Assembly: GCA_902570265.1 (NCBI GenBank)
Contig: CACFXF010000009.1
Coordinates: forward strand, 1,231-65,230
Length of the DNA stretch: 64,000 nucleotides
Source of the DNA: an uncultured Alphaproteobacteria bacterium
GTDB lineage: Bacteria > Pseudomonadota > Alphaproteobacteria > Rhodobacterales > Rhodobacteraceae
Direction: 5' to 3'
In this document: piece by piece, positions 1 to 64,000 of the stretch
Layout of the letters: each line of letters begins with the position of its first letter
Position numbering within the stretch: position 1 is the stretch's first letter
Translations under genes and position numbers: made by a program
The notes under the pieces: generated by a model
Seen by the model: only the letters and a program-made list of their open reading frames with translations
What the model was told of the DNA's origin: nothing
Databases searched by the model: none

Positions 1-804
1 GGAGGTCCTATTCATGAAATTTCCGCAGGTCTAATTAAAGAAATGAGTGGTTTTCCTACAGCTGATGTAATTTTCAAAGATGGATATGATAAAATAATAA
101 ATTTACTTGCCAAAAATCTTCAGATTCAAACTAATTCAATTGTTAAATCGGTAAACTACAGTAGTACTAATAATATTACAGTTTCTACTACATCCAAAAA
201 TTATGAATGTGACTATGTAATTTGCTCTGTTCCATTAGGAGTGCTCAAATTTAATTCTATAGAATTTAATCCTGCTCTACCTAGATATAAGCAGGATAGT
301 ATAGAAAACGTAGGCTTTGGAACAGTTACAAAATTAGCTTTAAAATTTAAAGATCAATTTTGGGATAGTGATGTTCAATATTATTATACTGTAGCCAAAG
401 AAACGGGAAGATGGCCTATATGGATGAATTATAGAACCTTTTCAAAAGAGAAAATTTTGATGGGTTTATGCATGGGTGATTATGCTAAAAAGGCAGATTT
501 AATGTCAAAAGAAGAATTAATAGAGGATGGCTTAAAAGTATTAAAAAATGTTTGGGAGGATGATGTTGGAGAAGTTCAAAATGTATTAAGAACTAGCTGG
601 CTTAATGACCCATTCACAAAAGGTGCCTATTCTTTTCCAAGAGTTGATAACTCTGAAGAAGATTTTGAAAATCTTGCTGAATCCGTTGATAATAGATTAT
701 TTTTTTGTGGAGAGCATACCGATCTCAAATATCTTGCAACAACTCATGGCGCTCTTTATACAGGAATACGAGCTGCCAAAGAAGTAATAAAGGCAAATAA
801 ATAA
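1..804 (+). CDS. Flavin-containing amine oxidase, C-terminal part (5' end lies outside the window)
   Basis: Frame 1 is open from base 1 (GGPIHEISAGLIKE precedes the listed Met at 43). The C-terminal FFCGEHT...THGALYTGIRAA is the typical FAD-contacting end of polyamine/monoamine oxidases. Confidence 0.7.
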   Translation, partial: GGPIHEISAGLIKEMSGFPTADVIFKDGYDKIINLLAKNLQIQTNSIVKSVNYSSTNNITVSTTSKNYECDYVICSVPLGVLKFNSIEFNPALPRYKQDSIENVGFGTVTKLALKFKDQFWDSDVQYYYTVAKETGRWPIWMNYRTFSKEKILMGLCMGDYAKKADLMSKEELIEDGLKVLKNVWEDDVGEVQNVLRTSWLNDPFTKGAYSFPRVDNSEEDFENLAESVDNRLFFCGEHTDLKYLATTHGALYTGIRAAKEVIKANK

Positions 805-859
805 AATTGAATCTTACTTAAGCTGATAGTATCATCATAAAAAATTAATAATTTAATGA

Positions 860-1792
860 ATGTTCCATATGACTTTATTTAAAAAAATCATCTTTAATTT
901 TATTAAGATTTTAATTTTAAAATTTCTAATTAGTACACCCATTTTTGCTAAGCAAAACGATTGTAAAATAACTGCGGAAATGAGTAATGTCCCTGAGGAA
1001 TTATATGTAGATACTTACCCTATCATTATAACAGGAATAAACGAACTAGAGTCAACTTTCGATTACCAATTCTACCTAGGTTACTGGTATGAAATTGGCG
1101 GTGATATGCCTTACTGTTTCTTTGAATCAAATAATTTAGAAGAAGGAATATTTAATCCCTATTTTGAATTTCAAAATGCTATTGATTTGGAAAGAGTCAC
1201 TTCATTTGGAGTAGAAATAGAGGAGGAAGGAGTATATGTAAGTGCTAAATATAAAGGTAAATTTAAAGGTAAGTTTGATTTCACTATGTATCCTTTTGAT
1301 ACTCAAGACTTACATGTTGACATATCATCAACTTATTCCACAGATGATTTCAAAATTTATCTTGAGGATCAAAAAAATTCATTATTAGACGCGTTGGAGG
1401 TTCAGGGTTGGGATAAAATTAATTTTGCAAAAAAAATAGGTGTTGAAAAATGGGATCAAGATGATGAAGAGTATGATTTGATAAGTTATACAATCACCTT
1501 AGATCGACAGGTTTTTTCAATTTCTTTACGGCTTTTTTTGCCCCTGTTAGTAATTGTATCTTTAAACTTTTTATCCTTATTGCTAGAAAGAAATGATTTT
1601 GAATCAAAAATTGAAATACAATTAGCTGCCTTGATAGCAGTAGCAGCTTATTCTATACTTATGGATACAAAAATACCTGATCTACCTTACCTTACAATTG
1701 CCGATTCAATAATTGCTTTATCGTTTTTTTCTTCGGCAATTATACTCGCAATTTCTATTCTTAAAAAAAGAAAAAGGGATTACCAAAATTAG
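860..1792 (+). CDS. GLIC/ELIC-like pentameric ligand-gated ion channel homologue that ends about 10 aa after M3 (no M4)
   Basis: A signal peptide is followed by a roughly 180-aa extracellular-type domain. FTMYPFDTQDLHVDISS matches the Cys-loop-equivalent RRYPFDSQTLHIYLIV of GLIC as I recall it, and GWDKINF is also present. M1 is FSISLRLFLPLLVIVSLNFLSLLL, M2 is IEIQLAALIAVAAYSIL, then comes the PDLPYLT linker and M3. The stop codon lies inside repeat R1. Confidence 0.7.
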   Translation: MFHMTLFKKIIFNFIKILILKFLISTPIFAKQNDCKITAEMSNVPEELYVDTYPIIITGINELESTFDYQFYLGYWYEIGGDMPYCFFESNNLEEGIFNPYFEFQNAIDLERVTSFGVEIEEEGVYVSAKYKGKFKGKFDFTMYPFDTQDLHVDISSTYSTDDFKIYLEDQKNSLLDALEVQGWDKINFAKKIGVEKWDQDDEEYDLISYTITLDRQVFSISLRLFLPLLVIVSLNFLSLLLERNDFESKIEIQLAALIAVAAYSILMDTKIPDLPYLTIADSIIALSFFSSAIILAISILKKRKRDYQN

Positions 1793-1868
1793 ACATTAAT
1801 AGGCCATGGTTTTTGGGGCACCCTCGGGATATTTCGTAGGGGTAGGTGGAACGATTGTTATGTTTAGG
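1783..1868. repeat. Island repeat copy R1 (central hairpin segment missing)
   Basis: CCAAAAT..TAATAGGCCATGGTTTTTGGGGCACCCTCGGGATATTTCGTAGGGGTAGGTGGAACGATTGTTATGTTT aligns by eye with R3-R5. It overlaps the last codons and stop of the channel gene. Confidence 0.7.
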
Positions 1869-1885
1869 CAATTTTTTTGGCAAAT

Positions 1886-2119
1886 TTATTTTAGCAACTG
1901 AGTAAATCTTTGACCTTTATCTATTATTTTTGCTTCTAATAAAACTTCTGTGATAGCGTCCATCATCCCAAGGTCCTGATCAGTATATTCACCTTTTTCA
2001 ACTCTGCGTGCAGCCATGTAAAAATTAAGTGCTCCTAATGCATGATGATCACGCTTTTCACCGCCAGCAATTATTGATCCAGCATAATGATTAATTTTAT
2101 TTTCAATGAATATATCCAT
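1886..2119 (-). CDS. Hypothetical protein, 77 aa
   Basis: It is the only sizeable ORF in the R1-R2 interval. I recognise no motif in it. Confidence 0.35.
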   Translation of the reverse strand: MDIFIENKINHYAGSIIAGGEKRDHHALGALNFYMAARRVEKGEYTDQDLGMMDAITEVLLEAKIIDKGQRFTQLLK

Positions 2120-2211
2120 TTTAAACCCTTTTTTATTATGTATCTTAAATTAATACTTTTTATTTATGTCATATTTTTTTTAAATAAAATTAGAACAAAT
2201 TCAAATAATTT

Positions 2212-2270
2212 CCACCAAAAATATGTGAGAAGTAGTACTTGCTAATAATAGACTATGGTTTTTTTAGGAG
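2212..2270. repeat. Island repeat copy R2 (short)
   Basis: CCACCAAAAATATGTGAGAAGTAGTACTTGCTAATAATAGACTATGGTTTTTTTAGG shares the CCAAAA..GTGAG.AGTAGTACTTGCTAA..ATAG.CTATGGTTTTT core with R3 and R5. Confidence 0.7.
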
Positions 2271-2286
2271 TAATTTCTTAATTTTT

Positions 2287-2736
2287 TCAATGGTGCTTAT
2301 GAAAATCTATTTCCATTTTTTTAGTTAAAGGTACTTTATCTGCCATAAAATGACCATGATCATTTGAGTTCAAAGTTATTTCGATAATATTTTTCCCATT
2401 TTGCAACAACCTAGAAGGGATATGAAAATACGGGGAATATTGTCTAAATTTTGTACCATTAATATAGATATGAGCATGTCCTTCATTGCCATTATTTTTT
2501 CCATTAACGTTTTGGGGAGAAAATATAAAATTAGATGTATTAATTATAAGGTTAAAACCATCCATTTTATCTTCAAATAATTCAAAACTTAAAGTTGGAT
2601 AGGGTTTTTCTGCTTTTATCATTTTGTGTTTATTCTCATGTTTATGACTACTGTCATGATCATGATCATGATTTTCACTAGCATTCATAATATTAGTTAA
2701 AAAAATAAATATACTGATCAAAACCAAATTCTTCAT
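2287..2736 (-). CDS. Secreted histidine-rich putative metal-binding protein
   Basis: The likely start is the internal Met (MKNLVLISIFIFLTNIMNA signal peptide), not the ORF-track start at 2847. The mature end is ENHDHDHDSSHKHENKH, with an EGHAHIYING motif and an HKHH C-terminus. Confidence 0.55.
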   Translation of the reverse strand: MKNLVLISIFIFLTNIMNASENHDHDHDSSHKHENKHKMIKAEKPYPTLSFELFEDKMDGFNLIINTSNFIFSPQNVNGKNNGNEGHAHIYINGTKFRQYSPYFHIPSRLLQNGKNIIEITLNSNDHGHFMADKVPLTKKMEIDFHKHH

Positions 2737-2830
2737 AAACTTACCCCGTAATATCCCTAGATAATTATGACTAACTATAGATAAAAGCAGCAAATTTAAA
2801 GTTAAAAAATTATTTCTAAATACTATTGTT

Positions 2831-3295
2831 TTATTGCTCAACCTCAAAATCTAATTCAATATTACCAGCTTTTTTAAAAATAAATTTAGCCAAGTGAGGA
2901 TCCAACCATTCTAAACCTTTTTTTTCATTAAAAAAAATTAATTTAAAAGTATCCTCGTCAAAATATATTGCTTCACCACCACTAATTTCTAATCCTTCAT
3001 TTAAATCAACTTTAATATAATTCTCTGAAGCACCTTTTCTCTTCCAAATTTCAAAAGACAAAGAAAATTTTGGAATTATATTCATTAAATATTCACTATC
3101 TTCACCAATATTTTCTATTGTTAAGAACCCATAAGATCTGGAAACTTCCTGTTCAGTTTCTTTTATTAAATAAGGATGATAGATTATTAATGAACCGTGT
3201 TGTTCTTCATGAGCATTAATAGGACTTAAAAATAGGATGAAAACTAAGAACGATAAAATTTTTAATCTGTAATTTTTAAGCTTTTTCATAAACAA
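2831..3295 (-). CDS. Secreted PCu(A)C/DUF461-like protein; canonical Cu ligands not evident
   Basis: It has a signal peptide ending SPINA-HEEQHG. The pattern SLIIYHPY..GFLTIENIG..L...FEIW...IKV.L.EGLEI.GGE.I.F....FKLIFFN...AKFIFKKAGNIELDFEV follows the PCuAC beta-sandwich pattern as I remember it. The H(M)..M..HxM ligand positions are not conserved. Confidence 0.35.
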   Translation of the reverse strand: MFMKKLKNYRLKILSFLVFILFLSPINAHEEQHGSLIIYHPYLIKETEQEVSRSYGFLTIENIGEDSEYLMNIIPKFSLSFEIWKRKGASENYIKVDLNEGLEISGGEAIYFDEDTFKLIFFNEKKGLEWLDPHLAKFIFKKAGNIELDFEVEQ

Positions 3296-3345
3296 AACAA
3301 TAAATAATTTTTATTATTTGGAAAGTTTATTTTGAATTGCACCTA

Positions 3346-3427
3346 CCAACCAAAATGTGTGAGCAGTAGTACTTGCTAAAATAGGCTATGGTTTTTGGGA
3401 TACCCTTGAGAAATATATTACGGGTGA
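3346..3427. repeat. Island repeat copy R3
   Basis: The sequence is CCAACCAAAATGTGTGAGCAGTAGTACTTGCTAAAATAGGCTATGGTTTTTGGGATACCCTTGAGAAATATATTACGGGTG. Confidence 0.75.
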
Positions 3428-3507
3428 ATTATGTAAAAACTTAACTTTTTATTTTTTTTAAGCAAATAATATAAGTACTAAATAAGACAAAAGGAGTTAA
3501 AATCAAA

Positions 3508-3813
3508 ATGGTTGGAATGATTAACTGTATGAGGTTTAGACCTAAAGAAGGTCAGGTGGAAGCTTTGTTTAAGGCTTATGCAGAATACGTTAAAGATTAT
3601 CCATTTGATGACATAATGCATCAAATTATTGATCTAGGAACTGGAGAATACGCCCTAATAGGATTACATCATAGCATTGATACTTTTGTAGATATTATGA
3701 ATAGAGATAATCGTGTAAGTGATATGTTGAGAGAGTTCGTAGAGCCCTATGAAGACGGAGAAAGTTTTCATTCATTCTCGGGTCCTGTTGTAAACTATAA
3801 TGACTATCTGTAG
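3508..3813 (+). CDS. Small cytoplasmic protein, possibly ABM/Dabb-like ferredoxin fold, 101 aa
   Basis: AAGGAG lies about 8 nt upstream of the ATG. The size and the pattern (RFRPKEGQVEALFKAY...ALIGLH...) are reminiscent of antibiotic-biosynthesis-monooxygenase-like domains. The match is weak. Confidence 0.4.
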   Translation: MVGMINCMRFRPKEGQVEALFKAYAEYVKDYPFDDIMHQIIDLGTGEYALIGLHHSIDTFVDIMNRDNRVSDMLREFVEPYEDGESFHSFSGPVVNYNDYL

Positions 3814-3835
3814 TAAACATAAAAAAACTTTAATT

Positions 3836-4345
3836 CTAAAAACCTTGTTCTTCAATGCATTTCACTAACTCACTTACAGATGCAGCAGACCCTTTTAAAG
3901 AGAAACTACTGATTATCTTATCATTATCATCTAAATGGAAAAGCTCTTGACCTTTTCGAATTTCTTGAATCAATTCAATCACTGCTTTATCAGATCCAGA
4001 GTTTAGATCCATTACTAACCATCCAGAATCTAGATAAGGGCTTTCTGTATTCCAACTTGCAAGATCATCAACTGCAAATTGGAATATTTTTAAGCTTTCA
4101 TTTACATCTGACTCATCATCAAAAATAGCTAATTCTTCAACTTTAGCATTAACGTAAATTTGAAATTCTTTATTACCTAAACCATTTCTTGCAATGCATG
4201 CTGTACGTCTATCATCATACCTTAAAAGTACAACTTCCCAATTTCCTTTTTTGAAAAGTACCTTTTCATCAAATACTTCAGCTGAAAAAGAAGGATAGGT
4301 AAAAAAGAGATAAAATAATAATGTACAAAACTTAAATAATTTCAT
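3836..4345 (-). CDS. Secreted hypothetical protein (weakly IalB-like)
   Basis: The start was moved to the internal Met, giving the signal peptide MKLFKFCTLLFYLFFTYPSFSA. GNWEVV...C and the C-terminal FSLKGSAASVSELVKC resemble invasion-associated-locus-B type proteins. Confidence 0.4.
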   Translation of the reverse strand: MKLFKFCTLLFYLFFTYPSFSAEVFDEKVLFKKGNWEVVLLRYDDRRTACIARNGLGNKEFQIYVNAKVEELAIFDDESDVNESLKIFQFAVDDLASWNTESPYLDSGWLVMDLNSGSDKAVIELIQEIRKGQELFHLDDNDKIISSFSLKGSAASVSELVKCIEEQGF

Positions 4346-4439
4346 TTTAAAACCCCAGTTACTAAAGCAAAAAATCAAGTATGACTTCAATATAAATAAT
4401 TGTAATAAAAAAAAGTTAAATTTTTTAAATTAAAAATTT

Positions 4440-4798
4440 CCAACCAAAAAGTGTTAGTTATATCACTTCCTTATAATAGGCTATGGTTTTTGGGGTACCT
4501 TCAAGGATATGTCTTAGGGGTGGGGGTCATAAGTGTTATGATTATTATGTTCTCACGAAAAATTGACCAACTGCCCCTTTTACTGCCCCCTTTTGCACAT
4601 TTTCCCTATATTTTTCATTTTACAGAAACCAATTTCTGGTCATATAATTTAATGAAAGCAAGTTTCAGAGATGGAGGAAACACCAATGAAATATAGTGCA
4701 AAATGCCATTGTGGTGAAATAACTGTCTAGATGGAACATGAATCCATGATGCAGTTTTTGTTTCATTGTTCTATATGCCATCAAAGAATTGGAACTTC
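4440..4798. repeat. Island repeat copy R4 (long form, about 359 bp), the left direct repeat of the adhesin block
   Basis: It is collinear with 12262-12621. After a divergent first 40 nt it is roughly 85-90% identical by eye. It includes the short-repeat core, a conserved C-rich leader and the first 37 codons of a GFA-family gene. Confidence 0.85.
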
Positions 4799-4808
4799 AT
4801 CGGAATAG
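4686..4808 (+). pseudogene. GFA/CENP-V family gene fragment (5' end only, in-frame TAG)
   Basis: It reads MKYSAKCHCGEITV*MEHESMMQFLFHCSICHQRIGTS. The TAG at 4728-4730 replaces the GAG seen in the second copy, and homology ends at 4798. Confidence 0.75.
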
Positions 4809-4901
4809 TAATCAATAGTCTCAGTAGTTATAGATATTCAATAAAATAAGGCATTATTGTTATCAGCACTCTCAGTAAAATCTTTAGCTAGCTATGGTAT
4901 T

Positions 4902-5111
4902 CTAAGCCAATCGCCCCCTCAATCGCACCCCTATATTATCTAAAGCAGTATCTAACTTATCATCATTTGTATTAAAGAAGTGAGCATAGATTTTCATTGT
5001 TATCTGTAGTTTAGCATGCCCTAGCCTCTGTTGAATTTTTGGTAGATATATTTCTTCAGAAACCAAATTGCTAGACTTGTGCTTTTTTGATTTTGGAATT
5101 TTTGCCGAGTT
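4902..5111 (-). pseudogene. Tyrosine recombinase (phage-type integrase) 3' remnant
   Basis: The minus-strand frame reads NSAKIPKSKKHKSSNLVSEEIYLPKIQQRLGHAKLQITMKIYAHFFNTNDDKLDTALDNIGV...*. LGHxxxxxTxxYxH is the Box II / catalytic-Tyr motif. There is no room for the N-terminal 250+ aa before the lipoprotein gene at 5175. Confidence 0.65.
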
Positions 5112-5174
5112 AAAAAAAAATTTAATAATTAGTAATTCTTAGTAAAAAGGTATTTAAATGCAATCAATTATTGA

Positions 5175-5993
5175 CTAGTTACCATTTTTTCCTAGGAAAG
5201 CTCCCCTTATTTCAATTGAACCAGTATCTGTATCGTCAACGGAAAAAACTCCTCCAATCTCAGCTGAATTGGGACCAAAAAATGTGCCATCAGATTCCAT
5301 CTGATATTGATTAGTCAAAGTATTAGTAATAATTCCATTTTTTAATTCTATTTTGTTAAGACAAATTCTATTTCCATTACAAATAGAACCACTTGGGAAT
5401 ATAATATCTACAGCATTAGAAATTGGACAATCCCTGCAACTTAAATTTAGCATAGACATCTTCCCAGATAGCGAAGTCAATTCACCAACCAGCTCCCCTT
5501 CTAATCCATTAAAATCAATTTGAATTTTACTGTTTCCAGTCAAGTCATATAATGCAGTCCCATCATTTATAAAAATTCTAGATGTTCCCAAGTAAGTATA
5601 ATTACCCTCAACTATGTCCCCTGAAGATTCAGGAATTCCTATAATTCCGAAAGAACCATTCAAAGTATTACCTTCAGGAATATAAGTCACAAAACTTGTA
5701 AGATCCTTGATTGGAATTCCATTCTCTACATTCTTACTAGGCGCACCATCTTTTTCATTAATAATAACCAAAGCAGATCCTTGTTTCCTTACAAATTCTC
5801 CCTCAATATTCTCTAAATCTAAGGTAGTTCCGTCAATAGTTATTAATTTTAAATTAGATACATCTAATGAATTTAAATCATACAGAGATCCCTTTTGCTC
5901 TTCCATTTTTTGTATGGATTGACCACTACATCCAGTCATAATGAAACCAAATATAATTAAAAATATTATATTAAATTCCTTGATAAGCGACAC
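5175..5993 (-). CDS. Lipoprotein with a TbpB/fHbp-type C-terminal beta-barrel (surface-lipoprotein-like)
   Basis: It has a GTG start with AAGGAG about 9 nt upstream and a lipobox FIMTGC. GNSKIQIDFNGLEGELVGEL and DGTFFGPNSAEIGGVFSV...GSIEIRGAFLGKN match the F.GP.A.E.GG.F....G.F signature of transferrin-binding-protein-like barrels. Confidence 0.55.
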   Translation of the reverse strand: MSLIKEFNIIFLIIFGFIMTGCSGQSIQKMEEQKGSLYDLNSLDVSNLKLITIDGTTLDLENIEGEFVRKQGSALVIINEKDGAPSKNVENGIPIKDLTSFVTYIPEGNTLNGSFGIIGIPESSGDIVEGNYTYLGTSRIFINDGTALYDLTGNSKIQIDFNGLEGELVGELTSLSGKMSMLNLSCRDCPISNAVDIIFPSGSICNGNRICLNKIELKNGIITNTLTNQYQMESDGTFFGPNSAEIGGVFSVDDTDTGSIEIRGAFLGKNGN

Positions 5994-6014
5994 AAATATT
6001 GCTCCTTTTATTAA

Positions 6015-9000
6015 TTAAATTAGAGTAAAGTTATCAGGTGTAAACTCCTCAACCCTAATGTCATAAATCAATACTGTACAATCTCTATCAGAAAATTCTG
6101 AATGACCGTCTGGGGTAGTTTCAATCTTAGTAAGAACTTCTTCAAATCCATTATAATTAAAAGACTTGAGGTCAATCTTATCTTTGTCAATTTCAAAGTC
6201 TCTTCCCACTGGCTCAAATGAGCTTATATTGTTAAAATTCAGATTAAATTTAGCAATAATATCGTTTCCATCAGAGGGTGAGAATATAAATAAATCTGAT
6301 CCATTTCCTCCTTCAAGCAAGTCATCTCCAGCTCCACCCTCAAGTGTATCATTTCCATAAAAATAATCCGAAAATAAAAGATCGCCAATTATATAATCAT
6401 TTTCTGAGTTACCACTTAAAGGATTATCGCCCGTACCTCCAATTAAAATATCTGCTCCAGAACCACCTTCTGCTCCACTATTTTTACCAGCAGCAACAAT
6501 GAGATCATCATATTGACTGCCTTTTATAAGTATATTACTAAATGCATCTTTGAAAACGTTCCTGATGCTCGGTGGTAAAATAGCTTGTTTTAAAGAAATA
6601 TTTAACCCTGAGCTGGAAATTACCTCCTCATTGAAACCAACTGAATCAATGAAACTTGCTTTTACTGTTAAATTCTTTCCTATATCTTCATTTTTTATTA
6701 CATAATCACGTTCAGTTGCACCTAATATCTCTACATTATTTCTAAACCATTGAAAATCTAAACTTCCATAACCATCAGGATCAATAAAATTAGGGATTGC
6801 AAGAAGGGTTTCACCAACATCTGCCCTCCCACTTATTGTAATATCTCCTTTAGCAGGAGTATTACTAGCTGCAACGTTAATAACAAATTGATCAGTTATT
6901 TGGCCGCCATTTCCATCGTTAACTGTTATTTCAAAGGTATTCAGACCAAAATTTGATCTAGATGGATTGACTGTCAAAATTGTGGAAGATCCATCAAAAT
7001 TACACCAAGAAGGTAATGCAGCACCCCCAGGAAGTGTAATGGACATAGTTAAGTTGTGATCATCTGGATCTGTGAAAAATTGGTTAAATGATAAATTTTC
7101 AGAAGTATTTTCATAAAGGTTCCAAATCGGTATTGTTTTCTTTAAAACAGGATTATCGTTCACATTAGAAATGTTTAATACAACTGCTTTTGAACCTGAT
7201 AAAGCACCTAATCCATCATCAGTAGCAATAACTGTAAAATCATATGAAGATTTAGTTTCATAATCTGCTGAAGCCTTTAATCTAACTTCTCCATCATCTG
7301 CATCAATTGTAAAATATGATGAATCAGCACCGGAAATAGAAAATGTTAGATTATCGCCTGAATCCACATCAGTCGCCGTGGCAGTATATAAAACAGAACT
7401 ATTTGCTTGGTTTTCCGCAGCAGTAACCGTTGCAGAAGAAGTTATTGAAGGCATTTCGTTTACATCATTTACACTTATCGTAACTGCTTCTGTATCACTT
7501 GATCCATCAGGATCAGTAGCGATGACATTAAAAGAGTAGGAATTTTTTGTTTCAAAATTTGCTGAAGAATTTAATCTAACTTCTCCATCATCTGAATCAA
7601 TAGCAACCAAAGAAGCATCTGTTCCAGAAACTGAGTAAGTCAAGATATCTGTAATATCTGCGTCGGAAGCAGAGACATCATATATCACAGTGTTAGTATT
7701 AGCATTTTCTTGGATACTACCAGTTAAACTAGTAGTATCAATCGTAGGACTGGACTCATTGACGTTACTAACTGTAACCGTAAGTACTTGAGTAGAAAAA
7801 ATTCCTGAACCGTCGGTAGTTGTTGCTTTTACTTCAACCTGATAGGTATTATTTCCATCTGAATCTAGTGGAACTTCAAAGTTTGGGGCGGAATTAAAGG
7901 TTAAATTACCTGATCCGTCTATACTGAACTTACTCCCATCCAAACCAGAGTTTATATCCCACGTCACTCCTACATTTGCTGAAAATGTAGTAACAGCGGT
8001 TTGATTTTCCTGCTTTGTTATTGCTGAAGTATCTGAACCTGCAGAATTACTAGGTCCAGTAATTAAGGGTGTCCTAACATTAACGGTTAAAATACCAGTA
8101 TCAGTCCCACCATTTCCATCAGATACAGTATAGTTTATTGTCTCACTAATATTCGCCGCACCAGAAGGAGGTGTATAGTTTATCGTTGTTCCATTATGAC
8201 TTACAGTACCACTTCCTCCGTAACTTATTGATTGTATAGTTAACCCATCACCATCCTCATCTGTATCATCATTAAGGACGACAATACTATTAAGTGCCGT
8301 ATTTATAGTAGTTATTCCTAGGTCATCTGTAACTTCAGGGCTATCATTTTGATCTGATATATTGATAGTAATAGCCTTACTAGTTGAGGATGGAGTACCT
8401 CCATCATCTGTTGCTATTACATTCAAACTATAAGAGTTTTTAACCTCAAAGTTTGCAGAATTATTTAATCTGATTTCCCCATCATCCGAGTCTATAGTCA
8501 CTAAGGAAGAATCCGTACCGCTAACGGAGAATGCTAATGATTGTCCAGAATCAGGGTCAGAGGCTGAAGCATCATAGGCTATGGTACCTATTGAAGCATT
8601 TTCTGCTATTGAACCGCTTGAACCTGAGGAAATTACTGGAGGGTCATTAAGATCATTAATATTTAGGGATATAGCTTGCGTATCAGAAAGATTTCCGCCA
8701 ACACCATTGTCTGTTACAGTAACGTTAAAACTATAAGAACTCTTATTCTCATAATCAGCTGAAGCTTTTAACCTAACTTCTCCGTCATCAGCATCAATTG
8801 TAAAGTGCGATGAATCAGCACCTGAAATCGAAAATGTCAAGGTGTCAGCAGTATCCAAATCTGTAGCTTCAGCATCATAAATCACAATGCTAGGGTTCTG
8901 GTTTTCATCAGCATTTACCACTGATCCAGATGTAATATTTGGGGCATCATTGATAGAAGTAAAATTAATGTCGAGGGTACCTGTCCCCGACTGTTCCGCT

Positions 9001-10556
9001 CCACTAATACCATTAATGCTGGTCCCTTTAACTGTTAAAGTTTTTGATGCTGGCGGATTATCTGAAGTGCTTTCATATTTTACCTTTCGAGCAATGTCTT
9101 GAACCATTCCATCAGTAATGGTTGTAGGAGCTGGAATACTTTCTGTTACACTCACATTATCTACATATAGTTGCGCACCTGCCCATCTACCTCCTGAAAA
9201 ATCAAAAGTTCCAGAGACAAATACAAAACGATAAGAGCCTGGATTAGTAACGGTGACAGTCTCTGTAGCCCAAGATGTTGTTGCACCTCCTGAAGAGCCC
9301 GTTTCATTTAATATTTCTACAAAGCTATTATCATCTTTATTGACGATATATCCAAAAACATCATAGGCATCGGACCCTCCTACGGCTTTCCAATCAAAGC
9401 TGACTTTATCATTTGCTCTTAAGAAAACAGTATTATCACTATAAAGTGCAGGACCTCTAACAATATCATAACCTGACTTTGCAATTATTCCAGTGCTTGT
9501 TAATCTAACAGAGTATTCTCCTCCACCATCATTATTCACTGCGGCTGAATAAGTTCCAACAGTAGTCGGAATATTTTGATCAGAAATAGCTCTTCCAATT
9601 GCTGGAGGGGTAGTGTCTGTTGGCGTATTCAAACCACCAATTTGGGTTACTCCAAAATAAATAGGGCCAGACTGTATTTGCCAGTTTCCAAAAGAGGAAG
9701 ATCCATCATTAGTTTCAAAATTTCCATTTTGAAAACTATTTGAAATATTTACCCTTAATGGATTACCATTTAATCCATTCTTAGTTGAATCAACGTTACC
9801 TAATATAGCAGCACCAGTTCCATTACCAACGTAAACAACAGATCCTATTATCGAGACCTGGCCGTTTATGGTCGAAGCTGCTCCATCATTAGAAAATCTA
9901 AGAAAGTCATGGCTATCAGAGGAAGAAAGACTAAATTCTAAATACCCCCCTGCATAATTATCACCACCAGCAGCTCCACCAGTAATTGATATGTCGCTAT
10001 CTATAACTGAAAGTGCAGCTTGTTCATTATAAGATAAGTCAGTAAGGTTGGTTATTGAGGGAGTGCCCAAAGTTCCTGGGATAGAAGAAGGATAGAGTGA
10101 AGCACTTTCAATTCTTCCAACTGTAGTTTCTAAATCCCAATCACCACCAAAGGATGGTGAGCCCGAAATATCATCTGATGCTGCAAAATCAACACCTGAA
10201 ATTCTTGAAAGAAGTTGTAAGAATTCTTCTCCTTTTCCACCACTACCAATGTCACATCCATAAAGATGGATATCTGCTTCCTTACCTAATGAATTACCTA
10301 TCGTGATTAAATCTTTGCTAAAATTTTTTGCATTATCAGTGGTTACTGAACCACTGGAAAATTTTAAAACACCTGATTCACCATGGCTAAAAATATGTAA
10401 GGAACCTAGATTACTGTCATTACCAATAATGTTAGCAATTTGACGAAGAGCATTTTGATTAGTATCTAAGATATGAACTAAATAGTGTTCAGATAACTCA
10501 TCTAATAAAGCCAAATATCCAGGCACACTTTTATCAATAAATACTACTGCCATCAT
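6015..10556 (-). CDS. Giant (1513 aa) DUF4347-cadherin-RTX repeat protein, putative T1SS-secreted adhesin
   Basis: The N-terminus (VVFIDKSVPGY...HIFSHGESG...HLYGCDIG) looks like DUF4347. At least 6 cadherin-like modules carry the ...D.D.GD.L.FS.SG.D...F.ID...G...L....D(Y/F)E....Y...V.A.D motif. The C-terminal nonapeptides are GGSGADILIGGTGDN and LEGGAGDDLLEGGNGSDLFIF (about 6280-6500). Confidence 0.85.
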   Translation of the reverse strand: MMAVVFIDKSVPGYLALLDELSEHYLVHILDTNQNALRQIANIIGNDSNLGSLHIFSHGESGVLKFSSGSVTTDNAKNFSKDLITIGNSLGKEADIHLYGCDIGSGGKGEEFLQLLSRISGVDFAASDDISGSPSFGGDWDLETTVGRIESASLYPSSIPGTLGTPSITNLTDLSYNEQAALSVIDSDISITGGAAGGDNYAGGYLEFSLSSSDSHDFLRFSNDGAASTINGQVSIIGSVVYVGNGTGAAILGNVDSTKNGLNGNPLRVNISNSFQNGNFETNDGSSSFGNWQIQSGPIYFGVTQIGGLNTPTDTTPPAIGRAISDQNIPTTVGTYSAAVNNDGGGEYSVRLTSTGIIAKSGYDIVRGPALYSDNTVFLRANDKVSFDWKAVGGSDAYDVFGYIVNKDDNSFVEILNETGSSGGATTSWATETVTVTNPGSYRFVFVSGTFDFSGGRWAGAQLYVDNVSVTESIPAPTTITDGMVQDIARKVKYESTSDNPPASKTLTVKGTSINGISGAEQSGTGTLDINFTSINDAPNITSGSVVNADENQNPSIVIYDAEATDLDTADTLTFSISGADSSHFTIDADDGEVRLKASADYENKSSYSFNVTVTDNGVGGNLSDTQAISLNINDLNDPPVISSGSSGSIAENASIGTIAYDASASDPDSGQSLAFSVSGTDSSLVTIDSDDGEIRLNNSANFEVKNSYSLNVIATDDGGTPSSTSKAITINISDQNDSPEVTDDLGITTINTALNSIVVLNDDTDEDGDGLTIQSISYGGSGTVSHNGTTINYTPPSGAANISETINYTVSDGNGGTDTGILTVNVRTPLITGPSNSAGSDTSAITKQENQTAVTTFSANVGVTWDINSGLDGSKFSIDGSGNLTFNSAPNFEVPLDSDGNNTYQVEVKATTTDGSGIFSTQVLTVTVSNVNESSPTIDTTSLTGSIQENANTNTVIYDVSASDADITDILTYSVSGTDASLVAIDSDDGEVRLNSSANFETKNSYSFNVIATDPDGSSDTEAVTISVNDVNEMPSITSSATVTAAENQANSSVLYTATATDVDSGDNLTFSISGADSSYFTIDADDGEVRLKASADYETKSSYDFTVIATDDGLGALSGSKAVVLNISNVNDNPVLKKTIPIWNLYENTSENLSFNQFFTDPDDHNLTMSITLPGGAALPSWCNFDGSSTILTVNPSRSNFGLNTFEITVNDGNGGQITDQFVINVAASNTPAKGDITISGRADVGETLLAIPNFIDPDGYGSLDFQWFRNNVEILGATERDYVIKNEDIGKNLTVKASFIDSVGFNEEVISSSGLNISLKQAILPPSIRNVFKDAFSNILIKGSQYDDLIVAAGKNSGAEGGSGADILIGGTGDNPLSGNSENDYIIGDLLFSDYFYGNDTLEGGAGDDLLEGGNGSDLFIFSPSDGNDIIAKFNLNFNNISSFEPVGRDFEIDKDKIDLKSFNYNGFEEVLTKIETTPDGHSEFSDRDCTVLIYDIRVEEFTPDNFTLI

Positions 10557-10847
10557 TATATTTTACATGAATATAATCTATAATCCAAATTTTCTCTTCT
10601 ATTAAGAAACGACTATTGTAAATTCGTATATCTAATTTATAGATAGTACATTTTTTTATAGGTGTTAATAGAAATTGGTAGTCAACAGTCTTAGCCACAA
10701 TATGCTCGTTACTATTGTTGATATAAATAGTTTTGCTTATTATTTGTGAATTAAAGTATTTTCAAAAATATCTTTTTAAGTAATTCAAAATTATAAATAT
10801 AAATATTATTCTTTATTTTTTTATTTATTTCATACATTTTATTTTCT

Positions 10848-11885
10848 ATGAAAAAGTTGGGGTTTTTAAATATAATATTTATAACATACTTTTTTTTACA
10901 TACTCCCTTAGTATACGGATCAGAAAGGTTAGAATTATATTTTCTTACTGAAAAATTATTAAATACAAAAATATTAAATACAAACGAATTTATACAATTT
11001 AGTTTAAATTCAAAATCTTTAGGCTTTAAATACTTAAAGGATAATAACAAAAAAAAATCTATATTTTTAATTAATAGAGCCTTTTATCCAATAATTACCT
11101 ATTCAGATAATATCAACGGAGGTAACCTATTCCAAACAATTCAGTTAGGTGAACTAACGTTTGAGGGTGAAGAGGAGGCCAAAGCAAAATCAGGTTTATT
11201 AATTGGTGGTGGTATCTTCTTAGATATCAAAAAACAATATGGGATAGGGAGATATCTTGATTTAAGAATGAATGCCTCATTATCTGCGGCACCCACTCAT
11301 GATTGGTTAAGCATTAGAGACAAATCCATAATTGCTTGTTCAAAAAATCATCTAAAAGAATGGTTTTTTTTTGATGCCTGTGCACATTGGGGACATAATA
11401 AAAGACAATATATAGATGAAATTAATAAAAATCTTTCAGTTTCATTAACAAGATTATTTATAACTAAAAAAGTCTTTAACGAAAGTATTTTTACAATAAA
11501 TAGACATATTTCTGATAAATATCATCAAATGCAAGGAATATTTGCATTAAATTCATTATTACCTAATGGTTACAAAACAAATTTCTCTATTACACTTGGT
11601 GAACCAATTAAAGAATTAATTTCATTAAATTACTCATTAAGTCTAGCTGTAAGCAAATATATAAAGAGAAAACCGTTGAGGCTTTCATTAAAGCAAACTC
11701 ATTATGATGGTGGAAAATTCCTTGGAATAGATAGGGAAGATACTACCCAACAAATATCTGTTTCATATCCCATCAATAACAGATTTAATATTGCTTTGGG
11801 ATATACTAGAAATAAATCTTCCATTAGTTCTTTTAGCCATAACGGACCCCACATAGAGTTTTCATTTCCTTTACGAAGTTTTTAA
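10848..11885 (+). CDS. Outer-membrane beta-barrel protein, 345 aa (possible minimal Slam/DUF560-like barrel)
   Basis: The signal peptide is MKKLGFLNIIFITYFFLHTPLVYG. It shows alternating hydrophobic strands and the C-terminal ...HIEFSFPLRSF with a terminal Phe. YSDNINGGN and the REDT...NKSSISSFSH tail are reminiscent of DUF560, recalled from memory only. Confidence 0.5.
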   Translation: MKKLGFLNIIFITYFFLHTPLVYGSERLELYFLTEKLLNTKILNTNEFIQFSLNSKSLGFKYLKDNNKKKSIFLINRAFYPIITYSDNINGGNLFQTIQLGELTFEGEEEAKAKSGLLIGGGIFLDIKKQYGIGRYLDLRMNASLSAAPTHDWLSIRDKSIIACSKNHLKEWFFFDACAHWGHNKRQYIDEINKNLSVSLTRLFITKKVFNESIFTINRHISDKYHQMQGIFALNSLLPNGYKTNFSITLGEPIKELISLNYSLSLAVSKYIKRKPLRLSLKQTHYDGGKFLGIDREDTTQQISVSYPINNRFNIALGYTRNKSSISSFSHNGPHIEFSFPLRSF

Positions 11886-11946
11886 TAAAATCTTTAAAAT
11901 TTAGCCTAAGCATATATAAAGTCTTGGAAGATCAGTTATTTTTTTA

Positions 11947-12165
11947 CTTAGAAAAGCTGTTCTTGAAGCTATTAAAGAAAATAATGATAAGACACAGAAA
12001 GAGTTAATAGAAATTATGACTAATGAAGGTTTTAAAACTTCAAAAGGTAAATCAATCAGCAAACAGCAAATGTCTGATTGTATTATTGGATTACTTGAAG
12101 AAGGTTTAATTGGGAAAACAGTTTTAGCGCATAAAGAGACTTATTACGATAGTCCACTTACTTAA
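11947..12165 (+). pseudogene. Start-less winged-helix-like ORF fragment
   Basis: The frame is open from 11920 with no ATG/GTG/TTG start. It reads LRKAVLEAIKENNDKTQKELIEIMTNEGFKTSKGKSISKQQMSDCIIGLLEEGLIGKTV, a wHTH-like pattern. Confidence 0.3.
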
Positions 12166-12261
12166 CTGACCGAACTTACTCACCATTCATTTGCATTAAC
12201 TGGTAAGCTTAGTAAGTGCAGTAAGTTCCATTCTAAATTAAAGCCACTTATTTTATATCTT

Positions 12262-12621
12262 CCATACCAAAATATGTAAGCAGTAGTACTTTCTAAGAAT
12301 AGGCTATGGTTTTTTGGGGTACCCTCAAGGATATGCCTTAGGGGTGGTGTTATGATTGTTATGTTTGTTATGTTCTCACGAAAAATTGACCAGCTGCCCC
12401 TTTTACTGCCCCCTTTTGCACGTTTTCCCTATATTTTTCATTTTATAAAAAATAATTTCTGATTGTATAATTTATTGAAAGTAAGTTTAAGAGATGGAGG
12501 AAACCCCAATGAAATATAGTGCGAAATGCCATTGTGGTGAAATAACTGTCGAGATAGAACATGACCCTATGATGCAGTTTATGTGTCACTAATCTATATG
12601 GCATCAAAGAATTGGAACTTC
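12262..12621. repeat. Island repeat copy R5 (long form, about 360 bp), the right direct repeat of the adhesin block
   Basis: It is collinear with 4440-4798. It contains the best copy of the short-repeat core (CCAAAATATGTAAGCAGTAGTACTTTCTAAGAATAGGCTATGGTTTTTTGGGGTACCCTCAAGGATATGCCTTAGGGGTGG). Confidence 0.85.
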
Positions 12622-12958
12622 TATTTCTGCTTTAGCTTGGCCTGAACATGAAATAATTATAACTGGTAATTTAAAACCTTATAAAATATTTGGTGGCATT
12701 GGTATGGATATGTATTACTATTACTGTCCATCTTGTAGTTGTTTTATATATAATAAACCTGATCTTCTTGAAGGAATGGTTTATATCCCAGCCGGATTAT
12801 TAGGAGAGCAAATAGAATTTAAACCAACAGTTGAATTATGGTCAGGCAATAGACCCAATTGGATGCAGAAAGCTCCCTCCATAATTGAGTCTTTTGCAGA
12901 CAATGGCACCTTAGAAAGACTTCAAGAGTTATTAGAAAATCTAGATCAAAGAGAATAA
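12509..12958 (+). pseudogene. GFA (glutathione-dependent formaldehyde-activating)/CENP-V family gene with an in-frame TAA
   Basis: A single 150-codon frame reads MKYSAKCHCGEITVEIEHDPMMQFMCH*SIWHQRIG...YYCPSCSCF... The TAA at 12590-12592 sits where copy R4 has Cys (CHCSIC), and the second Cys is changed to Trp. Confidence 0.7.
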
Positions 12959-12977
12959 TTTAATAACAATTTTATTT

Positions 12978-13565
12978 TTATGCTGATGCTAAAGAAAGTA
13001 TAACTACTAAAATCAAACTTATTGCCATCAAATATCTTACTATATTTTTGATAGTTTTACTCAAAGGTAATTCATAAAATAAAACTCCTGCATGTAACCA
13101 AATTAAATGTATAGGAATCCAAATTAAATTACTTATTAGCAGTTTTAATAAAATTTCTGTTAAAAAATTTGTGGGATAGAAAACAAAACCTGAATAAAAA
13201 GATAAATTAACTATGTAAGCTTTTGGATTAATAAGCTGTAAGAATATTCCATGCTTAATTCCAGGCATAGTTTGGGATTTTAAAAAATTGAAATTGGCAT
13301 CTTTAAAAATAATTTTTAATGATAGATATATAAAAAAAATTGACGATAAAAATAAACAAATAGTTCTAACTATGGGATAAGAAAAAATAACACTTGCTAG
13401 ACCAGAAATAACTAATAAAGCAACAATGTTAGTACCCAAAAAAAGTCCAAAAACATATCTTATTCCTGATTTAAACCCATAAGCGGCACCTACTCCAGCA
13501 GTTGATAAAACCCCGGGACCAGGAGTAATTATAAGGAAGAAAACACCAAAAGCGAAAATAATCAA
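12978..13565 (-). CDS. LysE/RhtB family amino-acid exporter
   Basis: It is 195 aa with 6 hydrophobic segments. The N-terminal FFLIITPGPGVLSTAGVGAAYGFKSG is typical of LysE-type translocators. Confidence 0.7.
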   Translation of the reverse strand: MIIFAFGVFFLIITPGPGVLSTAGVGAAYGFKSGIRYVFGLFLGTNIVALLVISGLASVIFSYPIVRTICLFLSSIFFIYLSLKIIFKDANFNFLKSQTMPGIKHGIFLQLINPKAYIVNLSFYSGFVFYPTNFLTEILLKLLISNLIWIPIHLIWLHAGVLFYELPLSKTIKNIVRYLMAISLILVVILSLASA

Positions 13566-13761
13566 AAGGATAAGTCTCTACTGAAAAAAGAAGATATTTA
13601 TGAATAAATAAAACATAAGTTAAGTATTTTAAAGAATAAAATAAATTTATCACTTTAAAGTAAAATCTTATTCTCTGACAATTTTAAAATTAGTTTACTC
13701 AAGTTATGAAAATATATAAAATATAAATGATATATTTTTTTTAATTAAGCAGAGAACATAA

Positions 13762-14735
13762 TTGGACGATAAAGAATTTGGCACTCGTGATAAACGTGGT
13801 GATTGGGCTCCAACTAAATTATTAGAGCCAGCTCCTCTTTGGTTATTCCCACCTAAACCAAAAAAAATATTGGCTTGGATACCTGCATATTTTTTTCCTT
13901 ATAACTTACTATTTATGATTTCCTCAATTATTTATTGGTTTCTTGTTATACCCCCAGTGGAAAATATGTCTAATTTTTCATGGGATTGGACTATTAATAT
14001 TTTAGTTATTAATATGGTTTTGGCTTTTATTTGGTATCAAGGATGGGAAGTTCCCCTTTACATAATGAAAAACAAGAAAATAGATTCAAATATAATAAAA
14101 GCTTTCCTCAGGATATTACAAATAAGTTTTTTTGGTTCAAAAACCAAACAATAGATAATATGACAAGATCAATGCTTTTTGGTGTTCCAATATGGTCTAT
14201 ACTTCAAATTCTAATGTTATGGACTTTTTCCAATGGATACATACCTTGGATTAATTTTTCAGAGAATAAAATATGGATCATTCTTATGATTTTATTTGTA
14301 CTTATAATTAATGATTTTCATTTTTACTGCATTCATAGACTAATACACATTCCTATACTATATAAATGGGTGCATTCTGTTCATCATAAATCAGTGAATC
14401 CAAGTCCATGGTCATCACTATCAATGCATCCAGTTGAACATATTTTATATTTTGGCACAGTTTTCTGGCATTTTTTGCTACCATCTAACCCAATTATAGC
14501 ACTTTATCAATTACATTTTGCAGGCTTTGGAGCTGTACCAGGTCATATTGGTTTTGATAAAGTTGAAATATCAGCGAAAAAAGCATTTGATACTCATGCT
14601 TATATGCATTACCTTCATCATTAATACTTTAACGTTAATTATGGTGGTGATGGGTTAGTACCATTTGATAGATTTTTTGGAACATACCACGATGGATCCA
14701 AAGATTCAGATAATAGATTTAAACCTAAGACTTAA
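13762..14735 (+). pseudogene. Fatty acid hydroxylase/sterol desaturase family gene with a frameshift and an in-frame TAA
   Basis: His boxes HRLIH, HSVHH and HYLHH are present. The reading frame switches near the C-run at 14053-14056 (ORFs 13762-14154 and 14031-14624). The TAA at 14622-14624 is followed in frame by the conserved YFNVNYGG..LVPFDRFFGTYH. Confidence 0.7.
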
Positions 14736-14782
14736 TTGACATAACTTTTCAGAAAAATATTTTAAATAATTATTTAAGAAAA

Positions 14783-15668
14783 ATGATATTTATTGAAGTT
14801 ATAGAGATTGTTTTTCCTGTTTTTTTTCTTTCATTTCTTGGTTTTTTTTGGGTTAAAAAGGGATTTGAATATCCTATGCAATTTGTAACTAGTTTGTGTA
14901 TGAACATAGCAGTTCCTTGCCTTGTATTCGTTTCACTAATGAATACTAAAATAGACATAAAACTTTTGTTCAATTTTACTCTGGCCACTCTTTTTACCTA
15001 TACATTTATAATTATAACCTTTTTTTTTATCATTAAATTAATTAAAATAAATTCTAAAACATATTTGGCTCCTTTATCTTTTGGCAATACTGGTAATATT
15101 GGTTTACCTTTAGCTTATTTTGCATTTGGAGAAATTGGCTTAGGTTATGCTGTTTTAGTTCTATCAATTACATCAATTTTATCTTTTTCTATTGGAATTT
15201 GGTTTGTTTCAGGAAAGATGTCATTACTTAAAACACTTAAAAATGAACCCCTGCTAACAGCAACATTTATAGGTTTATTTTTTTTAGTAACAGGATACCA
15301 AACTCCACATTTTTTAACCTCTACATTTGAGCTAATTGGACAAATGGCTATACCACTTATGCTAATTACACTTGGAGTAGCAGTAGCTAGTTTAAATGTT
15401 ACTCATTTTTTATTGGGCTCTAAAATTAAGTATTTTAAAGTTATTTATCTGCATATCATTATCTCTAATTATTGGGTACATTTTATATCTTGACCGTATT
15501 CCTTTTTCTATTCTTGTTTTGCAAATGTCTGCACCAGTTGCTGTAACTTCTTATCTTTTAGCAAAAAAATATAATGCTGATGATAAAGCGGTTGCTGGAA
15601 TTGTTATTGCATCCACAAGTTTATCAATTTTATATTTTCCAATAATTTTATATTTTCAATTGAGCTAA
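14783..15668 (+). pseudogene. AEC (auxin efflux carrier) family permease, frameshifted in a T6 run
   Basis: Two overlapping ORFs (14783-15493 and 15396-15668) together give a typical roughly 295-aa AEC protein. The frame change falls at the T-run 15406-15411. It could be a sequencing error. Confidence 0.6.
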
Positions 15669-15694
15669 AATTAAAAAGTATAAATAAAATCACA

Positions 15695-17479
15695 TCAGTA
15701 TATAATGGAACCTACATTAGGAAGAAAAATAACTGTATTTCCAGAAACAATTAAAAATAATCTATTTAATATTAAATTTTTACCAATCAAACCTTTACTA
15801 ACAAAAAATAATCCTACCCCAATTTGAATTGAGGTTAAAATACTTAAAAGTGGAAAATTGGCAAAATCAATTAACGAAGGGTGACGTATCATAGCAAGTG
15901 GAATGATATATAATCCTAGACCCAAAACTAGAGCAGTTTTGGCAACTTTTAACCAATTCTCTTCTACCATACTTGCTGCAATAAAAACACCTCCACAAAC
16001 AGGTGGTGTGATTGTAGACAAAAGTGCAAACCAGAAAATGAATAAATGTACTAATAGTGGTTTAAGGCCTAAATCAATAAGTGCTGGACCAGCTACAGAT
16101 ACACAGATTACATATGCTGCAGTTGTAGGAACTTCCATTCCTAAAATGAGACATGCAATGGCCGTTAGAAAAAGAGCTAACCATAAATTACCACCAGATA
16201 GGGTAATAATTGAAGATGTTACTTTTATTCCCAACCCTGTTATTCCTAGAACCCCAACTATTAGTGAAGCACAAAGAATAATAGATGCTATTATTGATAC
16301 TTGACGACCTGCAAATAACGATGCGTTAACAATTCTTGTTTTTGTCGTTTTCCAACTAAAATTTAAATTTATGTCAAAAAATAAAAGAAGTAATCCAGAT
16401 AGTATTGCAATTGCTGCTGAAAACTGAGGTGTGTAGCCTGAATACATAAATGCCAACAATACTGAAAATGGAATAAGAAAAAAAAGAGCAGTTTTAATAA
16501 CTGTAGAAATTTGAGGCAACATTTCTACTTTATAAGGTTTTAAATCATATAGTTCAGCATATCGATTAACACCAAGCCAGATAGCAAAAAAATATAGTAA
16601 CGCTGGAATAAAGGCAGCTATTATTATTTGGCTATATGGAATCCCTGTTAATTCAACCATTACGAAAGCACCCGCACCCATAAGTGGTGGCATTATTTGA
16701 CCACCTGTAGATGCAACAGCTTCTACTGCACCAGCAATTTTTTTTGAATATCCTAGTTTTATCATAGTAGGTAATGTAACCATACCAGTTGAAGCAACAT
16801 TAGCTGAAGCAGAACCTGAAATTGAACCAAATAAGGCAGAGGAAATTACTGAAACTTTTGCAGCACCACCCCTTAATCTTCCAGCAGCTACAATCGCAAT
16901 GTTCATAAATCCCTGACCTGCTTCACCTGCATTCAGAATGGCTCCAAAAATTACAAAAACTGCTACAATAGAGACAGATACACCTGTTAATTTTCCCCAT
17001 AATCCTCCTTCAGTAATGATTAAAGTACCCAAAAAACTATTAATTGGAATTCCAGGATGACCAAATTCACCAGGGATCTTATCACCAGTTAATCCATACA
17101 ATAGAAAAATTAGAGTGATCAATGGAAGAGGCCAACCCACTGTACGTCGAGCCATTTCTAGTGTGATAAAAATTAAAATTATCGAAATTAAAAATTGATT
17201 TGTCCCATCCAAAAAACCGTACTGTTCAGATAGTAGAGGCTCATTAATTACAATATAAACACAGCTTAAAATACCAAAAAACGAAAATATATATCCTAAA
17301 AATAGTTGAGGTTTATTTTGAGAAATAAAAATAAAAACCCAAGGTATTGCTAAAGCCATATGCAAAGGTCGAGAAATTAAACTGGGAACAAGTCCTGAGA
17401 AAATAAGATAGATATGAAATAAGATTGATAATAATCCTAGTCCAATCCATATATATTTTATTTCTTTAAGATTAATCAT
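15695..17479 (-). CDS. TRAP transporter fused 4TM/12TM permease (TAXI type)
   Basis: It is about 594 aa and highly hydrophobic, sitting downstream of a TAXI receptor. The start was chosen at MINLKE (AAGGA 9 nt upstream) rather than the ORF-track start at 17509. Confidence 0.8.
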   Translation of the reverse strand: MINLKEIKYIWIGLGLLSILFHIYLIFSGLVPSLISRPLHMALAIPWVFIFISQNKPQLFLGYIFSFFGILSCVYIVINEPLLSEQYGFLDGTNQFLISIILIFITLEMARRTVGWPLPLITLIFLLYGLTGDKIPGEFGHPGIPINSFLGTLIITEGGLWGKLTGVSVSIVAVFVIFGAILNAGEAGQGFMNIAIVAAGRLRGGAAKVSVISSALFGSISGSASANVASTGMVTLPTMIKLGYSKKIAGAVEAVASTGGQIMPPLMGAGAFVMVELTGIPYSQIIIAAFIPALLYFFAIWLGVNRYAELYDLKPYKVEMLPQISTVIKTALFFLIPFSVLLAFMYSGYTPQFSAAIAILSGLLLLFFDINLNFSWKTTKTRIVNASLFAGRQVSIIASIILCASLIVGVLGITGLGIKVTSSIITLSGGNLWLALFLTAIACLILGMEVPTTAAYVICVSVAGPALIDLGLKPLLVHLFIFWFALLSTITPPVCGGVFIAASMVEENWLKVAKTALVLGLGLYIIPLAMIRHPSLIDFANFPLLSILTSIQIGVGLFFVSKGLIGKNLILNRLFLIVSGNTVIFLPNVGSIIY

Positions 17480-17485
17480 TGTGAT

Positions 17486-17518
17486 GTTCCTTAGGTGTAT
17501 TTGATGCACCTAAGGAAC
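17486..17518 (-). promoter_or_regulatory. Perfect 12-bp stem / 9-nt loop hairpin between the TRAP receptor and permease genes
   Basis: GTTCCTTAGGTG (17486-17497) and CACCTAAGGAAC (17507-17518) are exact reverse complements. The stem contains the AAGGA upstream of the permease start. Confidence 0.6.
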
Positions 17519-17530
17519 TAATAAATCATT

Positions 17531-18481
17531 CTAATGGTGAGACTCTAACTTAGCACCAACTTCTTCATAATATTTTTTTGCACCTGGATGAATATCTGTG
17601 AGAATATTATTCAACATATCCATAGAGACACCATTCCACCATTTTGCTGCTTCACCTAAAGATTTTTTATTTTCCCAATAAGTTTTAGTAAGCAGGTAAG
17701 CTGTCTCTTCATTCATATCTAATGTTGTAAAAGCAATTACAGGAAGAGACGTTGTCATAATATCATTGTCTTGTCCAGCATAAGTACCAGCTGGAATTAT
17801 TAACTTTGTACGCTTAGATGCTTTAACCTGATCTTCACTCAAAGATATTACTATTGCACCAGAAGATGCAGCAGCTTCAATTACATTAGGTGCAGGAAAA
17901 GATCCAGCAGTTACAAAACCATCTATCTGTCCATTTTTTAATGCTGGAACTGCATTAGAAAGCTCTACTTCTGCTAATTTTACTTTTCCTTCAAGTCCAA
18001 AAAGTTTTAAGTACTTCGCACCTTCTTTTGCACCAAAGGAACCCTTTCCAAGAAGAATTGTTTTTCCTTCCATTTCTTCAAAACTATTTACCCCAGAGGA
18101 TTGTGACATCACAAAATGCATTGTTAATGACGGGATAGGAAACAAAGCTCTTATTTCATCAAATCTAGGATTTGATTTATCTTTAAACATTGCTTTTCCA
18201 TTTCGAGCTAATTTTATAAGCACAGGAGGTGTGGTGAAAACATAGTTATTAGTTCTACCAATTGCTTCCATAACATTTTGAACTGAGCCTTGGCTTTCTT
18301 CTATAGTTACAATTACCTCACCATTAGAACCTCTTTTCATTGCTTCTGCTATTTCTACTGCCATTTGATAGTATGAAGATGTGGATTTAGCTGACTTATA
18401 TGTAATTCTTGTTTCAGATATTCCATATGAAAAAAATCCAAAAAACAATAAAATGCTAACTGCAAATCTAATTAATTGCAT
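17531..18481 (-). CDS. TRAP transporter solute receptor, TAXI family
   Basis: It is 316 aa with a signal peptide. YYQMAVEIAE..., SQGSVQNV and GAKYLKLFGLEG are typical of TAXI (Imp-like) binding proteins, and the fused permease is adjacent. Confidence 0.8.
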   Translation of the reverse strand: MQLIRFAVSILLFFGFFSYGISETRITYKSAKSTSSYYQMAVEIAEAMKRGSNGEVIVTIEESQGSVQNVMEAIGRTNNYVFTTPPVLIKLARNGKAMFKDKSNPRFDEIRALFPIPSLTMHFVMSQSSGVNSFEEMEGKTILLGKGSFGAKEGAKYLKLFGLEGKVKLAEVELSNAVPALKNGQIDGFVTAGSFPAPNVIEAAASSGAIVISLSEDQVKASKRTKLIIPAGTYAGQDNDIMTTSLPVIAFTTLDMNEETAYLLTKTYWENKKSLGEAAKWWNGVSMDMLNNILTDIHPGAKKYYEEVGAKLESHH

Positions 18482-18629
18482 ATTTAACTCCCTATAAAAT
18501 AATTAATTTACTTTATATAGATTTACATTAAATTTAAGTTTTGAAAAGAAAAACTGTCTTAAAGTATTCTTTAACTCAAAATTTAAAAAGATTTTATTAC
18601 TGCAACCAAAAAAAGTAATCATTGATTAT

Positions 18630-19262
18630 ATGCATGAAATCAAAAAAATTATAGATGAGATAATAAAATATCTTGAAGAAAATATTAGAACTACCGAGGA
18701 AAAATTTGTTGTTAATTCAATAAAAAAATGTGTTTTAGATAAAAAAACACTCAACAGCGTTACACCAAATTCACCTCCAAAACATAAATCATTAATAAAA
18801 GGTTTGTTATCAATATCTTCAGAAAAAATAATACCTTTAAAAAATTCTATATTAGAAGGTTACACCAAATTGTACTGGAAAACTGATGATGGAGAGTATT
18901 ATGAGCAAAACTCGGATATAGGAAGAAATTATTTAAATGGAAATATGAACGCTGAACTTATTGGTCCAAATGATGGGTTTTTTAAATCTGATGAATTGAA
19001 GTTAGGAATTTTTTTATTAGAGCAGAATATATTTTATAAAGATCACAAACATGCGGCTCCAGAATTATATTTGAATTTAACCAATGGAATTAAATGGAGA
19101 ATTGGGGAAAAAAAATGGATAGAAAAGAAATCAGGCTCAATAATTTACAATTCCCCTTACAATCCTCATGGTATGAAAGTTGGGAAAATACCATTTATAT
19201 CAATATGGTGTTGGCCTTATAATCAAGATCAAAAATGTATAGTAATAAATAAAAAATTTTAA
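18630..19262 (+). CDS. Cupin-domain protein, DddL/DddQ-like candidate DMSP lyase
   Basis: HKHAAPELYLNLTNG gives the HxHxxxxExY cupin motif 1. NPHGMKV is motif 2, followed by PFISIWCW, which mirrors the ..LL.L.W.. tail I recall in DddL. At 210 aa it is in the DddQ/DddL size range. Confidence 0.4.
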   Translation: MHEIKKIIDEIIKYLEENIRTTEEKFVVNSIKKCVLDKKTLNSVTPNSPPKHKSLIKGLLSISSEKIIPLKNSILEGYTKLYWKTDDGEYYEQNSDIGRNYLNGNMNAELIGPNDGFFKSDELKLGIFLLEQNIFYKDHKHAAPELYLNLTNGIKWRIGEKKWIEKKSGSIIYNSPYNPHGMKVGKIPFISIWCWPYNQDQKCIVINKKF

Positions 19263-19355
19263 ATTAAAGAATACCAATATTAATGTTTTAATAATTTTTG
19301 TTGTTTTTAATAAGTTTTAGCATTAGTATTTATTTAGCAAGGTTTGGATACTTAA

Positions 19356-19790
19356 ATGTCTAAAAGTCTAGCCATAAAACTTAGTGAAAGAGAACTCATA
19401 ACTGTTGATGAAAATGATCAGTTGTTAGAGGCTATTAAGAAATTAGCAAAATATAACATTGGTGCAATTCCTGTAATAAACAGTAATAAGAAACTTACTG
19501 GGATTATATCAGAAAGAGATATTGTTAAAGAATTAGCCAAAAATGAAAATATGGATTATTCAATCTTATTTGTACATCAGCTTATGACAAAAAAAGTTAT
19601 ATGCTGTGAAAGTGATGTTCTCTCAGATAAGCTAATGGAGTTAATGACAAAAAATAAAGTCAGACATATTCCAATTGTCGACAATAGTAATCATCCCATC
19701 GGAATTGTATCTATTGGGGATGTAGTTAATAGATTAATCGAAAAAATTGAATATGAAAATATGATGTTAAAAGATTTTGTGAGTGGATAA
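19356..19790 (+). CDS. CBS-domain pair protein
   Basis: It is 144 aa with two CBS repeats (IGAIPVINSNKKLTGIISERDIV and VRHIPIVDNSNHPIGIVSIGDVV). Confidence 0.8.
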   Translation: MSKSLAIKLSERELITVDENDQLLEAIKKLAKYNIGAIPVINSNKKLTGIISERDIVKELAKNENMDYSILFVHQLMTKKVICCESDVLSDKLMELMTKNKVRHIPIVDNSNHPIGIVSIGDVVNRLIEKIEYENMMLKDFVSG

Positions 19791-19916
19791 TTCTTTTTTA
19801 AAAATATTTAATAATAAAATTTAGTAGTTAAATATCTATTTAATGAAGTAATTATGTATTATTTCAATATAAATAAAGATATAATTATCAAGAATTAAAA
19901 ATTGCATTATTATTCA

Positions 19917-20546
19917 TTATTTAGTTCCAAACATTCGATCTCCCGCGTCTCCTAATCCAGGCATTATATATCCAATATCGTTTAACTGACGATCAAGTGC
20001 TGCTGTAATGATTGGAACATCTGGATGAGCTTTATTTAAAGTTTGGACACCCTCTGGAGCGGCTAGCAAACAAAGGAACCTTATAGTTTTTGCACCAGCT
20101 TTTTTTAGTAGATCAATTGCTGCACAAGCAGAATTTCCTGTAGCAAGCATAGGGTCTAAAGTTATAACTACTCTCTCATTCAACTCGTTAGGAACCTTAA
20201 AATAATATTGAACAGGTTCTAAGGTTTTTTCATTTCTGTATAATCCAACATACCCTACTCTAGCAGAAGGAATAAGATCCAAAACACCATCAAGAAGGCC
20301 ATTACCAGCTCTTAATATAGAAATTAAAGCTAATTTTTTTCCATCCAAAGAGGGTGCATCAAAATTTTCTATTGGAGTATCAATATTAACTTTTGTCATA
20401 TCAAGGTTCCTAGTTATTTCATAGGCAAGTAATAAACTAGTCTCTCTCAATAACTGTCTAAAGTGATTAGTAGGGGTATCCTTTTTTCTCATTTTAGTTA
20501 ATTTGTGTTGCACAAGAGGGTGATCAACAATCTTTAAGTTTTGCAT
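19917..20546 (-). CDS. upp: Uracil phosphoribosyltransferase
   Basis: It is 209 aa with the PRPP motif [14 protein letters not shown] and the C-terminal [16 protein letters not shown]. Confidence 0.9.
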
Positions 20547-20563
20547 TTTTTCTCCAAATGTTA

Positions 20564-21784
20564 TTAAATTTTAAAAATATTTTTTCCTTCTAACTTTCCT
20601 TTTAAACGAAGAAACTCAGCCATAGTTGTGCCTACATCAGAAAAGAGTATTTTACCATTATTCCCTTTTTTTGCATAATCTCCAACCATTAATACAGGAA
20701 CTCTTTCTCTCGTATGATCGGTTCCTCTAAAAGTAGGATCATTGCCATGATCAGCAGTAATAATAAGAAAATCATTAGAATTTATTACGTTTAATAATTT
20801 TTCTATTTTTAAGTCAAATTTTTCTAGAGCTGAAGCAAAGCCAGCAACATCTCTCCTATGACCATATAATGAATCAAATTCGACAAAATTAGCAAAAATT
20901 AAATCACCGTCCTTTGCTTTTTTTATAACTTTTATCATCTCATTAAATAAATTATCATCACTTAAACCAGAAATACTCGTGGAAATACCTCTATGGGAAA
21001 AAATATCAGAAATCTTTCCAATAGCATGACATGATCTGTTATTTTCTAAAACTAAATCACAAAGTGTTTTATTAGAAGGAGGCAGTGTATAGTCCTTTCT
21101 ATTTTTTGTCCTATAAAAATTATTAACTTGACTACCCAAAAAAGGTCTAGCAATTACTCTACCTACTTTTAAAGAGTGAAAGACTTCTGCAGAAAACTGA
21201 CATAATTGATAAAGTTTTTCTAATCCAAAATATTTTTCATGACATGCTATTTGAACAACACTATCTCTAGATGTATAAAATATAGGTTTTAGGCTAAGAA
21301 TATGCTCATTACCAAATTTTTTAATTATTTCAGTTCCTGAAGAATGACAGTTTCCCAAAATACCAGACAATGCAAACTTACTAATAATTAGACTGATTTG
21401 CTTATCAGGAAAAGAATGTGATTTATTTTCAAAATACTTCCAATCCCACTGTAAGGGAGTCCCAGCTAATTCCCAATGACCTGTAGGTGTATCCTTACCC
21501 TTACTAACTTCTGTTGCACATGCAAATGAAGCCTTCTTTGAACAAAAATAATTATTATTTTCTGAATAATGATTATTAGCTAAAGCATGAGAAGCAAAAA
21601 TACCTAACTTAGCTAAGTGAGGTATCCTTAATTTACCAAATCGTTTTAAATTTGCTTCACCTTTCACACATGCTTTTCTAATATTACCTAATGTATCTGC
21701 GCCTTGATCATCAAAATTTTTTGCGTCAGGTGCACCACCTATTCCAACGGCATCTAAAACTATTAAAATTCCTTTTCCAATCAT
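20564..21784 (-). CDS. deoB: Phosphopentomutase
   Basis: It is 406 aa with [25 protein letters not shown] and [13 protein letters not shown]. It overlaps deoA by 4 bp. Confidence 0.9.
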
Positions 21785-23091
21785 TCAAAATGCTCAACAA
21801 TCATCTTTTTATTGAAATTTTCTTCACTTTCTCCAATTTCAAAAGATTCAATAATTTCTTTTTCGGCGATATTAAATGACTCTTGGTCTCGGGCATAAAG
21901 TGTACATATTGGTTGATTTTTCTCAACATAAGTACCTAATTCTATTAATAATTTCATCCCAACAGAAAAATCAATATCATCCTCAACCTTTTGACGACCT
22001 CCTCCTAAAAGGATTAAGATATTACCTAAATTTTTTGTATTAATTTTTTTTACATAACCAGATTTTTTACAGCATATATTTTTTTGTATATTTGATGGAG
22101 TTAAATAGTTTTTTGGTTTTTCAAAAAAGTCTTTTGCCCCTCCTAACTCACCAACCATTTGTGAAAATTTTTCAGCAGCTTTACCAGAAGATAAAACTGA
22201 AGAAATTAATGATTGAGCCTCCTTTTTATTTTTGCAGATATTTGAAGAACAAAGTATACTTACCCCAAGTGATTTTGATATTTCCAATAATCTATAATCT
22301 TTTGAACTTCCTTTTAAAATATCAATTGCAGCTAAAACCTCTAATGAATTTCCTATACTTTGAGATAGAGGCTGATTCATATCTGTGACTAATGCAGTTG
22401 TCTTACAGCCACTTTCATTAGAAACAGTAACAAGAGACTTAGCAAGATTACTAGCTTCATTAAAATCTTGCATAAATGCTCCATTCCCAAATTTAACGTC
22501 TATCACAAGTCCTTCCAAACCAGCTGCTAATTTTTTTGAAAGAATTGAAGCTGTTATCAAATCTATAGATTCAACTGTTCCTGTCACATCCCTTATGGCA
22601 TAGAGTCTTTTATCTGCGGGTGCTAACTCATTAGTTTGTCCAATTATTGCACACCCAACTTTGCTTACTACTCTTCTTAATAATGCCTCATTTGGTGAAG
22701 TATTATAACCAGGAATGGAGTCAAACTTATCTAATGTTCCACCAGTATGTCCTAAACCTCTACCCGAAATCATCGGAACATAAGCTCCACAAGCTGCTAA
22801 GACTGGTGCTAATATTAATGAAACAGTATCACCAACACCTCCTGTTGAATGTTTATCAATTATGGGTCCTGGTAAATCCCAAGATAGTGTTTTACCACTA
22901 TTCTTCATTGCCAAAGTAAGTTGAACTCTTTCTTCAAAAGTCATCCCTTTTAAACAAATAGCCATTGCTAAAGAAGCAATTTGTCCTTCAGAAAGATGAT
23001 TACTAGTAAGATTGGAAATAAACCAATTAATTTCGTTTTTAGTTAACTCTTTTCCTAATCTTTTTTTTAATATTAATTCTTTAAATAACAT
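21781..23091 (-). CDS. deoA: Thymidine (pyrimidine-nucleoside) phosphorylase
   Basis: It is 436 aa with IDKHSTGGVGDTVSL and SGRGLGHTGGTLDK. Confidence 0.9.
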   Translation of the reverse strand: MLFKELILKKRLGKELTKNEINWFISNLTSNHLSEGQIASLAMAICLKGMTFEERVQLTLAMKNSGKTLSWDLPGPIIDKHSTGGVGDTVSLILAPVLAACGAYVPMISGRGLGHTGGTLDKFDSIPGYNTSPNEALLRRVVSKVGCAIIGQTNELAPADKRLYAIRDVTGTVESIDLITASILSKKLAAGLEGLVIDVKFGNGAFMQDFNEASNLAKSLVTVSNESGCKTTALVTDMNQPLSQSIGNSLEVLAAIDILKGSSKDYRLLEISKSLGVSILCSSNICKNKKEAQSLISSVLSSGKAAEKFSQMVGELGGAKDFFEKPKNYLTPSNIQKNICCKKSGYVKKINTKNLGNILILLGGGRQKVEDDIDFSVGMKLLIELGTYVEKNQPICTLYARDQESFNIAEKEIIESFEIGESEENFNKKMIVEHFE

Positions 23092-23110
23092 GATTACTTT
23101 ATAATTAGTA

Positions 23111-23536
23111 TTATTTTAAATCATCAAATTCAGAAAAACTGTAAGGGAGAAGTTCTTCAAGAGAGAATAATTTATACTCCCATTTTATGTTACAAAGATA
23201 AATCTTAGTCTTTTCTGATGAAAATTCTCTAATTTTTTGCCTACATCCTCCACATGGACTTACTATATTTTCAGATTTAGAAATAATATAAATTTCTTTA
23301 ATAGTTTTGCATCCGCCTGCAATCATTGCACTTATTGCACCTGCTTCTGCACAGGTACCTTCTGGATAAGCTGCATTTTCGACATTACATCCACCAAACA
23401 ACCTATTTCTTTCTGATAAAATGGCCGCACCTACTGAGAAATTTGAATAAGGAGCATATGCATTTAACATCATTGAATGAGATAATTCTAATATCTTTTT
23501 ATTTTTTTCTGTTTTAATAAGTTTCAAATCTTGCAT
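23111..23536 (-). CDS. cdd: Cytidine deaminase
   Basis: It is 141 aa with the zinc motifs CAEAGAI and PCGGCRQ. Confidence 0.9.
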   Translation of the reverse strand: MQDLKLIKTEKNKKILELSHSMMLNAYAPYSNFSVGAAILSERNRLFGGCNVENAAYPEGTCAEAGAISAMIAGGCKTIKEIYIISKSENIVSPCGGCRQKIREFSSEKTKIYLCNIKWEYKLFSLEELLPYSFSEFDDLK

Positions 23537-23634
23537 CTCTTTGTATTTTCAAATTTTCTTTACCATAGAAAATATAAGAGGTAATATAAACATAGTTTTT
23601 TAATATTACCAAACAAATTGAAAGGCGCTAATAA

Positions 23635-24579
23635 TTGTCCCAGTCTCAACAATTTGATTTAGATATTAATCTAATTCTAAGTCAGAAAGTCAATTTAAGT
23701 GCTGTTGAAAGGCGCTGTGAGTCTATTATTAAAAGAAGGTCGGTTAAGAAAAAAAGTCAAGTAGAATGGTTATTAAATACTATCGAATTTATGGACTTAA
23801 CAACTTTAGCTGGTGATGATACGCCAGGAAGAGTAAGTCGTCTTTGTCATAAAGCATTAAATCCAGTAAGAAAAGATATTCTAAATGATTTAGGAATTTC
23901 AGATCATATCTCAGCAGCAGCTGTTTGTGTTTATCCTAATTTAGTTAAAGAAGCAAAATTATCTATTGGAAAATACAAAATCCCAATAGCCTCTGTTGCA
24001 ACAGGATTTCCCACAGGTCAAATTCCTGAAAGTATTAAAATATCTGAAATAAAAGCTGCAATTAGAGATGGAGCAAGAGAAATAGATGTTGTAATCAATA
24101 GAGATAAAGTTCTTACAGGTAAATGGAAAGCACTATATGAAGATATAAAACAATATAAAACAGTTTGTGGGCAAAACCATTTAAAAGTAATAATCGGTGC
24201 TGGCGATTTGGGAACATTACGAAATGTTGTCAAGGCTAGCTGGGTTTCTATGATGGCTGGAGCTGATTTTATTAAAACATCAACTGGTAAGGAACCTACC
24301 AATGCAACATTACCAGTTTCACTCGTAATGATTAGAGCTATAAGAGATTTTTATGATTTAACTGGTAAAAAAATTGGATTCAAAGCAGCTGGTGGTATTT
24401 CTAAATCCAAACAAGCGATTAATTATCTTATTCTAATGAGAGAAGAATTCGATAATGATTGGCTTAATAAAAACTTATTCAGAATAGGAGCTTCTTCTCT
24501 TCTGGCTGATGTTGAAAGACAATTAGAACATCATAGTACAGGGTCTTATTCTGCTGATAATCGCCATCCAATTGTATAG
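23635..24579 (+). CDS. deoC: Deoxyribose-phosphate aldolase (long form)
   Basis: It has a TTG start and is 314 aa. The Schiff-base region is ADFIKTSTGK, and GFKAAGGI is present. Confidence 0.85.
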   Translation: MSQSQQFDLDINLILSQKVNLSAVERRCESIIKRRSVKKKSQVEWLLNTIEFMDLTTLAGDDTPGRVSRLCHKALNPVRKDILNDLGISDHISAAAVCVYPNLVKEAKLSIGKYKIPIASVATGFPTGQIPESIKISEIKAAIRDGAREIDVVINRDKVLTGKWKALYEDIKQYKTVCGQNHLKVIIGAGDLGTLRNVVKASWVSMMAGADFIKTSTGKEPTNATLPVSLVMIRAIRDFYDLTGKKIGFKAAGGISKSKQAINYLILMREEFDNDWLNKNLFRIGASSLLADVERQLEHHSTGSYSADNRHPIV

Positions 24580-24588
24580 GATTTTGAT

Positions 24589-26943
24589 ATGAATAAAGAT
24601 ATACGTGAAATGAATTATGGTCCCTCTTTGGAGTCCTCCGAGTTAGCTCTTAAATGGCTATCAAAAAATAATAACAAATTTGGACACTTCATAAATGGAA
24701 AGATGACAACTCCAATAAATACTTTTGAAACTATTAATCCTGCTAACTTAGATATACTGGCTAGTATATCGAAAGGATCTCTTTCAGATGTTAATAATGC
24801 TGTAAAATCAGCAAAAGTTGCTTTTAAGAATTGGAAAAATTTAAAACCATTTGAAAGATCAAAATATTTATATGCTTTAGCAAGATTAATTCAAAAAAAT
24901 AGTAGGATTTTAGCAGTACTAGAAACTTTAGATAATGGTAAACCTATTAGAGAAACTAGAGATTTAGATATACCATTAGTAGCAAGACATTTTTATCACC
25001 ATGCTGGTTGGGCTGAAATTTTGAAAGATAAATTTCCAAAAAAAGAACCATTAGGTGTAATAGGACAAATAATTCCATGGAATTTCCCTTTGCTAATGCT
25101 ATCTTGGAAGATAGCACCCGCATTGGCTGCTGGAAATACAGTTGTTTTAAAACCAGCTGAAACCTCACCTCTAACCGCAATGTTTTTTGCAGAGCTTTGT
25201 ATTGAAGCACAAATTCCACCTGGTGTGGTGAATATAGTAAATGGAGACGGAGAAACAGGTGCATTTATTGTAAAAAATAAGCAAATTTCAAAAATTGCAT
25301 TTACTGGTTCAACTGAAGTTGGGAGATTAATCAGGAAAGAAACTGCAGGAAAAGATAAAAAAATAAGTTTAGAGCTTGGTGGAAAGTCAGCTTTTATAGT
25401 TTTTGAAGATTCTGACTTAGATAGCGCTATAGAGGGTGTTGTAGATTCAATTTGGTTTAATCAAGGAGAAGTTTGTTGTGCAGGTTCTAGATTACTTGTT
25501 CAAGAAGGAATTCAAAATAAATTCATCACTAAGCTCAAACGAAGAATGTCCAAATTAAGGTTAGGTAATCCTCTTGATAAATCTACAGACATTGGAGCCA
25601 TTAATTCACTTCAGCAATTAAAAAAGATCAAATCAATTGTAGCCAGTGGTTCAAAAGAAGGTGCCAATATTTATCAACCTAAAATTGAAATACCAAAAAA
25701 AGGCTTCTTTTACCCACCAACATTATTAGAGAATACTCATCAATCTATGAATATATGCCAAACAGAAATTTTTGGTCCAGTACTTAGTGTTATACCTTTT
25801 AGAACTCCAAAAGAAGCAGTTTCAATTGCCAATAATTCTAGATATGGTTTGTCATCAAGTATTTGGACTGAAAATATTAACCTTGGATTAGATATAGCCC
25901 CCAAAATAAAAGCAGGAGTAGTTTGGATTAATTCAACAAATCTATTTGATGCTTCAGCAGGTTTTGGTGGATATAGAGAGAGTGGTTTTGGTAGAGAAGG
26001 AGGAGAAGAAGGACTGTTAGATTATTTAAATGAATCTAGCAAACCATTAATTTCTGTTCAAAAGCAGAAAAAAAATAAAAATAAAAAAATAGAAAAAAAC
26101 AAACCAAAAACTATTGATAGAACCAGAAAACTATTTATTGGCGGTTTGCAAAAAAGAAGTGATAGTGGTTATGATAAACATATTTATTCATCCAATAAGT
26201 TAATTGGTCAAGTACCCCTTGGAAATAGAAAAGATATAAGAGATGCTGTTGAATCTGCTAGTAATGAAAGTAAATGGAGAAGTATGACGGCACATGCAAG
26301 AGCACAAGTACTTTATTACGCAGCTGAAAATTTAGATCTGAGAAAAGATGAATTTGCGCAAACTATTCAATTAATGACTGGAGAAAATGGAAAAGATGAA
26401 GTTGATCAAGCACTAGAAAATATTTTTTATTTTGCTTCCTGGGCTGATAAATTTGAAGGGACAATTCATAATGTGCCAATTAGAGGTGTATCACTAGCAA
26501 TGAAAGAGCCCTTAGGGGTTATAGCTATAGTATGTCCTGATAATAATCCTCTTTTATCATTTATACATCTAGTTTTTAGTGCTTTATGTATGGGTAATAC
26601 TGTAGTTGTTGTTCCATCAGAAAAACATCCTCTATGTGCTATAGATATGTATCAGATATTTGAAACATCTGATTTTCCACCTGGAGCCATAAATATAGTC
26701 ACAGGAAATAGAGATGAGTTATCAGAAACATTATCTAAGCATATGCAAGTTGATGGAATTTGGTATTTTGGATCTAAAGATGGATCAAAAAAAATTGAAG
26801 AAAACTCAAATTCTAATTTGAAACAAACTTGGGTTAATAATGGATTAAGTTATTCTTGGGTTGACTTACCAAAGGAAATTAAAATGAAATCTCTTCAAAA
26901 ATCTATACAGATAAAAAATATTTGGATACCTTATGGAGAGTAG
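24589..26943 (+). CDS. Aldehyde dehydrogenase fused to a second, truncated ALDH-like domain (784 aa)
   Basis: Domain 1 is complete (FTGSTEVG, ELGGKSA, catalytic GEVCCAGSR). A Lys-rich linker follows (QKQKKNKNKKIEKNKPK). Domain 2 keeps the NAD-binding half (KLFIGG..., PLGVIAIVCPDNNP) but ends where ELGGK and the Cys should follow. Confidence 0.8.
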   Translation: MNKDIREMNYGPSLESSELALKWLSKNNNKFGHFINGKMTTPINTFETINPANLDILASISKGSLSDVNNAVKSAKVAFKNWKNLKPFERSKYLYALARLIQKNSRILAVLETLDNGKPIRETRDLDIPLVARHFYHHAGWAEILKDKFPKKEPLGVIGQIIPWNFPLLMLSWKIAPALAAGNTVVLKPAETSPLTAMFFAELCIEAQIPPGVVNIVNGDGETGAFIVKNKQISKIAFTGSTEVGRLIRKETAGKDKKISLELGGKSAFIVFEDSDLDSAIEGVVDSIWFNQGEVCCAGSRLLVQEGIQNKFITKLKRRMSKLRLGNPLDKSTDIGAINSLQQLKKIKSIVASGSKEGANIYQPKIEIPKKGFFYPPTLLENTHQSMNICQTEIFGPVLSVIPFRTPKEAVSIANNSRYGLSSSIWTENINLGLDIAPKIKAGVVWINSTNLFDASAGFGGYRESGFGREGGEEGLLDYLNESSKPLISVQKQKKNKNKKIEKNKPKTIDRTRKLFIGGLQKRSDSGYDKHIYSSNKLIGQVPLGNRKDIRDAVESASNESKWRSMTAHARAQVLYYAAENLDLRKDEFAQTIQLMTGENGKDEVDQALENIFYFASWADKFEGTIHNVPIRGVSLAMKEPLGVIAIVCPDNNPLLSFIHLVFSALCMGNTVVVVPSEKHPLCAIDMYQIFETSDFPPGAINIVTGNRDELSETLSKHMQVDGIWYFGSKDGSKKIEENSNSNLKQTWVNNGLSYSWVDLPKEIKMKSLQKSIQIKNIWIPYGE

Positions 26944-26947
26944 ATCT

Positions 26948-28843
26948 TTAACTCTTTTTTGGATAGTCTAAATCAATTAAAGCTTTTTTTATTTCCTCTA
27001 AAATTGAAGGATCATCTATTGTAGCTGGAACTTTAAAATTTTCACCATTTGCAATTTTAAGCATTGTACCTCTAAGAATCTTTCCAGATCTTGTTTTAGG
27101 AAGTCTTTCTATAATCACAGCCATTTTAAAACTTGCTACCGGACCAATTTTGTCTCTCACCAGTGATATGGATTCTTCAATTATTTCTTCATGATTTCTA
27201 TTTACACCTGCATTGAGACAAATAAATCCTAGTGGCAATTGTCCTTTGAGATCGTCACTAACACCTATTACAGCACATTCAGCTATATCAGGATGTTCTG
27301 AAAGAACCTCTTCCATAGCTCCAGTTGATAATCTATGTCCGGCGGTATTTATAACATCATCTGTACGTGCCATTATTGAAATGTAACCATCACTATCAAT
27401 AAAACCTGCGTCACCAGTATCATAATGACCAGGAAATCTTGATAAATAAGATTGTTTAAACCTATCATCTGCATTCCAAAGGGTTGGCAAAGTTCCTGGA
27501 GGAAGAGGTAATTTCACAACTATTGATCCCAATTCATTAGTTCCAGAAGTTCTACTTCCCTCATCTAACACTTTTACATCAAAACCAGGCATGGCTAAAC
27601 CAGCTGTACCAATTTTTACTGGTGGTGAATTTAAACCTTGAGGGCACCCAACCATTGGGAATCCAGTTTCTGTTTGCCACCAATGATCAATTACTGGAAC
27701 TTTTAGTTTATTTGAAGCCCAATTTATTGTATCAGAATCTGCTCTTTCACCAGCTAAGAATAAAGTTTTAAGCGAACTAGTATCATATTTTTTTATAAAT
27801 TTACCTACAGGATCACTTCGCTTTATTGCTCTAAAAGCAGTTGGAGCAGTAAATAGTATATCCACATTATATTCTTCAATTATTCTCCAAAAAGTTCCAG
27901 GATCTGGTGTTCCAACTGGTTTTCCTTCAAATAAAATCGTAGTATTTCCAGCAAACAATGGGGCATAAACTATATAAGAGTGTCCTACTACCCAACCAAC
28001 ATCAGAAGCTGCCCAAAATATATCGTTTTCGCCAGCTCCATAGAAATTTTTCATAGTCCACATTAAGCTAACTAGATGACCCGCTGTTGGTCTTACTACT
28101 CCTTTCGGCTGCCCTGTTGTTCCTGAAGTATATAATATATATAAAGGCTCATTTCCAAAGACTGGTATACATGTACATTCAGATGATGATTTTTGAAACT
28201 CATACCAATCATAATCTCGATTAGAAACTAAAGGAGCTTGAAGCTCGTCTCTTTGGAAGATAACACAAAAATTTGGCTTATGATTTGCTTGTTCAATAGC
28301 TTTATCAAGTAAAGGTTTATATGGAATAATACTCGTTGGTTCTATGCCACAGGATCCAGCAATAATAGCTTTAGGTTTAGCATCATCTATCCTAACAGCT
28401 AACTCATTAGAAGCAAAACCCCCAAAAACAACTGAATGAATAGCACCTATTCTTGAGCACGCAAGCATTGATACTATTGCTTCTGGGATCATTGGCATAT
28501 AAATAATTACTCTATCACCTTTTGTGATACCAGCGTTACTCATTGCATGCGCAAATTTAGTTACTCTTTCAAGTAATTGGCTATAAGTGATTTTTTCTTT
28601 AACGCTTCTGATAGCACTATCATATATAATTGCAGTTTTTTCACCTTTTCCTTTTATCACGTGACGATCCACAGCATTGTAGCATGTATTTACTAAACCA
28701 TCAGGAAACCATTTATAAAACGGTTTATTGGAAGAATCTAAAGCAAAACTTGGAAAGTTTATCCAATCTATATTTTGTGCAGCATTAATCCAGAATTTCT
28801 CAGGATCATTTTTCCATTCATTATATAAGTCTTCATATCTCAT
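26948..28843 (-). CDS. prpE: Propionate-CoA ligase / acyl-CoA synthetase (Acs family)
   Basis: It is 631 aa with the AMP-binding motif YTSGTTGQPKG. The symbol is inferred from the size and the adjacent methylmalonyl-pathway genes. Confidence 0.65.
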   Translation of the reverse strand: MRYEDLYNEWKNDPEKFWINAAQNIDWINFPSFALDSSNKPFYKWFPDGLVNTCYNAVDRHVIKGKGEKTAIIYDSAIRSVKEKITYSQLLERVTKFAHAMSNAGITKGDRVIIYMPMIPEAIVSMLACSRIGAIHSVVFGGFASNELAVRIDDAKPKAIIAGSCGIEPTSIIPYKPLLDKAIEQANHKPNFCVIFQRDELQAPLVSNRDYDWYEFQKSSSECTCIPVFGNEPLYILYTSGTTGQPKGVVRPTAGHLVSLMWTMKNFYGAGENDIFWAASDVGWVVGHSYIVYAPLFAGNTTILFEGKPVGTPDPGTFWRIIEEYNVDILFTAPTAFRAIKRSDPVGKFIKKYDTSSLKTLFLAGERADSDTINWASNKLKVPVIDHWWQTETGFPMVGCPQGLNSPPVKIGTAGLAMPGFDVKVLDEGSRTSGTNELGSIVVKLPLPPGTLPTLWNADDRFKQSYLSRFPGHYDTGDAGFIDSDGYISIMARTDDVINTAGHRLSTGAMEEVLSEHPDIAECAVIGVSDDLKGQLPLGFICLNAGVNRNHEEIIEESISLVRDKIGPVASFKMAVIIERLPKTRSGKILRGTMLKIANGENFKVPATIDDPSILEEIKKALIDLDYPKKS

Positions 28844-28854
28844 TTGAAGTACAG

Positions 28855-31149
28855 CTAACTATATGTTTGAACAGGTGTACCTGCTAAAGCAGCTATATTA
28901 AGCAATCCTCTTGCAGTAATTGAAGAGGTTACAATATGGGCTTTGTTTCCCATCCCCATAAGAATAGGGCCTACTTCAAGACCATTAGCACACATTTTTA
29001 AGATGTTCCTGACACCGCTAGCTGCGTCAGTATTGGCAAAAACTAAAGCATTTGCTGCACCATCTAATCGGCTATTAGGCATTATTCTTGATCTCAGTTC
29101 AGGGTCTAGAGCTGCATCAGAATGCATTTCGCCTTCATATAAAAAATCACATTTACTCTCATCCAAAATTCTAAGAGCATCTCGCATATTTCGACCTGAA
29201 TCACTATCCAAATTACCAAACTGTGAGTGAGAACATAATGCTATCTTTGGTTCAATACCAAAACGTCTAGCATGCCTTGCTGTTGCAATTACTGTTTGGG
29301 AAATTTGATCTGGTGACGGAATAGCGTTAACCTGAGTATCAGCTATTAATAAAGGACCATTTTCTAAAATCATAAGTGAAAGGGCCCCTATGGCATTTAA
29401 TCCACCATTTTCAAGGACCTCTTTTATGTATTTAAGATGCCATAGGTATTGTCCAAATGTTCCACAAATCATACTATCAGCTTCTTTTCTATAGACCATG
29501 ATTGCAGCAATAGCTGTACTATTGGTTCTCATTATGGCTTTTGCAAGTGCTGGAGTTACACCCCGCCTCTCCATAATTTTATGATAGGTTTCCCAATATT
29601 CTCGAAAACGGGGATCACTTTCAGGATTAACTAATTCAAAGTCTTTATTAATTCTTAATGGAAGACCGTATTTTTCTATTCTACTCATTACTACTTCTGG
29701 CCGACCTATTAATATAGGTCTATCACCAGTTTCTTCAATCATAGAAAAAGAGGCTCTTAAAACACGTTCGTCTTCTCCTTCTGAAAAAACAATCTTTCTA
29801 CTTGCAGATCTTGCAGCTTCAAATACTGGGCGCATCAATAGTGAAGATTTATAAGCTGAATGCTCTAGTTTTTTTGTATATTCTAATATTGAACCAATCT
29901 TTTTTGTAGCCACACCGGTTTCAATTGCAGCCTTTGCAACTGCCGAGGCAACGAATGGCAGTAATCTTGGATCAAAAGGTTTAGGAATTACATAATTAGG
30001 TCCAAATTTCATATCTTCACCTTGATAAGCAGCTGCAGCTTCTGCCGAAGAGTGCTCCCTAGCTAGCTTTGCAATTGCCTCAACACATGCTATTTTCATT
30101 TTTTCATTTATTTCAGTAGCCGCTATATCAAGTGCACCTCTGAAAATGAATGGAAAACATAATACATTATTTACTTGGTTTGGATAGTCAGACCTGCCCG
30201 TAGCCACAATCGCATTAGGGAAAACCTCGTAAACAATTTCTGGCATAATTTCAGGTATTGGGTTGGCAAGTGCAAAAACAATTGGGGATTCATTCATTTT
30301 TTTTAACATACTTTTTGATAGAGTATTAGGACCTGATAATCCTAGAAAGAAATCTGCTCCTTCAATAACTGTTTCTAATGAACTACTATCAGATTTCTGT
30401 GCAAAAGCAGCCTTATATATATTTTTATCTTTACGATCTTCTGTTACTAAACCTGATCTATCACAAAGCCAGATATTTTTCTTTTTACACCCTAAACTTA
30501 CTAACATCTCCAAACATGCAATACCAGCGGCACCACCACCTGTACATACAACTTTTATTTCAGAAATTTTTTTGTCTACAAGGTTAAGTGAATTTACTAA
30601 TGCTGCCCCAACAACAATTGCTGTACCATGTTGATCATCATGGAAAACAGGAATACTCATCTTATCTTTACAAATCTTTTCAATAACAAAACAATCAGGA
30701 GCTTTTATATCCTCAAGATTAATAGCTCCAAAAGTTGGTTCTAAAGAAACAATGATTTCGGCTAATTTGTCAGGATTATTCTCGTTTATTTCTATATCAA
30801 AACAATCAATACCTGCAAATTTTTTAAATAATACTGCCTTACCTTCCATGACGGGTTTAGCAGCTAAAGCCCCAATATTACCTAATCCCAAAACTGCGGT
30901 CCCGTTCGAAATAACTGCTACTAAATTTGATTTCGATGTATAATTACCAGATTTCTCAAAGTTTTTTTTAATTTCTAAACATGCTTCAGCTACTCCCGGT
31001 GAATATGCTTTAGCTAAATCACTTTGGTTTGCTAATGGTTTAGTAGCCCTAATTTCTAACTTTCCTGGTTTTGGAAACTCATGAAAATCTAAGGCCGCTT
31101 TTCTGACTGTCTCATTTTTAATTTTACTCATTTTTTTCCTTCTAAGCAT
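28855..31149 (-). CDS. maeB: NADP-dependent malic enzyme with a C-terminal phosphotransacetylase-like domain
   Basis: It is about 760 aa. The malic enzyme N-terminal half has FHDDQHGTAIV and GGGAAG, followed by a PTA-like C-terminal half. The true start may be the Met at 31131. Confidence 0.85.
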   Translation of the reverse strand: MLRRKKMSKIKNETVRKAALDFHEFPKPGKLEIRATKPLANQSDLAKAYSPGVAEACLEIKKNFEKSGNYTSKSNLVAVISNGTAVLGLGNIGALAAKPVMEGKAVLFKKFAGIDCFDIEINENNPDKLAEIIVSLEPTFGAINLEDIKAPDCFVIEKICKDKMSIPVFHDDQHGTAIVVGAALVNSLNLVDKKISEIKVVCTGGGAAGIACLEMLVSLGCKKKNIWLCDRSGLVTEDRKDKNIYKAAFAQKSDSSSLETVIEGADFFLGLSGPNTLSKSMLKKMNESPIVFALANPIPEIMPEIVYEVFPNAIVATGRSDYPNQVNNVLCFPFIFRGALDIAATEINEKMKIACVEAIAKLAREHSSAEAAAAYQGEDMKFGPNYVIPKPFDPRLLPFVASAVAKAAIETGVATKKIGSILEYTKKLEHSAYKSSLLMRPVFEAARSASRKIVFSEGEDERVLRASFSMIEETGDRPILIGRPEVVMSRIEKYGLPLRINKDFELVNPESDPRFREYWETYHKIMERRGVTPALAKAIMRTNSTAIAAIMVYRKEADSMICGTFGQYLWHLKYIKEVLENGGLNAIGALSLMILENGPLLIADTQVNAIPSPDQISQTVIATARHARRFGIEPKIALCSHSQFGNLDSDSGRNMRDALRILDESKCDFLYEGEMHSDAALDPELRSRIMPNSRLDGAANALVFANTDAASGVRNILKMCANGLEVGPILMGMGNKAHIVTSSITARGLLNIAALAGTPVQTYS

Positions 31150-31173
31150 GAATAATTTGTAGACAATAAAAAA

Positions 31174-33303
31174 TTAATTTCCTAATAAAATATCCAACAA
31201 ATTATTTGCAGCATCTAAAATATTTGTACCGGGACCAAAAATAGCTCTAACCCCAATATCAGAAAGGAAATCATAATCTTCTCTAGGAATTACACCCCCA
31301 CAAACAACTATTATTTCTTCTCCATTAATCTTTTTTAATTGATCGATGAGAATAGGTACTAAAGTTTTATGAGCAGCAGCTTGTGATGAAATACCAATTA
31401 TATGAACGTCATTATCAACAGCATCTTGAGCGGCTTCCTCTGGAGTTTGGAATAAAGGGCCTACATCTACATCAAAACCAATATCTGCAAATGCAGTTGC
31501 TATGACTTTTGCACCTCTATCATGTCCATCTTGTCCAAGCTTAATTACTAATATCCTTGGTCTTCTACCTTGATTTTTTTCAAAAAGTTCAACTTTGTTT
31601 TGAATTTTCAAAAAATTCTCATCATTTTCATAAGCATTTTTATATACACCAGATAATGTTCTATTATTTGCTCTATATCTACCAAAAACATTTTCTAAAG
31701 CTGATGAAATTTCCCCAACAGTGGCTCTATTTCTAGCAGCATCAACAGCAAATTCTAATATATTACCAGATTTATTTCTACATATATTCTCAAGATCTTC
31801 TAATTTTTTTTGACATATATTATCATCTCTAGTTGCCCTAATTTGATTTAATCTATCAATTTGATTTTTTCTTACAGAAATATTATCTACATTCAGTATT
31901 TCAACATTCTCATGGTCTTTGGGTTTATATTTATTGACACCGACTATTACCTCTAAACCTTGGTCTATAGCAGCTTGTTTTTTAGCAGCAGATTCTTCTA
32001 TTCTTGACTTAGGCAAACCTGCAGATACAGCTTCGGTCATACCCCCTAAATTTTCAACTTCTTGTATTAATTTCCAAGCCTTTTCTGTTAATTCATTAGT
32101 CAAATTTTCAACATAATAACTTCCAGCCAATGGGTCAATAACCTTAGTTATTCCTAACTCTTCTTGCATAATCAGCTGAGTATTTCTTGCTATTCTAGAC
32201 GAAAACTCTGTTGGAAGCCCCATAGCTTCGTCAAATGCATTTGTGTGTAGGCTCTGTGTTCCACCTAATGTAGCAGCTAATGCTTCATAAGAAGTTCTTA
32301 CAATATTATTGTAAGGATCTTTTTCTTGCAAACTCACACCTGATGTTTGGCAATGCACTCTCAATAGTGAAGAACTAGGTTTTTTTGGATTGAACTCCTT
32401 CATTATCTTAGACCATAAAATCCTAGCAGCTCTTAATTTAGCAACTTCCATAAAAAAATTCATACCTATAGCAAAGAAAAATGAAAGGCGACCAGCAAAA
32501 GCATCAATATCCATCCCCTTAGAAAGAGCTGCTTTTACATACTCTTTTCCATCTGCCAATGTAAAGGCTAACTCCTGTACTAGATTTGCACCAGCTTCAT
32601 GCATATGGTAACCAGAAATAGAAATTGAATTAAACTTAGGCATTTCTTTACTTGTATATTCAATTATATCAGAAACTATTCTCATAGATGGCTCAGGTGG
32701 ATATATATAAGTATTCCTAACCATAAATTCTTTAAGAATATCATTCTGAATTGTTCCAGTTAAATTTGATTTTGCAACACCTTGTTCCTCTGCAGCCACA
32801 ATAAAGTTTGCCATTATTGGAATTACTGCACCATTCATTGTCATCGAAACAGACATTTTATCTAATGGTATATTTGAAAATAAAATTTTCATATCCTCTA
32901 CACTATCAATTGCAACACCAGCTTTTCCTACATCGCCAAGGACTCTTGGGTGATCACTGTCATATCCTCTATGAGTCGGCAAATCAAAAGCTACTGAAAT
33001 TCCTTTCTGTCCAGCCTCTAAGTTTTTTCTATAAAATGCATTACTTTCTTCAGCCGTTGAAAATCCAGCATACTGTCTTACAGTCCAAGGTCTTCCAGCG
33101 TACATTGTTGCTCTAGGTCCTCTACTGTAGCTATCTAAACCAGGTAATTCATTTAAATGATTTATGTTTTCTAAATCATTTTCTGTATAGAGCGGTTTTA
33201 TAGTAATGTCCTCTGGTGTTAACCAGTTTAAGGAATCAATGGTTTTATCTTTTAGCTCTTTATTAGCTAATGTTTCCCACCTATTAATCTGATCTTTATT
33301 CAC
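31174..33303 (-). CDS. Methylmalonyl-CoA mutase (single large subunit with a B12-binding domain)
   Basis: It is 709 aa. [18 protein letters not shown] is present, and the B12 motif is [23 protein letters not shown]. It overlaps pccA by 4 bp. Confidence 0.9.
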
Positions 33304-35300
33304 TCAAACTCCAATATTGTGTCACCATCTGATAGAATATCGCCCAATTTAAACTTAATAGATTTTATTGTTCCACTTCTCTCAGCATAAATAACATTTT
33401 CCATTTTCATTGCCTCTATTGCACATAATCTTTGTCCTTCATCGATTAAATCACCAACATTAACATCCACAGAGACTAACAAGCCAGGCATTGGAGAAAT
33501 AATTTCTTTTGAATTATTAATACTACTTTTTCCTGGAACTATTGTAAAATGAGAAGACAAGAACTCTGGAAAGATTTTTATTCCTCCTTCATAACCATTC
33601 CATCTAACAAAAAATCCATCAGTTATTTTTTTACACCAAAAAGTTAAAATTTCTGAATTTACTTCTAATTCAACAGGTTCAGTAAATAAAAATTTTAAAA
33701 TTTTAATATTAAAATTTATATTATCTTTTCCAGAAATTTCATGATTTCCGTTTCTTATATTCCAGGACAGACTAAATTGATCTAATCCTGTATCAACAAA
33801 AAAATTAAAATTACTTAATTCAGTTTTAATAATTTTCTTTTCATCAGTTTGTGTTAAAATTTCGTAATTTTTATAAATTGCTAAAACTGCAGCCGATAAT
33901 TTACATAATTCATTTTTATTTAATTGATAACTTTTGAACCCGCTGGGATATTCCATTTCTAAAAATTTTGTAGAGAAAGTACCTTTATTGAAATTCTTAT
34001 TAATCAAAATCGTAGACAAAAAATTTAAATTATTTTTTATTCCATCTATAGAAAATTTATTAATTGCATTAATTAATAATTCTATTGTTTTATCTCTTTT
34101 TTCACTCCATGCACAAAGTTTTGATATCATTGGGTCATAATGCAATGAAATAGTGCTACCCTCAAAAACACCTGTGTCATTTCTTATAATTTCTGATTTT
34201 GATGAAAATTGCTCTGGGGATTTGTATTTTATTAATCTACCAGCTGATGGCATAAAATCTCTAGCTGGATCTTCTGCATAAACTCTAGCCTCTATGGCAG
34301 AACCTTTAAAAGATATTTCACTTTGCTTCAAATTCAATTTTTCTTTTGATGCTATTCGTATCATCATTTCAACAATGTCAATACCAGTAACCATTTCTGT
34401 AACAGGATGTTCTACTTGAAGACGTGTATTCATCTCTAAAAAATAAAAATCTTTATTTTTATCTACAATAAATTCTACAGTACCAGCTGAGAAATAATTA
34501 ACTGATTTAGCCAATGCAATAGCTTGACCGGCCATTAAATCTCTTATCTTCGTATTAATAAAAGGACTTGGACTTTCTTCAATTATTTTTTGATTACGCC
34601 TTTGGATAGAACAATCCCTTTCACCCAAATGCAAATAATTTCCAAATTGATCACCAACTATTTGTATCTCGATATGACGTGGCTCTTCAATAAATTTTTC
34701 AATAAATACTCTTGAGTCTCCAAAACTAGTTTCCGCCTCATTTTTTGCAGACTTAAATTTATCTTTAAGTTCCTTTTTTTCGCAGACAATTCTCATTCCT
34801 TTACCACCACCACCAGCTGAAGCTTTTATCATTAAGGGAAATCCAATTTTATCTGCAGCTTTGATAGCATCTTCATAGCTTTTTATTTCATCTTGCAAAC
34901 CTGGGATTGTAGATACATCAATATTTTTAGCATGTTTTTTTGAAATTATTTTGTCTCCCATAATTTCTATAGCTTTATATGGAGGACCAATAAATTTAAT
35001 TCCAGTATCTTCAACTAGTTTTGCGAAGTTTGAGTTTTCTGAAAGAAACCCATATCCAGGATGGACTGCTTCTATTTTATTCTTTTGTGCAATGCTAATG
35101 ATTTGCTCACCATCTAAATATTCCTTTTTTTCAGTACAAGTAGATTTTAATAAAAAAGCTTTATCAGCCAATTTAACAGCTAAAGAACTTTCATCTTCGG
35201 TGGAATAAATTACATAACTTTTTATTCCAAGTTTTTTGGCAGTTCTTATAATTCTACAGGCTATTTCACCTCGATTAGCAATTAATATACTCTTTATCAT
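33300..35300 (-). CDS. pccA: Propionyl-CoA carboxylase alpha (biotin carboxylase/BCCP) subunit
   Basis: It is 666 aa. The ATP-grasp region has [12 protein letters not shown], and the biotinyl motif is EAMKME near the C-terminus. Confidence 0.85.
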
Positions 35301-35315
35301 TTACTTATAACTTAA

Positions 35316-35660
35316 TTAAATTTGAATTAATTCTGGATAATTTGCCTTAACAGCATCAAAATCTATTTTTAGCATAGCATTATAATCATCTGGACTAAAA
35401 TTTTCTTCTGCAGGCACAACTTCACTTCCAAACAACCAACTTAACCTTGCTGTGTCAAGGTTTCCTCTTACAAAAGGTCTATTGCCAAAATAATCGATTA
35501 AACATTTTAAAAAAGTTGTATCCGCTTTGATATGAATTGGAAGGGCGTCATTTTTTCTTTTTCTCTTAATTATAGTTGAAGCTTTTTTTTTCATATGTCT
35601 CACAGTAAATTGGAAATCTGTTCCTGGCATTCTTGAAGGGAAACCCTTATGTTTAATCAT
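35316..35660 (-). CDS. Hypothetical protein (114 aa) between pccB and pccA
   Basis: It is an intact ORF packed 9 and 15 bp from its neighbours. It has a basic N-terminal half (KKKASTIIKRKRKN). I recognise no family. Confidence 0.5.
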   Translation of the reverse strand: MIKHKGFPSRMPGTDFQFTVRHMKKKASTIIKRKRKNDALPIHIKADTTFLKCLIDYFGNRPFVRGNLDTARLSWLFGSEVVPAEENFSPDDYNAMLKIDFDAVKANYPELIQI

Positions 35661-35669
35661 CTGGACCTT

Positions 35670-37202
35670 TTAAAGTGGGATATTGTCATGTTTCTTCCAT
35701 GGGTTAGTAATTTTTTTTCCTCTTAAACTTTTAAAAGCCCTAACTAACCTTTTTCTTGAACTTCTAGGCATAATAACCTCATCAATGTAGCCCTTCTCAG
35801 CTGCAATAAATGGATTTGCAAATCTTTCTTCATATTGTTTAGTTTTATTAAGGATTTTTTCTTTATCTTCCAAATCTGACCTATAAATTATTTCAACTGC
35901 TCCTTTTGCTCCCATAACTGCAATTTCTGCTGATGGCCATGCATAATTTATATCACCTCGTAGATGCTTTGAAGACATAACATCATAAGCACCACCATAA
36001 GCTTTCCTAGTAATAATGGTTACTTTAGGAACTGTTGCTTCACCATAGGCAAAAAGTAATTTTGCTCCATGTTTTATTATACCACCATATTCTTGCTGGG
36101 TACCTGGTAGAAATCCAGGAACATCAACTAATGTGAGAATAGGAATATTAAATGCATCACAAAATCTAACAAACCGAGCTGCTTTTCTTGAACTGTCTAC
36201 ATCAAGACATCCAGCAAGTACCTTAGGCTGATTAGCAACTACGCCTATAGTATCACCGTCTAACCTAATAAAACCTATCAAAATGTTTCTTGCAAAATCT
36301 TTTTGCAGCTCAAAAAAATCATTTTCATCAGAAATTTTTAAAATAAGTTCTTTCATATCATAAGCAATATTTGCATTATTTGGTATTAAATTATCTAAAC
36401 TACTTTCTAATCTATTTGGATCATCAATTACTTTTCTACTGGGTGTCTTAGATCGATTATTAGATGGCAAAAAAGAAAGTAATTTTCTAACTTCTCTTAA
36501 TGCCAATATATCGTTATCAAATGCTAAATCAGCTACTGAAGACTTTGAAGTATGTGTTTTAGCACCACCTAAATCTTCTGAGGAGACTGATTCATTTGTT
36601 ACTGTTTTAACTACATCTGGACCTGTAACAAACATATAAGAGCTTTTTCTTACCATAAATATAAAATCTGTTATTGCAGGAGAATATACTGCACCCCCAG
36701 CACAAGGCCCCATTATAACGCTAATTTGGGGGATCACACCTGATGACAAAATATTTCGTTTAAAGACTTCCGCATAGCCTCCTAGTGATGACACCCCCTC
36801 CTGTATTCTTGCACCACCACTATCATTTAATCCAATGAAAGGCGCACCATTTTGCAAAGCCATATCCATGACTTTACAAATTTTTTGGGCATTCGTTTCA
36901 GATAAAGAACCACCAAAAACTGTAAAATCCTGACTAAATAAGTAAATCAATTGATTATTTACTGTTGCCCATCCAGTGATTACTCCATCGCCTGGATAAG
37001 ATTTTTTGTTTAAATCAAAGTCAGTACATCTATGAGTAACAAACATATCAAACTCTTCAAAAGAGCCTGGGTCAACCAGTATTTCTATTCTTTCTCTTGC
37101 TGTTAGTTTTCCTTTTTTATGTTGGGATAATATACGTTCTTTCCCTCCACCTTTTTTAGCTTCAGACCTTCTATTTTCTAGCTCAAGTAAAATCTTATTC
37201 AT
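35670..37202 (-). CDS. pccB: Propionyl-CoA carboxylase beta (carboxyltransferase) subunit
   Basis: It is 510 aa with [13 protein letters not shown], the acyl-CoA carboxyltransferase motif, and [14 protein letters not shown]. Confidence 0.9.
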
Positions 37203-37301
37203 CTATAAATAACCCAAAAAATTGATATAACCAAAGTAAGATCAATTCAATTTAAATAATAAAAACATTATAAAACGAAATAAGTTATATTGCCAATATT
37301 A

Positions 37302-38024
37302 TTAATCATTTAATAATGTATTGGTATATATATTTTGAACATCGTCATCGTTTTCCAGCGCATCCATTAATCTAATCAATTTTTGTTGCTGATCATGAGA
37401 TATTGATAAATAATTCTTGGGTTTCCAAATTAATTTTACTAATTCACTTTCACCAAGTTTTTTTTCTAATCCTTCAGCTACTAGTGACAGAGACTTATCA
37501 TTACAGTAAAATGAATAAGTTTCTTTATCTATTTCTAAATCTACTGCTTCGACTTCAATTGCTAATTCCATCATGTTTTCTTCATCACCAGTTGAAAGGC
37601 TGAAAACAACAACTCCTAGACGATCAAACATAAAAGAAACTGAATTACTTTCGCCAAGATTACCACCATATTTTACAAATAAAGATCTAACATTTGAAGC
37701 AGTTCTATTTCTATTATCAGTTAAAGCTTCTACAATTATTGCGACACCGCCTGGAGCATATCCTTCATATCTAATATCTTCGTAATTAGAATTTTCAGAT
37801 CCTTGAGACTTTTTTATAGCTCTTTCAATAACATCTTTAGGAACGGAATTGGAACGTGCTTCTTTTACTGCTAATCTCAATCTTGGGTTTTTATCCACAT
37901 CTGGGTCTCCCATTTTGGCAGCAACAGTAATTTCTTTTGAAATTTTTGAAAATAACTTTGACCTAACAGCGTCTTGTCTACCTTTTCTATGTTGTATATT
38001 AGCCCATTTTGAGTGACCAGCCAT
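37302..38024 (-). CDS. YebC/PmpR family DNA-binding transcriptional regulator
   Basis: The N-terminal [15 protein letters not shown] is diagnostic. It is 240 aa. Confidence 0.9.
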
Positions 38025-38089
38025 TTTAGAACCTCAATCTAATTTTGAATTTAATAATATTTTTTTTTAAAAAAATCAAATTAAATGGA

Positions 38090-39859
38090 TTAGGTATACA
38101 TATAAGTAATAATAATCGAAGTTACTATTCCAAATATTAGATTTAAGGGCAACCCAACTTTTATAAAGTCAGTGAATTTATACCCTCCAGCAGCATAAAC
38201 CATAGTATTAGTCTGGTAACCAATAGGTGTAGCAAAACTGGCTGACGCTGCTATCATTATAACCATTATAAATGCTCTAGGATCATAGCCTAAACTACTA
38301 GCTAAAGTAATTGCAAAAGGAGTAATTACTACTGCTACTGCATTATTAGAAATAGTTTCTGTAAGAACAGAAGTAAGAAAATATAAAAACCAAATAATAA
38401 AAAATAGAGGTAAAAAGTTTAAATATGGATCAACAAACTTTGTTAGTCCACTAATTAAACCATTGAACTCTAAAGATCGACCGATTGCAAGCATTGAAAA
38501 AATAAGTACTAAAATTTTACCATCAATAAATTCATATGCCTCTTCAATATCTATACATCTTGAACATAATACAAAAACCACAGCTGTTATTGCCAAAACA
38601 AATAATGGTGCAAGACCTAATGATGAAAACAAAATTAGTCCAATGAAAGCACTCAAAACTAAAGGAGCGTGTTTTCTTCTATATGCTCTAACATTAGATT
38701 CAGCAAGAATTACTAAATCCACATCAGTAGCCATTTTCTGAATATCTTCTATTGCGCCCTCTATTAAAAGAGTATCCCCTACTTTAATAACTACATTTTC
38801 TAGTTGTTTACTAAGATTTCTGTTTCTTCTGTGTATAGCTAAGGCATATACTCCAAATCGTCTTCTCAATCTTAAACTACCCAAAGACCTACCAACTATC
38901 CTACAACCAGGTGGAACGAGGGTTTCTACTGTAATTGTTTGTTTAGAAGTTAATGTATCAACCATTCTTAAGTCATTGCTTTCCTTTAAGCTGATAAGCT
39001 CATCCATTTGTGTTCTTAAAACAATCCTATCACCTGCTTTAAATGAAATTTCATCTGAAAAATTACTTCCTAAGGAATTATCATTCCTTAAAATATTTAT
39101 CACTCTCATACCATCTCTATTAAAAATATTTGTCTCTGTAGAAATTTTGTCGACTAGTGGAGATCCCCTTGGAATAACTACTTCTGTTAGAAAACTCATA
39201 TTATCTCTGCCAGATAAAATATCACTCATAGAACTTCTTTCAGGAAGAAGAATTGATGAAAATAAAAACAAATAAATAACTCCAATTATAGCAAGGACAG
39301 CTGCTATTGGGGTAATTTCAAACATACCGAAAGGTTCTAAATCATATGATTGTGCTACACCGTCTATCAATAAATTTGTGGAAGTTCCAATTAATGTAAG
39401 CATTCCACCCATAATAGCTAAATATGATAAAGGAATTAAAAGTTTTGAAGCAGAAATTTTCATTTCATTAGCTAATTTTAAAACTATTGGTATTAGAACT
39501 AATACAACTGGAGTATTGTTTATAAATGCTGATGATATGATAGTTATTACTATTAATAAGAAAATTACAAACAAAGGACTTTTTTTAGTATTAGATGAAA
39601 TAAAATCGCCTACTTTATCCAATACACCTGTCCTAACCAAAGCTCCCGATAGAACAAACATACATATAATAGTCCATGGTGCAGGATTTGAAAGAATATT
39701 TAAAAATTCTTTGCTAGGAAGAATCCCCAAAATTACCATTAGAACAGCAGTACTTAAAGCTGTAACTTCTATAGGTACTATTTCAGTAATAAAAAAAACA
39801 ATCATTGTAACAAGTAAAATTAAAGAAATAACTACTTCAAAATTTTCCAATAAGATCAT
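38090..39859 (-). CDS. SLC13/DASS-type permease with two central TrkA-C (RCK_C) domains
   Basis: It is 589 aa with hydrophobic N- and C-terminal halves. A soluble insert at about aa 210-390 has two repeats (VIPRGSPLVDK... and LVPPGCRIVGRSLGSL...). Confidence 0.75.
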   Translation of the reverse strand: MILLENFEVVISLILLVTMIVFFITEIVPIEVTALSTAVLMVILGILPSKEFLNILSNPAPWTIICMFVLSGALVRTGVLDKVGDFISSNTKKSPLFVIFLLIVITIISSAFINNTPVVLVLIPIVLKLANEMKISASKLLIPLSYLAIMGGMLTLIGTSTNLLIDGVAQSYDLEPFGMFEITPIAAVLAIIGVIYLFLFSSILLPERSSMSDILSGRDNMSFLTEVVIPRGSPLVDKISTETNIFNRDGMRVINILRNDNSLGSNFSDEISFKAGDRIVLRTQMDELISLKESNDLRMVDTLTSKQTITVETLVPPGCRIVGRSLGSLRLRRRFGVYALAIHRRNRNLSKQLENVVIKVGDTLLIEGAIEDIQKMATDVDLVILAESNVRAYRRKHAPLVLSAFIGLILFSSLGLAPLFVLAITAVVFVLCSRCIDIEEAYEFIDGKILVLIFSMLAIGRSLEFNGLISGLTKFVDPYLNFLPLFFIIWFLYFLTSVLTETISNNAVAVVITPFAITLASSLGYDPRAFIMVIMIAASASFATPIGYQTNTMVYAAGGYKFTDFIKVGLPLNLIFGIVTSIIITYMYT

Positions 39860-39868
39860 TTTTTTGAT

Positions 39869-40678
39869 TTATTCCATACCGCTTTGGCTTAACAAACCTT
39901 TATACCTGAATGGTGATATTTTATTTGCTAATCCATCATTATTAATATCAACAACTATACCTGATAATGTTGCCTCTCCTTCGGCAGGCCTAAACCTTTC
40001 CTTTGTCATACCTGTAATAAATCTCCTAATCGGTTCAGTTTTTTCCATACCTATAACGCTCTGATAGTCTCCACACATTCCTAAGTCTGTTTGATAAGCT
40101 GTTCCATTTGGCAAAATTCTTGTATCTGATGTAGGAATATGAGTATGTGTACCAGCAATGACCGAAACTTTCCCATCAAAATGTAATGCTAGTGCATTTT
40201 TTTCTGAAGTAGCTTCTGCATGAAAATCAATAATTATAGCATCAACATTGGATTTTAAACTATATTTTTGCAAGTAGGATTCAATTGCTTCAAAAGGATC
40301 AGAAAACGGTTTTTTCATAAATACTTGACCTAGTACTTGAAGAATTAAAATTTTTTTACTCTCTAAATTAAATAATCTAAAACCTGATCCTGGTGAAAAT
40401 TTTGCATAATTGATTGGTCTTACTATCCTGCTATCTTTTTCTGCAAAATTTATCATTTCATTTTGATCAAAAGCGTGATCTCCTAAGGAGATACAATTAA
40501 CACCAGATTCAAAGAGTAATTTAGCATGAGATACAGAAAGACCCACTCCGGAAGTAGCATTCTCAGCATTTACAAGGACAAAATCTATTGATAACTTTTT
40601 TTTGATAATAAGTAAATTTTCAGCTATTGAAATTCTAGCCGTTTTACCAACAATATCTCCTAGAAACAATAACCGCAT
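39869..40678 (-). CDS. YmdB-like metallophosphoesterase (TIGR00282 type)
   Basis: MRLLFLGDIVGK, VNAENATSGVGL, GDHAFDQ and GTHTHIPT are metallophosphoesterase motifs. Confidence 0.8.
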   Translation of the reverse strand: MRLLFLGDIVGKTARISIAENLLIIKKKLSIDFVLVNAENATSGVGLSVSHAKLLFESGVNCISLGDHAFDQNEMINFAEKDSRIVRPINYAKFSPGSGFRLFNLESKKILILQVLGQVFMKKPFSDPFEAIESYLQKYSLKSNVDAIIIDFHAEATSEKNALALHFDGKVSVIAGTHTHIPTSDTRILPNGTAYQTDLGMCGDYQSVIGMEKTEPIRRFITGMTKERFRPAEGEATLSGIVVDINNDGLANKISPFRYKGLLSQSGME

Positions 40679-40723
40679 ATTCCCTTATAAGGCTTTGAAG
40701 AAATTTATACAACTAATTAAGAA

Positions 40724-41326
40724 TTAGTTTGCAGTATCGAAGAATTGAAATCCATTTTCAGTGAGAATAGAGTCAATTTTTTCATCATTTTTATCAATAG
40801 GTAGTTTTCCAGAGTATTTTTGACAACTGAAGGCTAACCCAACTGTAAATATTTTTTTTTCAACATTTTGCTTAAAATTTAAAATTGTTCTATCATAGAA
40901 GCCTCCACCATAACCTAACCTATACCCAAAATCATCATATGCTAATAGTGGAATTAACATTAAATCTGGAACTAAAAAGGCTCCATTAGATGGTATTTTA
41001 GCTCCAAAATTTGATATAACTAATTTAGTGTCTTCTTTCCATTCCCTAAAAATCAGTGGTGAATTTAATTTTTGCACAACAGGCAAACAATAATTTAAAT
41101 TTCTTTCTTTTAATAACCGTGCAATTGGAAAAGGATCAACTTCTGTATTTATTGGATAATAAAAAGCCAGGTTATTTATGTTTTTTTGATTTTTAAACCA
41201 ACTATAAAAATGATTGGATATAATTTCAGCAAAAATAACACCATTATTAAGAAAAATTTCTTTTCGCTTTTTCTTTAAAACACCCCTCAAATGTTGTTTT
41301 TTTTTAGATATGGGCATAGAGAACAA
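40724..41326 (-). CDS. 5-formyltetrahydrofolate cyclo-ligase
   Basis: It is about 197 aa and carries the family signature GYGGGFYDR. Confidence 0.8.
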   Translation of the reverse strand: MFSMPISKKKQHLRGVLKKKRKEIFLNNGVIFAEIISNHFYSWFKNQKNINNLAFYYPINTEVDPFPIARLLKERNLNYCLPVVQKLNSPLIFREWKEDTKLVISNFGAKIPSNGAFLVPDLMLIPLLAYDDFGYRLGYGGGFYDRTILNFKQNVEKKIFTVGLAFSCQKYSGKLPIDKNDEKIDSILTENGFQFFDTAN

Positions 41327-41354
41327 GTTAATCCTAAATATTAATAATTCCTTT

Positions 41355-41520
41355 AAGTGAGATCCAACACAAACGTTAATTATAACCCTCGAGAGCCTGT
41401 TTTACCAGGTGGGCACCGGTATATTATGGACCACGATCCAAAACAGAGCCAGTTCCCTTTCGAGAATTTAAGGCCACTAGGATATTTCTTAACTGAGAGG
41501 CCAGAACTCACATCTATAAA
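41355..41520 (-). ncRNA. ssrS: Probable 6S RNA
   Basis: It is a visibly G+C-richer noncoding patch directly upstream of, and co-oriented with, the 5-FCL gene, matching the conserved ssrS-ygfA arrangement. The ends are complementary (GTGAGTTCTGG / TTGGATCTCAC on the minus strand). There is an internal TACCAGGTGGGCACCGGTA hairpin. The boundaries are approximate. Confidence 0.55.
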
Positions 41521-41649
41521 ATATCAAATATATTTTTCTAATTAAAGAAAAAAAATTATTAAAATTATGTAAATAATTTTTTTCACCAATTTTTTTTTAT
41601 TCTTTAGATGACTTGTAATTATATATTTTTTTTTGTATTTTTTTTTTGT

Positions 41650-41724
41650 GCCGAGGTAGCTCAGTGGTAGAGCAGGAGTTTGTGGAGCTCTTGGTCGTAG
41701 GTTCGATCCCTACCCTCGGTACCA
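41650..41724 (+). tRNA. tRNA-His (GTG), no encoded G-1, A73, CCA encoded
   Basis: The cloverleaf was built by hand. The acceptor is GCCGAGG/CCTCGGT (G1-U72). The anticodon loop is TTGTGGA (GTG at 41682-41684). The T arm is GTAGG-TTCGATC-CCTAC. Base -1 (41649) is T. Confidence 0.9.
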
Positions 41725-41744
41725 CTTTATGGGATAATTTTTTT

Positions 41745-43151
41745 ATGGATTTAAATACCTCAAAAATAAATAACAAACCAACTTCGTTTTTACAAGAACT
41801 TGATCTTGAACACCATTTACATCCGTTCACAGATCATAAAGAATTGAAATCAAAAAAACCAAGAGTAATAGTCCGTGGTGATGGTGTATTTATATATGAT
41901 AATGACGGCAATAGATATTTAGACGCTATGTCTGGACTTTGGTGTGTGAATATAGGTTATGGAAGAAAAGAATTAGCCCTGGTGGCAAAAAAACAAATGG
42001 AAGAATTACCTTATTATAATACTTTTTTTCAAACCAGTCACCCACCTGTTATAGAGCTTTCCACAAAAATTGCATCCTTGGCTCCAAAAGATATGAATAC
42101 AATCTTTTTTAGTAGTTCTGGTTCTGAAGCTAATGAAACAAACATAAGACTTGTAAGACATTATTGGGCAAGCATAGGCAAGCCATCCAAAAAAATTATA
42201 ATATCTAGAAGAAATGCATATCATGGTTCATCAATGGGAGCAGCAAGCCTAGGTGGGATGTCTTCAATGCATTCTCAAGGTGGCTTACCGATTCCGAATA
42301 TAGAACATATAAACCAGCCTTATTGGTATGGTGAAGGAAAAAATCAGGCTCCCGAAGATTTTGGAAAGCAACGGGCTTTAGAATTAGAAGAAAAAATAAA
42401 TGAATTGGGTTCAGAAAATGTAGCTGCATTTATTGGAGAGCCTGTTCAAGGTGCTGGAGGTGTTATAATACCACCAGACACATACTGGCCTGAAATCCAG
42501 CGTATATGTGATGAGCACAATATATTACTTATATCAGATGAGGTTATTTGTGGTTTTGGTAGACTAGGTTTTTGGTTTGGATCTGAAAGTTTTAAGATCA
42601 AACCTGATATTATGACAATTGCAAAGGGACTTTCATCTGGATACCAACCAATAGGAGGCTCAATTATTTCTAACAAAATTGCTGAAACTTTGGAACAAGA
42701 AGGAGGAGAATTTAATCATGGATATACTTACTCCGCTCATCCTGTTGCAGCAGCAGTAGCTTTAGAAAATATTAGAATACTAGATGAAGAAAAAATTGTA
42801 GAAAAAGTTCAAAATACTACCTCTAAATATCTTGAGGAAAAATGGCTTTTATTAAATGATCATCCACTTATTGGAGAAGCTAGGATTAAAGGTATGATGG
42901 GAGCATTAGAGCTTACACCAGAAAAATCAAAAAGATCACCTTTTCCTTTACCTGAAGGAGAGGCAGGTATGATAACAAGAGAAATTTGTATAAAAAATGG
43001 TTTAATTATGCGCGCAGTTGGCGATAAAATGATAATTTCACCTCCTCTAATTATTGAAAAAAATGAAATAGATGAATTAATTGATTTGATTTGGAAATCT
43101 CTTGAGGAATCAAAAAATCATTTAGAAAAATTAGGGATTGCTTTTAATTAA
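41745..43151 (+). CDS. Class-III (omega) aminotransferase, amine:pyruvate type
   Basis: The start was moved to the ATG at 41745 (MDLNTSK), because the ORF-track start overlaps the tRNA. LWCVNIGYGR, DEVICGFGRLG and the PLP-lysine region TIAKGLSSGYQPIG are present. Confidence 0.85.
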   Translation: MDLNTSKINNKPTSFLQELDLEHHLHPFTDHKELKSKKPRVIVRGDGVFIYDNDGNRYLDAMSGLWCVNIGYGRKELALVAKKQMEELPYYNTFFQTSHPPVIELSTKIASLAPKDMNTIFFSSSGSEANETNIRLVRHYWASIGKPSKKIIISRRNAYHGSSMGAASLGGMSSMHSQGGLPIPNIEHINQPYWYGEGKNQAPEDFGKQRALELEEKINELGSENVAAFIGEPVQGAGGVIIPPDTYWPEIQRICDEHNILLISDEVICGFGRLGFWFGSESFKIKPDIMTIAKGLSSGYQPIGGSIISNKIAETLEQEGGEFNHGYTYSAHPVAAAVALENIRILDEEKIVEKVQNTTSKYLEEKWLLLNDHPLIGEARIKGMMGALELTPEKSKRSPFPLPEGEAGMITREICIKNGLIMRAVGDKMIISPPLIIEKNEIDELIDLIWKSLEESKNHLEKLGIAFN

Positions 43152-43680
43152 AAAAATTGAAATAGTTTTCAAGCTCAATTTCTGAATTATAAAATAAATC
43201 CTTACTGTTGGATAAACTGTTAGCTAATTCGAGAAAATAACCACTTAAGCTTTGAGGTAGAATAAAATAACCTAAATTATCTTCTGCAAAAAAATATACA
43301 CTGTTTGAATTAATAAGAACTAACTTACATGTTTGATTATCAAAAGTATTGAGATCAAAACCCAAAACTCCAAATATTTTATAGCTTGTTTTAATGTTTG
43401 CAGTTATTATTTCCTTACCTGATGAAAAATTGCGAATAGTACCAATTTTTTGAATATCTTTTTTAAAATACTGATATTTTTTAAATTTGATATTTATAAA
43501 TATCAAATCATTACAATCTGGATTTAAAATTTTACCAGATTCCCAACTTTCATAAAACCCAATTTGAGGGTATTTTATATTATGTTTCATAAATAGTTTA
43601 TAAAGTTTTTGCTCAAAACTTTTTATATTATGATTAAATATCCAAATTTCTTTAGGTCTTAATATTTTTTCGTTTTTCAA
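43144..43680 (-). CDS. Hypothetical protein, 178 aa (in the position of a sarcosine oxidase gamma subunit)
   Basis: It lies 22 bp downstream of the soxA-like gene and is very N/K/F/I rich. I recognise no motif, so the assignment is positional only. Confidence 0.4.
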   Translation of the reverse strand: MKNEKILRPKEIWIFNHNIKSFEQKLYKLFMKHNIKYPQIGFYESWESGKILNPDCNDLIFINIKFKKYQYFKKDIQKIGTIRNFSSGKEIITANIKTSYKIFGVLGFDLNTFDNQTCKLVLINSNSVYFFAEDNLGYFILPQSLSGYFLELANSLSNSKDLFYNSEIELENYFNFFN

Positions 43681-43702
43681 ATTTCTAACCTTTTATATTC
43701 AA

Positions 43703-46528
43703 TTAATAAGTCTCTGAAAAAAGTTCATTATATTTTTTAACCTCGCATAATGTTTGATAATTTTTAGATATATTTTCAACTAATACTAAATCAAAGTTCA
43801 TATTCTGTTTTGAGAAAAAAATAAAAGCTATCATTTTTTTAATTCTTTTTGAATAAAAACAAAAAACTACTTTTCCTAATAATGAAATTTTTTTTCCATT
43901 TAAATAATGATATACATTAGAACCTTTTACAATATTCTTGGTTAACCCTTTTGGTATCAAACAAACCATCTTAGAATATATAAATTCATCAAAATAAATC
44001 TTATAATAATTGTCAGAAAATTTTGTATTATTATCAGGTATATACCTATTAATAATAGTTGGGGGTTGCAACTTGGTTTTATTTAAATTCTTCCATGATA
44101 TTATACCACTATCTAATTTTATTTTTTCAAAAGATTCTCTTCCAATCAATCCACCTTTTATATCTAATAAATTAGGATAAATATCTTTCAGAAATTGCAC
44201 TGCACATATTGAATTAATTATTATATTTATAAAATAAATAGATCCTATATTTCGAACGGTAATAAATAAATTATGGCCAAGGTAATTTATTTTATGAATA
44301 CTATTCTTTGATTTTAAAGATAATAAAGATTTAATTGTTTTAAATTTATCAGCTATAATTTTATTAGCTAATTTACCAACTAGAGAGAAGACCTGAAAAA
44401 TATCACTTTCTTTAAATATGTTACATTTAAATTCATTTTGCTTTACTGATAATTTTGAAGATAAGTAATCATAAAATTCATCCTCAATTTGAGTATCGAA
44501 AAGCAATAAAATATACTCTTTATTTAAAACTAAAACTAATAAACTATCAAAAAATAAATTATCGTCTTTTGCCAAAATAAAAGAAAAAAAACGGTTTTTA
44601 TCAAAATTGATACTATTAAAGTTTATTATACTTTGAAGAAACCCGATAGCATCCTTACCAATAATTGAAATTTTGGCAAGATCTGAATAATCAGCTATGC
44701 CAACTGTATCAATCAATGATAGCTCATGATCAATATTTGAGAGAGCATCAGTTTCATCTTTGCTTTTATAAAAATATTTTGGTATTAACCAACCATTATT
44801 AAAATAATTTGTGCTTCCAATTTCGTTATAAAAATCATTACATTTCATTAAACGATAAGGAGTTTTTAATTCATTAAAGGAATGATCTCTTATTAAATTT
44901 TTATTAACCATAAATGATAACTTTATCTCATTTCCTTTTTCATCAAAAAATAGATTATTTTCTATTTCTTTTTGAATGAGTTTATCCTTTGAAAAAGATC
45001 TTAAAGCATTAAGCTTCAAATCAATAAATCTATTATTAGTTTGCCTATTGAAAAAATTATTAAATATAAACTTTGGAGAAGTTATCTCTTTAAATTTATT
45101 AAATAAATAAAATCTCAAGTTTTTATAGTAATCAATATCTTTAAGTAGTTCACTATCTAGTTTATATTTTTCAAAAGTAGGAAATTGATAACTACTAACT
45201 TTAAGGTTATGCTTTCTTAAAATTTTGGATGAAATGTTTGCAGTATTTTGTAATAATGAATTTGTACAAAATATGTTATTAAAATCACTTAAAATATCAA
45301 TATTATTATTATATTTATCGGGGATGAATGTTAAGTTTTTTGAGCACCAACTTAAACTGTCAATAACCTCCGTAATAGAGCCTAAATTTAAATCAAAACC
45401 ACCTGAAACTATCAAGTGAGAAGTTTTTAAATTAACAGTTTTACCACTACTATTTAAAATTTTTAACGATTGTGAATTTGAATTACTGTGAATTCTAACA
45501 ATCTGTGCACCTCTGAAAACAGGGCATGATATAGAGAAGTCACAGTCTTCTCTCGTATCGATTACAGCTTTTATTTCAATTCCTAATGATAAAAGTTTAA
45601 ATGCTGTATCCCAACCAAAATTATTATTTGTATAGATAATAATACCATTTGGCAATGTTAGGCCAAAACGATAAATTAATTGCTGTACTTTTCCAGCTAA
45701 CATAATGTTCGGATTATCAAATTTTATACTATAAATTGGTCTTTCTTTAAGCCCTGTTGCTATAATAGCATGTTCAGCAACAATTTTTAGCAATGTAAAT
45801 GAGTGCTTAAGACAACTCTTATTTTGGTTATGATAAACTTTTCTTACAGCAAAAAAATTGCTTTTATCATCTGCATGAATTAATTTTGTATTTTTAAAAA
45901 TTTTACAATTGCCGCTATTTTTTAAACCACTAATTAAATTTTTTGTCCAACTTCTCAAGTTTTGGTTAGCAGTATAAATAACTCCACCAAGTATGAAATC
46001 TCTTTCAATCAGGACCACCTTCAGACCAGCATTTACTAGTATTGAAGCTGCAAATAGACCAGAAATCCCTGCACCAACAATCAAAATTTGTGATGACATA
46101 AACTCAATACGTTCTACAGAGTTCAAATTTGATTGATTATTTTTCTTTTGGAGAAAAAAATTACCAAAAATTTTATTATAATTTTGGGGAAAAAGCATAT
46201 AAAATTCGTTCAAAAAATTAGAACTGAAATTATCAATTAAATTGTTTGCTCTTATTTCAAGACCTGGGTAGGCCTCTTGTTCTAATAAATCATCAAAACC
46301 CAAATTCACATTACGACTTTCATCTTTCAAAAAAAGTTCATTTATTTTTTTTGAAAAAATAAGATCTCTTTTCCCATAAATTTTTATTTTTTCATTTAAT
46401 TGTTTTTTATTATAATAAAATGCAGAACTTACGCTGTCCCCAGGACTAGCTGTTATTTTATGGCTACCTATTTTAATAGGAAATGTTATATCTCTATTAA
46501 TAATACTATTTTTTACTTTTTTAGTCAT
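43703..46528 (-). CDS. Highly divergent sarcosine oxidase alpha subunit-like protein (SoxA-like: N-terminal domain + FAD/NAD Rossmann + GcvT-like folate domain)
   Basis: ITASPGDSVSSAFYYN resembles the GDT(L)ASALLANG region. The dinucleotide motif is ILIVGAGISGLFAASILVNAGLKVVLIERDFILGGV. The C-terminal part is aminomethyltransferase-like (LIDTVGIADYSDLAKISIIGKDAIGFLQ). It is an intact 941-codon ORF in extremely AT-rich DNA. Confidence 0.6.
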   Translation of the reverse strand: MTKKVKNSIINRDITFPIKIGSHKITASPGDSVSSAFYYNKKQLNEKIKIYGKRDLIFSKKINELFLKDESRNVNLGFDDLLEQEAYPGLEIRANNLIDNFSSNFLNEFYMLFPQNYNKIFGNFFLQKKNNQSNLNSVERIEFMSSQILIVGAGISGLFAASILVNAGLKVVLIERDFILGGVIYTANQNLRSWTKNLISGLKNSGNCKIFKNTKLIHADDKSNFFAVRKVYHNQNKSCLKHSFTLLKIVAEHAIIATGLKERPIYSIKFDNPNIMLAGKVQQLIYRFGLTLPNGIIIYTNNNFGWDTAFKLLSLGIEIKAVIDTREDCDFSISCPVFRGAQIVRIHSNSNSQSLKILNSSGKTVNLKTSHLIVSGGFDLNLGSITEVIDSLSWCSKNLTFIPDKYNNNIDILSDFNNIFCTNSLLQNTANISSKILRKHNLKVSSYQFPTFEKYKLDSELLKDIDYYKNLRFYLFNKFKEITSPKFIFNNFFNRQTNNRFIDLKLNALRSFSKDKLIQKEIENNLFFDEKGNEIKLSFMVNKNLIRDHSFNELKTPYRLMKCNDFYNEIGSTNYFNNGWLIPKYFYKSKDETDALSNIDHELSLIDTVGIADYSDLAKISIIGKDAIGFLQSIINFNSINFDKNRFFSFILAKDDNLFFDSLLVLVLNKEYILLLFDTQIEDEFYDYLSSKLSVKQNEFKCNIFKESDIFQVFSLVGKLANKIIADKFKTIKSLLSLKSKNSIHKINYLGHNLFITVRNIGSIYFINIIINSICAVQFLKDIYPNLLDIKGGLIGRESFEKIKLDSGIISWKNLNKTKLQPPTIINRYIPDNNTKFSDNYYKIYFDEFIYSKMVCLIPKGLTKNIVKGSNVYHYLNGKKISLLGKVVFCFYSKRIKKMIAFIFFSKQNMNFDLVLVENISKNYQTLCEVKKYNELFSETY

Positions 46529-46667
46529 TGATGAACATTCCTAAAATAATTTAAAATCAGACTATTTCTTAAATCAAGGATAAATATAATTTCTTTAAGT
46601 TTTAATAAGTAAATCTTGATGACAATGATTTTTTTTTATAAAAGAAACTAAAAATAAGGAATTAACC

Positions 46668-47231
46668 ATGGTAAAGATAAACGGTAATGAGATTAGACCA
46701 GGAAATGTTCTAGAACACAATGATGGATTATGGGTCGCTGTTAAAATCTCACACGTAAAACCAGGCAAGGGAGGTGCATTCGCACAAGTAGAATTAAAAA
46801 ATTTGAGAAATGGTTCCAAATTAAATGAGAGATTTAGATCTGCAGATAAAGTTGAAAAGGTTAGATTAGAACAAAAAGAGCAACAATTCTTATATGAAAG
46901 TGACAACTCACTTTTTTTTATGGATCAAACAACTTTTGAGCAAATTGATTTACCAACTGAGATTATATCAGATAGGCGACCATTTTTAGTTGAAGGTATG
47001 ATAGTTCAGATTGAATATTTTGAAGATGAGCCATTAAGTGTCACTTTACCTGAGAAAGTAACATGTAAAGTAAAAGAAACTGAGCCAACTGTTAAAGGGC
47101 AAACTGCTTCTAATAGCTTTAAACCTGCTACTTTAGAGAACGGCTTTAGGATTTCTGTACCACCATTTGTTCAACAAGATGAAGAAATAGTAGTCTCCAC
47201 TGAAACATTAGAGTATGTAGAACGAGCATAA
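46668..47231 (+). CDS. efp: Elongation factor P
   Basis: It is 187 aa with [17 protein letters not shown]. Confidence 0.9.
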
Positions 47232-47255
47232 TCAAAAAAAATAGTTAGGATTGAA

Positions 47256-48044
47256 GTGCCTAATCAAAGTGCAACAATAAATGTTATGATACAAGCTGCA
47301 AGAAAAGCAGCTAAGAGTTTATTAAAAGATTTTGCTGAAGTAGAAAACTTACAAGCATCAACAAAATCTCCAGGTGATTTTGTATCCAAAGCAGACTTAA
47401 GGGCAGAAAAAATAATAAGATATGAGTTAGAGAAAGCTCGTCCCTACTATGGTTGGGTGGGTGAGGAAAGTGAAGAAACTATTGGTAAAGATCCAACTAG
47501 GAGATGGATAGTTGATCCTTTAGATGGAACTAGTAACTTTCTTCATGGAATACCACATTGGGCAATTTCAATTGCCTTAGAACATAAAAATGAAATTACT
47601 ACAGGTGTGATTTATGACCCCATTAGAGATGAATGCTTTTTTGCTGAAAAAGGAAATGGTGCTTGGTTAAATGATAAAAGGTTGAGAGTATCCGGCAGAA
47701 CTCAAATGATTGAGATGTTATTTTCAACTGGAATTCCTTTTGCAAATAAATCAGGATTATCTTTAACACTTAAAGAAATAGAATCTATTATGCCAAAGTG
47801 TTCTGGGTTACGTAGAGATGGTTCAGCGGCATTAGATCTAGCCTATGTAGCTTCTGGTAGATTTGATGGATACTGGGAAAGAGGTCTTAATAGCTGGGAT
47901 ATAGCAGCTGGAATTATTATTGTAAAAGAATCAGGTGGTATAATTAGCTCATTAAAAAAAGGAGAAAATCCCATTTCAAATGGATCAATTCTTGCCGCAA
48001 GTGGTAAAGTTTTTGAAGAGTTTTCAAACTTGATTATGACTTAA
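47256..48044 (+). CDS. suhB: Inositol monophosphatase family protein
   Basis: It has a GTG start. The family motifs WIVDPLDGTSNF and WDIAAG are present. Confidence 0.85.
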   Translation: MPNQSATINVMIQAARKAAKSLLKDFAEVENLQASTKSPGDFVSKADLRAEKIIRYELEKARPYYGWVGEESEETIGKDPTRRWIVDPLDGTSNFLHGIPHWAISIALEHKNEITTGVIYDPIRDECFFAEKGNGAWLNDKRLRVSGRTQMIEMLFSTGIPFANKSGLSLTLKEIESIMPKCSGLRRDGSAALDLAYVASGRFDGYWERGLNSWDIAAGIIIVKESGGIISSLKKGENPISNGSILAASGKVFEEFSNLIMT

Positions 48045-48046
48045 TA

Positions 48047-48853
48047 CTATCCTTTATTTAATACCTTTAATTCAGTCTCTCCGCAAAATAGTTTCCCTTT
48101 TGAATAAATGAACTTAATAAGGCCAAGCCCTTTATTGTTTAAAGAAGAAGTTATACTACCTACTGGTTTACCATTTTCATTGGTTATTTGGCTATTTAAT
48201 TCTAATACTTGGGTTGCACTTTGCAATATCACTAATCCATTTTTTAAAGCTGTTTTGTGTCTCATTCTAGCAGTAACTTCTTGACCAACAAAACATCCTT
48301 TAGTGAAACTTACTCCATTTATTTTATCAAAACCGGTTTCAAGTATATAAGTATCACCACTTTTTAGTTCGTACCCACATTTGGGAATACATAAATCAAT
48401 CCTTTTTTTTTCATATTCTTTAAAGAAATTTTCCTCATCTTCTAAATCATGGTTAATTAAATTCCTAAGGACAATTTTTCTCCAACCTAGTTTTTTGTTT
48501 CTTGGATCGTTAAAACTACCTTTAATACTTTCACCAAAACCAAGAATAATTGATGACTCAATTTCTTCAAATGAAACATTAGATCTTAATTTATATAAAT
48601 TTAATTTATCCAAAAATCCTTTATAGTTTTCCAAATTGATATCTATAAAAAAATTTTCTTCATCTAAACCAGCAATAAAAAAATCAAATAAATATTTTCC
48701 CTGAGGTGTAAGTAATGCAGAATATATTAATGATGAGATTGATTCCTCAATATTATTAGTTATTATCCCTTGCAGAAATTTTTTTGCATCTGTACCAGAA
48801 ACTTTTACTAACTTTCTCGATTTGTCTAAAAATTGTCCTCTTTCAAGATTCAA
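48047..48853 (-). CDS. ygfZ: YgfZ-type folate-binding protein (GcvT-like)
   Basis: It is 268 aa with GTDAKKFLQGIITNNI and the KGCFVGQE motif. Confidence 0.75.
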   Translation of the reverse strand: MNLERGQFLDKSRKLVKVSGTDAKKFLQGIITNNIEESISSLIYSALLTPQGKYLFDFFIAGLDEENFFIDINLENYKGFLDKLNLYKLRSNVSFEEIESSIILGFGESIKGSFNDPRNKKLGWRKIVLRNLINHDLEDEENFFKEYEKKRIDLCIPKCGYELKSGDTYILETGFDKINGVSFTKGCFVGQEVTARMRHKTALKNGLVILQSATQVLELNSQITNENGKPVGSITSSLNNKGLGLIKFIYSKGKLFCGETELKVLNKG

Positions 48854-50646
48854 TTAACTTTACCCTCTATTTGTTGTAAATTATATAAATCATAATATAG
48901 TTTTTTATTATTTATTAAATTTTTGTGAATACCTTCCTCTACTACTTTACCTTTATCAATAACTACTATTTTATTCGCATTTTTTATATTTGATATTTTG
49001 TGTGATATGTAGATCGTTGTCTTTTTTAAAGATGCTTTTTTAAAAGCCTTTTGTAACAACTCTTCTGATTTTGAGTCTAAAGCAGTGGTAGGTTCATCAA
49101 GCAACAATATAGGACAATTTCTAACTAATGCTCTTGCAATATTTACTCTTTGTCTTTGCCCACCTGATAAGTTAGATCCTCTAGGTCCTACTTTTGTGTA
49201 AAGTTTTTTAGGCATATTATCTGAAAATTCTTTTACATAAGAAATATCACAGGCATTTAGGATCTCTGTTTTTGTAGCATCTAATTTACCAATTTTAATA
49301 TTCTCATATATAGTTTCATCAAATAGCTGATTTTCTTGTATTATGATTGAGATATTGGATCTGAGTTCATTTGGTTCAATACAAGAAATATCAACTCCAT
49401 CAATAAAAATTTTACCTCTAGTTGGAATTAAAATTCCTGTTATAAGTTTTAAAATAGAACTTTTTCCTGCACCTGATTTTCCAACTAAAGCAACTAACTG
49501 ACCTGAAGGTATTGAAAAAGTAATATCATCTAATATTTTTTTATTTCCCTTGATTAATGATACATTTTCAAAATTAATATCACCCAGAAAGTTTATTTTT
49601 TTATTTATATATTTTAAACCATTAGTTGCCGGTAATGGACTTTGCACCATGAATAGTTCATGTACTTTATCTGCACTTGCAAGCATAACTTGAAAATTAC
49701 CAGCTACATTACTTAATCTACGTAGTGGCTCAAAAATTAAGGCCATTGCAGTAAAAAAAGCCATAAAATCACCAATAGATTTTTCGCCAGAAACAATCTG
49801 TGCTCCACCAAAAATCATTACACCTAAAAAACCGATCCCTGCAATAAAATCAATTAACGCAGGTGTTGAAGCAACTCCACCCTCAATTTTTAATTTAATC
49901 TTTCTAACTTTTTCTAATAACTTTTTAAAAGAATTAAGTCTATATGTTTGAAGTGAGTATAATTTTAAAATTGATATACCATGAAAAATTTCATCTAAAG
50001 AGATACTTAAATCTGCCTCAATATTTCTATTTTCTCCAGATATTTTACGGATCCATTTTTGCAATAAAAAAATTGGGATTACGAGTATAGGAGCACCAAT
50101 AAAAGCAATAACAGTCCATTTCCAATCTACATATAATGCAACGGTTATTAACGAAACGAGGGCAATACCATCCTTCACTAAAGTCATAAATATTGAACCA
50201 GCAGAACTTGTAATTAATCTTGTATCAACCCTCATTCTTTCAATCAATACACCAGGTGAAGTTTTATCATAAAAAGGAAGACCCAAATTAATTAATTTCT
50301 CTAAAAGCTTTTGCTGTAATGATTTTTCAACTTTTTGTCCTACCCAAGTTACAATTAATCGTTGGATAAGACCGGCACATGATCTAAGAAAAAAAATTAA
50401 AAATATAATAAAACCCACTGAAATTAAAGCAGATTGATTGCTTGGGATAAAAACTTTGTCAAACATAGATTTTATAGAATAGGAAAGTAATCCCAACATA
50501 CTTCCTTCAAGACTCATAAAAAATATCCCGATAACTAATATTGGCCAATATTTTTTGAAATAATTAGTCCAATACCACTTTATGACTAAATAAGGATCCT
50601 CTTTTAACTTTTTTGAAGTTTTTTTTAATTTACCACTTGGCATCAA
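48850..50646 (-). CDS. ABC exporter, fused permease/ATPase (MsbA-like)
   Basis: It has a 6-TM N-terminal half. Walker A is GKSGAGKSS and the signature is LSGGQRQR. No C39/CLD domain is present and there is no adjacent MFP gene. Confidence 0.8.
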   Translation of the reverse strand: MMPSGKLKKTSKKLKEDPYLVIKWYWTNYFKKYWPILVIGIFFMSLEGSMLGLLSYSIKSMFDKVFIPSNQSALISVGFIIFLIFFLRSCAGLIQRLIVTWVGQKVEKSLQQKLLEKLINLGLPFYDKTSPGVLIERMRVDTRLITSSAGSIFMTLVKDGIALVSLITVALYVDWKWTVIAFIGAPILVIPIFLLQKWIRKISGENRNIEADLSISLDEIFHGISILKLYSLQTYRLNSFKKLLEKVRKIKLKIEGGVASTPALIDFIAGIGFLGVMIFGGAQIVSGEKSIGDFMAFFTAMALIFEPLRRLSNVAGNFQVMLASADKVHELFMVQSPLPATNGLKYINKKINFLGDINFENVSLIKGNKKILDDITFSIPSGQLVALVGKSGAGKSSILKLITGILIPTRGKIFIDGVDISCIEPNELRSNISIIIQENQLFDETIYENIKIGKLDATKTEILNACDISYVKEFSDNMPKKLYTKVGPRGSNLSGGQRQRVNIARALVRNCPILLLDEPTTALDSKSEELLQKAFKKASLKKTTIYISHKISNIKNANKIVVIDKGKVVEEGIHKNLINNKKLYYDLYNLQQIEGKVN

Positions 50647-50664
50647 ATTTTCTGCTCATACTAA

Positions 50665-51336
50665 TTATCCCCTATATTCTTTTGTAAGTTTATTAGGGTC
50701 GTATTTATTTTTAATCCAAGAACGAAAACTTAAACCAGAAATTTTTTGTTCCTTTTCATATGTATCTAACATAAAATCCAGTATACCAGATCTTGAGAAC
50801 TTAAGATGTAAAAATCTTAAAGAAAGTTGCTTTCTAGCAATTGCGAAAGGTGTGTTTAATACTATCAAGTGATACATAACTGATGCTAACCCAGCCCTAT
50901 CAGCTCCAGATTTACAATGTAACAAAATAGGATAAGTAACTCTTTCAAAAATATCGGCTAAACCAAGCAACTCTTTTGAACTAGCTAGTCTTGTGGCATA
51001 AAGAGGATGATCTATTAATTTTATTCCTAAATCTTTACATTTTTGTAATTCTAAAAAATAAGATCCTTGATTACTTGCTCCTCTTAAATTTATAACTGTT
51101 TTTATACCACTTTTAGCCCAAGTTTTTAACCTATCTGGAGAAGGCTGATTAGACCTAAAAACTCCAGGTGCGACCTCTGCTTTGTTATGATAAAAAAATC
51201 TTAAAAACTCGTGATCAATCCAAAAAGCATGGCGCTTTGCTGAATTAAATTGTTTTTTTGAACCATCCAAATTTTCTATAGATTTTCTCCAATCTAAATC
51301 AAACTTATTAAATCTATTTTTTATAGTGGAAAACAA
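50665..51336 (-). CDS. Protein tyrosine/dual-specificity phosphatase-like protein
   Basis: The CX5R active-site loop is HCKSGADRAG. Confidence 0.7.
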   Translation of the reverse strand: MFSTIKNRFNKFDLDWRKSIENLDGSKKQFNSAKRHAFWIDHEFLRFFYHNKAEVAPGVFRSNQPSPDRLKTWAKSGIKTVINLRGASNQGSYFLELQKCKDLGIKLIDHPLYATRLASSKELLGLADIFERVTYPILLHCKSGADRAGLASVMYHLIVLNTPFAIARKQLSLRFLHLKFSRSGILDFMLDTYEKEQKISGLSFRSWIKNKYDPNKLTKEYRG

Positions 51337-51450
51337 TCTAAACTCATTATAAATATTAATATGAATTTTTAATAGTTAACTTTATAATCAAAAATAAGCA
51401 ACCTTTGTTAACATCTGTGAATATTAAATAAAGTAATTAATAATCTGTAA

Positions 51451-52689
51451 ATGGAAAAAATACAAAAAATCAATTTATCGTTTGGAAAAGACCATCTTGC
51501 TATCCCAGGACCTTCAAATATTCCACAAAGGGTTTTACAAGCCATGAATCAGCCTTCACCAAATATTTATGGTGAAGAAATAATTGATACAACGCAAAAA
51601 GTGATGAGTGGGATTAAAGATTTTGCTAATACTTCAGGAAGCGTGATTATTTATATTTCCAATGGCCATGGAGTATGGGAGGCAACATTAGTAAACTTAT
51701 TCAAAGAAGGTGACAAAATTTTACTTTGCTGCAATGGTCATTTTGGACATAAGTGGGGTAAAATAGCAAAAAAATTAAAATTAAAAATTGAATATCTTGA
51801 TGTTGGTTTTTCTGAAGCAATAGACCCAGGTAAAATTGAGGCAATTTTAAAAAAAGACAGAAAACAGGAAATAAAAGGTGTTCTAACTACATATACCGAT
51901 ACATCTAGTTCAGGTAAAAATAATGTCAAAGAATTTAAAAATGCTATTAATTTGGCAAATCACGGCGCTCTATTAATAATAGACTGTATTGCATCTTTTG
52001 GGTGTGAAAGGATTGAGATGGATCCTTGGGGAATTGATGTCTTAATAACCGCTTCACAGAAGGGTTTAATGACACCTCCAGGACTTGGTTATTGTATAAT
52101 TAGCGAAAACGTTAAAGAAAATATAAATAATTACAAATCTAGTAATAAAATAATATCTCCATATTGGGATTGGCACCCACGACTTAACCCAGAGAGATTT
52201 TATGAAATTTTTTCTGGTACACCACCAACAAATCTTTTGATCGGACAACTAGAAGCCCTTAAAATGTTAAATGAAGAAGGAAGAGAAAATGTTTTTTTAA
52301 GACATAAAATTCTATCTGGAATGGTTTGGACTTGTATAGAGCACTTGGGTTCAGATGGTAATGCTTTAGAACTTAATATCAAAAAAATTAAAGAAAGATC
52401 AAATGCAGTCACAACAGTATTTTCAAAAGGCTTTGATTTTACGAAAACACGAGAATGGATATCTGAACAAGGTGGTGTAGACCTAGGAATTGGGTTAGGT
52501 TTTACATCCTTAGAGTTACTGGGAGGTAAGTCAGTTTTTAGGATTGGACATATGGGTCATTTAAATCCTCACATGATTTTAGGTGTTTTATCTTTACTAG
52601 AAGCTGGATTAACTATGAATAAAATACCCCATCGATCAGGTGGGGTAACTGCAGCAAACAATTTTATGCTGAAAATGATAAAACAATAA
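51451..52689 (+). CDS. Class-V aminotransferase (serine/alanine-glyoxylate type)
   Basis: It is 412 aa with the PLP-lysine region ITASQKGLMTPPGLG. Confidence 0.75.
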   Translation: MEKIQKINLSFGKDHLAIPGPSNIPQRVLQAMNQPSPNIYGEEIIDTTQKVMSGIKDFANTSGSVIIYISNGHGVWEATLVNLFKEGDKILLCCNGHFGHKWGKIAKKLKLKIEYLDVGFSEAIDPGKIEAILKKDRKQEIKGVLTTYTDTSSSGKNNVKEFKNAINLANHGALLIIDCIASFGCERIEMDPWGIDVLITASQKGLMTPPGLGYCIISENVKENINNYKSSNKIISPYWDWHPRLNPERFYEIFSGTPPTNLLIGQLEALKMLNEEGRENVFLRHKILSGMVWTCIEHLGSDGNALELNIKKIKERSNAVTTVFSKGFDFTKTREWISEQGGVDLGIGLGFTSLELLGGKSVFRIGHMGHLNPHMILGVLSLLEAGLTMNKIPHRSGGVTAANNFMLKMIKQ

Positions 52690-52703
52690 CTTGAAATAAT
52701 TTA

Positions 52704-53792
52704 TTATAGTGCAAGTTTAAGAGAAGAAGCGAAATAATCTAAATCTAAGTCATTTCCAACAGTTAGTCTAATACACCTATTTAAAGGAGCTACTGATGGC
52801 ATCCTAATAAAAACACCAAGATTTATCAAATTTTCCATTACCTTTTTAGCATATTCACTGTTTTTCCCACAGTCTATTGCTACAAAATTTGTGAATGATT
52901 TAATATATGTTAGGTCATTTATTTCAGAAATTTTATATATTTTAGATTTTGCTAACTCTACATTTTTAAGAATATTATTAAGATATTTTTTATCATTTAG
53001 TGAAGCTAGAGCACCACATTGAGCAACTCTATTAACTCCAAAATGATTTCTTATTTTGTCAAAATTTCTTATCAGGTTATCTTCACCAAAAGCATATCCT
53101 ATTCTTGCTCCCGCTAAGCCATAAGCCTTTGAAAAAGTTCTAAATCTAATTACTTTTTCATTATTGATATCTATATCAGGAATATATTTTAATGGTGCAA
53201 AATCAGAATATGCTTCATCTAAGCAAAGCAAGCAATCCTCTGGTAAATTTTTTATAAAATCATAAATTTTTTTTCCTTCAAGAGCAGTTCCCATAGGATT
53301 ATCTGGATTAGCCAAATAAACTAATTTAGCATTATTTTTTTTAACAGCATCTAAAAGTGCATCTAAGTTTTCATGATCATTACTATATGGAACAAGAATA
53401 AGCTGGCCACCGGATGCATTTACATGGTAATTAAATGTAGGATATGCTCCTAAAGATGTAATAACTTTAGTATTAGTTTTTACTAATAATCTTACCAAAT
53501 ACCCAAGTAAGGCATCAATGCCTTCACCTATCATTATATTTTTAATACTAATTTTTAATTTTTTTGAAAGTGCAACCTTAAGATCAAAATTTTCTGGATC
53601 TCCATATTTCCAAATATCTTTTGCAATACAGGTTTTCATTGCATTAATAACACTTTCGGAAGGACCAAATACACTTTCATTTGCTCCCAAACGAGATTTA
53701 AACTTCTTACCTAAGTTTCTTTCCTGAGTTTCTGGACCAATAAATGGTACATCAGCAGATAATTTCTTTATTATATTTGTGTAAGAAGGCAT
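52704..53792 (-). CDS. hisC: Histidinol-phosphate aminotransferase-like (class II) aminotransferase
   Basis: It is 362 aa with RTFSKAYGLAGARIGY and LANPDNPMG. Confidence 0.75.
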   Translation of the reverse strand: MPSYTNIIKKLSADVPFIGPETQERNLGKKFKSRLGANESVFGPSESVINAMKTCIAKDIWKYGDPENFDLKVALSKKLKISIKNIMIGEGIDALLGYLVRLLVKTNTKVITSLGAYPTFNYHVNASGGQLILVPYSNDHENLDALLDAVKKNNAKLVYLANPDNPMGTALEGKKIYDFIKNLPEDCLLCLDEAYSDFAPLKYIPDIDINNEKVIRFRTFSKAYGLAGARIGYAFGEDNLIRNFDKIRNHFGVNRVAQCGALASLNDKKYLNNILKNVELAKSKIYKISEINDLTYIKSFTNFVAIDCGKNSEYAKKVMENLINLGVFIRMPSVAPLNRCIRLTVGNDLDLDYFASSLKLAL

Positions 53793-53803
53793 AATATTTT
53801 TTA

Positions 53804-56500
53804 TTAATTTAATCTATCGATTGCTTTTAATTTTGTGTCTATTTCAGTAACTAAAATAGAACTTCTTATTCTTATTTTATCAACAACATCTTTTGGAGCT
53901 TTTTCTAGAAAGATTTTATTTTTAAGTTTATTATTTAACATAATTTGTTCGGATTTAAGTTTTTTGTAAGTTTTGTCTAACCTAGACTTTTCTTTAGATA
54001 TATCAATTAAATTTTCTAATGGAATAAAGCACTCAATACCTGGAATAGTTATATTTATAGACCCACTTTGTATTAAAATTTCATGCTCAATACTTTCCAC
54101 TCTTGCAAGTCGTTTAATTATAATTTCATTATTCTTCAAACACTGAAGAAATTTCTTATTTAAACTTACAATTTTAAGGTTAATTTTTAGGCTAGCAGGA
54201 ATATTTACTTCAGATCTAGCAGATCGAATTTCTTGTATTAAATCAATCAACCAATTTATTTCTTTTTGAGATTCATCATCACTATGAAGTACATTTGGGA
54301 AATCAGGCCATGTTTCATGCACAATCATATTTTTACGATTTTTATTCTGCTGCCAAATTTCTTCAGTAATAAAAGGCATGAAAGGATGTAACATAATTAA
54401 ACATTGATCTAATACCCATGCAAATGTTAGTTGAGTTTCTTTCTTTAATTTGACATTATCTCCAGAAAAAAGCGACTTTGAAAATTCAATATACCAATCA
54501 CAAAACTTTGACCAAACATGACTATATAAATGATTTGCTGCATCATTAAAACGGAAAGTTTCTATAGCACTATCAACTTCTCTTTTTAGATCAGTAGTTT
54601 GAAAAATAATCCATTTATTTATGCTATTTGTTACAGTATTTGGGTTAAAATTGGTTGAAGACTCACAATTATTTAATTGTGCATACCTTGCAGCATTCCA
54701 AATTTTTGTTCCGAAGTTCCTATAACCTACAACCCGGTCAGTTGATAATCTTAGATCTCTACCCATCGCAGCCATTGAAGACAAAGTGAAACGAACAGCA
54801 TCAGCTCCATATTTATCAATTAATTCTAGCGGATCTAAAACGTTACCGAGAGATTTAGACATTTTTTTTCCTTTTTCATCCCTTACTAAAGCGTGTACAT
54901 AAACTTTTTTAAATGGAACGTTATCAACTAAAACCAATTGCATCATCATCATCCTAGCCACCCAAAAAAACAAAATGTCAAATCCAGTGACTAAAACACT
55001 TGTAGGAAAATATTTATCGAGTTCACTATTGTTATTAGGCCACCCTAATGTTGCGATTGGCCATATTCCAGATGAAAACCATGTATCTAAAACATCAGTA
55101 TCTCTAACCAATTTTTTATTACCAGATATTTCTTGAGCTTTTTTTTCTGATAAAGCACAATAATAATTCCCATTCTCATCATACCAAACAGGGATCTGGT
55201 GACCCCACCATAATTGCCGACTAATGCACCAGGGTTCAATATTTTCCAACCAATTAAGATAAGTCTTAACATCTCTTTTTGGATAAATTTTTGTCCTGCC
55301 ATCCTTTACTGCATCAATAGCTGGTTGAACAATTTTTTTTGTATCCACGAACCACTGTTTTGTTAAAAAAGGTTCAACTACTACTTTTGATCTATCACCA
55401 AATGGTTGAATAATTTTCTTTTGCTCTGTTTTAAGTAAAAAACTGCCTTTATCTAATTCCTCTAAAAGCATTTCCCTTGCTTTAAATCTTTCAAGTCCCC
55501 TATATTTCTGAGGAATGAAATCCTCGTTAAGTAGGCAAGCTGATTCATCCATTAATTTAAAAAATTCCAATTTATGTTTTTTTGCTACGTTGTAATCATT
55601 AAAATCATGTGCCCCAGTTATTTTAACAGCTCCTGATCCAAAATTTGGATCAGCAAATTCATCAGCTATTATTGGAATAGATCTATTCGCAATTGGAATA
55701 ATTACTTCTTTACCAACAATATTTTTATATCTTTCGTCATTAGGATTTACAGCAATTGCACCATCACCAAGCATAGTTTCTGGTCTAGTTGTAGCAATCG
55801 AAATGTAACTCCTATTATCTTTAAAACTTATTTTACCATTTTCATCAAGTTCAAGATAATCATAATTCTCGCCATTTTTTAGAGGATATTTTATGTGCCA
55901 AAAATATCCATCAACCTCAATATTCTCAACTTCTAAATCAGAGATAGCTGTTTTAAAGTGTGGATCCCAATTAACTAACCTTTCACCTTTGTAGATATAT
56001 CCCATTTCGTACATTTTCACAAAGGCAGTAAGGACTGAATTTTGAAAATCAGTATCCATTGTAAAACGATTTCTTTCCCAATCACAAGAGGCTCCTAATC
56101 TTTTTAATTGTTCAATTATCATTCCACCACTTTGAGCTTTCCATTCCCAAATTTTTTCTAGAAATTTTTCTCTACCAATTTCCTCTCTTGAAACACCCTC
56201 TTTTTTCTCTAAATCTCTCTCAACAACCATTTGAGTTGCGATGCCTGCATGATCTTGGCCAGGCTGCCATAAAGTATCAAATCCACGCATTCTGTGCCAA
56301 CGTACTAAAATATCTTGGATAGTATTATTGAAAGCATGTCCCATATGTAAATTACCTGTTACATTGGGTGGTGGAATTACTATTGAAAAGGGAAAGCTAG
56401 ATGATTTTTTCGAATGAATACCTGCACGAAAAGAATTTGTTTCTTCCCATTTTTTAAGCAACCGAGCTTCAACTTCTGTGTGTTTAAAAGTTTTTTCCAT
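53804..56500 (-). CDS. valS: Valyl-tRNA synthetase
   Basis: It is 898 aa with PPPNVTGNLHMGHA, KMSKSLGN and a C-terminal coiled coil. Confidence 0.95.
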   Translation of the reverse strand: MEKTFKHTEVEARLLKKWEETNSFRAGIHSKKSSSFPFSIVIPPPNVTGNLHMGHAFNNTIQDILVRWHRMRGFDTLWQPGQDHAGIATQMVVERDLEKKEGVSREEIGREKFLEKIWEWKAQSGGMIIEQLKRLGASCDWERNRFTMDTDFQNSVLTAFVKMYEMGYIYKGERLVNWDPHFKTAISDLEVENIEVDGYFWHIKYPLKNGENYDYLELDENGKISFKDNRSYISIATTRPETMLGDGAIAVNPNDERYKNIVGKEVIIPIANRSIPIIADEFADPNFGSGAVKITGAHDFNDYNVAKKHKLEFFKLMDESACLLNEDFIPQKYRGLERFKAREMLLEELDKGSFLLKTEQKKIIQPFGDRSKVVVEPFLTKQWFVDTKKIVQPAIDAVKDGRTKIYPKRDVKTYLNWLENIEPWCISRQLWWGHQIPVWYDENGNYYCALSEKKAQEISGNKKLVRDTDVLDTWFSSGIWPIATLGWPNNNSELDKYFPTSVLVTGFDILFFWVARMMMMQLVLVDNVPFKKVYVHALVRDEKGKKMSKSLGNVLDPLELIDKYGADAVRFTLSSMAAMGRDLRLSTDRVVGYRNFGTKIWNAARYAQLNNCESSTNFNPNTVTNSINKWIIFQTTDLKREVDSAIETFRFNDAANHLYSHVWSKFCDWYIEFSKSLFSGDNVKLKKETQLTFAWVLDQCLIMLHPFMPFITEEIWQQNKNRKNMIVHETWPDFPNVLHSDDESQKEINWLIDLIQEIRSARSEVNIPASLKINLKIVSLNKKFLQCLKNNEIIIKRLARVESIEHEILIQSGSINITIPGIECFIPLENLIDISKEKSRLDKTYKKLKSEQIMLNNKLKNKIFLEKAPKDVVDKIRIRSSILVTEIDTKLKAIDRLN

Positions 56501-56522
56501 TATTATAATTCTATCATATGGT

Positions 56523-56852
56523 TTATTTAGAAAATTTTTTTTCTATTTCTTCTATTGCAATTTCTCTTATAATTTTCTTCAACTCATTTAAATTTAGTTG
56601 AATTTTTTCTAAATCTTTTTCTGAGTCTTCAGAAATTAATTGATCACTTCTTAAATATAAGATGTTATTGGCATCTAAATTCTCTTCGTCAAATTTATGC
56701 AACTCATTTGACACAAAATTTTCAATTTTTTCAGTTTTATCTCTCAAATCTTTTTTATTATTTAATGATTTACCAATGGATTTAGAAACCTTTGATCCTT
56801 TTTGTATTGAAGAAACTGTAGGATTATTTATTTTTTTTTGTTCATTAGGCAA
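56523..56852 (-). CDS. Hypothetical charged protein, 109 aa (possibly DUF2497/PopZ-position protein)
   Basis: It has low-complexity K/E/N-rich sequence with a C-terminal amphipathic LNELKKIIREIAIEEIEKKF. It sits between tolC and valS. Confidence 0.45.
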   Translation of the reverse strand: MPNEQKKINNPTVSSIQKGSKVSKSIGKSLNNKKDLRDKTEKIENFVSNELHKFDEENLDANNILYLRSDQLISEDSEKDLEKIQLNLNELKKIIREIAIEEIEKKFSK

Positions 56853-56928
56853 TTAATTATATCCTGGTACTAAAATTAAGTTTAGAAATATATATTCATT
56901 ATGTTTTTAAATTAAATAAATTTTAAAA

Positions 56929-58233
56929 TTAGTTTATTTTTGGAACTGACATATTTAATTTTTTTAAATTAAGTTCACCAGTAGCAGCTAATAAAGAAAA
57001 CCTTGCATATGTATGTTCCCTTTCAGCAGAAGCAAGCTGAGTTCTGGCATCTAAAAGACTTTGCTCTGCGTTAATTACATCAAGAGTAGTTCTAGTGCCT
57101 AATTTTTCTTCAACTACAACACCATCATATGCTAAACTTGAGGCTTCTACTTGTTGTTTTCTAGCCTCTATACTTGCTTTTGAAACCAAGACATTTGACC
57201 AAGCTAAGGCGATTTCTTGTTCAACTAATCTCTTTACCAATAATGTACTTTCCTTTTGTGCTTTATAATTTATTTTAGCTTGATTAATTTCACTATCAAT
57301 TCTTCCTGAATTAAATATTGGTATAGAGCCTTCTAATCTAAATGTTACTGAATTGCTATTTCCCGATGAGCTATTATAACCATTTGAAAAAATTGACTTG
57401 AAACTAATTAAAGGAGATTTTTGACTTTTAGCAATGTCAATTCTAATTCTAGCAATTTGTTCTTCAATTTTAGCAGCTATAATTTTTGTATGGGTTTTTA
57501 ATGAATTTTGTTTGGCAATTTCTAAAGACGAAGGTAATTTAAAATTGGTTTTAATATTCATTAATTTATAAGGCTTAATTCCCACTAAACTTAAAAACAA
57601 TTCACTACTAATTTTAAGTGAACCAACTTTTGCTGTAAGATTAGCTTTTGCAGCAGCTAGTGCAGATTCAGCTTGAGAAACATCAGTTCTAGTAACTTCT
57701 CCTAGTTGAAATCGATCTCTTATTTCAAGAAACTGTCGCTCAAGAACTGCAACATTGTTATTACTTAACTCAACAAATTTTTGGTCACGCAAAACATTTA
57801 AATAAGAATTAATAGTATCTAATAATACTTTTTGTTCTAATTCATGCAATTGCAATTTTGCAATTTTATATAAAGATTCATCTATAAGAACTTTACTTTT
57901 GGACAAATTTCCATCTGATATATTGTAACTACCAGTTAAAGAACTTGAGTAACTATCACTTTTTGAAGTTTCATTAATATTCCAACCTCTAGATCCATTA
58001 ATTGATGCTGAAAAATTTAATCCTAATGCAGACTTCGAAATATCAATCGCAGTTTTAGAAGATTGCAGTTGAGTTCTTGATAATAAAAGCTGTTTATTAG
58101 TTGAAAAAGTTAATCTTAAAACTTCATCTAATGTATCAGCGTTCAAATATGGACTTAAGGCCAAAAAACACCATAACATTATTAGCCATATTTTAAATAA
58201 ATTTAATTTTATTTTTTTCAACACATCTATCAT
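56929..58233 (-). CDS. tolC: TolC-family outer membrane efflux protein
   Basis: It is 434 aa with a signal peptide. It has two internally repeated coiled-coil/beta halves and many Q/A/L heptads typical of TolC. Confidence 0.85.
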   Translation of the reverse strand: MIDVLKKIKLNLFKIWLIMLWCFLALSPYLNADTLDEVLRLTFSTNKQLLLSRTQLQSSKTAIDISKSALGLNFSASINGSRGWNINETSKSDSYSSSLTGSYNISDGNLSKSKVLIDESLYKIAKLQLHELEQKVLLDTINSYLNVLRDQKFVELSNNNVAVLERQFLEIRDRFQLGEVTRTDVSQAESALAAAKANLTAKVGSLKISSELFLSLVGIKPYKLMNIKTNFKLPSSLEIAKQNSLKTHTKIIAAKIEEQIARIRIDIAKSQKSPLISFKSIFSNGYNSSSGNSNSVTFRLEGSIPIFNSGRIDSEINQAKINYKAQKESTLLVKRLVEQEIALAWSNVLVSKASIEARKQQVEASSLAYDGVVVEEKLGTRTTLDVINAEQSLLDARTQLASAEREHTYARFSLLAATGELNLKKLNMSVPKIN

Positions 58234-58259
58234 ACAAAACTTATTTTAATCATATATTG

Positions 58260-58910
58260 TTAGAAAATGAATCTTTTCTCAATAGAAAAATCACCTAATA
58301 ATGGAGCATAAGCATCAAAACCGTAATTCCAGTCAATACTATTTGTTTTTTTTATACCTAATCTACATTCTCCTTTACCACCTTCCAGAAAAATTGCTAC
58401 TATTCTACCACCTTTTTTAACTTGTTCTTGAATATTCAAAGGAATAGTTTCGACTCCACCTTGTATAATTAAAGCATCAACCTTTTCTTCATAATTTATT
58501 CCATCTGAAAGACTTCCTTCATAAATTACAGTATTTTCAATAGAAGTTTCCGAGAGAAGTTTTTGTGCACTTTTAAAGAAGAATTCTTCTTCTAAGGCAA
58601 TAACTACCTCTGCTATTTGAGATAGTATTGCAGATGAATATCCTAATCCACAACCTATATCTAACACTAAATCATTAGAATTAACTCTTAATAATTCTAG
58701 CATTTTTGCAAAAATTCTTGGTTCTAATAAGTATCTGTCTTTTCCTAAAAAAATGTTGGTTTCACCGTAAGCAATTGAAGCATATTCATCAGGAACAAAT
58801 TTTTCACGAGCAACCATTGATAGTGCTTGTAAAATTGAATAATTAGTAACATCAGCAGTTCTTATTTGACAATCAACCATTTCTTTTCTTGCTTTAGAGA
58901 AATCAAACAT
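58260..58910 (-). CDS. pcm: Protein-L-isoaspartate O-methyltransferase family protein
   Basis: The start was chosen at MFDFSKARKEMVDCQIR. The SAM motif is VLDIGCGLGYSS. Confidence 0.75.
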   Translation of the reverse strand: MFDFSKARKEMVDCQIRTADVTNYSILQALSMVAREKFVPDEYASIAYGETNIFLGKDRYLLEPRIFAKMLELLRVNSNDLVLDIGCGLGYSSAILSQIAEVVIALEEEFFFKSAQKLLSETSIENTVIYEGSLSDGINYEEKVDALIIQGGVETIPLNIQEQVKKGGRIVAIFLEGGKGECRLGIKKTNSIDWNYGFDAYAPLLGDFSIEKRFIF

Positions 58911-59076
58911 CCAATCCCCATGATTTATTATAGAATAATATATGGCATATGTAACAAATAGTATCAATATTAGTTATATTTTAATTAGTAATTTTTTAAA
59001 AAAACCTATTAATAAATTTTTTATCTTTTACAGACCTTGTATTTGTTTTATCAAATGCTATTAATTAAATGGTTTT

Positions 59077-59150
59077 GGCGTGTTGGCAGAGTGGTGATGC
59101 AGCGGATTGCAAATCCGTAAACACGTGTTCGATTCACGTACACGCCTCCA
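59077..59150 (+). tRNA. tRNA-Cys (GCA)
   Basis: The acceptor is GGCGTGT/ACACGCC. The anticodon arm is GCGGA-TTGCAAA-TCCGT. The T arm is ACGTG-TTCGATT-CACGT. The discriminator is T and CCA is encoded. Confidence 0.9.
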
Positions 59151-59520
59151 AATTAAGAATATTCTCTCTACTTATTACCTTTTAAAAAGTTATGTACTAG
59201 GTCAAACCTAAAATATAATTTAAAGGTAAATATTATTCATTATTTAAACCCTCCCTTTTATAGATATAAGTAGTACAATCGAAAATTAGGTAAGAACAGA
59301 ACCTACTTTCACAATTTTATGATCAATATGTCTCTCCTTTTTAAAAACCTAATCTATAGTAGAGGTTTTATATACGTACCTATTTACGTGGATTAACACT
59401 TGAGTAGATTTATATCTTTTTTTTAAGTGTTAATTTAAATCAAGAGAAAAGAACATTTTTGTTTTTATTTATTTAATTACTTGTATAATTTCATAGAAAT
59501 AATTATAGTATCAAACTACT

Positions 59521-62262
59521 ATGAAGTTTTTTTTTATAAATTTGATAGTTGTCTTTTTATCATCAAAATTTTTGTTTGCAGAACAATTAGTAAGACAAGC
59601 GCAAAGTTACCTTTTAATCTCAGGGTTTGATGTTGGTAATGTAGACGGTATAATAGGACCAAAAACCATTAAAGCATTAAAAAAAGCTTATAGTTTAGAC
59701 GAAATAAACAATAATTATAAAATCAAAAAATCAGATATTAAAGAATTAAGATATTTATATTTTAAAAGAAAATTTGAACAATGGTCACAACAACCTCATT
59801 TGAATAAAAAAATGAGTATTTCTGATGCTAGACATCTTTTAGAGCGAACGGGTATCGGTGCTAATTATATTGAAATATTAAGATTCTCAAATTTAAGTCG
59901 TGCAGAAGGTATATTTCATATTTTAAAAAATTTTAATACTTTTCCTCAATATAAGCCTCCTAATTTTATTTATGAAGAATTACCTGAATACTGGATCAGG
60001 TGGGATTATGATGAACCAGATCGACAATCATTTCGAGTTGCTAGAGATAATGAGATATATCAACTAAAGAACTGGTGGATAAAAGAAATGATTTCAACTC
60101 CCTATCCACAAAATGAAAGATTATTACTGTTTTGGACAAATCATTTTCCTGTTGAATATTCATCTATTTCAGAAGAATCCATTTCTATTGCCAGACAACA
60201 TTTAATGTTCAGAGAAAATGGCTTTGGAAATTTTAAAGTTCTTGTAAAAGAAATTATAAGAGATCCAGCCATGCTTAATTATTTAGATGCTGAAAGTAGT
60301 AAGAAGGGTGCACCTAATGAAAATTTAGGAAGAGAATTAATGGAATTGTTTGTTTTAGGTGAAGGGAATTATACTGAAAAAACAGTAAAAGAGGCGTCTA
60401 GAGCATTAACTGGCTACAGATATAATAGACTTAGAGATTTTGAAGTTAATTTTAGTAGAGCACATTGGGCTCACGATAAAAAACAAAAGTCTCTTTTGGG
60501 TAAAAAAGGTAATTTTGATGGAGACGATTTAATTGATATTTTATTTCTTGAACCTGAAGCGGCAACTTTTTTAACAAAAAAATTCTGGAAGTATTATATT
60601 TCTGAGACCTTCGAAAATGAAGACGAAGTTGAAAAAATAGCAGAAAGATTTAAAAAATCTGATTTCGAAGTTCCTGTTTTATTATCAGAAATTATTTCAT
60701 CTGAAAGCTTTTGGGATATTAAATATCGTGGAACAATTATTAAATCTCCAGTCGATCTTGTAATTGGAACAATAAGGTCAACTGGTTTTCTTCCATTGGG
60801 TTGGCAAAGAATACCAGGTGTCCTAGCAAATTTAGGTCAAAATATATTTGAACCTCCAAATGTGGGCGGATGGTCAAGAGGATCTTCATGGATTACACCT
60901 GCTAGATTATTGAATAGAAATAAGTTTTTAGCAAACTTTTTTGATAATGAAGGTACTTCATTAATTGATTTAGATAAAAATGATCCTGAAATAACTATGT
61001 CTAGAAATGATAATCTTATATTAAGATATGGTGCTGAAAATTTTGAAGGTCCCCCAAAATTTAAAATCATGCTATTAGAAAAACAAAATAATCCTTATCA
61101 AAATAAACTTAAATGGAAATCACCTATAATTTATGCAAAAAATGGTCATGATACAGAATTATTTGGAAGAGTTAATGGAGAAGAGATACCTTGGACAATA
61201 CAAACTTTTGATATTAATCCTAATATTGAATTCAACAAGGTTTCTGTTCATTTTGTTAATGATCATTGCTGTGGTCCAGGAGGACCTGATGGAGGCGATC
61301 GAAATTTCTTCTTAGATTGGATAAAAATTGGAAAATATTTATTTTTAGCAAAAGATGGTAGACAAAAATCTAATTGTCCTAACAACAACAATAATCCTGG
61401 ATTTTTGTATTGCAGTGGTAATGTCACTATGGATATCAATAAATCAATTAAGATTGAAAATAATAAGAAAGTTAATGATGTGGAAAATAAGAAAGATCAA
61501 TTAATCTTAGAAAGGGTTGCTTTTGACTGGGGAGAAAAATACAGTGAAAATGACAATTGGAATGAGATTAATATTTCACTCTTAAACGTAAAGTTCAATT
61601 CTCATTATCAATCAGGTATTAAATTAAAAATTGTTCATGATCCAAATCGAGATTTTAAAATTGTGTTAACAAGTGATAATTGTTCCGAATCTTGTATTTC
61701 TGGAGTTTGGCCAAAATCAACTTTTACTTGGGAAGCAGGAAGAGTAAAAGTACTAGAGTTTTCAATTGGCCCCAAAGAAAACTCTTCACAAAAAAAACAT
61801 TTTAATGAACTGAACAAGTACGACCAAAAGTTTATTTCAGCATTATGGACGGCTATACCTTCTTTGTTGAAAAAAATGCAAGCTGGTAGAAATTTTAAAG
61901 AAAGAAATGGTAAAGATATTTTATATAGTTGGCAAAACGTAATTGAAAAAATGTATAATCAATTAGAAAAATCTAAATATGTACAAAACAATAATTTTCC
62001 TAAGGTTCTTTTTGTTTCGAATAATAAAAAGAAATCTGAAGGAATGATGTCCATGGCGATGTCTTCTATCAATCAAGACATACCAATTCCTGCTTCAATG
62101 AAACTGAATAAAGATTTAAATGAGTGGCAGACATCCCTTAACAATTCTATTGGTTATATAAATATCAAATCAGCAATTTTAGCTGATAATCCAGTTACTT
62201 TATTAAATAATCAATTATCACCAAAAAACCTTATTACGAATCCAGTATTTCATCTTAAGTAA
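59521..62262 (+). CDS. DUF1800 family protein with an N-terminal peptidoglycan-binding domain and a roughly 430-aa C-terminal extension
   Basis: It has a signal peptide. The PG_binding_1-like segment is QAQSYLLISGFDVGNVDGIIGPKTIKALKKAY. The DUF1800 core is LLERTGIGA and NENLGRELMELFVLGEGNYTEKTVKEASRALTGY. The extension carries HFVNDHCCGPGGPDGGDRNFFLDWIKIG, a CBM-like motif. Confidence 0.75.
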   Translation: MKFFFINLIVVFLSSKFLFAEQLVRQAQSYLLISGFDVGNVDGIIGPKTIKALKKAYSLDEINNNYKIKKSDIKELRYLYFKRKFEQWSQQPHLNKKMSISDARHLLERTGIGANYIEILRFSNLSRAEGIFHILKNFNTFPQYKPPNFIYEELPEYWIRWDYDEPDRQSFRVARDNEIYQLKNWWIKEMISTPYPQNERLLLFWTNHFPVEYSSISEESISIARQHLMFRENGFGNFKVLVKEIIRDPAMLNYLDAESSKKGAPNENLGRELMELFVLGEGNYTEKTVKEASRALTGYRYNRLRDFEVNFSRAHWAHDKKQKSLLGKKGNFDGDDLIDILFLEPEAATFLTKKFWKYYISETFENEDEVEKIAERFKKSDFEVPVLLSEIISSESFWDIKYRGTIIKSPVDLVIGTIRSTGFLPLGWQRIPGVLANLGQNIFEPPNVGGWSRGSSWITPARLLNRNKFLANFFDNEGTSLIDLDKNDPEITMSRNDNLILRYGAENFEGPPKFKIMLLEKQNNPYQNKLKWKSPIIYAKNGHDTELFGRVNGEEIPWTIQTFDINPNIEFNKVSVHFVNDHCCGPGGPDGGDRNFFLDWIKIGKYLFLAKDGRQKSNCPNNNNNPGFLYCSGNVTMDINKSIKIENNKKVNDVENKKDQLILERVAFDWGEKYSENDNWNEINISLLNVKFNSHYQSGIKLKIVHDPNRDFKIVLTSDNCSESCISGVWPKSTFTWEAGRVKVLEFSIGPKENSSQKKHFNELNKYDQKFISALWTAIPSLLKKMQAGRNFKERNGKDILYSWQNVIEKMYNQLEKSKYVQNNNFPKVLFVSNNKKKSEGMMSMAMSSINQDIPIPASMKLNKDLNEWQTSLNNSIGYINIKSAILADNPVTLLNNQLSPKNLITNPVFHLK

Positions 62263-62266
62263 ATTT

Positions 62267-63436
62267 ATGAACAGAAGAAAAATAATTAAAGCATTTTTAA
62301 GTGGATTAATCTTACCATTAGTTCCGATCAAAATTGATGCAGCGGCCAAAAAATCAGGTAGAAGATTAATTTTAATTGAGCTTTCTGGTGCCAACGATGG
62401 TCTAAATACTGTTATACCTTATTCTGATGATCGTTACTACGGTTTGAGACCTGAGTTAGCAATAAAAAAAGATGATAGTATAAGTATAACAGATGATTTT
62501 TCCCTACATTCAGCTTTAAAAAATTTAGTTAACGTTTTTGAAGATAATGATTTGGCAATAATTCATGGTTTAGGCTACCCTGGAGCTAATAGATCACACT
62601 TTAAATCAATTGCTCTTTGGGAAACTGGTGGAGATGGTTCAGCAAGTGGAAGGTCAGGTTGGTTAACAGAAGACATTGAAGACTTAATGGGCGATAAACA
62701 CTTAGACGCTCATGGGATAAGTCTTGACGGTGGTATGGGAGTGTTTACTTCTCCAGATGGTATATGGTTATCAATGACATCAGCTAATCAATTTCTACAG
62801 CTTAGTGAAAACCAATTTGTTTTGTCTGAGAAAACTAAAAATCCATCTCTTAATTTACTTTTAAATAGGGCTTTAGATTTAAATACATCTATGGAGAGAA
62901 TATCACAAAAACTTTCAGCGTCTTTTAAATATCCAAAATCAAGAGTAAATGCTGGTGATTTAGGACGTCAATTATCCTCAGCTGCAAGATTAATTGCAGC
63001 TGGCATAAATACTCCAATTTTTAAGGTTAAAATTAATGGTTTTGATACTCATGAAAACCAGCTTTGGCGTCATAATGATTTACTCAGAAATCTAGGTAAT
63101 GCGATCTCTGGTTTTAAAAAGCAAATGGTTGAATTAGGAGAATGGGAAAATACTTTGGTTTTTACATATTCTGAGTTTGGAAGAAGAGCAATTGAAAACT
63201 TTAATAGTGGGACTGATCATGGAACTGCTGCACCACACTTTTTAATAGGCGGTAAAGTAAATGGAGGTATTTATGGTAAACATCCTGACCTAGGTAATCT
63301 TATAGAAGGAGACATGAGGTATACTTTAGATTATAGAGCGATTTATGAATTAATTTTAGGCAAATGGTTTTCAATTCAGGATAATAAATTTAAGTCATAT
63401 AGATCTGACAACTTAAATAAAAAATTAATACTGTAA
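62267..63436 (+). CDS. DUF1501 family (sulfatase/phosphatase-fold) protein with a Tat-like signal
   Basis: The N-terminus is MNRRKIIKAFLSG. INGFDTHENQ and SEFGRRAIENFNSGTDHGTAAPHFLIGGKVNGGIYG are DUF1501 hallmarks. Confidence 0.8.
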   Translation: MNRRKIIKAFLSGLILPLVPIKIDAAAKKSGRRLILIELSGANDGLNTVIPYSDDRYYGLRPELAIKKDDSISITDDFSLHSALKNLVNVFEDNDLAIIHGLGYPGANRSHFKSIALWETGGDGSASGRSGWLTEDIEDLMGDKHLDAHGISLDGGMGVFTSPDGIWLSMTSANQFLQLSENQFVLSEKTKNPSLNLLLNRALDLNTSMERISQKLSASFKYPKSRVNAGDLGRQLSSAARLIAAGINTPIFKVKINGFDTHENQLWRHNDLLRNLGNAISGFKKQMVELGEWENTLVFTYSEFGRRAIENFNSGTDHGTAAPHFLIGGKVNGGIYGKHPDLGNLIEGDMRYTLDYRAIYELILGKWFSIQDNKFKSYRSDNLNKKLIL

Positions 63437-63914
63437 GATTTTATATTGACCAATAAAAGAAAAAAGGATTGAATATTTTTACTTCAAGTCACGAATAAAA
63501 CTAATAGAATTATCTAGTAGTAAAATAATATAAATATTCTCTAAGGATACTTGCACCTATTTTTTTGTATTTACTAAGATTAGAAATCTTATCCTGATAT
63601 AACTCTTGTTTTAAAAAGTTTTTGAAGGGATAGCAATGAATACTATAGATATTGTCATCGTGTCATGTAAAGCCTCCAGCTACTATCAGTCACCCTTGCA
63701 GCCTTAAAAATAGACTTCTACTACGTAGATCATAATTCAATTACATAGATATTAGTGGAGTTTCTAGGCGCATAACTTTATGGCGGAGTAAAGTGTTGCA
63801 CTGATTTTATATAAGACTACTGAACTCAATTATTTTAATTATTAAAACTTCATATATTCAGTGAAATGGTATATTAGGACATTTAAATTGTTTAAATTTG
63901 ACAGTAGTGATGTG

Positions 63915-64000
63915 ATGGAACTTACACTAGATCAAGCATTAATAAAGGGTGTTGAAGCCCAAAAAGCTGGTAAGTTGCAAGAGGCTGATCATTATTATAC
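63915..64000 (+). CDS. 5' end of a probable TPR-repeat protein (continues beyond the window)
   Basis: MELTLDQALIKGVEAQKAGKLQEADHYY looks like the first helix pair of a TPR motif. Only 28 codons are visible. Confidence 0.35.
   Translation, partial: MELTLDQALIKGVEAQKAGKLQEADHYY

What the first reader, a model, noticed from the sequence alone, without database searches (positions are those of the whole stretch)
5175..11885. Candidate new surface module: giant DUF4347-cadherin-RTX protein, TbpB-like lipoprotein and a small divergent OM barrel, with no T1SS genes
The 1513-aa protein has a type-1-secretion-style C-terminus (GGxGxD nonapeptides). It is followed 21 bp later by a lipoprotein (lipobox FIMTGC). 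The lipoprotein's C-terminus, DGTFFGPNSAEIGGVFSV..GSIEIRGAFLGKN, is the signature I associate with the 8-stranded barrel of TbpB/fHbp-type, Slam-dependent surface lipoproteins. Divergently transcribed, 290 bp upstream, is a 345-aa signal-peptide protein with OM beta-barrel features and a terminal Phe. It is about the size of a Slam/DUF560 barrel without the periplasmic TPR domain. No ABC/MFP secretion genes are adjacent. The only ABC exporter in the window (48850-50646) is MsbA-like and 38 kb away, and tolC is 46 kb away. My hypothesis is that the barrel is a minimal Slam-like translocon displaying the lipoprotein, which works together with the giant adhesin as an anchor, receptor or co-adhesin. 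I know of no description of such a trio, least of all in a streamlined planktonic genome and carried on an integrase-marked island.
Basis: inference. Interest (0 to 1): 0.78.

Follow-up and report, generated by a model that had tools for sequence, protein, structure and literature searches.

The report
Minimal Slam-like barrel with lipoprotein and adhesin
A small outer-membrane barrel in this low-GC marine genome is probably a stripped-down, database-invisible relative of the Slam (type 11) lipoprotein exporter; beside it is a TbpB-type lipoprotein that always travels with a giant cadherin-RTX adhesin, which hints at a surface-display module not yet described in ocean bacteria.

Summary
The 272-aa lipoprotein (5175-5993, -) has a lipobox and a C-terminal TbpB/Slam-cargo-type domain. 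Support is Pfam TbpB_B_D just above threshold and a two-step profile-profile chain to genuine Slam cargo. The 1513-aa protein is a DUF4347-cadherin-RTX adhesin with no Sec signal.

The 345-aa protein matches no Pfam or NCBIfam model. It belongs to a large family: at least 383 clusters at 50% identity, almost all about 350 aa. Every related locus recovered is marine or from marine Alphaproteobacteria. AlphaFold2 (pLDDT 92) gives two N-terminal helices and a 14-stranded barrel. A profile-profile comparison with 11 genuine DUF560/Slam proteins aligns the whole barrel (88%, 276 columns), and invariant residues coincide. A FadL-family control gave 3%.

In 93 other loci, 15 of 21 barrel clusters with enough flank have a TbpB-type lipoprotein next door. 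It usually lies directly upstream on the same strand, as in canonical Slam loci.

The window's lipoprotein family follows the giant adhesin gene in 7 of 7 contexts. The barrel is adjacent only in the window and one close relative.

Verdict: a probable TPR-less mini-Slam with its cargo, plus an adhesin-lipoprotein partnership of unknown mechanism. No integrase was found. I rate it a new variant of a known kind.

The parts
10848..11885 (+). 345-aa outer-membrane protein, the candidate TPR-less 'mini-Slam' (T11SS-like translocon)
   Evidence: The ORF is. It matches no Pfam or NCBIfam model. The family has at least 383 clusters at 50% identity. The AF2 model has pLDDT 92.2 and pTM 0.86. hhalign against DUF560 gives 87.9%, E 3.3e-6, over 276 columns.
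10848..10919 (+). Sec signal peptide of the barrel protein (aa 1-24, ...LVYG|SERL)
   Evidence: Read directly from the sequence. This stretch has low pLDDT in the model. The family alignment begins to be conserved at SERLELY.
10923..11018 (+). Two periplasmic helices (aa 26-40 and 45-57) carrying the conserved ERLxxY motif. They occupy the place of the roughly 180-aa TPR domain of Slam.
   Evidence: DSSP on the AF2 model. hhalign places helix 45-57 opposite the last helix before the Slam barrel, Slam residues 178-198.
11064..11882 (+). 14-stranded beta-barrel (aa 73-345) with a terminal Phe
   Evidence: There are 14 long strands: 73-86, 116-132, 135-148, 154-168, 173-185, 190-206, 209-221, 226-237, 243-251, 259-272, 275-291, 294-308, 314-324 and 331-339. 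Foldseek against the PDB finds only generic porins and 14-strand barrels, at TM no higher than 0.42 among the 50 matches listed.
11109..11126 (+). NINGGN motif (aa 88-93) just after strand 1. It aligns with the invariant NxN motif of DUF560.
   Evidence: In the family, N90 and G92 are invariant and N88 is nearly invariant. In DUF560, N210 and N212 are invariant. hhalign aligns the two motifs.
10557..10847 (.). 291-nt AT-rich divergent intergenic region between the adhesin operon and the barrel gene
   Evidence: Sequence. Promoter-like sites are no more frequent than in shuffled sequence. There is no Fur box. Only weak AT-rich palindromes are present.
6015..10556 (-). 1513-aa DUF4347-cadherin-Big_9-He_PIG-RTX protein, a probable T1SS-secreted Ca2+-dependent adhesin
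   Evidence: Pfam. PDB cadherin matches reach E 5e-42. There is no N-terminal signal peptide, read directly. Full-length orthologues of 57-61% identity occur in L032, L033 and L036.
10098..10547 (-). N-terminal DUF4347 domain (aa 4-153) with conserved HIFSHG and LYGC(D/N) motifs
   Evidence: Pfam gives 145 bits. No solved relative is detectable by sequence.
6237..6404 (-). RTX nonapeptide block (about aa 1385-1440, 5-6 GGxGxD repeats), followed by the C-terminal secretion-signal-like tail
   Evidence: HemolysinCabind scores 25.2 bits against a cut-off of 23, in 2 stretches. The repeats can be read directly.
5175..5993 (-). 272-aa lipoprotein, a TbpB/Slam-cargo-type candidate surface lipoprotein, co-transcribed with the adhesin
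   Evidence: ORF. TbpB_B_D scores 26.7 against a cut-off of 26. slam_lipo scores 33 bits. The family alignment shows invariant C22 and G24. It lies directly downstream of the adhesin gene in 7 of 7 contexts.
5928..5993 (-). Lipoprotein signal peptide and lipobox (aa 1-22, IMTG|C)
   Evidence: Read directly. The Cys is invariant across 21 homologues.
5178..5660 (-). C-terminal TbpBBD-type domain (aa 112-272), the presumed recognition domain for the translocon
   Evidence: hhalign of A2 against the lipoproteins beside barrel homologues gives 90.4% over 128 columns. Those lipoproteins against genuine Slam cargo give 86.1% over 123 columns. Reversed controls give 2.4% and 0.5%. TbpB is the top PDB hit, but weak at E 0.039.
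5361..5438 (-). Cys-rich insertion in the barrel domain (C186, C189, C205, C211; CxxC...Cx5C), specific to this lipoprotein family
   Evidence: All four Cys are invariant in 21 homologues. The insertion is absent from the other TbpBBD lipoproteins.
56929..58233 (-). TolC-family outer-membrane factor, a possible OM component for type 1 secretion of the adhesin (not linked)
   Evidence: Pfam OEP, 176 bits.
48850..50646 (-). ABC exporter (MsbA-like architecture) without an adjacent HlyD-type partner; probably not the adhesin's dedicated T1SS ABC
   Evidence: Pfam ABC_membrane plus ABC_tran. The neighbouring ORF 50665-51336 matches phosphatase families, not HlyD. The other neighbour, 48047-48853, was read by eye only.

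Best explanation
The 345-aa protein is a very divergent, TPR-less relative of the DUF560 barrel of Slam/type 11 secretion outer-membrane proteins. Its family acts as an outer-membrane translocon for lipoproteins whose C-terminal TbpB-type 8-stranded barrel domain is the recognition signal.

Proposed pathway for the window's 272-aa lipoprotein:
1. It is exported by Sec.
2. It is lipidated at Cys22.
3. It is carried to the outer membrane by Lol.
4. It is moved to the cell surface through, or along, the 14-stranded barrel.

The lipoprotein is co-transcribed with the giant DUF4347-cadherin-RTX protein and always encoded with it. That protein has no Sec signal and leaves the cell by a type 1 system encoded elsewhere. 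On the surface the two proteins most likely act together. My preferred guess is that the lipoprotein tethers or receives the adhesin, for instance through its N-terminal DUF4347 domain, the last part to emerge from a T1SS.

Shown: the gene anatomy, the 14-strand model, the profile-level similarity to DUF560, the recurrent pairing of barrel and lipoprotein, and the strict pairing of adhesin and lipoprotein.

Inferred: translocation itself, surface exposure, and any physical contact between adhesin and lipoprotein.
For: 1. Fold. AF2 with a 136-sequence alignment gives pLDDT 92.2 and pTM 0.86. The model has a signal peptide, two helices and 14 long strands. The C-terminus ends in Phe, as an OMP beta-signal does.

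2. Homology.
- hhalign of the family profile (A3) against 11 genuine DUF560 proteins (A6) gives 87.9%, E 3.3e-6, score 53.3. It aligns 276 collinear columns covering the last pre-barrel helix and the whole barrel.
- Reversed profiles score 19-20. Twenty block shuffles score 16.5-34.9 over at most 71 columns.
- The N-terminal and C-terminal thirds of the Slam barrel each find the collinear place on their own, at 44.6% and 49.8%.
- Random 7-sequence subsamples of A6 give 47-88%, always over 249-275 columns. A FadL-family profile, another 14-strand barrel, gives only 3.0% and score 26.2.
- Conserved residues coincide: invariant N90 and nearly invariant N88 in the new family with invariant N210 and N212 in DUF560; and S324, nearly invariant in the 136-sequence alignment and invariant in the 30-sequence one, with invariant S476 in DUF560.

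3. Context.
- In 93 loci from genomes and marine metagenomes, 27 of 40 barrel genes with at least 800 nt on both sides have an adjacent ORF matching a TbpBBD-lipoprotein HMM. After clustering at 80% identity this is 15 of 21 clusters.
- 50 of the 60 HMM hits among 725 ORFs are adjacent to the barrel.
- The commonest arrangement is lipoprotein directly upstream on the same strand, 33 of 50.
- That is the arrangement seen in the 10 reference DUF560 loci in which an upstream cargo gene was identified.
- Of the 14 neighbours scanned, 7 hit TbpB_B_D and 7 hit slam_lipo.

4. Cargo. The window lipoprotein has a lipobox, TbpB_B_D above the gathering score, and a 90%/86% hhalign chain to genuine Slam cargo.

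5. A missing TPR domain is compatible with function. NilB tolerates deletion of its whole periplasmic N-terminal domain (PMC8406197).

6. Adhesin-lipoprotein operon. The same arrangement, with the two genes from 1 nt of overlap to 31 nt apart, occurs in the window, L031, L032, L033, L034, L035 and L036. It persists at 57-61% adhesin identity and 48-52% lipoprotein identity.
Against: - Neither the window protein nor any convincing member of its family hits Pfam SlipAM/DUF560. Only 1 of 136 does, at E 0.088, whereas 14 of 136 weakly hit the generic Porin_4 model. No NCBIfam model hits.
- hhalign at 88% is suggestive, not decisive. DUF560 against FadL reached 55% with score 43 over 124 columns, so cross-family barrel matches of moderate size do occur.
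- The middle third of the barrel does not align on its own.
- No structural comparison with a Slam model was possible. Foldseek turned up no Slam structure in the PDB copy, and no AlphaFold DB library was available.
- Several of the closest low-GC relatives of the window's barrel have no adjacent lipoprotein (L006, L009, L040, L042, L045, L048).
- The adhesin-lipoprotein pair occurs without an adjacent barrel in L032, where flanks are long, and apparently in L033. So it is not shown that this barrel serves this particular lipoprotein.
- The lipoprotein's direct profile match to hemophilin-type Slam cargo covers only the last strands (8%).
- Nothing tests contact between adhesin and lipoprotein.
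Confidence: 0.6

Rival explanations
1. The barrel is a substrate channel, not a translocon. The surface or periplasmic TbpB-type lipoprotein captures a ligand such as a metal, haem or small molecule and hands it to the 14-stranded barrel for passive uptake. This would be a two-gene mini-receptor, analogous to TbpB/TbpA but without TonB.
For: - TbpBBD lipoproteins in known systems bind ligands and are encoded next to their receptor. The reference loci L021, L023 and L025 carry a TonB-dependent receptor as well as Slam.
- No TonB-dependent receptor was recognised among the neighbours read by eye in the new family's loci, so the barrel could fill that role.
- 14-strand barrels such as FadL, OmpG and CymA are channels, and they are the nearest PDB folds.
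- 14 of 136 family members weakly hit Porin_4.
- The window lipoprotein has an invariant 4-Cys insertion that could bind a metal.
Against: - The family profile aligns with DUF560 (88%, 276 columns) and not with FadL (3%).
- The conserved NxN and C-terminal Ser motifs are those of DUF560.
- Genuine DUF560 proteins are themselves labelled 'porin family protein' in RefSeq annotation, so weak porin hits do not discriminate.
- The same-strand arrangement of lipoprotein then barrel is the canonical Slam arrangement.
Confidence: 0.15
2. In this window the adjacency of barrel and adhesin operon is incidental. The barrel is a Slam-like or other outer-membrane protein serving different cargo or none. 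The adhesin-lipoprotein operon merely landed beside it in a variable genome region, and the lipoprotein reaches the surface, or stays in the periplasm, by another route.
For: - The adhesin-lipoprotein pair occurs without a nearby barrel in L032, which has 5.4 kb upstream and 10 kb downstream. L033 has only about 0.5 kb upstream of the adhesin, and L036 begins inside the adhesin gene, so they say less.
- Close relatives of the barrel stand alone (L006, L009, L040, L045).
- The trio is seen only in the window and in the closely related L031.
- The barrel gene is divergently transcribed, not in the operon.
Against: - Neisseria Slam1 also serves unlinked cargo, and many Slam homologues have no adjacent lipoprotein ('classification 0' in PMC5449769, supplement 3). 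Lack of adjacency is therefore normal for this kind of system.
- The lipoprotein carries the right kind of C-terminal domain.
- No canonical DUF560 gene was seen among the roughly 30 window ORFs scanned with Pfam. The rest of the genome is unknown.
Confidence: 0.15
3. The lipoprotein faces the periplasm and is an accessory of the adhesin's type 1 secretion or retention, comparable in role to the LapG/LapD control of LapA. The barrel is unrelated to it.
For: - The coupling between adhesin and lipoprotein is strict.
- RTX adhesins are known to need dedicated retention and release factors (established knowledge of LapA-type adhesins).
- DUF4347 carries conserved His and Cys motifs that might be a processing site or a protease-like dyad.
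Against: - All characterised proteins with a TbpBBD C-terminal domain are surface-exposed or secreted T11SS cargo (PMC8406197, PMC12282271).
- The lipoprotein shows no similarity to LapG/LapD-type proteins in Pfam or NCBIfam.
Confidence: 0.07

Closest known systems
Slam / type 11 secretion system outer-membrane proteins (DUF560, Pfam PF04575 'SlipAM'; e.g. Neisseria Slam1/2, Xenorhabdus NilB and HrpB, Acinetobacter HsmA)
   Same: - Both have a 14-stranded outer-membrane barrel of about 275-300 residues.
- The profiles align collinearly over the whole barrel, with shared NxN and C-terminal Ser motifs.
- The gene usually sits directly next to a lipoprotein with a TbpB-type C-terminal barrel domain, most often lipoprotein first on the same strand.
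- The system appears to need a single outer-membrane component.
   Different: - It has no periplasmic TPR domain, only two helices of about 32 aa in place of 140-180 aa.
- It is about 350 aa instead of 450-510 aa.
- It is not recognised by PF04575 or any NCBIfam model.
- It has its own conserved Cys pair (C164/C178) and an ERLxxY motif.
- Every related locus recovered is from marine metagenomes or marine Alphaproteobacteria, including very low-GC streamlined genomes.
- No experiment exists on any member.
Marine 'cluster 3' T11SS OMPs of Rhodobacteraceae/Roseobacteraceae (Microb Genom 2025, PMC12282271)
   Same: Same host families (Rhodobacteraceae), same marine habitat, and the same kind of system.
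   Different: - Cluster 3 proteins are PF04575-positive. They rarely sit next to TbpBBD cargo (8 of 145 loci) and co-occur instead with DUF1194.
- The family described here is PF04575-negative and sits next to TbpBBD lipoproteins in about 70% of well-flanked clusters.
- It may therefore be a partner for some of the TbpBBD lipoproteins of marine Alphaproteobacteria that are not encoded beside a cluster 3 OMP. This is my inference.
TbpB / fHbp / HpuA / hemophilin-type Slam-dependent surface lipoproteins (Pfam TbpB_B_D, FHBP_C; NCBIfam slam_lipo)
   Same: Lipobox, an N-terminal variable 'handle' domain, and a C-terminal barrel domain with the G.F.G..A.E.GG.F...G.F.G.K ending.
   Different: - It reaches the Pfam cut-off only marginally, and only over the C-terminal half of the model.
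- It falls far below the slam_lipo cut-off.
- It carries a roughly 45-aa insertion with four invariant Cys in the barrel domain.
- It is never next to a TonB-dependent receptor and always follows a giant RTX adhesin gene.
LapA/MpIBP-type giant RTX adhesins secreted by T1SS
   Same: A very large repetitive Ca2+-binding protein with cadherin or Ig-like repeats, C-terminal RTX nonapeptides and no Sec signal.
   Different: - The N-terminus is a DUF4347 domain of unknown function. Whether it acts like the LapA retention module was not tested.
- No adjacent ABC/MFP/TolC or LapG/LapD genes are present.
- It has a dedicated downstream TbpB-type lipoprotein gene. I found no description of such a pairing in the literature searched.

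Membership tests
DUF560 / Slam / T11SS outer-membrane protein | Match to Pfam PF04575 (SlipAM) at or above the gathering score | tested here: not met
   The window protein has no hit at E<=1. Only 1 of 136 family members hits, at E 0.088. A local HMM built from 11 DUF560 proteins found no family member at E<=1e-3.
DUF560 / Slam / T11SS outer-membrane protein | Detectable homology to DUF560 barrels by profile-profile comparison | tested here: inconclusive
   hhalign gives 87.9%, E 3.3e-6, over 276 collinear columns. Reversed, shuffled, split and subsampled controls, and a FadL control at 3%, are favourable. However, DUF560 against FadL reached 55%, so the margin is moderate.
DUF560 / Slam / T11SS outer-membrane protein | 14-stranded outer-membrane beta-barrel | tested here: met
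   The AF2 model has pLDDT 92.2 and 14 long strands. The 14-strand topology of DUF560 is taken from PMC8406197 and PMC13230968.
DUF560 / Slam / T11SS outer-membrane protein | N-terminal periplasmic TPR domain (about 140-180 aa) | tested here: not met
   Only two helices, aa 26-57, precede the barrel. None of the 136 aligned members or the 8 longer members shows a convincing TPR hit.
DUF560 / Slam / T11SS outer-membrane protein | Encoded next to cargo with a C-terminal TbpBBD/lipoprotein-C 8-strand barrel domain | tested here: met
   15 of 21 well-flanked clusters have such a neighbour, and 50 of 60 HMM hits are adjacent to the barrel. Of the 14 neighbours scanned, 7 hit TbpB_B_D and 7 hit slam_lipo. 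In the window itself the cargo candidate is 4.9 kb away, on the far side of the adhesin gene.
DUF560 / Slam / T11SS outer-membrane protein | Required for surface display or secretion of the cargo | not testable with these tools
   This needs genetics or reconstitution.
Slam-dependent surface lipoprotein (TbpB_B_D / slam_lipo) | Lipoprotein signal peptide with lipobox Cys | tested here: met
   The lipobox is IMTG|C22. C22 and G24 are invariant in 21 homologues.
Slam-dependent surface lipoprotein (TbpB_B_D / slam_lipo) | Pfam TbpB_B_D at or above the gathering score | tested here: met
   26.7 bits against a cut-off of 26, covering aa 211-266 and profile positions 61-122 of 126. The margin is small.
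Slam-dependent surface lipoprotein (TbpB_B_D / slam_lipo) | NCBIfam NF041636 slam_lipo at or above its cut-off of 80 bits | tested here: not met
   33.2 bits.
Slam-dependent surface lipoprotein (TbpB_B_D / slam_lipo) | Complete 8-stranded C-terminal barrel domain | tested here: inconclusive
   The hhalign chain A2 to neighbours of barrel homologues (90.4%, 128 columns), then to genuine cargo (86.1%, 123 columns), covers the whole domain. The direct comparison gives only 8% over 21 columns.
T1SS RTX adhesin | Ca2+-binding GGxGxD nonapeptide repeats near the C-terminus and no N-terminal Sec signal | tested here: met
   HemolysinCabind scores 25.2 bits against a cut-off of 23. Five to six repeats and a non-signal N-terminus can be read.
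T1SS RTX adhesin | Linked ABC transporter, HlyD-type MFP and TolC genes | tested here: not met
   None is adjacent. There is an unpaired ABC exporter 38 kb away and an OEP/TolC gene 46 kb away.

The most novel reading that the evidence does not exclude
A large family of about 350-aa 'mini-Slam' barrels, covered by no Pfam or NCBIfam model, is a main surface-lipoprotein translocon of marine Alphaproteobacteria, including SAR11-like genomes. In this lineage it displays a dedicated lipoprotein that serves as the outer-membrane anchor or receptor for a giant T1SS cadherin-RTX adhesin. That would be a hand-off between two secretion systems that has not been described.
Probability: 0.3. Interest if true: 0.8.

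Novelty: new variant of a known kind. Interest (0 to 1): 0.66.

Why it matters
- **Scope of T11SS surveys.** Type 11 secretion has been mapped only through the Pfam DUF560 model. A TPR-less family that the model misses would mean current surveys undercount the system. At least 383 clusters at 50% identity were found here.
- **An open puzzle.** A 2025 study found that the DUF560 proteins of marine Rhodobacteraceae rarely sit beside TbpB-type cargo (PMC12282271). This family may be a partner for some of the TbpB-type lipoproteins of those bacteria.
- **Mechanism.** A working translocon without the TPR domain would define the minimal functional unit. That would help mechanistic and structural work on how lipoproteins cross the outer membrane.
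- **Ecology.** It would place a surface-display system and a large adhesin in streamlined planktonic bacteria, which are usually thought of as non-adhesive. This bears on particle, phage or grazer interactions.
- **Testability.** Two cultured carriers exist, Rhodobacteraceae HTCC2083 and Tranquillimonas alkanivorans DSM 19547, so the hypothesis can be tested directly.

Tried and rejected
- **Shallow-alignment model.** AF2 with only the 20 close homologues gave pLDDT 52 and meaningless Foldseek hits. It was replaced by the 136-sequence alignment.
- **Foldseek on the good model.** The PDB search gave only generic porins and 14-strand barrels at TM no higher than 0.42, and no Slam structure turned up. 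No structural membership test was therefore possible.
- **HMM-versus-sequence searches.** Pfam, NCBIfam, a PDB profile search and a local DUF560 HMM found no link to DUF560.
- **Fetching a Slam sequence from published peptides.** A chimeric query built from epitope peptides in the literature returned only two C-terminal fragments. These fragments did lead, through tblastn on PLSDB, to full-length DUF560 genes.
- **Single-sequence hhalign.** It was too insensitive in both directions.
- **Direct cargo comparison.** The window lipoprotein family against hemophilin-type cargo gave only 8%. An intermediate profile was needed.
- **Longer family members.** They were checked for a hidden TPR domain and none was found.
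- **Regulatory signals.** The Fur box, promoter, terminator and inverted-repeat scans of the divergent intergenic region found nothing above chance.
- **Integrase.** A search of the window found none.
- **DUF4347.** A PDB sequence search with the domain found nothing informative.
- **Rejected: the adhesin as T11SS cargo.** It has no Sec signal and no TbpBBD domain.
- **Rejected: the barrel as a generic Porin_4 porin.** The weak Porin_4 hits occur in 14 of 136 members. Genuine DUF560 proteins are also annotated 'porin family protein'.

Full report
**Observation.** The window is about 30% GC throughout. The three ORFs are exactly as described:
- a 272-aa ORF at 5175-5993 (-) with ...FIMTGC at Cys22;
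- a 1513-aa ORF at 6015-10556 (-), ending 21 nt upstream of it;
- a divergent 345-aa ORF at 10848-11885 (+), beyond a 291-nt intergenic region.

Pfam finds DUF4347, four or more cadherin domains, Big_9, He_PIG and a weak but above-threshold HemolysinCabind match in the giant protein. In the lipoprotein, TbpB_B_D scores 26.7 bits against a cut-off of 26. NCBIfam's 'Slam-dependent surface lipoprotein' model scores 33 bits, below its cut-off of 80. The 345-aa protein matches nothing in Pfam or NCBIfam.

The context claims are right. An ABC exporter lies at 48850-50646. Its neighbour 50665-51336 matches phosphatase families rather than HlyD. An OEP/TolC gene lies at 56929-58233. No secretion genes are adjacent. 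I found no integrase.

**The barrel family.** A word-indexed search found only metagenomic homologues of at least 50% identity. A profile search of 1.84 billion cluster representatives found 383 clusters at E<=1e-3. Of these, 298 are at E<=1e-10. Almost all are 330-365 aa, with a signal peptide and a terminal aromatic residue.

A 136-sequence alignment has a mean identity of 24%. N90, G92, C164 and C178 are invariant. The motifs ERLxxY, NINGGN and CSxNH...D.C are conserved.

I scanned all 136 members. Pfam gave only weak generic hits: Porin_4 in 14, and SlipAM/DUF560 in one at E 0.088. NCBIfam gave nothing consistent. The family therefore has no model in either library.

**Structure.** AF2 with 20 close homologues failed (pLDDT 52). 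With the 136-sequence alignment it gave pLDDT 92.2 and pTM 0.86. The model has a signal peptide, two helices (aa 26-40 and 45-57), 14 long beta strands, and a small hairpin after NINGGN. Foldseek against the PDB returned only generic porins and the 14-strand barrels CymA and OmpG, at TM no higher than 0.42 among the 50 matches listed. No Slam structure turned up there, and no AlphaFold DB library was available.

**Test of homology to DUF560.** I had no DUF560 sequence to start from. I recovered a C-terminal Slam fragment using peptides printed in PMC13230968. I then used tblastn on PLSDB, which holds two Neisseria gonorrhoeae chromosomes filed as plasmids and many plasmid-borne 'surface lipoprotein assembly modifier' genes. 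This gave eleven full-length DUF560 proteins from Neisseria, E. coli/Klebsiella plasmids, Novosphingobium, Acinetobacter, Vibrio, Pseudoalteromonas, Erwinia and Proteus, which I aligned.

hhalign of the new family against this alignment gave 87.9% probability, E 3.3e-6 and score 53.3. It aligned 276 collinear columns, running from the last helix before the Slam barrel to the final strand.

Controls:
- Reversed profiles scored 19-20. Twenty block shuffles scored 16.5-34.9 over at most 71 columns.
- Slam residues 199-300 and 390-496 each found the collinear region independently, at 44.6% and 49.8%. The middle third did not.
- Random 7-sequence subsamples of the DUF560 alignment gave 47-88%, always over 249-275 columns.
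- A 9-sequence FadL-family profile, another 14-strand barrel, gave 3.0% with score 26.2.
- One caution: DUF560 against FadL gave 55% with score 43 over 124 columns. Cross-family barrel matches of moderate size do occur.

Conserved residues coincide. N88 (nearly invariant) and N90 (invariant) align with the invariant N210 and N212 of DUF560. S324 aligns with the invariant S476.

I read this as probable remote homology. The family lacks the TPR domain and fails the family's own HMM.

**Genomic context of the barrel.** Two contigs found by exact-protein look-up, 12 genome loci and 80 marine metagenome loci were examined. I called the ORFs myself.

In Rhodobacteraceae HTCC2083, Tranquillimonas alkanivorans, a Cognatiyoonia MAG and others, a lipoprotein gene ends a few bases before the barrel gene, or overlaps it, on the same strand. 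In low-GC contigs it is convergent or divergent. Of 14 such neighbours, 7 hit TbpB_B_D, 3 hit FHBP_C and 7 hit slam_lipo.

I built an HMM from the first set of neighbours and ran it over all 725 ORFs of 93 loci. It found 60 hits, 50 of them within 400 nt of a barrel gene.
- Among barrel genes with at least 800 nt on both sides, 27 of 40 had such a neighbour.
- After clustering at 80% identity, 15 of 21 clusters had one.
- The arrangements were upstream same strand 33, downstream same strand 7, convergent 5 and divergent 5.

Some loci without a hit have abutting upstream genes with TbpB-like C-termini that the HMM missed (L050, L057, L116). The rate is therefore an undercount.

Ten of the eleven reference DUF560 loci show an identified TbpB-type cargo gene directly upstream on the same strand. 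The E. coli plasmid locus L021 does not; it has IS26 upstream.

Several close low-GC relatives of the window's barrel have no adjacent lipoprotein (L006, L009, L040, L042, L045, L048). That is also common for genuine Slam homologues (PMC5449769 supplement).

**The lipoprotein.** Its family (29 clusters) has an invariant lipobox Cys and four invariant Cys in an insertion. Its profile aligns with the lipoproteins beside barrel homologues at 90.4% over 128 columns (aa 112-271). Those in turn align with eight genuine Slam cargo proteins at 86.1% over 123 columns. Reversed controls gave 2.4% and 0.5%. The direct comparison with hemophilin-type cargo matched only the last strands (8%). TbpB is the top but weak PDB sequence hit.

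**The adhesin link.** Every context recovered for this lipoprotein family has the giant gene immediately upstream:
- the window;
- L031, a frameshifted long-read contig that also carries the divergent barrel;
- L032 and L033, both records from NCBI assemblies (GCA_902586855.1 and GCA_902603185.1);
- L034, which holds a C-terminal fragment of the adhesin;
- L035, which holds a contig-end remnant;
- L036.

The adhesin is collinear at 57-61% identity, and the lipoprotein at 48-52%. In L032 no barrel lies within 5.4 kb upstream or 10 kb downstream. L033 has only about 0.5 kb upstream of the adhesin.

The module therefore consists of two overlapping pairs rather than a fixed trio.

The adhesin has no Sec signal and ends in RTX repeats with a typical tail. 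It is a T1SS substrate and not T11SS cargo.

**Mechanism proposed.**
1. [quoted passage not shown]
2. The mini-Slam recognises its C-terminal barrel domain and moves it to the surface.
3. The adhesin is secreted C-terminus first by an unlinked T1SS.
4. The two meet on the surface, where the lipoprotein may hold the adhesin, perhaps through DUF4347.

The first two steps are inferred by analogy with Slam (PMC9090332). Steps 3 and 4 rest only on the strict gene coupling. The missing TPR domain is compatible with function, because NilB tolerates deletion of its whole N-terminal domain (PMC8406197).

**Comparison with what is known, and novelty.** T11SS/Slam is known, and so is its pairing with TbpBBD cargo. 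The literature searches found no description of a TPR-less, PF04575-negative family, of T11SS in SAR11-like genomes, or of a TbpB-type lipoprotein dedicated to an RTX adhesin. DUF4347 is uncharacterised.

A 2025 study found that marine cluster 3 DUF560 proteins of Rhodobacteraceae rarely neighbour TbpBBD cargo, in 8 of 145 loci (PMC12282271). The family described here, from the same bacterial families, usually does.

I classify the finding as a new variant of a known kind. Confidence in the Slam-like reading is about 0.6. Confidence in the anchoring role is lower.

Noticed in passing
window 10098-10547 (-), adhesin aa 4-153; also L032:5415-5924 and L033:506-1015: The DUF4347 domain has two strictly conserved motifs, HIFSHG and (I)HLYGC(D/N). 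From memory, these resemble the His-Gly / Cys catalytic dyad of clan CD (caspase/CHAT-like) peptidases. If that is real, the adhesin could process itself or be processed at its N-terminus.
   Followed up: partly
window 5361-5438 (-), lipoprotein aa 186-211: A Cys-rich insertion (CxxC...Cx5C, all four Cys invariant in 21 homologues) sits inside the TbpB-type barrel domain. It is absent from all other TbpBBD lipoproteins examined. It could be a metal site or two disulfides.
   Followed up: partly
window 2287-2847 (-) and 2831-3295 (-): Two overlapping small genes with signal-peptide-like N-termini and no Pfam match. One is very His-rich (ENHDHDHDSSHKHENKH ... HKHH), which suggests periplasmic metal binding. 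In L002, a second barrel-family locus lies near CopC/CopD/multicopper oxidase genes.
   Followed up: no
window 3836-4390 (-); L045:146-661; L009 region: A 184-aa signal-peptide protein with no Pfam hit has a clear homologue a few kb from the barrel gene in L045. The barrel's neighbourhood is therefore partly syntenic across low-GC relatives, and the adhesin-lipoprotein operon looks like an insertion or deletion within it.
   Followed up: partly
L007:2104-3514 and 6041-6625; L050:2492-3058; L057:2156-2722: In the higher-GC (Rhodobacteraceae-type) loci the lipoprotein-barrel cassette lies right next to tyrosine- or serine-recombinase-like genes. The cassette may move on islands there, although no integrase was found in the window itself.
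   Followed up: partly
L002:2647-3823, 5494-6339, 1583-2593, 4293-4889: One metagenomic contig carries two barrel paralogues, one of them disrupted, and two TbpBBD-type proteins. L008 carries two cargo-like genes flanking one barrel. Multi-cargo loci therefore exist, as with canonical Slam.
   Followed up: partly
L028:1-2240 (Acinetobacter lwoffii plasmid pAVAci94): The gene directly upstream of a canonical Slam gene encodes a protein of about 1270 aa annotated as 'factor H binding protein domain-containing'. Very large proteins can apparently be T11SS cargo when they carry the C-terminal barrel domain.
   Followed up: no
PLSDB records NZ_CP119142.1, NZ_CP119140.1, NZ_OL790811.1, NZ_CP104448.1 and others: Several complete chromosomes (N. 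gonorrhoeae 2.17 Mb, Proteus mirabilis 4.08 Mb, A. baumannii 4.09 Mb) are filed as plasmids in the plasmid collection, mostly without annotation. They were useful here as a source of reference genes but are a trap for plasmid statistics.
   Followed up: no
window 18630-19262 (+), 15695-18481 (-), 59521-63436 (+): A DMSP_lyase family (cupin-type) gene, a TRAP transporter pair (NMT1_3 + DctM) that is also next to the barrel in L001/L003/L005/L040, and a DUF1800/DUF1501 pair. These are consistent with a SAR11-like marine alphaproteobacterium.
   Followed up: partly
A3/A4 alignments, N-terminal region (e.g. P0061, P0073, P0079): Many higher-GC family members have a Cys right after the signal peptide and another in the ERLxxYC motif, a likely disulfide stapling the N-terminal helices. 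At least one (P0079, ...VFAGC) has a lipobox-like sequence. The low-GC subfamily that includes the window protein has lost both Cys.
   Followed up: no
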